This document shows positions 1 to 31,544 of a stretch of DNA of 31,544 bases, in pieces. Made by a program: the position numbers and the translations under genes. Each line of letters opens with the position of its first letter. Positions within the stretch are counted from its first letter, which is position 1. The notes beneath the pieces were generated by a model. That model ran no database searches, was not told the origin of the DNA, and worked only from the letters and a program-made list of their open reading frames with translations. Source of the stretch: a virus; the IMG/VR virus record IMGVR_UViG_3300018019_000438. The stretch is one strand, 5' to 3'.

Positions 1-992
1 GTCTGAATATCTTGTTGCTCCAAATAGAACGTGATTTCCTTGCGCGTAAATCTGTCCGTCTTAATGGTCAACGGAAACGCCAGCCAATTTGTTTCCGTAT
101 ATGGGGTCTGCTCGGGCAGAATGAAAAGGTCTTCGTACTGTTTGAAGAATGTCAGCAACCGCGCGAAGTTCTTTTTTCGCTTGGCTGAGAAATCAGGCAA
201 TCGATCCAGTTGGGCCAATCCAAAGGCCGCGTTCAGTTCGGTGGATTGCATATTGTAGCCAACTTCAGTGAAGATAAACTTGGCATCGTAATCCAATGAC
301 CCGATGTGGGCATTGAATCGGATTTGCAAATCTTCGGAGTCCCCGAATGTGGCGGAGCTTCGCCCCCAGCCGCGCAATACTCGGGCCTTGGTATTCCATG
401 CAGGTTCATTCACACATAGCATGCCTCCTCCGCCGCCTGCTGTGATGATGTGTGACCCATAGAAGCTGGTGGTGGAGATGTCAGAGTAACATCCTGTAGG
501 ATTGTCCTTGAATGTCGCTCCAATGGTATCGCAGGAATCTTCGATGAAATATAATCCTTCACTGTTTGCCAGTTCACTTAGTGCAAACATATCAGGAATA
601 TTCCCAATCAAAGATGGAATCATGATTGCTGCAGTGTTTTCTGTAACAACATCCCAAATTTTATCAGCTTTGGGTACGTATCTGCCCGGTTCTACATCCA
701 CAAACACGGGTTTCAATCGCTTCTGCAGAATAGGCGCAACCGTGGTAGAGAATGTTAAAGCGGGCGTAATGATCTCTGACCCTTCAGGCAAATTCAACAA
801 TTCCAAAGCCAGCAGATTTGCAGACGAGCCGGAATTGACCATGATGCCGTGTTCTTTGCCAAACAAGGCTGCAACTCGATGTTCGAACGCTAGGACATCC
901 GGCCCGGGAGCCAATCGGTTCTCGCTGATGGCACGGCAAACGTTTCGGACTTCTTCCTGTCCATGTACGGATAGGGCATACGGCACTCTCAT
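1..992 (-). CDS. DegT/DnrJ/EryC1/StrS-fold PLP/PMP-dependent NDP-4-keto-6-deoxysugar 3-dehydratase (ColD/RfbH-like), truncated by the window edge
   Basis: Not in the ORF track (no stop in window). Manual translation from ATG at 992, which overlaps the upstream TGA: MRVPYALSVHGQEE...VNSGSSANLLAL...TPALTFSTTVAPI...PVFVDV...IEDSCDTIG...SFYGSHIITAGGGGG...GWGR...GYN. His occupies the position of the usual catalytic Lys. Confidence 0.88.
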   Translation of the reverse strand, partial: MRVPYALSVHGQEEVRNVCRAISENRLAPGPDVLAFEHRVAALFGKEHGIMVNSGSSANLLALELLNLPEGSEIITPALTFSTTVAPILQKRLKPVFVDVEPGRYVPKADKIWDVVTENTAAIMIPSLIGNIPDMFALSELANSEGLYFIEDSCDTIGATFKDNPTGCYSDISTTSFYGSHIITAGGGGGMLCVNEPAWNTKARVLRGWGRSSATFGDSEDLQIRFNAHIGSLDYDAKFIFTEVGYNMQSTELNAAFGLAQLDRLPDFSAKRKKNFARLLTFFKQYEDLFILPEQTPYTETNWLAFPLTIKTDRFTRKEITFYLEQQDIQ

Positions 993-1969
993 TCTAGCCA
1001 CTTTTGATTCTCCTTCGTCCACAACACAGTTTGTTGAAGCGATTCTTGAAAATCCAAGGGCGGCTTCCATCCCATACTTCTGATTTTGCTATCGTTCAAA
1101 GCGTAACTCAAATCATGCACGGGAGCATCAGGTTCGGCCCATTCCCACGCAGTTAAGACTTTCAAACATCTTGCAATGATTCTGAATACTTCCAGATTAG
1201 ACTTTTCAGTGCCGGCTATGTTATATTTCTCACCGGGTATACCGTGAGCGAGCAGGAATACCAAAGCATTGGCTTGCGCGCGAGCATGCAACCAATTTCG
1301 AGTGCCTGATTGCCAACCCCATTTAACATCCGCATTGTTGAAAGTCCCATGAATCTTGACTTCTTCGCCACGCAATATCTTTCGTATGGTCATGGGCACA
1401 AATTTCTCGGGATGTTGTCGTTCGCCAAACATGTTCATAGTGCGAGAAATGATAACTGGCAAATCAAAAGAATGAAAATAGCTGTATGCTAAAAACTCAC
1501 CGGATGCCTTGGTGGCCGCATAGGGATTTGTGGGACGCAGAAGATCGTTTTCCTTGTATGGAACTTCGCGGGCAGGTCCGAAGACTTCGTCTGTGGAAAT
1601 GTAAATGAACTTCTTGGGTTGCAGTTTCCGGGCGGCTTCGAGCACATGAAGGGTGCCAAGGATGTTGGACTCTACGAACACTCGGGGATTTACGAATGAC
1701 CGCGCAACATGGGATTCTGCGCCATTATGTATAATGTGGTCCACATCACCGATCTGCTTGAGTGTTTCAGCAGAAAACGGGAAACGAAAATCATAACAAA
1801 CAAATTGAATTCGTGATCGATCAAGATGGGCCAGACGATCAAGGCGGCCCGCATAGGTGAGGCGATCCAAAGCCACCACTTCATTCTCAGGATTGGACAG
1901 TAGTTCTTCAACGATATGAGAGCCAGCAAATCCGCACGCCCCTGTTACTAAAACTTTCATCTTAACCAC
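989..1969 (-). CDS. rfbB: dTDP/NDP-glucose 4,6-dehydratase (RmlB-like extended SDR)
   Basis: GACGFAG Rossmann motif, DRLTYAG, AESHV, STDEV (catalytic T/D/E), YAATK, NMFGERQHPEKFVP. Confidence 0.9.
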   Translation of the reverse strand: MVKMKVLVTGACGFAGSHIVEELLSNPENEVVALDRLTYAGRLDRLAHLDRSRIQFVCYDFRFPFSAETLKQIGDVDHIIHNGAESHVARSFVNPRVFVESNILGTLHVLEAARKLQPKKFIYISTDEVFGPAREVPYKENDLLRPTNPYAATKASGEFLAYSYFHSFDLPVIISRTMNMFGERQHPEKFVPMTIRKILRGEEVKIHGTFNNADVKWGWQSGTRNWLHARAQANALVFLLAHGIPGEKYNIAGTEKSNLEVFRIIARCLKVLTAWEWAEPDAPVHDLSYALNDSKIRSMGWKPPLDFQESLQQTVLWTKENQKWLE

Positions 1970-2892
1970 TCCTCATTTTCTTTGTACCATTTTACAGTAG
2001 CCGCAAGGTCCTCGTTTACCGTGTCCGTGCAATAGACGCCCGCAAGTTTGGTATCCTGCAAGGCAAATCGCATGGCATGACTCTTGCTTGGAATCGCAGT
2101 CGGCTGAACTCGGACTGACCGGCCAGATGCCGATCCGATGATGCCAATGACCTCTGAGATGGTCTTTTCGGGACCAATGACATGATAGGTGTCAAGTTGT
2201 CCATTTTGTAGAAGCCAATATAAAGTTTTAACAAATTCCCGAATATGCAAAAAGTGCCGTGTTACGCATTGCCCTTCTGGTCCGACATGCAATGAAACAG
2301 GTTTTCCATCCAGAATAGTTTTCAGGATTGTGGGAACAAATCTGTTTGCACCTTGCCGCTCCCCAAAGAGGACAAGTGATCGAACGATCAAAGCCGGAAC
2401 TCCAAAAGAGCAGCGGTAACTCTGACTAAGTATCTCTCCTGTGGCTTTGGCAGCGGCATATGGTGTTGTCGGCACCATCGTGGTGTCTTCGGGTTTGAAT
2501 TCTGTAGTCTCGCCCAGTGTTTCGGCGGTCGAGACATAGATGAACTTGCGCGGTTTCAGTTTACGGGCAGCTTCAAGCATGTTGAAAGTTCCCAGTGCAT
2601 CTGCCCGTACAAACAATTCAGGGTTTCCCAAAGATCGGAGACCATGGACTTCCGCGCCCATATGAACAATATAATCCACCCCGTCCAACTCCTGCAACAG
2701 CCAGTCAGGGAATTCAGCAGTGAAATCGTGATACAGATGATGAACTCGCGGCGAGAATGCTAATGCCCCTAATTTGTTTTTCTGCGGTGTCAACCGTTCG
2801 AGAGAGTAAATCTCCCAATCGGGTTCTCCCAGCAAATACTCCGTGAAATGCGCTCCGACAAATCCGGTGCCGCCCGTTATTAGAACCTTCAT
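1957..2892 (-). CDS. RmlB-like NDP-sugar SDR paralog lacking the dehydratase Asp (possible reductase/epimerase)
   Basis: GGTGFVG, HMGAEVH and YAAAK present; STAET replaces STDEV. Confidence 0.8.
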   Translation of the reverse strand: MKVLITGGTGFVGAHFTEYLLGEPDWEIYSLERLTPQKNKLGALAFSPRVHHLYHDFTAEFPDWLLQELDGVDYIVHMGAEVHGLRSLGNPELFVRADALGTFNMLEAARKLKPRKFIYVSTAETLGETTEFKPEDTTMVPTTPYAAAKATGEILSQSYRCSFGVPALIVRSLVLFGERQGANRFVPTILKTILDGKPVSLHVGPEGQCVTRHFLHIREFVKTLYWLLQNGQLDTYHVIGPEKTISEVIGIIGSASGRSVRVQPTAIPSKSHAMRFALQDTKLAGVYCTDTVNEDLAATVKWYKENEEWLR

Positions 2893-3473
2893 GCATACTC
2901 CTCAAATTGAAAATTATCTGATTCCGGGGATGCTAACCATCGCTTTAGTGTTTGTGCCTTTCGGTCACGGTCAGACAAACACGCTTCTGAAAACTCTATG
3001 GGCCATTCAATCCCAATTTCAGGGTCATTCCAAAGAATGTTAGACTCCGCTGATGAGTTGTAAACGCTGGTGCATTTGTACTGAAGCTCTGCCACATCGG
3101 ATAAAACACAAAATCCGCGTGCAAAGCCAGCAGGAGCCCAAACTTGTTTTCGGTTCTCAGCGGATACTTCCAAACCCATCCACTGACCGAGAGTAGGAGA
3201 ACCTTTTCGGATATCCACTGCTACCAGAAAGACACTGCCTTGCGAAACCCGCATCAACTTACCCATAGGCGGTCCCCACTGAAAATGCAGACCACGAACT
3301 ACCCCTTTAATTGAACGTGAATGATTATCCTGAACAAAGCGAACCGGAATATCAAGGTCCCGAAGCCATTTCTCATGATAAGTTTCCATAAAGAAACCAC
3401 GACTATCCTGAAAAATGTCCGGTGTTAGAATGACAACATCAAGTACAGATGTAAATTCAACTTTAGCCTTCAT
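2889..3473 (-). CDS. rfbC: dTDP-4-dehydrorhamnose 3,5-epimerase (RmlC cupin)
   Basis: FQDSRGFFMETY, FVQDNHSRS..GVVRGLHFQ, GKLMRV..G.VFLVAVDIRKGSPT.GQW, WAPAGFARGFCVLSD, WNDP.IGIEWP. Confidence 0.93.
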   Translation of the reverse strand: MKAKVEFTSVLDVVILTPDIFQDSRGFFMETYHEKWLRDLDIPVRFVQDNHSRSIKGVVRGLHFQWGPPMGKLMRVSQGSVFLVAVDIRKGSPTLGQWMGLEVSAENRKQVWAPAGFARGFCVLSDVAELQYKCTSVYNSSAESNILWNDPEIGIEWPIEFSEACLSDRDRKAQTLKRWLASPESDNFQFEEYA

Positions 3474-3480
3474 AGTTTCC

Positions 3481-4113
3481 TCAAACTATCTGCTTGCATT
3501 TATTGATGAACGCCGCTTGTTGCACAGGTGTCCGACCTTGCCAAGCATGAAAAAATAGATTCCCATATGTGGTATTGTGGCCATATTTTCGGGCTCCTGA
3601 GTCCAAGTCCCATATCAGATTGTCGGAACAGGTGGGACGAATCATGTGAACGGAGTTGGGATCATCTTTTTCCCATGCGTAGGTTAATTCTTCTCCTGTA
3701 TCTCCTCGTTCAGTTGTAAAGAACGCTGGACTTCCCAAGGATACATACTTCTGTTTGGAGAATGCCATGCAAGCCGATGATACATAGATGTGCTGGTTGT
3801 TTTGAAGATGATTCGCCCGTTGGATGATGCCAGCCAGCCAACCTTGTTGAGCCGAATCGAAAAGATAAGGAAAGGCCACATCGCTTAGGGGAATACAATC
3901 CGTATCAAGAAAGATGATGATATCCGTCTCGCACATCTGTACGCATCTGCTCATCCCTATGGCATGGGGCTCGCCGCCAAAAGGCTGGAAGAACTGAGTA
4001 AAAGTCCATCCATCGGGCAGAAACTTTCGCACGATGCGATCTTGTTGATGAAGAACTTCTTCTCCCATGTTACCGTTGTGAATGGAAAATACACTAGCCA
4101 ATATCTGCTTCAT
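3481..4113 (-). CDS. GT-A fold glycosyltransferase
   Basis: IIIFLDTDCIPL DxD motif; start moved to MKQIL; lies in the glycan cassette. Confidence 0.7.
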   Translation of the reverse strand: MKQILASVFSIHNGNMGEEVLHQQDRIVRKFLPDGWTFTQFFQPFGGEPHAIGMSRCVQMCETDIIIFLDTDCIPLSDVAFPYLFDSAQQGWLAGIIQRANHLQNNQHIYVSSACMAFSKQKYVSLGSPAFFTTERGDTGEELTYAWEKDDPNSVHMIRPTCSDNLIWDLDSGARKYGHNTTYGNLFFHAWQGRTPVQQAAFINKCKQIV

Positions 4114-4771
4114 ATGCCTCCCACATCCATCGCGGATCGTACAACAACGAAGCATCCCGTCTGAGCAGAGCCTCGGGTGACGAATGCCTAGAAAGATGAC
4201 AAGAAATTATATCGTTGGTTTTGAGAACGGGTTCTTGATTGTAGTGCCACGTCTGGCCCATAGAATATCGGGGGTCGTTTACCGCTTCTATTCCCACGCT
4301 AGCCATGAATTCTCCAATCCATGCATCATCTGCATGCGGACAAGAAAATTGGGCGGATTGGTCTCCTGTTAAAAGTAATCCGGCTTGGGTCGAAAGCCAA
4401 AATCCTGCGCCATGTTGACAGAAACGAATATCACTGGATAACAATGGCAACTGCCCGATGTAGTCGGCTCTCTCAAACTGAGAATTGAGTAGTCTAGACG
4501 TGCTTACATACGTATCCGTGCATGCATTGAAAAAATGAGTATATCCGGCATCTAACGCCCATCGGACGGACGCCTGTACTTTAGCAGTCAAACCCGCAGT
4601 GTTGTCATCCGCGTCTACCGCTATTTCATCTTCGTGTTGTACGGTAGCCCCTCGTCCAAGAAAGAATTTGTACGGGATTAGACTCGTGCGCGCCCATGTA
4701 TTTCGGATGGCATCGTTACAACCTTTCACCATGTCACGCTGACAAGAAAGGATCAGAATAACGGGGCGCAT
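4094..4771 (-). CDS. GT31/Fringe/galactosyltransferase-like glycosyltransferase
   Basis: ILILSC..AIRNTW..YKFFLG..KVQASVRWAL..GYTHFFNACTDTY..DYIG..HGAGFWLS..DDAWIG; paralog of the adjacent ORF. Confidence 0.72.
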   Translation of the reverse strand: MRPVILILSCQRDMVKGCNDAIRNTWARTSLIPYKFFLGRGATVQHEDEIAVDADDNTAGLTAKVQASVRWALDAGYTHFFNACTDTYVSTSRLLNSQFERADYIGQLPLLSSDIRFCQHGAGFWLSTQAGLLLTGDQSAQFSCPHADDAWIGEFMASVGIEAVNDPRYSMGQTWHYNQEPVLKTNDIISCHLSRHSSPEALLRRDASLLYDPRWMWEAYEADIG

Positions 4772-5451
4772 GGTGCATATCCTATGTCCTGTTGGTAGGC
4801 TTCAAACATCCATGCAACATTATATTGTCCAGTTTTACGAGATAGATGACAGGAAATATTTTCGTTGGTGGGCAGGACCGGGGGTTCGTGAAAATCGTAA
4901 CTTTCTCCCATTGAATATCGGGAGTCTTCTGTTAGAACTATCCCTTCCTGCCGCAGAGTCTTTTGAACCCAATCATCCTCATTTTGGCCTATGCCTGGAT
5001 CGTTTGGAGTAGGAGTGATATCCGCGTTCGCTACAATGTGACCTGCACGCTCCGATAGCCAGTAACCTGATCCACCGCTCGCGGCGTTCCCGGCAAATTT
5101 CGGTCCTCCTGCCCATCCAATATAGTCCGCGCGCTCGAAATCCGAGTGCAGCAAACGATATGTGTTAATATAGGCATCTCGTTCCGCACAAAAGAAGTTC
5201 GTGTATCCTTCACGAATGGCCCATCGGATGGTATCTCGACGTTTGAAAGTTTGAGACTTGCGGTCGTCAATCGCATCTACCACCACTTCATCATCGTGTG
5301 TGGAGACGTTATGGATACCATAATCAGGATTGAAGGACCCAAGAAAGAATTTGTACGGTATGGAACTATTAGCTCCCCACGTCTTTCGAATCGCATCATG
5401 GGTGCGGATATCCACGCAACAGGAAATAAGCAAAATCACAGGCTTGCTCAT
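4753..5451 (-). CDS. GT31/Fringe/galactosyltransferase-like glycosyltransferase
   Basis: VILLISC..IRKTWG..YKFFLG..IRWA..GYTNFFCAERDAY..DYIG..SGGSGYWLS..EDDWV; start moved to MSKPV (ATGA overlap with upstream stop). Confidence 0.72.
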   Translation of the reverse strand: MSKPVILLISCCVDIRTHDAIRKTWGANSSIPYKFFLGSFNPDYGIHNVSTHDDEVVVDAIDDRKSQTFKRRDTIRWAIREGYTNFFCAERDAYINTYRLLHSDFERADYIGWAGGPKFAGNAASGGSGYWLSERAGHIVANADITPTPNDPGIGQNEDDWVQKTLRQEGIVLTEDSRYSMGESYDFHEPPVLPTNENISCHLSRKTGQYNVAWMFEAYQQDIGYAPCAPLF

Positions 5452-6194
5452 GAATTTAAATTTCCCCAATCCTTGCCTTCATTGGCAATCATTTGAGCAG
5501 ACAGGCGTTCATATCGCCGCGAGTTTTCATGATAGATGGGCAACTCTGCATCTGTTCTACCCTGTGGATGCCACTGATGGTATATTTCCACGTCAAACAT
5601 ACGTCGAGACTCCATTATCCCATTATTCCATCGCACAAGTCGTTCCCGAAAATTGCAGTCATCCCCGCCGTATCCGATCCACGATTCTTCAATACCACCC
5701 ATGACTACTACAACATCTCTACGAATGGCTTGCCCGCGATAATTCCAAAAAGTCGGAATTCCGTTAGCGTCTTTGAACTCTATACCGGGATTTTGTCCAT
5801 TGCGGTCAAGATGTTTCACCACGGCGTAGGTAGTTACATTGGGGTTCTCTTCGACCGGGCGCACCAGATTTTCTATATCAGTGGGTTTAGTGAACATGCA
5901 GGCGTCGTCATGAATGAGCAGGATTTTGCCGGTCGCTATCTTAATGGCGCAGTTCAAAGGGATCGCTTGGTTTGAATACACCAACTTGGGACGATTTACC
6001 CGCCGATAGTGTTCAATATGGAGAGCCGTCTTCCATTTCTCACATACTGCAAATGTAGCACCCCCGTCATCGTCCCCGTCTTCTACCACAACAATCTGAT
6101 CCGGTTTTCGTGTCTGGTTGACAATGGAAAAAAGAGTCTTTTCCAAATACGGAGCATGATGGTATGTAGCTAAAACAAGCGAGACTTTAGACAT
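5448..6194 (-). CDS. Family 2 glycosyltransferase with GT7-like C-terminal motif
   Basis: VSLVLATY, IVVVEDG, LLIHDDAC, GGIEESWIGYGGDDCNF.ERL, IYHQWH. Confidence 0.85.
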   Translation of the reverse strand: MSKVSLVLATYHHAPYLEKTLFSIVNQTRKPDQIVVVEDGDDDGGATFAVCEKWKTALHIEHYRRVNRPKLVYSNQAIPLNCAIKIATGKILLIHDDACMFTKPTDIENLVRPVEENPNVTTYAVVKHLDRNGQNPGIEFKDANGIPTFWNYRGQAIRRDVVVVMGGIEESWIGYGGDDCNFRERLVRWNNGIMESRRMFDVEIYHQWHPQGRTDAELPIYHENSRRYERLSAQMIANEGKDWGNLNS

Positions 6195-6513
6195 TGGTTC
6201 TCAAATCCGTGATACTCAGAATTCCGGGCGATGTATCTACCGCCTGACTGAAAAACTGACTTCGATTGCCTGTTGCAACGTTTCCTGAGATTACTTTTGC
6301 AATAGGATAGCATCCAAATGGAAGGCTTGAACCAGATTGAATCTGCCCGCCGCTTGTTACCCAAAAATATGTTGTGGCATTGGCGGGCACAGAAAACTCT
6401 CCGCCCAGATACAGCACAGTATTTATCTCTCCGGGCGCGATATAGATACCAAGGCCCGCGTTTTGCTGGCCATATAGCCAATTGGGGGAGAATCCGAAAA
6501 TGTTGTCAGCCAT
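6187..6513 (-). CDS. hypothetical protein (beta-rich, possibly virion-associated)
   Basis: 108 aa ORF that tiles between two glycosyltransferase genes. Confidence 0.65.
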   Translation of the reverse strand: MADNIFGFSPNWLYGQQNAGLGIYIAPGEINTVLYLGGEFSVPANATTYFWVTSGGQIQSGSSLPFGCYPIAKVISGNVATGNRSQFFSQAVDTSPGILSITDLRTNV

Positions 6514-6521
6514 TGTTTATT

Positions 6522-7295
6522 TTACCATTCAGCAGGATCACGAATACCTGTAACAGAATCAACTCGTGCATTCATGTGATAGAATCGCCGCGCATTGGGT
6601 TCAGGGTAATAAATAGAGATTCGAAAAGTTTCCCATGGCGTGTTCGCCACTGGGCCATACATGCCTATCTCAATCATCTTGCGTTCGGTGGGTTGAAAAT
6701 GTCTTGATAGAATTTCACGATAGAAGTTTGCGGAGCCCATGTTCGGCCATTGCGAGTATTGTGTTGTCTTAATGAAAGTAGAATTACCCTGTGTCAAACG
6801 GCCATGCATGAGGTGTTCGTGCTCATGCCAAATCTTCTCCCATAGATAGAAACGAACCATGTTCACTTTATTGTATGTGATGACATCCGCGATGTCTTGC
6901 CATGCAAAAGCACAGTCTTCAGGATGAATGCTTCCGTCATCTCGGGGATTCTGAATCGTGGGCAGATATGTATCGTGTTCAATGAACAATACAAGAGGCG
7001 TGGTAATCTTTTTCAAAGTCTCTCGCAACATCCACGCCTGCTGAGTCGGCTGATCGAAAACAGCCATTTCTATACGACCATATTCGAGAAGTCTTTTGCT
7101 GAGTTGATTTTTGTATTCTTCGTACTGTGCTCTACGGTGTTCCACCTGCGGACGCACGCCATCTGCCATCACAATAATTCGGGATTCCGGCAAATGGAAT
7201 CGGATAGATTGAATGGTCTTCTCGATGATGGTGGTAGATGGATGTGAAGGCACGGGTGAAGTAGGAATCACACAAGTAACAATATCATCGATCAT
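6522..7295 (-). CDS. GT-A fold glycosyltransferase-like protein
   Basis: VTCVIPTSP..HP, IIVMADG, VLFIEHD; start at MIDDIV with GAGGAGAGG SD and ATGA overlap. Confidence 0.7.
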   Translation of the reverse strand: MIDDIVTCVIPTSPVPSHPSTTIIEKTIQSIRFHLPESRIIVMADGVRPQVEHRRAQYEEYKNQLSKRLLEYGRIEMAVFDQPTQQAWMLRETLKKITTPLVLFIEHDTYLPTIQNPRDDGSIHPEDCAFAWQDIADVITYNKVNMVRFYLWEKIWHEHEHLMHGRLTQGNSTFIKTTQYSQWPNMGSANFYREILSRHFQPTERKMIEIGMYGPVANTPWETFRISIYYPEPNARRFYHMNARVDSVTGIRDPAEW

Positions 7296-8242
7296 TGGCC
7301 TCTCCTCAACGCCGCCATATCTTGAGACAACCAACCATGCATTGCCTTTTTGTAATCCTTCCACCATGCCATCGCGGTATCTCGGTTCGCGGGCCATTTA
7401 GCCAGTTCCTGCCTCATCACTTCTGGCAATGTTTTCCAATCACGGACAATCGGAAATGGAGGAGTGCATTTCAATACGTAGTCCCAAAATCCGTCAGGAA
7501 ATCCGGGGCGCGGACAAGTTGCGTCGATGATCGGAAGGCATCCCGCTTCCAGTGCTTCGGCCATTCTGATAGTATCAGGAGTGACAGGACCAGACGGACA
7601 AGGAATGATCTTGGCGCTGGCCATGGTGCGAAAGTACTCCGCGCGTTCCAATCCCTGCCAGAATCCCTTGGTCTCTATCAATCTGCCGTTGGGCATGTCT
7701 CGAAGCACGGATGCGCAAACGGTGCGACGAACGTGGGTAATCTGTCCCGAAAAGAACCAATCCAGCGGTCGATCCACTAATGTGGCATCGTAGTTGGCTA
7801 GATGCATTTGGGTGTCGTGCGGATAACCGCAAATCAGGAAACGGGAAGCAAACCAATGCTTGCCCGGAATCGGCATCTGCTGCCAGATTTTTCGATTGGT
7901 TTGAACCAAGGATTGAGTTGGAAAATAGGCCCCGTCATCACAGAAAACAACCACGATAGCACGTTGAAAACGATTCAAATCCGATTGTATCTGATTCACT
8001 TGACCAATCAAATGCTCGCCATGAATGACTACCACCGCTTCTGTTGCGTCTGCGGGGCAATCAGCCATCCCACTGCAATGAACCAGAGACATAATGCCTG
8101 CGGTAGAGGTAGGATGCAGAAGTTCATAGTCTGCGGTACCGTCGAAAGCTTCATTTAACAAAGTAGCGTCAGCGTATCGGCTTCTTTTTTCGAGTCCGAG
8201 GACCCCTTCATACCAAATGATTGGGATTTGGTTAGATGGCAT
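7292..8242 (-). CDS. Exostosin-like (GT47) glycosyltransferase
   Basis: WFFSGQITHVRR..C, YFRTMASAKIIPCPSG, DTIRMAEALEAGCLPII; start moved to MPSNQ. Confidence 0.8.
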   Translation of the reverse strand: MPSNQIPIIWYEGVLGLEKRSRYADATLLNEAFDGTADYELLHPTSTAGIMSLVHCSGMADCPADATEAVVVIHGEHLIGQVNQIQSDLNRFQRAIVVVFCDDGAYFPTQSLVQTNRKIWQQMPIPGKHWFASRFLICGYPHDTQMHLANYDATLVDRPLDWFFSGQITHVRRTVCASVLRDMPNGRLIETKGFWQGLERAEYFRTMASAKIIPCPSGPVTPDTIRMAEALEAGCLPIIDATCPRPGFPDGFWDYVLKCTPPFPIVRDWKTLPEVMRQELAKWPANRDTAMAWWKDYKKAMHGWLSQDMAALRRGQ

Positions 8243-9200
8243 CAACCAACTCCATAAAAGTATTACGAAAGAACTCTCTGTTATCAAGAAAAGCTTGTCT
8301 GGCGGGAATACTTCTTGCCGCAATAGCGTCTGGACGATCCATGATGCTTACCGCTTTTCGGACAGAGTTGAGTACTGATTGGGGGGTTACATGATTCAGT
8401 TGAGCTAATGCCCGGGGCACACATTGGACAACAGGCATAAGGCATTCGCGCATGATGCCGCCATACGTGTTCATTGGCGGGGCGTCTGTGGTCAATACGA
8501 GCCCTCCGCATCCCAGCGCCTCATGGATCACATGCCCGAAGCCTTCATACATGGACGGGATCACATGAAACTGGTGACTGTTTATCAGTTGGATGATTTC
8601 ATCGTCCGTCGCGTGAGGGATGTGGGTAACATTGTTGTCAGGAAATGGATTTTTCGGATCAAACTGATTATTGAAAATCGGGGCACGGGCAATCACAGTC
8701 AGAGGTGGGAGCGGAGTCCCATGAACAATGCGGGCCATTCGCCATGCATCAAGAACGGCATTCGTGTTTTTGTATTCTGACTTACCTGCAACATGAAGAA
8801 ACTTTGATTCGCGCGGAATTTCAGGGTGGCAAATATCGCGGGCTTCGAAACTGGTATAGACACACTTGGCCGAATCAACCTTTCGGCACCAGATATCGTA
8901 ACAATCTTTTGTCTTGCAGATGATTTTGCTGAACTGCGGAAGGAAACGGTCATTAAGCGGATTCCACCATTCACTGTTTGGAACCAACCAATGCTCTCGG
9001 GAGAGAGAAAGAACGCGAGGAGAAACAACTTCAAAAGATATCGTGAGATCGCTGGAATGGAGTTCACAGGACATATCCGTATAGTGAACGCCCATCACAT
9101 AGTGGCCTTGAGACATAAGTAAATCGCGGAGCAGTAAATACTCTCTTTCGAGTCCCGCGCCACAAAGGCTGGTCACCACAGTGATATCTTTTTTCATCAT
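8232..9200 (-). CDS. GT-B (family 4-like) glycosyltransferase
   Basis: FLHVAGKSEYKNT, HVIPSMYEGFGHVIHEALGCG.LVLTTDAPPM. Confidence 0.85.
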   Translation of the reverse strand: MMKKDITVVTSLCGAGLEREYLLLRDLLMSQGHYVMGVHYTDMSCELHSSDLTISFEVVSPRVLSLSREHWLVPNSEWWNPLNDRFLPQFSKIICKTKDCYDIWCRKVDSAKCVYTSFEARDICHPEIPRESKFLHVAGKSEYKNTNAVLDAWRMARIVHGTPLPPLTVIARAPIFNNQFDPKNPFPDNNVTHIPHATDDEIIQLINSHQFHVIPSMYEGFGHVIHEALGCGGLVLTTDAPPMNTYGGIMRECLMPVVQCVPRALAQLNHVTPQSVLNSVRKAVSIMDRPDAIAARSIPARQAFLDNREFFRNTFMELVDAI

Positions 9201-9210
9201 CTCCTCAAAA

Positions 9211-9239
9211 TAAAAAAGGCCGCTTCCTCTTGCGGCCTT
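9211..9239 (-). terminator. Rho-independent terminator between the post-capsid genes and the glycan cassette
   Basis: Minus strand AAGGCCGC-AAGAGGAA-GCGGCCTT followed by a T run. Confidence 0.75.
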
Positions 9240-9247
9240 GATTTTCT

Positions 9248-9733
9248 TTACATCCCCAAACGAGAATGCTCGCGGGCGCGACCCATATTCTTGATCGAAG
9301 TTCCGTCTCGACGGAGTAGGTCTCGATCTGCTGGATTGCGGGCGTCAAACTGAGAGAAACAAGTGCCGCAAACACCCAAGATGATTCCGTTGGAGTGTTC
9401 TTGCCACTTAATGTTCAATTTGTCGCCAAACGAAACAAAGCCGTTGCTGTCCTGAGTGGTTCGCGTATGCGGACACTGTCTCTTGGTTTCAGCACGCTGG
9501 CGCATGGTGAGGTCCACCGACTTGCGCTTCTCTTCCAAAGCCCGCTGCTTTTCTTCCAATACAGCCGGATCAATGTAAGGCTTGCGTGATTCCAAAAGAG
9601 CATCAGCCAACAGTTTGTTGGACTTGGCCTGTTCCTTCTGAGCATCGATCAACATCTTGAAAAGCTGATCGTTTGTGAGACCGGCGGGTACCGTTACCTT
9701 AGTGATATTAGGTGTATCTTTTTCTTCTGACAT
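9248..9733 (-). CDS. hypothetical phage protein (coiled coil plus CxH...CxxC)
   Basis: 161 aa ORF with AAGGAG SD; motifs CPH and CGTC. Confidence 0.75.
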   Translation of the reverse strand: MSEEKDTPNITKVTVPAGLTNDQLFKMLIDAQKEQAKSNKLLADALLESRKPYIDPAVLEEKQRALEEKRKSVDLTMRQRAETKRQCPHTRTTQDSNGFVSFGDKLNIKWQEHSNGIILGVCGTCFSQFDARNPADRDLLRRDGTSIKNMGRAREHSRLGM

Positions 9734-9813
9734 ATACTTCTCCTTATCTCACCTTTCCGTGTGAGCGCGGTTGGTTTGAACTGTGGTGCTTCGCTCAGTT
9801 CAGTAACATTCGT

Positions 9814-10521
9814 TTAAGTCCATGCAATAGGATTAACTTGCTTACCATTGCGGAACTCCCAAAGTTGTCTGCGATACTCTGAAGCCGTGGCTCCGTTTGT
9901 CGGATATCCAAATGCACGTAATGCCTGTTCTTCAGTGATGATCTTCAACGGCAATCCAGTCCCATCTGCTACAACGCCGTTGGATTTCAGAATCCATTTG
10001 CCGGTGCCGTCTTTGCGGATAATGACGTTCAGCAGGAAGGTGCGCCAGCCGTTAATTTTGCCCTTGGGCACGCCGTCAGCATCCACGATATCAATTGTAT
10101 ATTCGGGATTAAGATGGCTTTGAATCCAGCCCAAATACTCCCAGCCCGGATGAAACCCGTCTTCGTAGGTGCGCACAACGGGAGAAAATAAAGAAAGCGT
10201 TTTTCGAACGCGGCCATCGGCGCAACGCAGTTGCGGCAAGATGGTGCGAAGATGACGAATCACATCATGGCCAGACAACACGCGCCCCATGCGCGCCTTG
10301 GTATCCAGAAATTCCTGCCAATTCTCTTTGCGGCCTTTGTGCTGGCGGATACGTGTCAGTTCTTCTTGCTTCGCGCAAACAGCTTCGTCAGCAGACAACA
10401 TGGTCTTGCGCAACTTGTCAGTGTCGTTGCGCGTCAAACCCATCTCTTCAAGCAGGGCTTCTTCTTTATTATGCCATGCTACATCTTCATCAGTAATTGT
10501 TTTGACAAAGTCATCAGACAT
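9814..10521 (-). CDS. hypothetical phage protein
   Basis: 235 aa ORF with GGGGAG SD, abutting the upstream ORF. Confidence 0.75.
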   Translation of the reverse strand: MSDDFVKTITDEDVAWHNKEEALLEEMGLTRNDTDKLRKTMLSADEAVCAKQEELTRIRQHKGRKENWQEFLDTKARMGRVLSGHDVIRHLRTILPQLRCADGRVRKTLSLFSPVVRTYEDGFHPGWEYLGWIQSHLNPEYTIDIVDADGVPKGKINGWRTFLLNVIIRKDGTGKWILKSNGVVADGTGLPLKIITEEQALRAFGYPTNGATASEYRRQLWEFRNGKQVNPIAWT

Positions 10522-10712
10522 TATTTACACTCCCCGCCGACCGGAAGTTCTGCAAGAAATTGTTCCTTAGTTAAATTAAAATCGCTACGATAAACAGCAC
10601 AAAGTAATCCAATATCGTCCGCAAATATAAAAGATGTTTTTAGCTCCGATAAAGGAATATATGAGCGCCGTACAATTGCTCTTTGTCCATCATTTTCTAA
10701 AACTATATTCAT
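10521..10712 (-). CDS. hypothetical protein
   Basis: 63 aa ORF with GAGGAG SD. Confidence 0.6.
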   Translation of the reverse strand: MNIVLENDGQRAIVRRSYIPLSELKTSFIFADDIGLLCAVYRSDFNLTKEQFLAELPVGGECK

Positions 10713-10729
10713 TTTTTATCTCCTCTGAG

Positions 10730-10766
10730 ACAATGCCGAGAGACAGCGGGAAGAGGCCACTATCTC
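10730..10766 (-). promoter_or_regulatory. Leader hairpin with anti-Shine-Dalgarno-like loop, copy 2
   Basis: GAGATAGTGG-CCTCTTC-CCGCTGTCTC then CGGCATTGT, just upstream of the RBS of ORF 10521-10712. Confidence 0.5.
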
Positions 10767-10812
10767 CCCGTTTCGATTTTACTCGCGGATCAGGCGAGGC
10801 TATTATTAAAAA

Positions 10813-11100
10813 CTAAACTGGTTTTACAATTTCAATAGTCGCACCATGCTCGTTTTCAATATATGCCTTCTCATAAAAATCGACTTCAGCCGCCCACCCT
10901 TTAGGTCGGGGTCTTTTTATACTAGAGAGATAAAACACCTCATTCTTTTCTCCCTGTTCGACTGAAATTTCAATTACATCCCATAATCTGTCTTTCGGAT
11001 TGTCCGCAATTCCTTCGTTTGGACCTGCCGCATAGACGTTTATCTTTGTACCTTCAACTACTGTGACTTTTCCGTCTGTATATAGTTTTACTGTCAACAT
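10813..11100 (-). CDS. hypothetical phage protein
   Basis: 95 aa ORF with AAGGAG SD. Confidence 0.7.
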   Translation of the reverse strand: MLTVKLYTDGKVTVVEGTKINVYAAGPNEGIADNPKDRLWDVIEISVEQGEKNEVFYLSSIKRPRPKGWAAEVDFYEKAYIENEHGATIEIVKPV

Positions 11101-11124
11101 TATCTTCTTCTCCTTTTTCTTCTT

Positions 11125-11163
11125 ACAACGCCAAGGGATAGCGGGAGGAGGCCACTATCCCTT
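11125..11163 (-). promoter_or_regulatory. Leader hairpin with anti-Shine-Dalgarno-like loop, copy 1
   Basis: GGGATAGTGG-CCTCCTC-CCGCTATCCC then TGGCGTTGT, upstream of the RBS of ORF 10813-11100. Confidence 0.5.
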
Positions 11164-11355
11164 TGACGAAGTTTTGTTGGCCTGCGGGACCAACGCCGGG
11201 CGGCTTCTTGTATACCCCTGCCTGACTGGGGGTTCCGAGTAAACGTTCTCGGTAACGGCTCGTTTATGTAAACGGGCAAACTCGGTAAATTTTAGTCCAC
11301 ATACCGTGTGGAGCAAGGATTGTTTCGTTACTCCGAAACTTGAGTTATTATCGGC

Positions 11356-14002
11356 TTAGGCTGTTGCTGTTTCCGACAAAATACGTCGGAAGGGCAGGAA
11401 CGTGCCAGCGGCGGCAGGACGGGGAGTTACGACGAACTTAACAGGATTGTTACCCCAAATAACTTGGGGGATTGTGCATTTCTGACAATCTCACACAGTT
11501 GGATTCCTGTGTGCTCGGACTATTGCATCACCCCGAAGGGTGTCTTCTCGCTTAGTCTCTCACGGTGCTTTCGCTTCCGCCTCGTTGCCATTTCAGGGTT
11601 CGAGTCAATTAGAGAAGATTCTCATTCGCGGATTTCGCCACGATGAACCAATTTTACTTAGTTGTAACTAACCGCTCCACCTATTTCTCCGCCCGGGTCA
11701 AATGCACTCGGTGCGAATTCATAGATGTTTGCCTTGAAGTTGGATTCGTCCTTAATTTGTTATTCTTCGCAATCCGTCAACTAGCTTCTCTAGCTCTTCT
11801 AAAGAAGCATCCCGTTTCAAAACGTTGGCGCGTTGCGAGATGACCATCACATTTTCTTTGATATACCCTTTTTCAGGAATTCTTCGGTCAAGAGCAGGTG
11901 AATCGTCTTTGTGACGACCTGTTGCCACTTGTAAACGAATTCCCAAAAGCGGACATACCTCTGGAATAGTGATGTCATCAGGTGTGAGATCGAAAGGAAG
12001 ACCAAGCATCTTGGCACGGTGACGAGCCCGGCGAACCATATAAATCTTGTAACGGTCCCAGTCGGAAGAAACGCCCTTCCACCATTCTTTTCGATAATCT
12101 GATTTCGCTTTACGTAGTTCTGCATTCTCGGCATACTTCTCCCGAGCATGCTCCAGTATCTTGGCCCGATTGCGGGCATAATACTGACGAGCGTATTGCC
12201 GCTCTTGTTCTACTGTTGCAAAACCCATGTCTCACCCCTAACTCTGCATGTTACCATGCAGAACGGACTATATCATAACACCCAAACATTATACCACAAA
12301 TTCTGTAGTTTGTCAAGATGTTTCTCGCGTGTAGTCTCTACGGACTCTCTGCTTGCGCAGGTTGCCTCGGGATTGGCCTGAGGGGTATCAGGTGTTTCCC
12401 CGATATAGCGAGATTTTACGTACCCTGTGCCGTAACTTCATGAAACGGCAATGGTTAAGGAACGTCTTCAAAACCACCAAGAGCGATAGCGAACATCGTC
12501 TCGTCAGCAGTAATGTAGGTTTCCCAAGAAGACTTACCAGATGCGGGCAAGTTGGCAACCAACGGAACGTTGGTGCTCATAACGAAATCGATACCCGCTA
12601 CCGGGATGATTTCATTATCTTCTGCGAGGCCAGCTTCAATCCACTTCTGTCCTTCACGGGTGTACTTCTCGGTGTCGAGAACGCCGTTGTGAGTCAGGTC
12701 GTTAGCAACATCGTTAAGTATATAAGGTAATTTTTGTTTAGGATTTCTGCGTCACCGCAGGATCACTCTGCATGTCACCATGCAGTTCAGACTCTATCTT
12801 CATTCCATAAAATGGAGTGTTAAGCGTATTAGTCGTTGGGGATTCTTCGATTAGATGGCCGTGGTTCAGTGCTGATATTTTTTCTGCCAGCACCGCGCGC
12901 TTTTCTTGATTCCAACCAGTTCCCAATCTAACCCACTCAAGAGCGAGTTTAGCTTGTTCCTGCTTGATAATCATATACGGGATAACACCTAACAAAAACT
13001 TCTCTTTGTTTTTGCTGCCAGACAATTTCCACTGATATAAAAGTTTGGCCCGCAAAGAAGAAAAACCTCGTCCTTTGCGGTTGCTAACATCAGTCTGAAA
13101 TCGTCCACCAAAGTTGTGCAGTAGCCATTTGATGAGACGGAAATCTGTATTGCTAATTTTGATTCCCAATTCAAATCGCTCACCCGAACATCCGTCTGAG
13201 CGTTGACCACGGACAACGTAGATGCTTCCTTCACCATCTAAAATTCCGGCCACATACGGCCATGCGTTGTGATCCATCGAAGTCTTTCCTCCGTCTTGTC
13301 TTATTTCACTAAACATTGTATCACATATCTGATACTTTGTCAAGCTAAATGTAAGATATTAACGGATATAGCTTAATTTTGCATGCACCCTTGTTGATGC
13401 ATGATTCCACGCATTCTTCCACCGGCAAAAGGTCGTCCGTTCTTTCCGCGAATTGTAGCCACAGCCGTGTTAAGAACCGCACGGGTCACGTAGCTACCAT
13501 CAGAAAGCTGAACGCTTGCAGTTGGGTCCGTAGAAACAGCAGCATCAAAGCCTTGCTGAATCAACGTATCAACCACGAGAGCGCCTCGATACCCAAGCAT
13601 TTCGCTGAGTTGTTCGAGAGGCTTTCCAATATCCACAGCAAGAGCAAAGTCAGAAACGTTGACGTAATCAACGTACTGACCTAGCACTGCTTGGATGCTC
13701 GCTTCAGTTGGCACGATTGGTGTGCCCACGGTGCCTTCTACGGCAGTCGGGGGCGGGGTATTGATGGGTCCACCACCAATATCAATCGCGTTTGCTGAAA
13801 CGTTCGCAGTAAACGGAGCCAAGTTATACGTGTAAATTTGTGTCGTGCGACCTGCGTTCTTCGGAATCTGACGTTCTGCGGTCAGCCCTTGGAACCCAAG
13901 ATGCGCGAACAAAGCACGTACTGCCAAACGATCATAAAAGACCGCTTGGGTGCTTGGCAAAGTTGAGCCGATAACAAATGAAGCCTGTGAATTACTAGGC
14001 AT
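11356..14002 (-). CDS. Major capsid protein (N4-gp56-like family), four exons: 13397-14002, 12458-12727, 11660-11750, 11356-11441; 350 aa after splicing
   Basis: Exon 1 (202 aa) has STQAVFYDR, IPKNAGRT.Q, QYVDYVNVSD, LGYRGALVVD and ends GIMH. Joining gives GIMH|PYILND...GGFEDVP|DESNFK...VSYN-F-KFVVTPRP...ETATA*, in frame (606+270+91+86 nt). Follows portal and scaffold genes. Confidence 0.85.
11442..11659 (-). mobile_element. Group I intron 3 of the capsid gene (218 nt, no ORF)
   Basis: P1 exon AACU pairs with GGUU (U.G at the splice site); P3 UCUUCUC/GAGAAGA; P7 GAGACUA/UAGUCC; P9 hairpins; ends in G (CCUG) and restores the capsid frame. Confidence 0.82.
11752..12228 (-). CDS. Intron-encoded HNH-like homing endonuclease
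   Basis: CPLLGIRL...SPALDRRIPEKGYIKENVMVISQRANVLK beta-beta-alpha-Me-type motif. Confidence 0.8.
   Translation of the reverse strand: MGFATVEQERQYARQYYARNRAKILEHAREKYAENAELRKAKSDYRKEWWKGVSSDWDRYKIYMVRRARHRAKMLGLPFDLTPDDITIPEVCPLLGIRLQVATGRHKDDSPALDRRIPEKGYIKENVMVISQRANVLKRDASLEELEKLVDGLRRITN
12288..12316 (-). promoter_or_regulatory. sigma70-type promoter inside intron 2
   Basis: TTGACA-17 nt-TATAAT with TGTGG before the -10. Confidence 0.8.
12738..13277 (-). CDS. Single-motif LAGLIDADG homing endonuclease
   Basis: YVAGILDGEGSI motif, ISNTD..LI.WL...FGG, YQWKLS, IPYMIIKQEQAKL; start at MDHNAW with GGAGG SD. Confidence 0.9.
   Translation of the reverse strand: MDHNAWPYVAGILDGEGSIYVVRGQRSDGCSGERFELGIKISNTDFRLIKWLLHNFGGRFQTDVSNRKGRGFSSLRAKLLYQWKLSGSKNKEKFLLGVIPYMIIKQEQAKLALEWVRLGTGWNQEKRAVLAEKISALNHGHLIEESPTTNTLNTPFYGMKIESELHGDMQSDPAVTQKS
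13315..13343 (-). promoter_or_regulatory. sigma70-type promoter inside intron 1
   Basis: TTGACA-17 nt-TACAAT with TGTGA before the -10. Confidence 0.7.
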
Positions 14003-14130
14003 ATTTGTTACCTCAATTTTTTACATTAGAACACTAGGACTCCAATTCATATTAGAGACTAGCGGCAGAAACCTCTGCTATGGTATGCCGAACAAATGTT
14101 TACTTCCCACTATTGTCCCAATCAATCCGA

Positions 14131-15444
14131 TTAGAACTGTCGAGCCTTTCGACGTTCGGCAAGCGTATTTTGATACGCTCGTCGGAGGTCGTCGCTAGGC
14201 GGTTTTCCGATAGGAGAAGATTTACGAAGTTCCGCGACTGAGGGTTCGCTCGGCTTGTTAGCTTCCTCTGTGGCCGTTTCTAGTTCGGTGTTAGCCGCGC
14301 TAGAATGACCGGGCTGCAAGCCAGTCGTCCCCCTCTTGCGTACCTGCGGTGCAGGGGTAGCCGGAACCACTGGTGCGGGTGCAACAGGGGTTACAGGCAC
14401 TACCGCCGCCACAGAATCCTCTGTGCGCGGTGCAGGGCTAGGTACGGACGGTGCTACAACTGTTGGTTTTGGAGTTGGTCTGATATCAAGCTCTTCGCTT
14501 TCCATCAGTTCTTCAAAAGCAAATTCGATGTTTCTTAGCGTGAAAGGTAAACCACGCTTGTTCAAAAACTTTTGAATCTTGACAGAATTGTCCTCATTCG
14601 GCCAATACTCGGGGTGCAACTCTTTGAACACGTTGCCTTCATTCGTGGCAATCGTATCAAGAATTCCCATCTGCGCTTCTTTTGGAAGAGCATCATACGC
14701 TTCTTGCGTCAGATAGTCGGGCAAGGTATAGACCTTATCCAATTCGGTGCCATATTTCTCGCGTCGTATAGCTTCACGAACACGAAGGGTCGCATTGGCC
14801 TTGCCTTCGAGCAACTTCAAATTCAGAGCATTACGTGACGGAGCAGTAAAGCGTTCAATACCTGCACCGTTCTTGTACGTGATCTCGCCAATCCATTCAC
14901 CGTCTTCCTGTTTGATTTCCAGAATGAATTTGGCGTTTTCAATTCGCTCGGGTTGTTCTACAGGAATCGGTGACACAACTACGGGAGCCACCACAGGAGC
15001 AGTAACGGGTTCTTCTACAACCACCGCTGTTGGTTCTGGTTGAACAACTGGTTCAATAGGCTCATCGGCAATAAACTCAACGCGAATCTTCTGGTGCTTG
15101 ATTTGTGCTTGACTGTGAATCGTTCTGATTTCAGCATCTAGCTTTTGCGGCGTCTCGGCGGAGATGATAGTACTTTCTCCGTCCGTTCCATCTTCGGTAA
15201 CAACAGTCAGCTTAGCGGATGTGGCAACTTCTCTCTTCGGGACAGGTTGTCGTACCGGAGCCGATACAGTTGGCTGAACAACTGGTTGTGCTGGTGTTGG
15301 ATTCACTGCCGCGTTCTTGCGTACTTCTTTCAGAATCCCTTTCGGTGCTTCGCCTGCTTCCAACATTCTCTTGCGGGCTTCCTCAACGGAAATGCCTTTG
15401 TCCGTGAACTTCAAAACCTTCTCTACTGGTATTCCTGTTCCCAT
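14131..15444 (-). CDS. Probable capsid scaffolding/assembly protein
   Basis: 437 aa, acidic with Pro/Val/Thr-rich linkers and a basic C-terminus; lies between portal and capsid genes (positional inference). Confidence 0.6.
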   Translation of the reverse strand: MGTGIPVEKVLKFTDKGISVEEARKRMLEAGEAPKGILKEVRKNAAVNPTPAQPVVQPTVSAPVRQPVPKREVATSAKLTVVTEDGTDGESTIISAETPQKLDAEIRTIHSQAQIKHQKIRVEFIADEPIEPVVQPEPTAVVVEEPVTAPVVAPVVVSPIPVEQPERIENAKFILEIKQEDGEWIGEITYKNGAGIERFTAPSRNALNLKLLEGKANATLRVREAIRREKYGTELDKVYTLPDYLTQEAYDALPKEAQMGILDTIATNEGNVFKELHPEYWPNEDNSVKIQKFLNKRGLPFTLRNIEFAFEELMESEELDIRPTPKPTVVAPSVPSPAPRTEDSVAAVVPVTPVAPAPVVPATPAPQVRKRGTTGLQPGHSSAANTELETATEEANKPSEPSVAELRKSSPIGKPPSDDLRRAYQNTLAERRKARQF

Positions 15445-15494
15445 TGTGATTCTCCTTTATTTTGGCCAATCCCGGCCAATCAGGTCTATTTTTA

Positions 15495-15866
15495 CTACTG
15501 TGATACTTTGTGCAAAAGCGGTCTTGGTACGGTGGCGGCTTCGTTTATTGTGTTATTGCAATAGTCTAAAACTATCCGTAAGTCTCGATGATCTTGCCAC
15601 GCTTTATCTTTTTTATCCTTATCCGTGCAGGCAAGCAAAATATCGGCCTTCTGTTGAATTTTCTCCTTGAGATCGCTGATAAACAGCAAATGATCTGGAT
15701 TATTTCGTAGATGCCCTATCCTCCGCGCTTTGTCGTATATGGTTTGCGCGGTGTCGTAATTTTCTTGAGAAGTTTCATATTCCACGCGGGGAATGTCTCG
15801 CCGCAGCAACGGATCATCGTCGGACACATCTATAACGAATCCGTCTGTAGTCATAACTTGAGCCAT
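15495..15866 (-). CDS. hypothetical phage protein
   Basis: 123 aa ORF coupled to the portal stop, with GGAGG SD. Confidence 0.75.
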   Translation of the reverse strand: MAQVMTTDGFVIDVSDDDPLLRRDIPRVEYETSQENYDTAQTIYDKARRIGHLRNNPDHLLFISDLKEKIQQKADILLACTDKDKKDKAWQDHRDLRIVLDYCNNTINEAATVPRPLLHKVSQ

Positions 15867-17977
15867 TACGTTCCTCCGAGCCCTTCGAATCCTGATACAA
15901 TGCCCGGAGTTTCTTCGCGTTCCGAGGCTCGCTCCACAGCTTTCGTGGCGATAATTTGTCCGGTATCTGCCTGACCCTTGGCATCAATCTCAGTAAGTTT
16001 TTGCTGATGCTCTTGAGCAGACAGGTCCTTATTTTGGGCGTGCATCTGAGCCAAGCGCGCACGAGTTGCTTGGGCATCCAACATCTTCGGATTCATCTGC
16101 GCAGCACGTTGCTGATCTTGCTGAGTCATCGGGATAATGATGTCTTCTGGTGTCTTCCAACCTGAGACTTCTTCCCAACGACGGCTATACTCAACCCAGT
16201 TGACCTTCATTTGAGCAGATGCCAATCCTTGCTGAACAGCCGGGGCTTCCAGCATCTGACCAAGCAATGGCAAAGACTGGCCCATCTTCTGTTTAGCTGC
16301 GATGTTTGAACCGGCCAACAAAGTAAATTCAATATCGTCATTGTTGCACATGTCGAGCGTAAGATCGCCGTCATGATTCTGTTCCATGGATGTCCACAAC
16401 GTCTTTCCCACGATCTTGCGTATAACGGCAGGATCAAGCCACATCCTGTCCATTTTCAGGAAAGAATAGAGAAGCGGAAGCAAGCACTGGTCACACACTA
16501 TATCCACAAAACTTTGTACGCGGGCGCTTGATGCTCCTGCCACGGCTCCCGCACCTGTACCAGAGCGCATACCTGTACTGCGTACACCACCCGGCATAGC
16601 ACCTTGAATCAACAGTTCATTCGCGCCCGTTGTCTTCTCGGCATCAGCCATAAGAACTTCTTCTTCCTGATATGCTTCAGACAAAACGGGTTGCTTCTCA
16701 ATGGCTTTCAAACTGTCCATGTCATCGACTTTGAATACCGCGCCCGGGTATTGCTTGATGGGTTGAGCGGCAATATTGGAACCTTTGCGAGCCATCCACA
16801 TGTTTTGAAGGTTCATGTGAACGTCATCCAAACGCAGGTTACGCAAACCTTGAATGTGTGTCTGGATTCCACCAATACGACGTGGAATACCAAAGGCGTA
16901 GAATGTGCCCGGTAGATCGTCCCAATAACAAGAAACAAACGGGATGACGCCTAGCGGGTTGCCTTCATTACGAATTACTTTTTTGCGCTGCAGAACCACG
17001 ATGACGTGGTCCTTTGTCCAGTGCTCAAGAACTTCCAGCTTGTGTTCCAGCGGGTCTTCAGACTCATCAAGATAGCGCGGAAGCGGGCGATGCCCCTGTG
17101 TCGGGTACGCCGTGCCTTCATTCTCCAAACCTGAACTCGGTGCTTGTTCGGCAGGAGGTGCTGCCAAAGCCTTCAAAGTCTTCTCGTCGGGAATATCGTA
17201 ACCTTCAAAATCCCGAAGTTTGTTCAAATCGCGGATCGTCAAATAGTCACGGTACACAACAAAGTCAGCCGCACGAATATCAGGTTCACGAAGACCCGGA
17301 CTAACCAAAAGATGGTTGATTTCGATGCGCTTAAAGAATGGTTGACTAACGCGGTCGGTTACATCGTACTCTTCCAATTCATCGGATTCTGCAGTATGCA
17401 GAAAGGTAGACTTGCCGCCCGGAACGGAAGACGGAATTTCCTTCGGCATAGCCGCGCGCTTGTAGACCGTGCGCTTACGATCAAAGGTTTCCCATCCAAA
17501 CTTACCCAATCCCGTGCCAAAAATTTCAGCGTCTTTTACTATTAGACGCATTTGAGCTTTCACATTCGCCTGACGCAATTGATATGACAGAACCGATTCC
17601 CAACCACGCGATACTTGTCGAGGTGTGCCTTCAGTCGGCTGAATGGCAAACGGAGTCATCTCTGGAAAGATAGCGGGCATAGCCTGATCCAGAATTGCCC
17701 GAACGTGCTGAGCGATTAGAGGGAAAGAATTACTTGAGCGCGGAACCAAAGTATCGCGCCAATAAGTCTGACGAACCGGAGCTTCGTACAAGCTCTTGGC
17801 AACACGCCATTCGCTCATCCATAAACGCGCCATCACGAACTTCTCGGCTCGCTGGGTATCCTGAATGACTAAGGAAAGTGCAGATTCATCAGTTTTTACT
17901 GCACCACTATCCAAACTGAAATCATCTATTCTTTGATTTAGCGGGGCGGCGGTAGTATTTGGCTGGGGTAACTGCAT
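15866..17977 (-). CDS. Portal protein (P22/N4-like)
   Basis: 703 aa directly after the terminase; WMSEW, IFGTGLGKFGW, IEINHLLVSPG, GEGNP-like NPLGVIPFV..YW, Q-rich helical C-terminus. Confidence 0.85.
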   Translation of the reverse strand: MQLPQPNTTAAPLNQRIDDFSLDSGAVKTDESALSLVIQDTQRAEKFVMARLWMSEWRVAKSLYEAPVRQTYWRDTLVPRSSNSFPLIAQHVRAILDQAMPAIFPEMTPFAIQPTEGTPRQVSRGWESVLSYQLRQANVKAQMRLIVKDAEIFGTGLGKFGWETFDRKRTVYKRAAMPKEIPSSVPGGKSTFLHTAESDELEEYDVTDRVSQPFFKRIEINHLLVSPGLREPDIRAADFVVYRDYLTIRDLNKLRDFEGYDIPDEKTLKALAAPPAEQAPSSGLENEGTAYPTQGHRPLPRYLDESEDPLEHKLEVLEHWTKDHVIVVLQRKKVIRNEGNPLGVIPFVSCYWDDLPGTFYAFGIPRRIGGIQTHIQGLRNLRLDDVHMNLQNMWMARKGSNIAAQPIKQYPGAVFKVDDMDSLKAIEKQPVLSEAYQEEEVLMADAEKTTGANELLIQGAMPGGVRSTGMRSGTGAGAVAGASSARVQSFVDIVCDQCLLPLLYSFLKMDRMWLDPAVIRKIVGKTLWTSMEQNHDGDLTLDMCNNDDIEFTLLAGSNIAAKQKMGQSLPLLGQMLEAPAVQQGLASAQMKVNWVEYSRRWEEVSGWKTPEDIIIPMTQQDQQRAAQMNPKMLDAQATRARLAQMHAQNKDLSAQEHQQKLTEIDAKGQADTGQIIATKAVERASEREETPGIVSGFEGLGGT

Positions 17978-17986
17978 TCCGTTTCC

Positions 17987-19777
17987 TTATCCTCGATATA
18001 GACTTGCAACATTAGTTGAATTCACCGCATCAATATCCGTGCTTTCACCTTCTCCTGCATGCGAGTCCGGTGCTTCGGGCGGAAGTTCAGGCTCCCATGT
18101 GAGAATGGGCCCGCTAGGTTTCAAACTCTCAATGGTCTTAGGAAAGATCAGCGGGCGATAGTATTGCCAAGCCTGCGCGATGCAATCAGGAGCATCGTCT
18201 TTACGGCGCTTGGCATCAAGCGTCCATTTTTCAAATTGAGAGCGGACATCATCAATGAACCCGACATTGGAGTTGATAAAGACATGTCCGTCTTTCATGG
18301 CCGATGCCAATACCGCGATACGGACATTCTTTGCATTCAATTCGTTGTTCGGTAATTCCCATGTGATAGACTTGAACGGTTTATCGTTTGGCTTGGCAGT
18401 TCTTCGTACAGCTTCATTGATCTGATCTTCCAGCCAACGGACGCCCATGGCGTCTTCGATGCTATGGCCGACAATGGGCCCGAAATATTCCGCTGTCCGA
18501 TACAACTGAACGATGGCGTTTGAAACATCAGTACCATTGTTGTAGTGTGCCAGAACAACCTGCACAACCCACATTCTCATCGTGCTGTTCTGAAATACCG
18601 CGATAATGCCACAGGAATAATCTGATTCACTTTTCTTGCGTCGGCCAGTAAATGCAGATGCTAAATCCCAGTGAACAACAACTGAACGGTCATGCATGGG
18701 AATTTGCAGAAGATCGTTTGGAGATGTGATCTGTCTCTTCAGAATTGCTTCTGTGAATGACTTTGGCGTCTCGTCCAAAGACGCATCAAGCAAATATTGC
18801 TTGTAGAAATCAGAACGATTCCGGCGATAGCGTTTGAATAAGAAGTTTGCATTCAGCTTCTCAGGCCAAGTAAGATCGACATCATCAGGAGTAAGTTGGC
18901 CGTTCTTCTCTCTCTTTATCCGTTCTTCTATTTCTTTTGGCGTTCCATCTTTACGGAGCGTCCATGCGGGCAAAACAAAATAAGAAACTGTCTCACGTCC
19001 AGATTTCTCTTTGTCTTCCGCGCCTTTTCGACAGATGTAAGCGGGTAAATCTTCTTCATGCCATTTGGTGCCCAAAAACATCCGATATCCGCCCGGCTCA
19101 ACTAGCTCGTCAGTATCATCGTATGTGCCGTGGGTTTTTTCGCAATTCTCTAAATTGGACGAATTGATTTCGTTTGTCGCGTCGTCCAAAAACACAAGTT
19201 CATAGTGGCCTCCAGCTTTTACAGACTCAAAGCTGGCAAGGGAGATGGTTGGGTCTCGAAGGTCTAGTTCAGGGTTTCGCTTTGGAGTTGTGAACTCTTC
19301 AAGTTTGATATCTGATTCTTCAATCGCCCATTCAGGAAACAAATGCCGAATAACTTGATTGGAAAAGAATGGCTTTCGAGCCATTGCAAGGATGCTCTTA
19401 GCTTTATCAATTTTTCCTGACATGATGAGAATACGAATGTCAGGAGAACACAAAATAACTTGAGTTAGAAAGGCCGCTCCAATTGTAGATTTGAGCATGC
19501 CTCGGGAAGCCAATACTACAAACTCATCCCGTTCATCCCATTCAGAAGAATCTTTGTGAGGATCAGGCTGAAGGAACGAGTCAATAATTTTTCCATGAAC
19601 CTTTTCCAGAAGTGTTGGAAACTTCTTGGAGTTTGCAGGACGCAAAACGCAGTTAACCAGAAAACGCAAATCAGTCTGGATTCGAATTTTCACGTTGTCT
19701 TGTTCTTCCTTAGACAACTTCTGCACATCGGGCAGTGTCAATCGGAAGTTCAAGTCACCGAGATTTGAGATGCCCAC
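17987..19777 (-). CDS. terL: Terminase large subunit
   Basis: Walker A-like LASRGMLKST, Walker B LVFLDD, LGTKWHEED, nuclease motifs HWDLAS and KDDAPD. Confidence 0.9.
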   Translation of the reverse strand: MGISNLGDLNFRLTLPDVQKLSKEEQDNVKIRIQTDLRFLVNCVLRPANSKKFPTLLEKVHGKIIDSFLQPDPHKDSSEWDERDEFVVLASRGMLKSTIGAAFLTQVILCSPDIRILIMSGKIDKAKSILAMARKPFFSNQVIRHLFPEWAIEESDIKLEEFTTPKRNPELDLRDPTISLASFESVKAGGHYELVFLDDATNEINSSNLENCEKTHGTYDDTDELVEPGGYRMFLGTKWHEEDLPAYICRKGAEDKEKSGRETVSYFVLPAWTLRKDGTPKEIEERIKREKNGQLTPDDVDLTWPEKLNANFLFKRYRRNRSDFYKQYLLDASLDETPKSFTEAILKRQITSPNDLLQIPMHDRSVVVHWDLASAFTGRRKKSESDYSCGIIAVFQNSTMRMWVVQVVLAHYNNGTDVSNAIVQLYRTAEYFGPIVGHSIEDAMGVRWLEDQINEAVRRTAKPNDKPFKSITWELPNNELNAKNVRIAVLASAMKDGHVFINSNVGFIDDVRSQFEKWTLDAKRRKDDAPDCIAQAWQYYRPLIFPKTIESLKPSGPILTWEPELPPEAPDSHAGEGESTDIDAVNSTNVASLYRG

Positions 19778-19779
19778 GG

Positions 19780-20211
19780 TTATGCTTTCTTTTCTGCGAT
19801 ACCCTTTTCCGCTTTCTTGGAATCGTGTTTTTCGCCTTTGACTGGCGTGTTGCCGCCGCCCTGTCGAGTTTGCTGTCGTGCAACAAATACCTTGCGATAC
19901 TCGGAATTGCGGCCCTTGGATTTGTCTGCTGGAATTATTGTTTCACCCGCATGCGCGATAATTGGGACTGCTTCGCCTTTTTTACCCGGAACTTTTCCGC
20001 CGTGCTTGAAACTCATGGTGCCTTGAGCCGCAAGTTGTTGCATTCGGGCAGGAGTGAGTTTACCTGCGGCCTCGGCAGTTCCTTGCGCCGCTGCAAATTT
20101 TTGCTTTGCTTCGGGAGTTGCAAGACCGCCTGACTTTTCAAGGGCTGACATGGTTTTACCACGGGTTTGAGAAAGTGCAGCTTTTTCTTGCTCGGTGGGT
20201 TGATTCGGCAT
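19780..20211 (-). CDS. hypothetical phage protein (basic)
   Basis: 143 aa ORF tiling in the operon; FKHGGKV motif. Confidence 0.7.
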   Translation of the reverse strand: MPNQPTEQEKAALSQTRGKTMSALEKSGGLATPEAKQKFAAAQGTAEAAGKLTPARMQQLAAQGTMSFKHGGKVPGKKGEAVPIIAHAGETIIPADKSKGRNSEYRKVFVARQQTRQGGGNTPVKGEKHDSKKAEKGIAEKKA

Positions 20212-20213
20212 GA

Positions 20214-20552
20214 CTATACTCCCGGCTGCGGTGCGGTTGCAGCGGGTTGCGGCTCTGCAGGCTCAGCCTCCGCTTCACCTTCATTGGGCTCGCCAACATG
20301 CTCTTCAAGTCCATCGTGGACTCCATCAAGATCGGGCTTGGCATAGCTGACTTCTTCGCCGCCGCCCATTGGAGTATGACGCACGGTATGACCCGTTGAC
20401 TTACCCTTTTCATCGTAATGGTGTTCAATATGGGTATGTTTGTGCTTCGGTCGGGACTTCTTGGGTTTTGATTCCGACTTCGGGGCGGATTTCTCCGTCT
20501 TATCTTTGGCGAGGACATCCCCGACTTTTACTGTTTTAGGCTTATCTGCCAT
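20214..20552 (-). CDS. hypothetical phage protein
   Basis: 112 aa ORF tiling in the operon. Confidence 0.7.
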   Translation of the reverse strand: MADKPKTVKVGDVLAKDKTEKSAPKSESKPKKSRPKHKHTHIEHHYDEKGKSTGHTVRHTPMGGGEEVSYAKPDLDGVHDGLEEHVGEPNEGEAEAEPAEPQPAATAPQPGV

Positions 20553-20554
20553 TT

Positions 20555-20989
20555 TTATTTACCGTTCTTTCTAAGATATTCTACTGCGGCCAATAAAATA
20601 CTCTCATTATCTTTTGCATGACCCAACAAGAAATTACACGTAGAACAAAGAATTCCACGAATAACAATCTCGCCTGTTGTAACTTCTGCAAAATGATCGT
20701 GGTCAACACACCATTTTTTGGCATCTGGAATGCCGCAAATAGCACAACACCTGTTTTGAGATGCTAAAATGCGCTCTTTTTCTTCCAAACTTATGCCATA
20801 TAATTTCTTATACGCATATCGTCTTTGATAGAGTGGGTCTTTCATAAGGCGGTCCTTATGATACCGCTTGTCGTAAACTTTCTTCTCTTCGACATGCGCC
20901 GCCTTCCACTCTTTAGACTTTTTAGAAGCATACACAGGATGAGCAGATTGCCACTTTTTATTATAAATGGCCTTCTCTTCCTTTGTCAT
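20555..20989 (-). CDS. Endonuclease VII-family homing endonuclease (free-standing)
   Basis: YGISLEE...QNRCCAICG...VDHDH...IRGILCSTCN..LG.AKD...AAVEYL. Confidence 0.88.
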   Translation of the reverse strand: MTKEEKAIYNKKWQSAHPVYASKKSKEWKAAHVEEKKVYDKRYHKDRLMKDPLYQRRYAYKKLYGISLEEKERILASQNRCCAICGIPDAKKWCVDHDHFAEVTTGEIVIRGILCSTCNFLLGHAKDNESILLAAVEYLRKNGK

Positions 20990-20994
20990 TCAGC

Positions 20995-21258
20995 TTACCA
21001 GCGGCGTGATGCTGGTATAGTTGAAGCCTTGGACTGGTCATGCGATTCACCAGTTGCAGGCATGTTACCATCGCCATCTTGACGGGTAGGCTGATCTGGA
21101 CCAATACCGCTACCAAAACGGCTAGCGGCGCTAACCTTCTCGGCTTTCTTTTGGTCGTGATCTTCGCCGGTCACCGGAACGTTGCCCGCCTCATTCTCGC
21201 GGTAAACATTATCCGCTGTCGGCATGGGGTCTTTTGAATCTCGCTTGTTATAGGACAT
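20995..21258 (-). CDS. hypothetical protein with internal repeat (GNVPVTGEDHDQ / GNMPATGESHDQ)
   Basis: 87 aa ORF with AAGG SD. Confidence 0.7.
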   Translation of the reverse strand: MSYNKRDSKDPMPTADNVYRENEAGNVPVTGEDHDQKKAEKVSAASRFGSGIGPDQPTRQDGDGNMPATGESHDQSKASTIPASRRW

Positions 21259-21324
21259 TTCACTTTTCCTTCTGAAAAATTTTACTGCTTGATTTCGGTC
21301 CCCGAAGGCAACCGAGAAAACTTG

Positions 21325-21633
21325 TTAGTCCAAATAGATATACAGCGTACCAGATGCTAATGTAAGAACTTCAAAATCCTTCCATAGCAGGGGTTTCGCT
21401 GTAAAATCAAAAATTTGACTTTGGTTTGCTACTTCACATCGGCCTGTTAACCATGTCTGACCGCTGGCCGGGTCTTGAATGACAAAGGTATCGCCAATGT
21501 TGGTCGGATTTTCCCAGTATACTTTAATAATGCGTAACGTAATAAACGATCCCTGTGATGTGAGCACAGCCGATTTATATGCCGTTTGCGTTTGAGAGAT
21601 AACGATGGGATTGGTATTAAGACTGTTTGCCAT
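21325..21633 (-). CDS. hypothetical phage protein (possible structural)
   Basis: 102 aa beta-rich ORF. Confidence 0.7.
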   Translation of the reverse strand: MANSLNTNPIVISQTQTAYKSAVLTSQGSFITLRIIKVYWENPTNIGDTFVIQDPASGQTWLTGRCEVANQSQIFDFTAKPLLWKDFEVLTLASGTLYIYLD

Positions 21634-21775
21634 TTACTTTACCTGATTCCTTGAGCTTTTCTTGCGTTTCTTGGGGTTCATCTTTTCCGAAGATGGCATC
21701 CCACTTTGCCTGAGTGACTTTTGCTGGACCAAATGTCGCGCTTCGTGCGCCGCGAGCTAACGCATCTCCGCTCAT
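21617..21775 (-). CDS. small hypothetical protein
   Basis: MSGDAL...WDAIFG..., 52 aa, ATGA overlap with the upstream stop. Confidence 0.6.
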   Translation of the reverse strand: MSGDALARGARSATFGPAKVTQAKWDAIFGKDEPQETQEKLKESGKVNGKQS

Positions 21776-22920
21776 CCTCGTAATCCTCTCTTGTTTGCGA
21801 AATCGTGTTGAGCATTCAACCAACCGCTTGCTCCTCCGCCTGATGATGTCGCCGTAAAATTCACGCCTGTGTTATCCCCACTGTTAATTGTCTGAGAAGA
21901 GTTAGCAGGTGAAAAAGTATAACCTGTCTTTGATGGGGTAACAGTGCCAGTCCAAAGATTCGGCAATCCTGAGATAGCATAATTTCCTGAGCCATCGGCT
22001 ACCACACTTCCTGAAGTGGTTCCAGCGTAAGTAACTGTCGCCCCCGCCACTCCTGCACTTCCTGAAATGGTATAGGTGAGCGTATATGCAGAGGACGCCA
22101 CCGCACTGTTTACATAACCTGAAGCGATAGCAATTGCTTTGACGGTCAGAGAAGAATCTACTGTGAACGGTGTGTACGGTGTCGAGCCCGACGTAGGCGT
22201 ACTGCCATCCGTCGTATAATAAATTGAGTTGCCCGGTGTTGAACAAGTAATCGTGACATTCACACTGCCATCATACGCGCCCGCCGCAGGACTAATGACT
22301 GGAGTGGCGCATGTCGGCTCTCCTATGAAAACCGCTGCTGCGGCAGCCCATAGAGCCACGGCTCCGCTATACGACCCGCCAAAAGTATAGGAGTTTACGG
22401 AGGAGACAATCTGGTCGCACAGAAATGTATTTCCCCCGGCGTTGGCGTTTGTTTCATTACCAAATCCGCCAGTCGGAGTAAAAACTTGACCGTTGAGAGT
22501 TTCGTTTGAAACCCCGCCGATTAGAAGTGTGTTCGCATTGGGCGAAGTCGAAACAGAGCCAGAACTGACCGTATTGCCCGTTCCCGTTGCTGCATTCGTG
22601 TTACCCAAAACACTCGTCAAAGCGAGTCCAGAATATTCCCCAATGACAACCTGCCGTGCAATGGAAGCCGTCGTGTTAACCGTGTTTGCCCCGGACTTGC
22701 AGTTCGCGTAATAGAAAATCCCGACACCAAGAGTATCCGATGTCGCTTGATAGGCTGCTCTAGTCCACGAACCATTATTGGTATCCGCTACTGTATCAGT
22801 CACTAAGCAGCGCACCACGCAGACGAGGAGATTCCCTGCCGCATTATTGTTCGGGTAAGCAACGGAACCTGAGAGCCCGCCGCTATTGGCAAATTGATTT
22901 AGAACTGGTGATATACCCAT
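21772..22920 (-). CDS. Virion-like protein with chitobiase/beta-hexosaminidase C-terminal (Fn3-associated) and Ig-like domains
   Basis: ATPVISPAAG.Y...VTITCSTPGNSIYYTTDGSTPT...TVKAIA..SGY..SAVASSAY; Ser/Thr/Gly/Asn-rich. Confidence 0.72.
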   Translation of the reverse strand: MGISPVLNQFANSGGLSGSVAYPNNNAAGNLLVCVVRCLVTDTVADTNNGSWTRAAYQATSDTLGVGIFYYANCKSGANTVNTTASIARQVVIGEYSGLALTSVLGNTNAATGTGNTVSSGSVSTSPNANTLLIGGVSNETLNGQVFTPTGGFGNETNANAGGNTFLCDQIVSSVNSYTFGGSYSGAVALWAAAAAVFIGEPTCATPVISPAAGAYDGSVNVTITCSTPGNSIYYTTDGSTPTSGSTPYTPFTVDSSLTVKAIAIASGYVNSAVASSAYTLTYTISGSAGVAGATVTYAGTTSGSVVADGSGNYAISGLPNLWTGTVTPSKTGYTFSPANSSQTINSGDNTGVNFTATSSGGGASGWLNAQHDFANKRGLRG

Positions 22921-22930
22921 ATCTTGTCCT

Positions 22931-24679
22931 TTAAGATAGCCCTGCCGTCATTTGCAAAATGTATGTCGCCCCGGCTGCACTAGGCGTCCCCGTGAAAGTG
23001 AACGTTGCTCCCATTGTTGTGATCGAACTCGCAATCGGATTCGATATCGATGTTCCCGTGCCGCCCACTTGCTGCAAGCTAACGATGGGCGCAACCAAAA
23101 ATGGAGTGGGAAACACTATCGCCACAGTTGGACTAGCTCCTGGGGTGCCCGCCGTGGTGATGGTGAACTGAATTATTTTCGTGTTCCCACTAACGGATGA
23201 TACTCCATTCCCCGCCGCTCCTGTGGTCCCCCATCCAGTCCCCGGCGTAATATTTCCAGCAACTTGAACAGTGCCTGTAATTGAAGCATCTCCGAATATC
23301 GAACCAGAAATTGTTGGCGTTTGACCGAAGATGTTGCCTCCTAGGTCATAAAGGGAACCCGCGATGTTCAAGCCCGCTGCACTTCCAGTAACCACATTGT
23401 TCACATTCTGCAAAGAAAGTTGACCACCACTAGCTACCCAAATATTTGTAGAACTTGTTATTCCATTCAGAATTTCAACACCGGACAAGAACACCTCGGA
23501 TGTGCCGTCAACATAAATCCCTCCGGGAGTTGCCCCTCCAGTATTCGCTGCATTAATTCGAGTACCAAAAAAATTCACTCCCGTGGAACCGATGACACTA
23601 ACACCCGTGTGAGGATTGCTACCTGGTCCCCCACCCGTGCTCGTGATTAAGCCGCCAAAAATATTTACGTTCGTATTGTTCTCAAAAACTAAGCCCCACC
23701 CTCCAGTGTAGGCTAAAATTGGAGCATATATTTCTACCGAATCTGCGCCGTTTGCAATTGAGAGACAGTTTACTGGATTACCCAAACCACTACTAAATTG
23801 GGGTTGAATATTCAAATTATAGGCACGATTCTCCGTGTTCAAAGTCACGCATGACATATACGCAGGGCCAGAAAATCCCGCGATTTGAATATCAGAAAAA
23901 CAGGCATTACTCCCATATAACAAAGAAAGACCGCTGCCACTTTGACTTCCGAATCCCGCCCCTAAGCCCGTGACGCTAATCTGGGAAACGCGATTAAACA
24001 TATGAAAACCGTCGTAAGCCCCAGAGACGCCGGATACCACATCGTAAATCATCCCCGACCCGTGCATGGAACCAAAATTAAAACTTGGTGAGACTACAAA
24101 CACAGTCCCTGAACCATATCCTCCCTGTCCTTGAAGCCCAAATGCACCTATAGGACTTGCCGTAGAACCATTAGAATAATAAAAAGGCTGTGCAGAAACC
24201 AGCATTGCCCCCGAGGGCAAAAATAGCATTGCACCGCCCGCTGCTAGGCACGCCGCCCAAGCGGCTTGTAAAGCGGCAGTGTCATCCGTTCCGACGCACA
24301 AAGAACAATTGGACTGCGTGGCAGATGCATTCGCACTCGCTGTAGCTTGAGTTGAAGATTGAACTGAAAGAATTGTCCCTATTAATTTTGTCTGTCCCGT
24401 GCTCGGATAAACGGTATAAATCGTTTTTCCTACATCGGAAGCAGTGAAATTGATGGATGCTGATGTGACTGTTGGAGAATTGAGCGTAATAGAACCATCG
24501 CCAGTCCAACGAGTGTTTGCAGTAACACCAAAAGCCTGAGCAAAGACCCCGGGTTGGTTAGTCAAACCATTAAAATTTGTAGTTCCTATCGCAGAAGTTA
24601 AAGGTGTTTTTTGAAGCCCTTTGACTTCATCATTCCAAAATAAATTTTGTCCGTCTGTTCCAACAATAGTCGGCATCAA
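22931..24679 (-). CDS. Tailspike-like right-handed beta-helix (pectate lyase 3-like) protein
   Basis: GTDDTAALQAA...GG..LFLPSG..LVS entry motif, repetitive beta-helix-like strands, lectin-like C-terminus (IVFPTPF...P.V). Confidence 0.7.
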   Translation of the reverse strand: MMPTIVGTDGQNLFWNDEVKGLQKTPLTSAIGTTNFNGLTNQPGVFAQAFGVTANTRWTGDGSITLNSPTVTSASINFTASDVGKTIYTVYPSTGQTKLIGTILSVQSSTQATASANASATQSNCSLCVGTDDTAALQAAWAACLAAGGAMLFLPSGAMLVSAQPFYYSNGSTASPIGAFGLQGQGGYGSGTVFVVSPSFNFGSMHGSGMIYDVVSGVSGAYDGFHMFNRVSQISVTGLGAGFGSQSGSGLSLLYGSNACFSDIQIAGFSGPAYMSCVTLNTENRAYNLNIQPQFSSGLGNPVNCLSIANGADSVEIYAPILAYTGGWGLVFENNTNVNIFGGLITSTGGGPGSNPHTGVSVIGSTGVNFFGTRINAANTGGATPGGIYVDGTSEVFLSGVEILNGITSSTNIWVASGGQLSLQNVNNVVTGSAAGLNIAGSLYDLGGNIFGQTPTISGSIFGDASITGTVQVAGNITPGTGWGTTGAAGNGVSSVSGNTKIIQFTITTAGTPGASPTVAIVFPTPFLVAPIVSLQQVGGTGTSISNPIASSITTMGATFTFTGTPSAAGATYILQMTAGLS

Positions 24680-24685
24680 TCCTTC

Positions 24686-24850
24686 TTATTTTAGCGCGCG
24701 AGAAACTTTCGCCCCGCGACCGCAGTTATTGCACTCCCAGCCATGCAGGCCGTGAATCGTGCCCTTCTCACCTTTTGATTTTCCAGTGGGGGTTTTTGTT
24801 ACAGAACCTTGGCAGGCAGCACATGAATAGTTGTATCGCGTTGAATTCAT
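24686..24850 (-). CDS. small zinc-ribbon protein
   Basis: CAAC...CNNC, 54 aa from MNSTRY (ATGA overlap). Confidence 0.6.
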   Translation of the reverse strand: MNSTRYNYSCAACQGSVTKTPTGKSKGEKGTIHGLHGWECNNCGRGAKVSRALK

Positions 24851-25275
24851 TTCTTCTCCCCGAGATATTTTTCCAAATATGCTGCGGCCAATTTGCAAGT
24901 AACAGGATCATCCTGTAGAAGACCAAGAGCCATGTTGCATTTTCTATGAACTAATCCTCGATTCATTTCGGTAACATGGGAGTGATCTACAACCGCCTCC
25001 ATCCCTTTATCTTCCGAGAAAGGTTTCAAACATACTCCACAACAATTATTTTGAGCCGCGAGCATCGCAACAAACACTTCTGCGCTTATACCATATTTCC
25101 ACATTCTATAACGATCTGAATGATACCGTTTCTTTTCAGGACCGCCCATCAATCTTGCATATTTTAATCGGCCACAAACTCTACAAGAACGACGACGATG
25201 TTTATCCCAGCAAGTATTCTCAGGAGTAAATTCGTGCCCATGTTTACAATGAGTCTTCGTCCACTTATTTGCCAT
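24847..25275 (-). CDS. Endonuclease VII-family homing endonuclease with N-terminal THCKHGH..T..NT motif
   Basis: KYGIS...QNNCCGVC...VVDHSH...RGLVHRKCNMALG..DD; start moved to MANKW. Confidence 0.85.
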   Translation of the reverse strand: MANKWTKTHCKHGHEFTPENTCWDKHRRRSCRVCGRLKYARLMGGPEKKRYHSDRYRMWKYGISAEVFVAMLAAQNNCCGVCLKPFSEDKGMEAVVDHSHVTEMNRGLVHRKCNMALGLLQDDPVTCKLAAAYLEKYLGEKK

Positions 25276-26131
25276 TGCCGACTCGGGCAACATACTCACA
25301 GCAGGCGTTCGGATCAACCTTAATTCGGCCATCGGAAGTGCGCGGCTGCTTTGACTTCTTCAACATGTCATCCTGTCCGCAGGAATTATCCACAGATCGA
25401 AAAAATTCACAGTTAGCACAAGAGAATGGCCCCTTGTTCGCAGCGGGCTCGTATCCAGTTCCGGTCTCCCCTTGAACCGCAGATATGTCAATTTGTATGG
25501 AGTGATCGGATTCGGCTTCAGGATTAGACTTGAAAATCGGAATCGTGGTATACTCCGCGATCAGTGCAATGCCACCGGAGCTAATAATATCCGTCGTCTC
25601 GCCCAAATACTCATCGCTGTTCGCGCCGGTCTGCAGGTTCCACCAGTACATCACATTTGAAACGTGGGCAACAACCAAAACTTCGGGGTCTTCCGTGCTC
25701 TTTTCTTTTTCAATTATCTTTAGAAGGTCTTCGGCAAACTCGTGCTGACGATATTCAAACTCATTGATCGTTTCGCCATTTGGAAATCTTTTGTTCTTGT
25801 TGTCAAGAAATGGCTGAATAGGGTGATCTGCTTTGGATTGCCCTTTGAAATCGCCAACATTCAAAGGCAGAAGGCGATCATCAATTTCAATGAACTCGAC
25901 TCCAAGATACTCCGCGATAATAGCAGCAGTCAAGACTGCGCGTTGTAGAGGGGATGATATGATCTTTGAAAACGGCTGCTTCAGCTTCTGAAGAAACTTG
26001 CCTTCTTCATGAGCAGATCGAATACCATCTTCGTTGAGTTGGGCGTCAGGACCATCAGACCATCCGCGATAACGTCCCGATTCATTTAGGACAGTCTGAC
26101 CATGTCTTGCGATAAAAAAGAGACTGCGCAA
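25265..26131 (-). CDS. Histidine phosphatase (phosphoglycerate mutase family) with C-terminal Cys-rich domain
   Basis: IARHGQT, ISSPLQRA, FPNGET, VVAHVS; C-terminal CANC...C...CC; TTG start with AAGGA SD. Confidence 0.85.
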   Translation of the reverse strand: MRSLFFIARHGQTVLNESGRYRGWSDGPDAQLNEDGIRSAHEEGKFLQKLKQPFSKIISSPLQRAVLTAAIIAEYLGVEFIEIDDRLLPLNVGDFKGQSKADHPIQPFLDNKNKRFPNGETINEFEYRQHEFAEDLLKIIEKEKSTEDPEVLVVAHVSNVMYWWNLQTGANSDEYLGETTDIISSGGIALIAEYTTIPIFKSNPEAESDHSIQIDISAVQGETGTGYEPAANKGPFSCANCEFFRSVDNSCGQDDMLKKSKQPRTSDGRIKVDPNACCEYVARVGNGK

Positions 26132-26268
26132 AATGTTTTCCTTTGATTTGAAATTCGACCGTCCACTCCTCCATCAGATTTTAGCTGACTTCAACGGAGT
26201 GGACTAGGTCATGGATCACCTCACGAATGATCCTTGACTACGTGAGTTACGCATCGTAGTACCGCAAA

Positions 26269-26343
26269 TGGCAGGCAGTGAGAGATTCGAACTCCCAAGT
26301 TCCGTTTTGGAGACGGACAGTTTGCCGTTGAGCTTAACCGCCT
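26269..26343 (-). tRNA. tRNA-Trp(CCA)
   Basis: Cloverleaf, loop CTCCAAA, encoded CCA. Confidence 0.92.
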
Positions 26344-26464
26344 GTAGAAATTGTTCGCCGTGTTGCTCCCGGGTTCAATCGGGCCTCGGCGTGAAGCGCG
26401 GATTCCCTAGGACTACGCATCCCCTTGGCTTCCACTTATAGGGTGCGTACCGCTTGTACAAAAT

Positions 26465-26538
26465 TGGTGGACCGGCAGGGAATCAAACCCTGTTTTTTCG
26501 GGTGCAAACCGAACGTATTCTCAGCCTACTCCCAGCCC
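26465..26538 (-). tRNA. tRNA-Ala(TGC)
   Basis: Loop TTTGCAC, G3:U70 identity pair, CCA. Confidence 0.9.
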
Positions 26539-26542
26539 AATA

Positions 26543-26617
26543 TGGTTGCCTGTCTACGATTCGAACGTAGATTCACGGCTTCAGAGGCCGCTGTCCTTCC
26601 GGTTAAACGAACGGGCA
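26543..26617 (-). tRNA. tRNA-Gln(CTG)
   Basis: Loop CTCTGAA, U1:A72, CCA. Confidence 0.9.
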
Positions 26618-26693
26618 ATAGAAAATTGGCTGTCCCGATAGGGGCTTTACCCCACACTCGTTAGTCGCGGCATCAGCGAAGGCCAGTAGAAAA

Positions 26694-26785
26694 TGGAGGA
26701 AGGCCAGAGAATCGAACTCTGTCACCGGGTCTTAGCCGGTGGTACTGTTTTCAAGACAGTGAGGCACCATTGCCGACTGCCCTCC
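26694..26785 (-). tRNA. tRNA-Ser(TGA)
   Basis: Loop CTTGAAA, long variable arm, CCA; U73 and A8 are atypical. Confidence 0.85.
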
Positions 26786-26793
26786 ATCAAAAT

Positions 26794-27003
26794 TTATTCT
26801 TCGTCTACAATTATTACTGGATGCGGAAGATGAATCGGTTTTCCCAACAAGGCACCATGGGGTCCGACTTTCTGAAATAAATCGGCAGACCCGTCCTTGT
26901 ACACACACAAATGCCATCCTCGCGCTCTTTTGTAATTCAAAACAGGATAAACGTAAGTACCATCTTCCTGTTCTACAATCTCAATACAATGATTAGCAAT
27001 CAT
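26794..27003 (-). CDS. small hypothetical protein within the tRNA array
   Basis: 69 aa ORF with AAGGAG SD, fills the gap between two tRNAs. Confidence 0.65.
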   Translation of the reverse strand: MIANHCIEIVEQEDGTYVYPVLNYKRARGWHLCVYKDGSADLFQKVGPHGALLGKPIHLPHPVIIVDEE

Positions 27004-27053
27004 TTTACTCTCCTTTGCTCATCGAGCATGATATTCTAAGGCCCTACAAAAAA

Positions 27054-27145
27054 TGGTTGTCGATGTCGGTATTGAGCCGACCCGTTGCGCTAATCTGGCG
27101 CTTTCCGAAGTTTATAAGTCTTCGCTGCACCCTGTGCTATCGACA
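27054..27145 (-). tRNA. Atypical tRNA with UAU anticodon (Ile-type), long variable arm and 3-nt D-loop
   Basis: TGTCGAT/ATCGACA acceptor, GCAC-AGG-GTGC D arm, loop CTTATAA, GCGC/GCGC variable arm, T-loop CTCAATA, ACCA end. Confidence 0.7.
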
Positions 27146-27194
27146 GAAACTTTTCTTGTTCTACCAGTGAATCCGCGCGGTCTATCCGGCATTG

Positions 27195-27488
27195 TCAGTT
27201 TGCAGTATTATACTCTCCAATTTTTACTCGGTGTATAGTATTGCACCGCAGATGGGAAAATGCAATGTTATTCAAATCCCAAAACAACTCAGCAGAGCGG
27301 CCTTCCCATGGCTCTTTGTGCTCGATGCTCAACTCATCAACAGTTACTATTTCTTTGGCACACTTAAAGCATATATTTTCTTCAAGTCTGCAAAGCAAAT
27401 GAAAAAGAATAATCTTGCGAAGTCTTCCCGCAGCCGTACCAGGAGGCATACCTAATTGTGCTACTACTCTTTGTTTTCTTGCATTCAT
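27195..27488 (-). CDS. HNH endonuclease
   Basis: CFKC...LSIEHKEPW...WDLNNIAFSHLRCN; start moved to MNARKQ because the ORF-track start lies inside a tRNA. Confidence 0.8.
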   Translation of the reverse strand: MNARKQRVVAQLGMPPGTAAGRLRKIILFHLLCRLEENICFKCAKEIVTVDELSIEHKEPWEGRSAELFWDLNNIAFSHLRCNTIHRVKIGEYNTAN

Positions 27489-27521
27489 TATCGTAGACCT
27501 TTGGTCGTTGATTTTGAAAAA

Positions 27522-27595
27522 TGGTTTCCTTGGATGGATTCGAACCACCATAGCGCGGTAATCGGCCACGCGTATTGCCATTATACGACAAGGAA
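27522..27595 (-). tRNA. Atypical tRNA, anticodon GAT (Ile) with C33 and U37
   Basis: Perfect acceptor TTCCTTG/CAAGGAA, canonical D and T arms, loop CCGATTA, CCA. Confidence 0.75.
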
Positions 27596-27616
27596 ATTGA
27601 AAATTGTGATGCCTTT

Positions 27617-27873
27617 ACGGTGCCCGTAGCCCGGCTTCTGTTCTCACTTGCGTAAGTAGAAGTCATTCGTCTAAGCAGCAACCCGGCAGTCTTTATCGGT
27701 GGTCAGCCTCTGCCCTATTTGCCTTGCATCGGTGTGGAGTCGTTTCGGACAAGTGGATAGAGCAAGGCTTGCCGAACTCTTACCCGTGCGCTTTCGCGCC
27801 CCGCAGCTTCCACGGCACCTTGACCAGATGGCCGGAACTTCCTCGGCTTTCGCCGCGACTTCTTGTTCACCGT
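27617..27873 (-). ncRNA. rnpB: RNase P RNA (compact bacterial type A-like, no P18, reduced specificity domain)
   Basis: P1 ACGGUG/CACCGU, P2 GAAGUC/GACUUC, P3 GNRA hairpin, CR-I GAGGAAGUUCCGGC pairing with CR-V ACAGAAGCCGGGCU (P4), P5 CAUC/GAUG, P6 UGGUCA/UGACCA, GCAAGGCAAAUAG, L15 GGU, UAGACGAAUGA, P19 CUUAC-GCAA-GUGAG. Confidence 0.88.
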
Positions 27874-27879
27874 TAAGAA

Positions 27880-27954
27880 TGGAGGCTCTACACGGATTCA
27901 AACCGTGATAGCTGGTTTCGAAGACCAGTGCCCTGTTCGTTGGACGATAGAGCC
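27880..27954 (-). tRNA. tRNA-Arg(TCG)
   Basis: Loop CTTCGAA, cloverleaf, CCA. Confidence 0.9.
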
Positions 27955-28033
27955 ATAAAAAGAGGCGACGTTCGGTTCGCCAATCACACCACTGACTGTA
28001 TATACAGTCGCACAGGTGTCGTGCTTTGCAAAA

Positions 28034-28108
28034 TGGAGCGCCGTGAGGGAATTGAACCCCCGTCTGAACGTTCGTAGCGTTCTGTCCTGTCCGTTGAACG
28101 AACAGCGC
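28034..28108 (-). tRNA. tRNA-Arg(ACG)
   Basis: Loop CTACGAA, cloverleaf, CCA. Confidence 0.9.
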
Positions 28109-28109
28109 A

Positions 28110-28183
28110 TGGTAGACCGTGACGGATTCGAACCGCCATGACTTGTGTGTAGGACAAGCATTCTGCCGTTGAATTAACAGTCT
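28110..28183 (-). tRNA. tRNA-Val(TAC), C33
   Basis: Loop CCTACAC, cloverleaf, CCA. Confidence 0.85.
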
Positions 28184-28189
28184 ATAGAT

Positions 28190-28263
28190 TGGTGTGCCGC
28201 GAGTGAATCGAACACTCGTTCGTTGATTAAGAGTCAACTAGTCTGCCACTGACTTAGCAGCAC
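28190..28263 (-). tRNA. tRNA-Lys(CTT)
   Basis: Loop CTCTTAA, cloverleaf, CCA. Confidence 0.92.
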
Positions 28264-28268
28264 AAAAA

Positions 28269-28374
28269 TGGACGGCCTGACTGGAGTCGAACCAGCCTTA
28301 GTTCGTTTAGAAGACGAACGCCTATATCGGTCCCGTTTAGGAAACGGGTGCCTGTTCCGCTCGGCCACAGACCG
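28269..28374 (-). tRNA. 106-nt tRNA-Arg with two tandem anticodon arms (CCT and TCT)
   Basis: One acceptor, one D arm, one T arm, two 5-bp/7-nt hairpins CCCGT-TTCCTAA-ACGGG and TTCGT-CTTCTAA-ACGAA, CCA. Confidence 0.85.
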
Positions 28375-28383
28375 TTTGAAAAT

Positions 28384-28469
28384 TGGCGGATGAGGAGGGA
28401 TTCGAACTCTCACAACCTTTCGGTTGCCAGTTTAGCAAACTGGTGCGGCTACCGTTTCGCCACCCATCC
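28384..28469 (-). tRNA. tRNA-Ser(GCT)
   Basis: Loop TTGCTAA, long variable arm, G73, CCA. Confidence 0.92.
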
Positions 28470-28477
28470 GTTGAACT

Positions 28478-28553
28478 TGGTAGGGAAGGAGAGATTCAAA
28501 CTCTCGTCACTTGGCTTGAAGGGCCAGTATCTTCATCACTAGACCACTTCCCC
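28478..28553 (-). tRNA. tRNA-Glu(TTC), C33
   Basis: Loop CCTTCAA, CCA; 5' end overlaps the last codons of the HNH ORF. Confidence 0.85.
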
Positions 28554-28952
28554 GTTATTTTTCTGTCTGATATACGTGCGATTCGCATGACAGTTTGCAC
28601 AAACAACTTCGCACTTAGAAATCTCTTCTAAAATTCTCTTTATGCCAAAGCGCCATAACATTTGACCAAGATTCCCGGTTTTGATTCCACGCACGTGGTC
28701 AAATTGCATTATCCAGTATGGGTAAGAAATTCCACAATCCATACAAGGTTTGTTTTTGGCATCGCGAACTATTTCTACCCGTGCCTGTTTTCGAAGTTTT
28801 AGTCGGGCAATGATGCTGTCTTTGTTTTTCAGATAACAAACACGATTATATCCTTGTTGCTTTTGGTACTCGTTTTTACACTCGTGACAATAGGACCCGC
28901 CATGAGTGTCATTCTTTCCGTTATCTTTTCCGCACTTCGGGCACATCTTCAT
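28539..28952 (-). CDS. HNH endonuclease with N-terminal Zn finger
   Basis: CPKC..CHEC, KPCMDCG..YP.WIMQFDHVRG.K, EEISKCEVVCANCHANRT. Confidence 0.88.
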   Translation of the reverse strand: MKMCPKCGKDNGKNDTHGGSYCHECKNEYQKQQGYNRVCYLKNKDSIIARLKLRKQARVEIVRDAKNKPCMDCGISYPYWIMQFDHVRGIKTGNLGQMLWRFGIKRILEEISKCEVVCANCHANRTYIRQKNNGEVV

Positions 28953-29050
28953 TTTTCTCTCCACTATAGAGATGTCGGGGGTGATAGTGGCACCCCCAAC
29001 CTAGCGGTAATGGTCGCCACCCTTCGAAGGATCACTCCGATTCAGATTAC

Positions 29051-29079
29051 ATTCTACCACAAACTTGGCCGCTTGTCAA
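29051..29079 (-). promoter_or_regulatory. internal sigma70-type promoter of the tRNA array
   Basis: TTGACA-17 nt-TAGAAT with TGTGG before the -10. Confidence 0.8.
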
Positions 29080-29087
29080 CTGAAAAC

Positions 29088-29161
29088 TGGGGGCCGCAAG
29101 GAGAATCGAACTCCTGCGAGCAAGTTGAGAACCTGCCGTTCTTCCACTAAACTATGTGGCC
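29088..29161 (-). tRNA. tRNA-Glu(CTC)
   Basis: Loop TTCTCAA, CCA; C73 is atypical. Confidence 0.85.
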
Positions 29162-29269
29162 TCAAAATGAATTCGGAAACATTATGTGGAGTTTGCAAGC
29201 ACCACAACTTTGATGCTGTGTCCGCTCTCTTGGTTGCACCCAAAAGGACACGCTGCATGTTCCGAAAAT

Positions 29270-29344
29270 TGGTGGGCCACCAAGGACTTGGACCTTGACT
29301 CGTCGGCTTAAAAGGCCGCTGTGCTACCTTAACACTAGTAGCCC
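29270..29344 (-). tRNA. tRNA-Lys(TTT)
   Basis: Loop CTTTTAA, CCA; T-loop TCCAAGT (C55). Confidence 0.88.
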
Positions 29345-29349
29345 AAAAT

Positions 29350-29436
29350 TGGTCGCCAAGGTGGGGATCGGACCCACACGCTCTTTCGAGCCAATCGTTT
29401 TAAGTGATTGCTGTCTGCCAGTTCCATCACTTGGCG
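29350..29436 (-). tRNA. tRNA-Leu(TAA)
   Basis: Loop CTTAAAA, long variable arm GCTC-GAAA-GAGC, CCA; T-loop TCCGATC. Confidence 0.88.
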
Positions 29437-29440
29437 AAAT

Positions 29441-29518
29441 TGGTGCAAGCAGTGGGAGTCGAACCCACAAGACTCTAGGTTTGAGCTAGAGATGTCTGCC
29501 AAATTGCATCACACTTGC
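29441..29518 (-). tRNA. tRNA-Leu(CAA) with short variable region
   Basis: Loop CTCAAAC, Leu-type D arm, only about 5 nt of variable region, CCA. Confidence 0.85.
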
Positions 29519-29519
29519 A

Positions 29520-29595
29520 TGGTTGCCTGAAAAGGATTCGAACCTTTATCGGATGGATTCAAAGTCCACCATGTTCCCAGTTACACCATCGGGCA
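29520..29595 (-). tRNA. tRNA-Gln(TTG)
   Basis: Loop CTTTGAA, U1:A72, CCA. Confidence 0.9.
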
Positions 29596-29603
29596 ATTGA
29601 AAA

Positions 29604-29677
29604 TGGTCCCGTTCCGTGGAATTAAACCACGACTACCTGTGCTTCAAACAGGGGTCATATCGTTAGACCAAAACGGG
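29604..29677 (-). tRNA. tRNA-Phe(GAA)
   Basis: Loop TTGAAGC, cloverleaf, CCA. Confidence 0.87.
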
Positions 29678-29683
29678 ATAAAT

Positions 29684-29758
29684 TGGGGTGCAATCTCAGA
29701 TTCAAACTGAGCCTACCCGGTTCACAGCCGAGCGTGCTATCACTACACCAAAAGCACC
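29684..29758 (-). tRNA. tRNA-His(GTG)
   Basis: Loop CTGTGAA, encoded G-1:C73, CCA. Confidence 0.9.
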
Positions 29759-29884
29759 ATTGAATCCAAATTCAAGACGGCAGGAATGATTGCTTCCTTT
29801 TCGTGGGGCTGGCAACCGACCCGGATTATTCATCTTACCCTTTTGGGAGTAGATACGATGCCGGGCTCGCTTGAAAAATCAATA

Positions 29885-29961
29885 TGGCGAGGCTAGCGGG
29901 ATTCGAACCCGCGAAGTCTTCCGTGACGGGGAAGCGCGATAGGCCGCTACGCGATAACCTC
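29885..29961 (-). tRNA. tRNA-Asp(GTC), C33
   Basis: Loop CCGTCAC, G73, CCA. Confidence 0.88.
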
Positions 29962-29967
29962 ATAAAA

Positions 29968-30055
29968 TGGCTGGGGCAACAGGATTCGAACCTGTAATGA
30001 GCTTGCGCTCTGGATGGGTAACAGCCATCTGCTGTGCCGGTTGAGCCACACCCCA
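29968..30055 (-). tRNA. tRNA-Asn(GTT) with long variable arm
   Basis: Loop CTGTTAC, variable arm GAGC-GCAA-GCTC, G73, CCA. Confidence 0.87.
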
Positions 30056-30064
30056 GTAGAAAAT

Positions 30065-30143
30065 TGGTAGCGGAAATCGGATTTGAACCGATGATATCAT
30101 GGTTATGAGCCATGCGTTTTAGACCGGACTAAACTATTCCGCA
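30065..30143 (-). tRNA. tRNA-Met(CAT), initiator-like
   Basis: Loop CTCATAA, 1:72 mismatch, fMet-like T arm ATCGGTTCAAATCCGAT; only two G-C pairs at the anticodon stem tip, so elongator Met or Ile2 identity is not excluded. Confidence 0.85.
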
Positions 30144-30321
30144 TCAGACTGTATTCATCCAAGAGAACGTTTGCAACCAGTCATCCTTCTCTTGGACGCC
30201 CTTTCGGGTATTAGGTATCTCAGCATCAGACTTGCCGTGGCCACGACTTGGATGACTCGTCTGTTGCTGAAACGGCCATTTGCGAGGTGCAAAGCATCTC
30301 GTCCTGACCTAAGTATCAAAA

Positions 30322-30409
30322 TGGTGGATCGGGCACGACTCGAACGTGCGAAGCTCCGAAGGAGCAACTGGTTTACAGCCAGTGGCAATTGCCGCTATGC
30401 GACCAATCC
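30322..30409 (-). tRNA. tRNA-Tyr(GTA)
   Basis: Loop CTGTAAA, long variable arm with UUCG loop, CCA. Confidence 0.92.
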
Positions 30410-30415
30410 ATAAAA

Positions 30416-30489
30416 TGGAGGCGTGAGTTGGGATCGAACCAACGTTGGTTGTTTTGCAGACAACTGACTTGCCGCTTGTCGATCACGCC
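30416..30489 (-). tRNA. tRNA-Cys(GCA)
   Basis: Loop CTGCAAA, U73, CCA. Confidence 0.92.
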
Positions 30490-30595
30490 AAAATCAGGGC
30501 TGCGCTCTCTATAGTGAGCTATCAACGCCGAAGCGCCTAGCGGGTTTACACCGCCCCTCAAGCCGATTTGCTTCCACAGAATGGAAGACTTAATA

Positions 30596-30670
30596 TGGAG
30601 CCCTAGCAAGGTTTCGAACCTTGGACGCCCGCTTACAAGGCGGGAGTTTTGCCAACTAAACTACTCGGGC
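30596..30670 (-). tRNA. tRNA-Thr(TGT)
   Basis: Loop CTTGTAA, CCA. Confidence 0.92.
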
Positions 30671-30671
30671 A

Positions 30672-30745
30672 TGGAGCTAGATGTTGGAATTGAACCAACC
30701 TTTAACGCTTACCAAGCGTTCGTTCTCCCGATGAACTAATTCAGC
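30672..30745 (-). tRNA. tRNA-Thr(GGT)
   Basis: Loop TTGGTAA, CCA. Confidence 0.9.
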
Positions 30746-30823
30746 TTTGAAACTTTGCGGTTCGCTTGGAACCGCTGGTGGCTCTTCACTCCGCTTGCGC
30801 GGCGAAGCATAGCTCGCCAATTT

Positions 30824-30898
30824 TGGAGGTCAACTTGGGATTCGAACCCAAATAACCGCTTTACGAAAGCGGCGTAATGCCGGTTATACGAATCGACC
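30824..30898 (-). tRNA. tRNA-Thr(CGT)
   Basis: Loop TTCGTAA, CCA. Confidence 0.9.
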
Positions 30899-30920
30899 GC
30901 AAACTTTTATCGTGACAACT

Positions 30921-30949
30921 ATTCTACCACAGATGGGTCCCTTTGTCAA
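30921..30949 (-). promoter_or_regulatory. sigma70-type promoter heading the tRNA array
   Basis: TTGACA-17 nt-TAGAAT with TGTGG before the -10, about 20 nt upstream of the first tRNA. Confidence 0.85.
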
Positions 30950-31246
30950 GAACTTTCTTCAGAAATTTTCATGGGCCCGGGCAATTTGGGTCCCTCCAGC
31001 CATTGGCCGCATCGTTTCAATGGTATAACGCCTTTCAGCAGTCGCTGAAATGATTGTTTTTAGTGAAATCTATAGACGCATTTCATATTGGGTCCCCGCA
31101 AGTATATTGTGCGCGTATCGCGCGTAAGTGGTTTGATGTGTTCCACTTAGTGGTGATGTATGTGTGAGATGAAACGTATCTTCGTACCTGTGCGCGGCGA
31201 GCCGGGGATGCCTTGGGGACCGTGCCCATACTAGTACTTGGGTCCC
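30934..31246. repeat. Four copies of TGGGTCCC (30934, 30987, 31089, 31239) in a non-coding region
   Basis: Exact octamer matches read from the sequence; the first lies inside the tRNA promoter spacer. Confidence 0.55.
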
Positions 31247-31353
31247 ATGTGTCAAAACTAACACGTATAAAAATTTACGCGCTTCTAACTTATAGATAAC
31301 AAACAAAATAGTCTGGCCCGAAAATTGCAGGCCAGCAATCCGCGTGCCAAAGT

Positions 31354-31512
31354 TTACAAAATGCTGGGAGTATCCACGACCGTGCGGTCAGGCATAAACT
31401 CAACAGGATCAGCAGGTTTCGGTGCTGGTGCGATCTGTCCGCGTTCGACCAGCGCGTCATGAAACATAATCAATCTTAGAGTAATCATAGCTTCTACTTC
31501 TTTCTCGTTCAT
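31354..31512 (-). CDS. small hypothetical protein (52 aa, MNEKEVEAMITLRL...)
   Basis: Manual translation, GGAGG SD; below the ORF-track length cutoff. Confidence 0.55.
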   Translation of the reverse strand: MNEKEVEAMITLRLIMFHDALVERGQIAPAPKPADPVEFMPDRTVVDTPSIL

Positions 31513-31544
31513 TTCTTCCTCCACGAGTATAGAAAATAGCGAAA

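Follow-up and report, generated by a model that had tools for sequence, protein, structure and literature searches.

The group I introns of the phage T4 genes td, nrdB and nrdD (sunY) carry the homing endonucleases I-TevI, I-TevII and I-TevIII. Their ORFs are looped out of, or trail, the ribozyme and have their own promoters, a stop codon lies shortly downstream of the 5′ splice site, and the introns home into intronless alleles during co-infection. The introns of Staphylococcus phage Twort are small, carry no ORF and are mutually related. Three group I introns are located in a single Twort gene, orf142, on the account of Landthaler and Shub (PNAS 1999) as cited in PMC6669764 and PMC3706429. 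A group I-type intron is also found in the capsid genes of mycobacteriophage LittleE and lactococcal phage Tuc2009, and splicing of the LittleE intron was demonstrated by RT-PCR (PMC3706429). In the Jug jumbo phages, small group I introns (~206 nt) fragment essential genes (PMC12880540).

Here, we describe the sole major capsid gene in a 31,544-nucleotide stretch of an uncultured phage (IMG/VR record IMGVR_UViG_3300018019_000438; hereafter the window). The gene lies on the minus strand, as do all features of the locus given below, and consists of four coding pieces split by three group I introns. In our view, this is very probably an N4-gp56-like capsid gene that three unrelated mobile group I introns have invaded, and its 350-aa product would be obtained only after three ribozyme-catalysed splicing events.

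Structure of the capsid gene

The capsid ORF stops at 209 aa (13373-14002), as stated in the original prediction, and is composed of the 202 codons of exon 1 and 7 read-through codons. Joining of 14002-13397, 12727-12458, 11750-11660 and 11441-11356 yields 1053 nt (606 + 270 + 91 + 86), that is 350 codons with one terminal stop. The proposal that removal of 12728-13396, 11751-12457 and 11442-11659 restores one 350-aa frame was therefore confirmed to the nucleotide. Exon 1 (13397-14002, codons 1-202) starts with an ATG at 14002, preceded by GAGG 8 nt upstream, and ends in AUGCAU, while exon 2 (12458-12727, codons 203-292) runs from CCUUAU to GUUCCU. The 91-nt internal exon that had been predicted is exon 3 (11660-11750), which carries codons 293-322 and the first base of codon 323. 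Its junctions are backed by intronless alleles, and exons 3 and 4 are contiguous in intronless L005 (subject positions 1003 and 1004). Exon 4 (11356-11441) begins with the remaining two bases of codon 323 and ends with the TAA at 11358-11356.

Alignment with intronless capsid genes, the check suggested with the original prediction, showed homologs colinear across the junctions. In tblastn, the 350-aa product matched the intronless L005/6/7, L008 and L010/11 in a single frame over residues 1-350 with 84-88% identity; with L012, also intronless, the match begins at residue 15. By blastn against the intronless genes, all intron junctions fall at most 1 nt from the coordinates first proposed. The product is colinear with five distinct intronless alleles and with the major head protein (gp6) of Tunturiibacter phage Tunturi_3 (30% identity, E 3e-36), a soil phage and the only cultured relative found. 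At the sequence level, the colinearity of the spliced product with the intronless alleles is far above chance.

Exon 1 matched the major head protein family phrog_1357 (E 4.6e-10). The N4-gp56 profile TIGR04387 gave 29.2 bits (E 5.5e-7) with exon 1 and 38.9 bits (E 6e-10) with the intronless allele L008, both below the curated cutoff of 60. From the assignment to the N4-gp56 family made originally, the relationship holds loosely (29-39 bits) but membership does not: as judged by these profile scores, the protein is of a family related to N4-gp56 and no member by the NCBI cutoff. No Pfam match was obtained for any exon or any intron ORF, and the region had no megablast match among 50,697 phage records. 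Compared with L008, exons 2-4 carry 73 synonymous-only codons and 15 amino-acid changes, a pattern like that of exon 1 (107 and 27, respectively) and indicative of coding constraint still acting on the exons downstream of the introns.

Intron cores and splice sites

The group I cores predicted in all three inserts were recovered, by Rfam for intron 2 and as covarying cores for introns 1 and 3. The proposed search with Infernal-type group I models succeeded only in part, since RF00028 detected intron 2 but scored intron 1 below the gathering score and missed intron 3.

Intron 2 (11751-12457, 707 nt; core 12453-12244) matched the full model (positions 1-253) with 64.1 bits (gathering score 50; E 3e-14). 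Its P1, which encloses a hairpin in L1, pairs exon ACGUUCCU with guide GGGUACGU except for one U-U mismatch, and the same pairing is obtained in the minimum-energy fold of the intron 5′ region. At the 5′ splice site (GUUCCU↓UAACC), the U at -1 pairs with a guide G. The intron ends in UUAAG, the last base being a G (11751) located 1 nt past the stop of an endonuclease ORF that is placed after P9. P10 is weak or absent in introns 2 and 3.

Intron 3 (11442-11659) is a 218-nt intron of a family that we call X and carries no ORF. P1 is formed by AACU↓AA with UUGGUU and places a U·G pair at the 5′ splice site; the 3′ end, UAACAAUCCUG, finishes in CCUG with a terminal G. P2 (~11645-11622) is followed by P3 (11618-11612 with 11549-11543), P4 to P6 (11604-11562), P7 (11559-11553 with 11522-11517), which forms a pseudoknot with P3, P8 (11542-11529) and P9 to P9.2 (11516-11453). 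RF00028 gave no match in 11400-11700 even at E<=10. We read this as limited sensitivity of the model, because the P3-P7 pseudoknot with P4-P6 and P8 is supported by covariation: over 79 distinct variants of the family X core, 99.3% of cells are paired (36-42% in slid controls) and 19 of 29 pairs show compensatory changes. Family X counts at least 117 copies in IMG/VR, and the guides of copies at other sites fit their own exons. Our own family X covariance model, R1, scored intron 3 at 119.8 bits, with intron 3 in its seed, and matched no other of the three introns.

Intron 1 (12728-13396, 669 nt) belongs to another family, Y. RF00028 matched only its 3′ half (29.5 bits, E 7e-5). In P1, exon CAUGCAU is paired with guide GUGCAUG (13388-13382), with U·G at the splice site, and P10 is AAGG/CCUU. 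The intron contains a group I core with P3-P8 helices and the P7 guanosine-binding helix, including P3 (UUAAGC/GCUUAA), P4 (UCCG/CGGA) and P6 (CUUCGAU/AUCGAAG), the last closing the loop that holds an endonuclease ORF. P3, P4, P5 and P6 pair with different sequences in WIN_C, L014_A, L017_A and L016_A; for L017_B, in which the script found no P4 anchor, pairing was judged by eye. Among 38 distinct motif-selected family Y sequences, the closing pair of P7 is G-C in 20, A-U in 17 and U-A in one, with no mismatch.

The last base of intron 1 is an A (12728; AAAAAUUA↓CCUUAU) in place of the terminal guanosine (omega G), and shifting the boundary by 1 nt would give a C. To our knowledge, a terminal G is near-universal in group I introns and important for exon ligation, and a literature search on natural A-ending group I introns returned nothing relevant. 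Family Y relatives have AAACA plus 6 nt with a G at the end, where WIN_C, L014_A and L017_A have an A. The A ending thus also occurs in two diverged relatives (L014 and L017/L019), over three different metagenome samples, and between these two the downstream exons show 90 synonymous changes and 24 amino-acid changes. Other sites were considered and rejected. A terminal-G site 19 nt upstream gives CAU AAA UCC UAA, a stop; another, 16 nt downstream, shifts the frame; and the in-frame pair GGAAU↓ with GCAG↓ has no P1 partner and replaces a conserved His-Pro. A metagenome scan for the sequence joining intron 1 to exon 2, with the final intron base left as N, gave only an unrelated chance match.

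Endonuclease genes and predicted promoters

The ORF of intron 1 (12738-13277, 179 aa) is a LAGLIDADG homing endonuclease gene. It starts in P6 after GGAGG and runs through P7, P3′, P8, P7′, P9 and P9.1. The protein has a single LAGLIDADG motif (VAGILDGEGS), the size of single-motif enzymes and I-CreI/I-MsoI-type homology (I-MsoI: E 5.5e-7 over residues 7-118 by phmmer; I-CreI was also matched). It matched phrog_5046 (E 1.8e-19) and no Pfam or NCBIfam model, and a peptide-pattern search of IMG/VR found no relatives of the ORF. A predicted sigma-70-like promoter (13315-13343; TTGACA-17-TACAAT, 11/12 matches plus TG) is located upstream of the gene, in loop L5, and the same promoter-endonuclease layout is present in L017_B, L014_A and L017_A.

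The 3′ part of intron 2 carries an HNH/endonuclease VII-type homing endonuclease gene (11752-12228, 158 aa), whose product matched the phrog_3322 endonuclease (E 1.5e-33) as well as phrog_1035 and phrog_3118 (HNH), with no Pfam or PDB match. A predicted consensus sigma-70 promoter (12288-12316; TTGACA-17-TATAAT, 12/12 matches plus TG) lies in the P8 loop, 60 nt upstream.

Elsewhere in the window, a further endonuclease gene (20555-20989) appears free-standing. The idea of a split terminase gene was rejected, the terminase profile being fully covered by ORF 17987-19777 alone.

Introns of related capsid genes

In close relatives, this capsid gene contains from none to three introns, inserted at about ten different points, a distribution that gives the introns the appearance of mobile selfish elements. 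The guide/exon pairs read from the sequences are GUGCAUG/CAUGCAU, UUGGUU/AACU↓AA, GUAGG/CCUAU, GGGUAUA/UAUACCU and GUCAAC/GUUGAU; every guide fits its own 5′ exon, U·G pair included. None of the relatives' introns was found by RF00028 at its gathering score. Since the Rfam model also misses two of the three introns of the window, such introns are probably under-counted. The three are not duplicates of one another, as the similarity between introns 1 and 2 is confined to 34 nt of J8/7-P7-P9 and the family X model matches intron 3 only.

Beyond this locus, the capsid family may be an arena in which compact introns relocate by guide change alone (family X occupies at least 4 gene regions in close relatives, beside 24-35% identical capsid homologues) and in which at least one lineage (family Y, sites A and C) splices productively with a terminal A. 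We put this forward tentatively, with slightly more doubt than confidence.

Proposed splicing and alternative explanations

The steps that we propose are based on the established group I splicing pathway. In each intron, the internal guide would base-pair with the 3′ end of the preceding exon to form P1, in which a U·G pair marks the cleavage point. A free guanosine docked in P7 would attack the 5′ splice site, and the released exon end would then attack the 3′ splice site, positioned by P10 and the terminal nucleotide. In every intron, an in-frame stop follows the 5′ splice site after 0 to 7 codons, and ribosomes on unspliced RNA would therefore halt before the ribozyme core. The LAGLIDADG and HNH enzymes, each from its own host-type promoter, presumably cut intronless alleles in co-infection, and the intron would be copied in. 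Intron 3, without ORF and 91 nt from intron 2, could be co-converted with the latter or spread by reverse splicing.

The same locus could be taken for a dead capsid allele made of endonuclease cassettes and ribozyme remnants, in which at least intron 1 no longer ligates its exons, the genome being defective or helper-dependent or the capsid coming from another copy. If the terminal A of intron 1 is not tolerated, the capsid gene would indeed be dead, and no in-frame alternative site with a G is available, the nearest upstream giving a stop and the nearest downstream a frameshift. However, P1, P10, P7 and the remaining core of intron 1 are intact, its non-G ending is shared by diverged relatives whose downstream exons change mainly synonymously, and all four exons of the window allele are intact with the synonymous-dominated divergence of exon 1. 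A second intact capsid gene could lie outside the 31.5-kb window, but tblastn of the 350-aa product found no other capsid match within it. Taken together, these observations make a dead allele unlikely.

Phage intron splicing can vary with translation and growth conditions, and any capsid protein would require removal of all three introns; the original prediction had suggested a timing or dosage control. This idea, a selected device that delays or meters capsid production, found no support and appears very improbable to us. Alleles 84-88% identical have no introns, others differ in intron number and sites, and no intron set is conserved across relatives. In addition, the three introns come from three sequence families, two of them with homing endonucleases, as expected of independent selfish invasions. 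Since the intronless alleles are so similar and other introns lie elsewhere, the introns look like dispensable, mobile passengers and not a built-in regulator. The miss of intron 3 by Rfam also raised the question of DNA-level insertions bypassed otherwise, by protein-level splicing or translational hopping, for which nothing specific speaks. Inteins are excluded by the in-frame stops in each insert and by the change of frame from exon 3 to exon 4, and inserts of 218-707 nt with covarying ribozyme cores are far above known bypass gaps, which makes such a bypass scarcely credible. Interruption by three mobile group I introns remains the explanation that we favour.

Comparison with known systems

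If our reading is correct, this phage could make its most abundant virion protein only after three RNA-catalysed splicings, whereas standard annotation would list a capsid truncated to 209 aa; fragments from this capsid family are already present in public protein sets. Among the relatives, a single gene provides a natural intron-plus/intron-minus series. Its roughly ten insertion points and the two intron families whose guides have been retargeted make it useful for the study of the spread of group I introns and endonucleases among phages. Should the A-ending intron 1 splice, a near-universal rule for this ribozyme class would be relaxed.

The placement of the endonuclease ORFs, their own (here predicted) promoters, the early stop and the presumed homing are all as in the T4 introns. 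Those introns, however, occur singly in genes of nucleotide metabolism and invariably finish with a G, in contrast to the three introns, one of them A-ending, of this capsid gene. Twort orf142, as far as described in the papers citing it, provides the precedent for one phage protein gene with three group I introns (self-splicing in Twort) and short internal exons. Unlike in Twort, the introns described here are of three sequence families, two have endonuclease genes with their own predicted promoters, and the gene that they interrupt encodes the major capsid protein of an uncultured phage. With LittleE and Tuc2009, the locus shares a major capsid subunit gene as target, a U preceding the 5′ splice site and an intron-borne LAGLIDADG-like endonuclease (PMC3706429). 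In these two phages the gene is interrupted once, compared with three times here and about ten points in the relatives, and LittleE encodes its endonuclease on the opposite strand, while both endonuclease genes of the present locus read in the sense direction. The Jug phages of the gut likewise have abundant compact introns that often lack an ORF, together with numerous endonucleases of the HNH and LAGLIDADG types and fragmented gene calls; the genes split in them are terL, nrdD and DNA polymerase (PMC12880540) instead of the capsid gene. Published precedents thus exist for introns in capsid genes, for phage genes with three introns and for intron-rich phages, and the present locus adds a clear case to them.

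Four exons and a single capsid reading frame

Every gene in the window lies on the minus strand. The capsid ORF at 13373-14002 (209 aa) covers only positions 1-199 of the 356-position PHROG major-head-protein profile, and its match to the N4-gp56 capsid model lies in that model's first half. When the segments 14002-13397, 12727-12458, 11750-11660 and 11441-11356 were joined, we obtained 1053 nt with one terminal stop, encoding 350 aa. Intronless alleles from related IMG/VR contigs (L005/6/7, L008 and L010/11) align to residues 1-350 without frame change, at 84-88% identity, and that of L012 aligns from residue 15, with an identity in the same range. Nucleotide alignment with the intronless genes fixed each junction to ≤1 nt; the intron 2 boundary is 1-nt ambiguous, and only one choice gives both a U before the intron and a G at its end. 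The original prediction of a four-exon gene with three inserts was thus exact. The comparison that it had proposed, of the reconstructed protein with intronless homologues, showed colinearity over all three junctions, including with the protein annotated as major head protein in Tunturiibacter phage Tunturi_3 (30% identity, E 3e-36). The nearest cultured relative of the window phage infects an acidobacterium isolated from soil.

Short fragments (50-165 aa), 66-90% identical to parts of the capsid protein, are numerous in public protein sets (P0004, P0005, P0007, P0011, P0012, P0020, P0065 and others). They likely arose where gene callers ended an ORF at an intron of another contig, and hint at further insertion sites around residues 92, 135, 144 and 172.

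Three introns of three families

Intron 2 (12457-11751, minus strand) matches the full RF00028 model at 12453-12244 (64.1 bits, gathering score 50). Minimum-energy folding of this stretch yields its P1, in which ACGUUCCU, the end of the 5′ exon, is matched by GGGUACGU; the splice-site pair is U·G, and the P1 loop itself contains a hairpin. After P9 lies a 158-aa ORF of HNH/endonuclease VII type (12228-11752, minus strand; phrog_3322, E 1.5e-33), whose stop codon is directly followed by the terminal G of the intron. Just upstream of this gene, the P8 loop carries a perfect sigma-70 consensus promoter, TTGACA-17-TATAAT with a TG extension (12316-12288, minus strand).

UGAAGUU, the loop of the hairpin that lies within the P1 loop (12429-12439), is perfectly complementary to AACUUCA in exon 3 (11735-11741, +10 to +16). 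This pairing may help to hold the 3′ exon, intron 2 being devoid of a normal P10; it could also have arisen by chance, at about 2% by our own estimate. Position 12458, preceding the intron, is U (CCU) only in the intron-bearing allele and reads CCC or CCG in intronless ones, a pattern compatible with selection for the U·G pair or with co-conversion.

For intron 1 (13396-12728, minus strand), only a sub-threshold RF00028 match to the 3′ half was obtained (29.5 bits, E 7e-5), and the core was read by comparison with four introns of the same group I family, family Y, in relatives (L017_B, L014_A, L017_A and L016_A). P3 is UUAAGC/GCUUAA in intron 1, UUUGGC/GCCAAA and UCUUGC/GCAAGA in relatives; P4 is UCCG/CGGA, against UCGG/CCGA; P5 and P6 are paired in each relative with differing sequences. 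Among 38 distinct sequences chosen by a shared P7/J8-7 motif, the closing pair of P7 is G-C in 20, A-U in 17 and U-A in one, with no mismatch. P1 comprises 7 bp (CAUGCAU with GUGCAUG) and P10 pairs AAGG with CCUU. The intron encodes a 179-aa single-motif LAGLIDADG protein (I-MsoI, E 5.5e-7), whose gene starts inside P6 after GGAGG and continues across the 3′ ribozyme half, its stop lying 10 nt short of the splice site. Just upstream, loop L5 holds a near-consensus sigma-70 promoter with extended -10, TTGACA-17-TACAAT (13343-13315, minus strand). Similar promoter-like hexamers are readable at the corresponding place in L017_B, L014_A and L017_A.

Intron 3 (11659-11442, minus strand; 218 nt), devoid of an ORF and ending in G, gave no RF00028 match even at E≤10, and its fold was therefore tested directly. 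It belongs to family X, and at least 117 stretches in IMG/VR contain its core motif. We aligned 79 distinct cores and wrote P3, P4, P5, P6, P6a, P7 and P8, with P7 crossing P3, the pseudoknot typical of group I introns. Standard pairs fill 99.3% of cells and in 19 of the 29 pairs both partners have changed, while shifting the partners by 1-3 columns reduced pairing to 36-42%. P7 has the usual bulged base and a closing pair alternating between G-C and A-U. In P1, the exon end AACU↓AA (arrow at the cut) pairs with UUGGUU, with U·G at the cut.

A further family X core (87 bits with R1, our covariance model of the family) lies at 5316-5421 in L012, L015 and L018. It precedes the capsid start by ~600 nt and is presumably part of the gene before; no copy is present there in the window.

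Terminal A of intron 1

Intron 1 ends with A at 12728: ..AAAAAUUA↓CCUUAU. Family Y relatives in contigs L165, L162, L157 and L025 end in ..AAACA followed by six bases, the final one being G. The corresponding base is A (..UUA↓C or ..AUA↓C) in the window's intron, in L014_A (L014, about 4308-4318) and in L017_A (L017, about 5166-5176), while the P7 sequence is identical between the A-ending and G-ending introns. Alternative splice sites at nearby Gs were ruled out, as none gives an open frame. L014 and L017 come from different samples and carry the non-G intron, ~70% identical between them, at another site than the window. Divergence of the exons downstream of these introns is dominated by synonymous changes, with 73 codons differing only synonymously and 15 amino-acid changes for exons 2-4 compared with L008, and 90 against 24 between L014 and L017, which argues, at the sequence level, that the A ending is tolerated.

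Distribution among relatives and proposed origin

The original prediction had further suggested that the introns could act as a timing or dosage control. Of the alleles in 18 related contigs, five distinct ones are intronless; others carry one to three introns. Insertion points, approximate and in coding nucleotides of the window's capsid gene, are 606/607 (window, L003), 876/877 and 967/968 (window), 167/168 (L014, L017/L019), 175/176 (L016), 336/337 and 963/964 (L017), 891/892 and 933/934 (L009) and 968/969 (L004). The three introns of L017 all avoid the window's positions, one lying only 4 nt from the intron 3 site. Four of these regions hold family X, whose guides (GUGCAUG, GAAG, GGGG, GGUU, GUAGG, GAG) fit the local exon each time. 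Approximately 44 of the 134 fetched family X copies, as counted from tblastn segment ends, lie within a same-strand homologue of the capsid protein or next to one, many of these homologues being only 24-35% identical. Because presence, number and site vary, guides fit local exons and the window's three introns represent three families, the pattern is consistent with independent invasions by mobile elements and does not match a conserved regulatory design.

Introns with room for an endonuclease gene occupy four sites, all in the most conserved parts of the gene (≥91st percentile; weak evidence, from five distinct sequences), an endonuclease being identified by homology only in the window's introns 1 and 2. 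We infer that three sites of one late mRNA would undergo ordinary group I splicing, that introns 1 and 2 would home by their own endonucleases, and that intron 3 may have travelled with intron 2, from which 91 nt separate it. Intron 1 has an in-frame stop 7 codons in, and introns 2 and 3 have theirs at 0 codons (UAA directly after CCU in intron 2; U↓AA spanning the exon 3 junction in intron 3); these stops would keep ribosomes off the ribozyme cores on unspliced RNA.

Elsewhere in the window lie two apparently free-standing endonuclease VII/HNH-type genes (20555-20989 and 24847-25332, minus strand; phrog_2914, E 4e-28 and 3e-23); several other contigs have homologues of these genes beside family X introns. 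Inside the tRNA array, 27612-27874 (minus strand) gives a sub-threshold bacterial RNase P RNA match (74.7 bits, gathering score 100).

Comparison with published introns

Group I introns are known in the capsid genes of mycobacteriophage LittleE, with RT-PCR proof, and of Tuc2009 (PMC3706429); Twort orf142 is described as holding three introns within one phage gene; and in Jug jumbo phages thousands of ~206-nt group I introns split essential genes (PMC12880540). The window's three-intron capsid gene, real and cleanly documented, is therefore of a kind already known; among its features, only the A-ending intron could go beyond it.

Follow-up and report, generated by a model that had tools for sequence, protein, structure and literature searches.

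The RNA of RNase P is viewed as a chromosomal housekeeping ribozyme of cells and organelles. Bacterial type-A RNAs, such as E. coli M1 RNA (rnpB; Rfam family RNaseP_bact_a, RF00010), are typically 340–420 nt long, and in the type-A enzyme the GGU of L15 pairs with the RCCA of the tRNA while J5/15 reads U(-1) (PMC4919922). It is not uncommon for bacterial RNase P RNAs to have lost P13, P14 and P18, and reduced forms have been found in the Candidate Phyla Radiation (CPR) (Lui et al., PMC8172020). The RNase P RNA of Pyrobaculum is active with almost no S-domain (PMC4919922, PMC7191817). A survey of huge phages lists tRNAs and tmRNAs and mentions neither RNase P nor ribozymes (PMC7162821), and the P finder survey does not mention phages. 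A full-text literature search, outside which most subscription journals lie, found no publication on a phage or viral gene for RNase P RNA.

The locus described here lies in an uncultured soil or peat phage (IMG/VR record IMGVR_UViG_3300018019_000438), of which the whole analysed stretch, hereafter the window, comprises 31,544 nt. An RNase P RNA-like gene sits between two of the 26 phage tRNA genes (Table 1). Judged by comparison with nine relatives, and by sequence alone, the element is a genuine RNase P RNA of reduced type-A form, maintained by selection in a phage tRNA operon. A first-pass annotation had proposed a covariance-model check. In a permissive Rfam scan of 27560-27920, RNaseP_bact_a (RF00010) matched 27612-27874 (-) over model positions 1-367 with 74.7 bits (E 4.8e-23), outscoring the rest of the RNase P clan, and all other Rfam matches in this interval had E > 0.2. 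Type B, archaeal and other Rfam families were rejected, as the class-A model is the best within the clan and the remaining matches are noise. The ends placed by the first-pass annotation, 27617 and 27873, are the outer base pairs of the 6-bp P1. The score of the window copy is below the RF00010 gathering score of 100 bits, so routine annotation misses it, as standard phage annotation misses such RNAs because they score below the Rfam threshold. Three relatives pass the gathering score, namely L127 (113.6 bits), L129 (105 bits) and L149 (102.3 bits), and the window copy is thus tied to the RF00010 family via clear homologs. The minimum free energy (MFE) fold of the whole element as a single strand has a z of -0.5 and mispairs the S-domain with P15. 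At the Rfam gathering thresholds, only tRNAs and one group I intron are reported in the window; the intron (12244-12453 (-), RF00028, 64.1 bits, above its gathering score) lies between ORFs 11752-12228 and 12738-13343 and presumably interrupts a phage gene.

On the basis of the Rfam alignment and a hand-drawn structure checked by script, the catalytic core of the window copy is complete and comprises P1–P5, P4 with its bulged U, P6, P15–P16, L15 GGU, J5/15, J18/2 and J2/4. P1 (ACGGUG/CACCGU) is extendable by 4 bp past an A.A mismatch (duplexfold, -14.3 kcal/mol), P2 is AGAAGUC/GACUUCU, P5 is CAUC/GAUG, P15 is GGC/GCU and P16 is GGCAG/CUGCC. J5/15 GCAA and J18/2 UAGACGAAUG align to consensus uppercase positions of RF00010. 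The first-pass annotation had described catalytic-domain helices in RNase P order inside a phage tRNA array, and homology, phage genes and array position now establish this. It had also described a change in P4 from CCGGG/CCCGG to CCGGC/GCCGG, a 6-bp P6 pseudoknot, a retained L15 GGU and a missing P18, all of which were borne out: P4, AGU[U]CCGGC/GCCGGGCU, retains the bulged U and ends in a C-G pair, the reverse of the orientation in the consensus CCGGG/CCCGG, P6 (UGGUCA/UGACCA) covaries in the relatives, L15 reads CGGGUU, and the 24 model positions of P18 are replaced by 0. P13 and P14 are absent in all ten copies. J2/4 spans 16 nt in the window as against 4 nt in eight relatives, and only L149 has an insert analogous to the hairpin found there (CCAC-GAAA-GUGG).

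Table 1. Features of the RNase P RNA-like gene and of its surroundings in the window
Feature	Position	Strand	Remarks
Whole RNase P RNA-like gene, ~263 nt	27612..27877	-	Core P1 27873-27617; RF00010 match
P1 (27873-27868) and P2 (27863-27857), 5' strands	27857..27873	-	Partners 27622-27617 and 27664-27658
Minimal P3 hairpin, CGGC-GAAA-GCCG	27844..27855	-	12 nt vs 16-89 nt in relatives
J3/4 GAGGAA and P4 5' strand with bulged U, AGU[U]CCGGC	27831..27844	-	P4 pairs in 80/80 cells
P5 (CAUC) and P6 pseudoknot (UGGUCA), 5' strands	27821..27830	-	Partners 27730-27727 and 27705-27700
Conserved proximal S-domain: P7 5' strand, P8 hairpin, P9 hairpin with GAAA loop	27788..27819	-	
Remodelled distal S-domain, P10-P12 equivalent	27736..27785	-	Two hairpins favoured in window copy
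P7 and P5 3' strands, J5/15 CAA, P15, J15/16 AAAUAG, P16, loop with P6 3' strand, L15	27677..27734	-	P6 3' strand 27705-27700; L15 GGGUU 27684-27680
J18/2 UAGACGAAUG, running straight into P2 3' strand	27658..27673	-	P15 to J18/2 without P18 between
Extra GNRA-capped hairpin in J2/4, CUUAC-GCAA-GUGAG	27643..27656	-	Absent from first-pass annotation
J2/4 ACAGAA, P4 3' strand GCCGGGCU (27635-27628), P1 3' strand (27622-27617)	27617..27641	-	
Large terminase	17987-19777	-	Marks window as phage DNA
Portal or adaptor protein	15866-17977	-	Marks window as phage DNA
tRNA array, 26 genes, holds the putative ribozyme	26269..30898	-	All 26 encode CCA
tRNA-Arg(UCG), upstream neighbour	27880..27954	-	Its CCA ends 5 nt ahead of the element; same neighbour in L127
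tRNA-Ile(GAU), downstream neighbour	27522..27595	-	Begins 16 nt past Rfam match; same neighbour in L127 and L129
Near-consensus sigma-70-type promoter ahead of array	30921..30949	-	TTGACA-17-TAGAAT, 11/12 matches, TG before second hexamer
Second sigma-70-type promoter, same hexamers, TG upstream of second	29079-29051	-	11/12; within array, before HNH ORF

The element shares with bacterial type-A RNase P RNA the helix order P1–P9 and P15–P17, the P4 and P6 pseudoknots, the bulged U of P4, conserved J3/4, J5/15, J15/16, J18/2 and J2/4, the L15 GGU for the 3' RCCA and the GNRA loop on P9. It thereby has the P4 with bulged U flanked by J3/4 and J2/4 (CR-I and CR-V) that is expected of RF00010 members as well as the combination that discriminates type A from type B, which is the P15-P16-P17 arm with P6 and L15 GGU. 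However, at 263 nt it is shorter than the typical bacterial type A, it has no P13, P14 or P18, its P10–P12 region is reduced and in the window copy remodelled, the terminal pair of P4 is C-G, P3 has only 4 bp, J2/4 carries an extra hairpin, and the gene is located in a phage tRNA array and not on a chromosome. The absence of P18 is no bar to RF00010 membership, because this helix is not universal in bacteria (PMC8172020). In size class and in detection below the Rfam cut-off, the element resembles the reduced RNAs of Mycoplasma fermentans and the CPR (PMC8172020). These are single essential chromosomal copies, whereas the phage RNA is an accessory viral copy and has retained the UGG/GGU motif, which is gone from some CPR forms. 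Archaeal type-A RNAs likewise have no P13/P14 and no P18 (PMC4919922, PMC7191817); however, archaeal forms use four or five proteins, and it is the bacterial class-A model that scores best on the phage element. Unlike the minimal type T/P RNA of Pyrobaculum, the element keeps conserved P7, P8, P9, P6, P16 and L15 GGU. Among phage translation RNAs, it is similar to tRNA arrays and the tmRNA of huge phages (PMC7162821) in that host-like translation RNAs are clustered, but in contrast to tRNA and tmRNA cargo it would be an enzyme that processes tRNAs.

Neither the element nor its 11.5 kb context has a blastn match in INPHARED (GenBank phage records), and a 14-mer scan of IMG/VR returned 118 chance matches, none of them like the element. 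A composite motif of the 3' half, consisting of J15/16, then J18/2, then the P4 3' strand with the lineage-specific G, had no match in IMG/VR and none in 185,579 prokaryote species represented by one genome each (GTDB). The same motif matched eight JGI metagenome contigs, each with an RF00010 match in a tRNA array and on the tRNA strand; two of these contigs are the same phage (~99% identity), and the other six are diverged relatives that score 72-114 bits with RF00010, two of them above the gathering score. With a 5'-half motif, three IMG/VR phages were retrieved, each with one RF00010 match (91.6-102.3 bits) in a tRNA array. The survey of phage tRNA arrays for homologs that the first-pass annotation had suggested has thus yielded nine further distinct relatives on metagenome and IMG/VR phage contigs, three of them above the Rfam threshold. 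All ten copies are placed within tRNA arrays on the tRNA strand, and flanking tRNAs are conserved among copies (Arg–P–Ile or Cys–P–Lys). One relative genome that carries the RNA, G005, is complete, with 105,066 bp and terminal repeats; its terminase, 31% identical to that of the window, is encoded on the strand of the RNA at a distance of ~11 kb, a layout as in the window. On the contigs available, the putative ribozyme gene is accessory and dispensable for some related phages, because the closest TerL relatives (L120–L122, 57% identity) have 25-29 tRNAs and no RNase P-like RNA detectable with Rfam or an element-based model. At least 20 public contigs, drawn from several samples, carry the window phage itself with 99.9% identity. 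Its RNA is identical in seven of the assemblies read, and the variant L145 has a G-C to G.U change in P3 at 27846; because these strains are 99.9% identical, they are uninformative about selection on the window copy. No relatives of the neighbouring protein (25265-26131) were found in IMG/VR.

Across the ten distinct sequences (~60% column identity), the fold is conserved by compensatory change. By pair counting on an Infernal alignment, 98.2% of cells are paired as against 79.9 ± 1.3% in shuffles, both-sided changes are seen at 23 of 46 pairs where 13.2 ± 2.0 are expected from shuffles, and the covariation score is 0.475 as against 0.140. None of 500 shuffles reached the observed pairing, both-sided-change or covariation values, and slid controls pair at 32-38%. 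As the Infernal alignment is fitted to our own nested structure, this pair count is biased upward. In a second count, ten helices were taken at fixed offsets from invariant anchors in the ten sequences; 512 of 529 cells (96.8%) are standard pairs, compared to 29-35% with the 3' partner shifted by one, and both-sided (compensatory) changes occur at 29 of 53 positions. The P4 and P6 pseudoknots, which lie outside the covariance model of the alignment, are nevertheless paired in 100% and 95% of cells and show compensatory changes. P1, P2, P3 and P12 were left out of the alignment-based count because MAFFT mis-registers P1/P5/P6 and a single-sequence covariance model misaligns P1–P3 (long-P3 subgroup). 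P2, counted via anchors, is paired in all 70 cells, and 6 of its 7 positions show both-sided changes. The second pair of P4, a helix paired in every cell (Table 1), is G-C, C-G or A-U, and the 5' strand of P6 (58/60 cells paired) is UGGUCA, UCGACA, UCAACA or UAGACA, each with a matching partner. Pairing is similarly kept in P7 (40/40), P8 (50/50), P9 (39/40), P15 (39/39) and P16 (49/50). CGGGU in L15 and the bulged U of P4 are invariant in the ten sequences, L9 is GNRA in all ten, and GAGGAA, J5/15 CAA, the J18/2 core and ACAGAA are conserved. J5/15 and J18/2 are invariant in seven- and eight-sequence alignments, except for the fifth base of J18/2, which is C, U or G over all ten. The J15/16 motif is AAAUAGG in nine sequences; L149 (IMG/VR record G006; element at 1499-1803 (-)) has AAGUAGG in J15/16 and CCCC/GGGG in P15. 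At the level of these alignments, the predicted fold is shown to be under purifying selection.

The distal S-domain is where the window copy departs from its family. The first-pass annotation had described a specificity domain cut down to P7–P9 plus two non-standard hairpins, which holds for the window copy but not for the relatives, as these keep a reduced P10-P11-P12. Folded in isolation, the distal S-domain of six relatives forms P10, a P11 that contains a bulged G, and a P12 hairpin, with CAUUCRAG left single-stranded, whereas in the window copy the homologous fold reaches only -0.7 kcal/mol compared to -7.8 kcal/mol for the two-hairpin fold and -12.7 kcal/mol for the MFE fold. On L127, the Rfam model pairs P10 and P11, and 89 model positions (P12–P14) are replaced by 30 nt. 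The CAUUCRAG-type junction is kept with small variations in nine relatives and lost in the window copy, P11 is weak there, and the window copy falls short of the S-domain expected of RF00010 members, in which P10-P12 and the J11/12-J12/13 modules (CR-II, CR-III) serve to read the tRNA elbow. The window copy thus has the most reduced and most degenerate S-domain of the ten-member family, and since the junction motif is lost and P11 is weak, its recognition of the tRNA elbow may be impaired. Variant T-loops in 7 of the 26 window tRNAs and the lack of a G at +1 in 9 of 26 lend modest support to the idea that elbow recognition is less important for the tRNAs of this phage, and support only modestly the earlier suggestion that the ribozyme is tuned to atypical tRNAs. 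The P3 of the window copy is the shortest of the family; a short P3 together with a GNRA-capped J2/4 hairpin is found only in the window and L149, and this combination may, by inference only, represent a structural trade.

The spacers of the tRNA array are short (three of 1 nt, many of 4-9 nt), and N(-1) is U in 17 of the 26 window tRNAs. The putative ribozyme and its tRNA substrates almost certainly derive from the same precursor, because 5 nt separate the tRNA-Arg CCA from the start of the element and 16 nt separate its end from tRNA-Ile; transcription itself is inferred. That CCA is encoded by all 26 tRNAs fits the retained L15 GGU. We consider it likely that the phage gene specifies a reduced type-A RNase P RNA that is a functional catalytic subunit, is co-transcribed with its substrates and uses host RnpA. 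There is no biochemical or expression evidence, and transcription, release, catalysis and the protein partner are all inferred. According to this proposal, host RNA polymerase would transcribe the element within the polycistronic tRNA array, and the element would be released by 3' trimming of tRNA-Arg and an RNase P cut at the 5' end of tRNA-Ile. It would then fold into a complete catalytic domain and, with host RnpA as the most likely cofactor, remove 5' leaders from pre-tRNAs, phage pre-tRNAs being bound mainly via L15 GGU with the encoded RCCA and via a J5/15 adenosine that reads U(-1). The predicted outcome is added or secured RNase P capacity for an array with genes often 1-9 nt apart. 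As a more tentative extension, which we hold to be possible but unlikely, a long-kept RNase P ribozyme of a phage lineage may be shedding its tRNA-elbow-reading domain. The window copy would in that case be an enzyme minimised by nature, choosing its substrates largely through RCCA pairing and contacts with the leader, and would seize host RnpA during infection, so that the packed, partly non-canonical phage tRNAs mature ahead of those of the host or independently of them.

How the RNA obtains a protein, and whether it needs one, bears directly on the alternatives. The statement of the first-pass annotation that the window has no RnpA-like ORF stands, as no RnpA domain (PF00825) was found in ten small window ORFs or in ten ORFs of the 7.4 kb past its right end; a six-frame search of the complete relative genome G005 gave no PF00825 match with an E of 1 or less, and 10 of 10 bacterial control genomes were positive. 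A 141-aa ORF inside the array was considered as cofactor and rejected, since it has an HNH-type CxxC...CANCH signature, and it has no Pfam hit. Host RnpA as cofactor is the simplest reading and most likely, the partner being inferred, because RnpA proteins are interchangeable between species (PMC4919922). The presence of the RNA without RnpA in G005 agrees both with use of the host protein and with protein-free action. The lack of RnpA in the window, in the 7.4 kb beyond and in G005 could also mean that the ribozyme is active independently of host RnpA, either protein-free or with an unrecognised phage protein, and gives the phage autonomous tRNA maturation; many small nearby ORFs are of unknown function, and the extra GNRA hairpins (L9, P3 and the J2/4 insert) could stabilise the fold. 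However, reduced bacterial RNase P RNAs (deletion variants) generally need protein more, not less, which speaks against such independence. The diversity of RnpA sequences makes the missed-homolog argument cut both ways, since a divergent phage RnpA could be missed; a divergent phage cofactor cannot be excluded. Independence from host RnpA is on balance unlikely.

The same absence of a phage RnpA, which leaves the host protein as the only visible partner, and the remodelled distal S-domain of the window copy would suit a non-catalytic mimic that cleaves nothing itself but, by binding pre-tRNAs or the RnpA of the host, redirects or blocks tRNA maturation in the host to the benefit of the phage. 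However, the bulged U of P4, the J2/4 and J18/2 adenosines, L15 GGU and J5/15 are invariant in 10/10 copies, and these elements serve chemistry and substrate docking and not protein binding; moreover, a decoy would starve the phage's own 26 tRNAs of processing, and we regard this reading as very unlikely. An Rfam score below the threshold, three missing peripheral helices and the lack of the gene in some related phages, on the contigs available, could instead point to a decaying remnant of a captured host rnpB fragment without present function. This is contradicted by the covariation, as compensatory changes have preserved all core helices in ten diverged copies (~60% column identity), and by the conserved placement in the array. 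The P4 signature argues in the same direction. None of the 185,579 cellular species genomes has J18/2 followed by ACAGAAGCCGGG, that is, a copy with the P4 variant of this lineage, and a looser genome scan gave 3 chance pattern matches, none an RNase P RNA. Because the variant beside J18/2 is absent from these species, the P4 flip is, as far as the genomes searched can tell, a mark of the phage lineage and does not indicate a recent capture from a cell. With this lineage-specific signature missing from ~186,000 cellular genomes, we give a decaying remnant hardly any credence, and a catalytic subunit working with host RnpA remains the reading we prefer.

A maintained RNase P RNA borne by a virus would mean that the translation parts carried by phages include a catalytic RNA, and would demonstrate that 5' maturation of tRNAs can be limiting in phage infection. 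The family would also provide a natural series of minimised type-A ribozymes of ~263-360 nt, which bears on the dispensability of S-domain parts, P3 and P18.

Several further features of the array and the window were observed. The 26 window tRNAs serve 18 amino acids; tRNAs for Gly and Pro are missing, whereas the arrays of L120, L127 and L132 have them. The tRNA-Asn (anticodon GUU; 88 nt, 29968-30055 (-)) has a long class-II-type variable arm, which is unusual for tRNA-Asn, and could be charged with a different amino acid; this long-arm 88-nt type is also present at L122 1059-1147 and L150 256-343, and the Asn tRNA of L127 is of normal length. Two HNH-type endonuclease ORFs lie within the tRNA array, at 28539-28964 (-) and at 27195-27581 (-), the latter directly downstream of the tRNA-Ile that follows the putative ribozyme. 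There are two endonuclease VII genes (20555-20989 and 24847-25332), and the HNH and endonuclease VII genes of the window are also on the minus strand. A sugar-modification gene cluster at 3-9200 (-) encodes an aminotransferase, a dTDP-4-dehydrorhamnose 3,5-epimerase and a glycosyltransferase.

Follow-up and report, generated by a model that had tools for sequence, protein, structure and literature searches.

A conserved family of putative phage tRNA-Arg genes with two complete anticodon arms

Every tRNA known to us carries one anticodon arm. In the stretch of DNA analysed here (the window, 31,544 nucleotides of IMG/VR virus record IMGVR_UViG_3300018019_000438), a tRNA array contains a 106-nt tRNA-like gene with two such arms, and the question raised by this locus is whether it represents a genuine gene and, if so, which of its two anticodons is presented for decoding. 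The window derives from an uncultured tailed phage. Its minus strand carries the genes for the portal (15866-17977) and the large terminase (17987-19777), a capsid region that includes a group I intron, and sugar and glycosyltransferase genes. The intron itself (12244-12453, minus strand, 64.1 bits with Rfam) splits the capsid gene region and has an ORF on either side (11752-12228 and 12738-13343); these ORFs are HNH and endonuclease VII-like.

Read from 28374 to 28269 on the minus strand, the gene possesses a 7-bp acceptor stem followed by U8 and G9, a D-arm, a T-arm, an encoded CCA and two anticodon arms, CCU first and UCU second, each of which is preceded by its own AGGC, a copy of the 3' strand of the D-stem. 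The unit consisting of AGGC, position 26 and an anticodon arm is referred to here as a module, and the coordinates of all parts are collected in Table 1. A preliminary description of this DNA had spelled out the arms letter by letter, and that layout matches the reverse complement of 28269-28374 exactly; its structural reading of two complete arms, each with its own 3' D-stem strand, is supported by the present analysis and strengthened by the homologues presented below.

Table 1. Positions of the dual-arm gene and its parts, of the tRNA array around it and of the homologues in other contigs
Feature	Position	Strand	Remarks
Whole dual-anticodon-arm tRNA-Arg gene	28269..28374	-	5' end 28374; CCA 28271-28269; sequence and Rfam, 44.2 bits
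Acceptor stem 5' strand CGGTCTG	28368..28374	-	pairs with 28273-28279
D-stem 5' strand GCCG and D-loop	28354..28365	-	GCCG 28365-28362; D-loop AGCGGAAC 28361-28354; G18 G19 A20 present
Module 1	28332..28353	-	AGGC 28353-28350; position 26 (A); arm 1 CCCGT TTCCTAA ACGGG; anticodon CCU 28341-28339
Linker between modules	28324..28331	-	ACCGATAT; 7-8 nt in the family; CC invariant, rest variable
Module 2	28302..28323	-	AGGC 28323-28320; position 26 (G); arm 2 TTCGT CTTCTAA ACGAA; anticodon UCU 28311-28309
Variable loop CTAAG, T-arm GCTGG TTCGACT CCAGT, acceptor 3' strand CAGGCCG, U73	28272..28301	-	
Surrounding tRNA array	26269..30898	-	26 ARAGORN calls, all with encoded CCA
Homologue	L031:1896-2000		
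Homologue	L032:2051-2155		L033 has the same sequence
Homologue	L050:85-190		
Homologue	L065:1253-1359		
Homologue	L075:461-565	-	
Homologue	L097:1651-1756		
Homologue	L101:1253-1357		

ARAGORN called no gene at 28269-28374 and left the stretch empty, and it called none of the eight full-length family members; Rfam with default filters also missed the gene. With permissive filters, the window gene reached 44.2 bits with the Rfam tRNA model (RF00005), whose gathering score is 29; the homologues score 41-53 bits. In the Rfam alignment the window gene is read as Arg(UCU), with arm 1 treated as a 33-nt insert in the D-loop. Deleting one module together with the linker in silico, from either side and in all eight members, left 76-77 nt that ARAGORN then called as tRNA-Arg(cct) or tRNA-Arg(tct), and for the window gene this bears out the claim that removal of 30 nt yields a normal 76-nt tRNA of either type. 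The hallmarks of a tRNA are present and conserved, namely the 7-bp acceptor stem, a T-arm with a TTCRANY loop, G18 G19 and the 3' CCA. The family departs from the four-helix cloverleaf of 70-95 nt with a single anticodon arm, having five covarying helices in 105-107 nt. Judged by comparison of its sequences, the element is a conserved and selected gene family overlooked by standard tRNA finders, and because such finders miss dual-arm genes, phage tRNA repertoires are under-counted.

An assembly artefact is excluded, as the exact 106 nt occur in three other assemblies from other samples. Two of these, L018 (Logan assembly) and L019 (ENA assembly), differ elsewhere from the window by 6 and 9 SNPs, respectively, and the third is JGI contig L074. 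The terminase protein of the window is unchanged on 19 contigs, and L018 and L019 are the two that extend to the array. Relatives were gathered from the contigs of terminase homologues and by one pattern scan of JGI metagenomes. The homologue search that the preliminary description had called for thereby produced seven diverged versions, all keeping the whole architecture, in uncultured phages from soil and peat. With the window gene they form a set of eight distinct sequences, some of them close kin (L032 with L101, and L050 with L097). Positions 1-3690 of JGI contig L065 form a perfect inverted duplication of a tRNA array, centred at about 1845; a foldback in assembly is its most likely origin, and the two dual-arm copies of this contig were therefore counted once. 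Where a terminase lies on the same contig, it is 64-70% identical to that of the window; the terminase tree places the window, L031, L032 and L097 in two well-supported clades at 68-70% identity to the window, and L101 (64%) forms a further row of the tree.

The family could be told apart from chance in pattern scans of public collections, where every true member had 5/5 arm 1 pairs and full tRNA context; chance matches had at most 3/5 arm 1 pairs, and tRNA context only in ordinary tRNAs preceded by CTAA. Megablast and blastn of the region against isolate phages (INPHARED) gave no match. In IMG/VR, a pattern of T-arm and acceptor found nothing, a loose two-loop pattern gave chance matches only, and the exact arm 1 pattern matched only ordinary tRNA-Arg(CCU) genes of unrelated phages. 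A two-loop pattern likewise gave chance matches only in GTDB genome contigs. When other dual-arm tRNAs (92-134 nt, acceptor-closed, with T-arm and CCA) were sought in the arrays under study, the Arg gene alone was recovered, the remaining candidates of that length being chance spans over neighbouring tRNAs.

Each of the eight members can be divided into 22 segments that correspond throughout the family. The 5' part runs from the acceptor 5' strand through U8 G9 and GCYG to a 7-8 nt D-loop with CGGA. In the middle, AGGC and a single base precede arm 1 (a 7-nt loop on a 5-bp stem), a linker of 7-8 nt follows, and ARGC and another single base precede arm 2. The 3' part comprises a variable loop of 5-6 nt, then the T-arm and the acceptor 3' strand, and finally the discriminator and CCA. 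Covariation was counted in cells (members multiplied by stem positions) over the eight members, with significance assessed against 5000 shuffles. Both anticodon arms were paired in 40/40 cells, with both sides varying at 5/5 positions in arm 1 and at 3/5 in arm 2, and none of the 5000 shuffles reached either result. The acceptor helix was paired in 55 of 56 cells with both sides varying at six of its seven positions (0/5000 shuffles), and the T stem in 40/40 cells with both sides varying at two of five (1/5000). Such complete pairing with compensatory changes upholds the earlier suggestion, made from the window gene, that both arms are under selection, and it runs against the possibility raised with it that a single arm is conserved in homologues.

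Throughout the family, neither loop departs from the pattern of an Arg anticodon loop (U33, YCU, A37 A38). Two sequences of the CCU loop occur in the eight members, TTCCTAA and CTCCTAA (YTCCTAA), against a single one of the UCU loop, CTTCTAA, with variable stems and linker around them. AGGC precedes arm 1 in 8/8 members and arm 2 in 7/8 (AAGC in L031), and the GCYG and CGGA motifs are invariant in all eight. The order of arms is CCU then UCU in six versions and is reversed in L032 and L101. This reversal involves whole arms rather than loop bases, arm 1 of L032 being identical to arm 2 of L065 and L075 at 17/17 bases. Given that the order can be reversed, the conserved property is the presence of both kinds of arm and not a fixed position for either.

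The surroundings of the gene bear on its role. In the window it is flanked by tRNA-Ser(gct) (28384-28469) and tRNA-Lys(ctt) (28190-28263), and the order of the slot is Ser(gct), X, Lys(ctt), Val(tac), Arg(acg) and Arg(tcg), with X being the dual-arm gene. The same slot is found in L031, L032, L065, L075, L097 and L101, with Arg(acg) and Arg(tcg) following wherever the contig extends there. A separate Arg(tct) or Arg(cct) was seen in none of the dual-arm loci, an absence that is not proof because some of the arrays are truncated where the contig or locus ends. L030, whose terminase is 75% identical to that of the window and nested beside it in the tree, is without a dual-arm gene and carries ordinary Arg(tct) and Arg(cct) genes directly upstream of Lys(ctt), at the place of the dual-arm gene in other loci. 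In L093 (64% terminase identity) one ordinary Arg(tct) occupies the slot between Ser(gct) and Lys(ctt), and in L011-L013 (57%) Arg(tct) lies elsewhere in arrays of different order. The Arg(tct) of L093 and the Arg(tct) and Arg(cct) of L030 were considered as single-arm ancestors in the slot and rejected, since their bodies are unrelated to that of the dual-arm gene, indicating that they are replacements. The pattern of occupancy says that the dual-arm gene would stand in for AGR tRNAs.

Several other features of these arrays deserve description. HNH and endonuclease VII family nuclease genes lie in or beside the array of the window (27195-27581, 28539-28964, 24847-25332 and 20555-20989, all on the minus strand), and the fast exchange of tRNA genes between relatives is probably due to them. 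Inside the array lies a reduced gene for a bacterial RNase P RNA of type A (27612-27874, minus strand), scoring 74.7 bits against a gathering score of 100; copies are found at L032:1360-1617 and 2665-2932, L031:2577-2950, L050:652-937 and L097:2249-2526, mostly between Arg(tcg) and Ile(gat), with a length of about 260-290 nt in most loci and 374 nt in L031, and one of the two L032 copies reaches 114.4 bits. Directly downstream of the array, a gene of the histidine-phosphatase superfamily (branch 1; 25265-26131, minus strand) occupies the same position in L030, L031, L032, L093, L097 and L101, and a link to tRNA metabolism is possible. The arrays also include class-II-like tRNAs with long variable arms for class I amino acids, namely Asn(gtt) of 88 nt, Ile(tat) of 90-94 nt and Pro(tgg) of 88-89 nt (window 29968-30055, minus strand; L032:3020-3113; L031:3447-3536; L030:909-998; L031:554-642; L097:742-829).

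The body of the dual-arm gene is found elsewhere in ordinary form. IMG/VR contains phage tRNA-Arg(YCU) genes (L102-L105) that share its D-arm (GCCG AACGGAYA AGGC) but have a single anticodon arm; they are class I, with 5-nt variable loops, indicating that the dual-arm body is a common class I tRNA-Arg body in which the module is present twice. A class II, tRNA-Ser-like origin had been considered from the D-arm (GCCG...AGGC, with G13-A22) and was rejected, as the class I phage tRNA-Arg(YCU) genes share this D-arm and the Ser tRNAs of the phage do not. The idea that the linker is a copy of the start of the acceptor 3' strand (CAC, CAG, ACT) was also rejected, because in L097 the linker is ACCACTA and the acceptor strand ACGGGCG.

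Bacterial ArgRS recognises A20, C35, U36 or G36, and position 73 of its tRNA, with A73 or G73 as the discriminator in E. coli. A20 (after G18 G19), C35 and U36 are present for both arms in either D-stem register, with YCU in both loops in 8/8 members. The discriminator is U73 in seven members and C73 in L101 and thus differs from the A73 or G73 of E. coli. U73 is also found in the ordinary tRNA-Arg(tcg) and tRNA-Arg(acg) of the window and in the Arg tRNAs of L030 and L093, making it the local norm for these phages. From these elements, charging of the dual-arm tRNA with arginine is a reasonable expectation. Long variable arms redirect charging in nev-tRNAs and allo-tRNAs, and charging of the dual-arm tRNA by another synthetase via its extra arm may occur. 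The tRNA-Arg(tcg) of the window (27880-27954, minus strand) has a D-loop, AACGAACA, without a GG dinucleotide, which is unusual given its otherwise good score.

How could two anticodons be used in one such molecule? One GCC strand facing two AGGC copies makes two registers of the D-stem possible. We propose that a single arginine tRNA body shows either anticodon through a switch between these registers and that both AGG and AGA are decoded, a reading to which we assign somewhat less than an even chance. In register A, GCC would pair with the first AGGC, arm 1 would serve as the anticodon arm, and module 2 would loop out between positions 43 and 44. In register B, GCC would pair with the second AGGC, arm 2 would become the anticodon arm followed by a normal variable loop of 5-6 nt, and module 1 would bulge from the D-loop between positions 21 and 22. 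Position 21 adjoins positions 46-48 in the known fold of tRNA, and the exit points of the idle arm would adjoin in the folded molecule on the side of the class II extra arm. The invariant CC of the linker could pair with the GG of whichever AGGC copy is idle in either register. The molecule would carry arginine, and the ribosome would use the arm currently in register. The fuller form of this proposal, which we hold more tentatively, is a natural bistable tRNA, in which two conformers of one charged Arg species would decode AGG and AGA, respectively, while the idle arm would rest at the variable-arm site of class II tRNAs.

We reasoned that if a single register alone were used, one of the two AGGC copies would be free to drift like the linker, and their retention is an argument for both registers. 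Since the D-stem and the CC:GG pairs are invariant in the eight members, covariation supports neither register. By nearest-neighbour energies without the CC:GG pairs, register A is favoured in every member by 2.5-5.7 kcal/mol, and with these pairs added the gap becomes 1.0-2.2 kcal/mol in 7/8 members and 4.2 kcal/mol in L031, in models that ignore tertiary contacts, modifications and proteins. The AAGC of L031 would weaken register B there. A constrained ensemble puts the probability of register B at 0-0.15. Register B is thus predicted to be an accessible minority state, with the switch plausible. We know of no tRNA with a hairpin looped out of its D-loop that works in translation. The earlier view that the molecule can fold as either Arg(CCU) or Arg(UCU) is partly supported, both AGGC copies being retained and the register B fold being a predicted minority state.

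The main competing explanation, which we regard as less likely but serious, is that one arm decodes, namely arm 1 in the canonical position of the dominant fold, with the other as an accessory arm in the variable region. The nearest-neighbour energies and the constrained ensemble agree with it in favouring the first AGGC in the D-stem, as do the MFE folds of four of the seven members folded, which show the five-helix form with the first AGGC. Furthermore, the same phages tolerate extra variable-region arms in tRNA-Asn, tRNA-Ile(UAU) and tRNA-Pro. However, a single decoding arm leaves unexplained the conservation of the second AGGC (7/8), as well as the fact that the spare loop is a perfect Arg loop of the sister isoacceptor. 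With the reversed order of L032 and L101, it would also entail a switch of the decoding anticodon between CCU and UCU in loci where no other AGR tRNA is present. If the decoding anticodon is CCU, the commoner AGA codon (52 against 10 AGG among the 410 Arg codons of the window's genes) would be left without a phage tRNA, although relatives always carry UCU. The variable arm of class II tRNAs has a short, non-conserved loop and begins 1-2 nt past the anticodon stem. By contrast, arm 2 begins 12-13 nt past arm 1, and the single-arm tRNAs with the same D-arm are class I. As to what an accessory arm would do, it may be a decoy or shield against host nucleases cutting Arg anticodon loops, and phage tRNAs do counter anticodon nucleases (PMC10264068, PMC12409363); alternatively, it may be a handle for ArgRS or modification enzymes, or could redirect charging.

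Decoding by both arms, the reading that we prefer, is favoured at the level of sequence by the swapped arm order combined with the apparent replacement of separate AGR tRNAs. That AGA and AGG both occur in the window's genes, at the counts given above, also speaks for it. Among the three functions that the preliminary description had offered (a switching tRNA, an alternatively processed precursor and a nuclease decoy), both-arm decoding is the one that these two observations favour, and processing has gained no support.

A role outside translation is improbable in our estimation. In such a scenario the transcript would be a tRNA-shaped sponge whose two Arg anticodon stem-loops titrate a host nuclease that targets tRNA-Arg, or some other tRNA-binding factor. 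Both loops are conserved as sequence, as a mimic would require, and tRNA-targeting defences and the phage tRNAs that counter them are established (PMC10264068, PMC12409363). However, everything needed by a charged tRNA has been kept, including the covarying 7-bp acceptor stem, U73, the encoded CCA, the T-loop, G18 G19 and A20, and the gene occupies the slot of ordinary AGR tRNAs in loci with no other AGR decoder.

More improbable still is a precursor from which either 30-nt module is excised and the ends rejoined, so that one gene would give two ordinary 76-nt tRNAs. Removal of either module does leave a canonical tRNA-Arg in 8/8 members, and tRNA production from shared pieces has been described in Archaea, for example in tri-split tRNAs (PMC4033280). 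Against it, no Rfam intron family matches 28200-28450 at E values up to 10, and a group I intron would need far more than the 30 nt of the extra segment. A scan of 30 ORFs of the window revealed neither an RNA ligase nor a kinase-phosphatase, the ORFs within the array being HNH nucleases. To our knowledge, the tRNA splicing endonuclease of archaea and eukaryotes is absent from bacteria. Finally, a dead scar in which two tRNA fragments were fused by recombination or homing-endonuclease traffic is hardly credible despite the HNH endonuclease genes within the array and the fast tRNA gene turnover seen in L030 and L093, with their unrelated Arg tRNAs in or beside the slot, because the gene is kept down to 64% terminase identity, its helices show compensatory changes with essentially no broken pairs, and its acceptor 5' and 3' strands covary as those of one molecule and not of two joined fragments, ruling out a pseudogene.

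Our literature search turned up no natural tRNA molecule that bears two anticodon arms; in one chloroplast paper, the term second anticodon arm is applied speculatively to the variable arm of tRNA-Ser. A conserved natural tRNA of this kind would widen the known structural limits of tRNA, and its fifth arm raises the question of how ArgRS, EF-Tu, modification enzymes and the ribosome would handle it. Compared with ordinary class I tRNA-Arg(CCU) and tRNA-Arg(UCU) (RF00005), the gene is alike in its 7-bp acceptor stem, U8, GCCG/AGGC D-arm and G18 G19 A20, and in the 5-bp anticodon stem with a 7-nt loop (U33, YCU, A37), the 5-6 nt variable loop, the T-arm and CCA. It is unlike them in having five helices instead of four, a doubled module and two different anticodons per molecule. 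If the register switch is true, it would be the first known RNA conformational switch that changes the codon specificity of a tRNA, and it would provide a design for synthetic biology.

Class II tRNAs, allo-tRNAs and the class-II-like nev-tRNAs, whose anticodons are unexpected (PMC3333845), resemble the dual-arm gene in that its dominant predicted fold places arm 2 between the anticodon arm and the T-arm. By contrast with class II, its extra arm lies 12-13 nt off, has its own copy of the D-stem strand and carries a conserved 7-nt Arg anticodon loop, and the gene does not qualify as a class II tRNA. The tri-split tRNAs of Caldivirga maquilingensis (PMC4033280) are similar in that one shared portion serves two isoacceptors differing at the wobble base. 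They are, however, assembled from separate gene pieces by trans-splicing into two four-arm tRNAs, whereas the dual-arm gene would give one transcript in which no splicing signal was seen. Mirror mitochondrial tRNAs (bioRxiv 10.1101/2025.11.12.688142) also derive two decoders from one locus, from opposite strands, whereas one strand and one molecule hold both anticodons of the dual-arm gene. Phage anti-nuclease tRNAs (PMC10264068; PARIS AriB, PMC12409363) are likewise genes of phage arrays with an unusual anticodon region. Those known carry point changes in a single anticodon loop, whereas the dual-arm gene has a second arm, and if that arm is a decoy, it would represent a new kind of phage counter-measure against tRNA-cutting defences.
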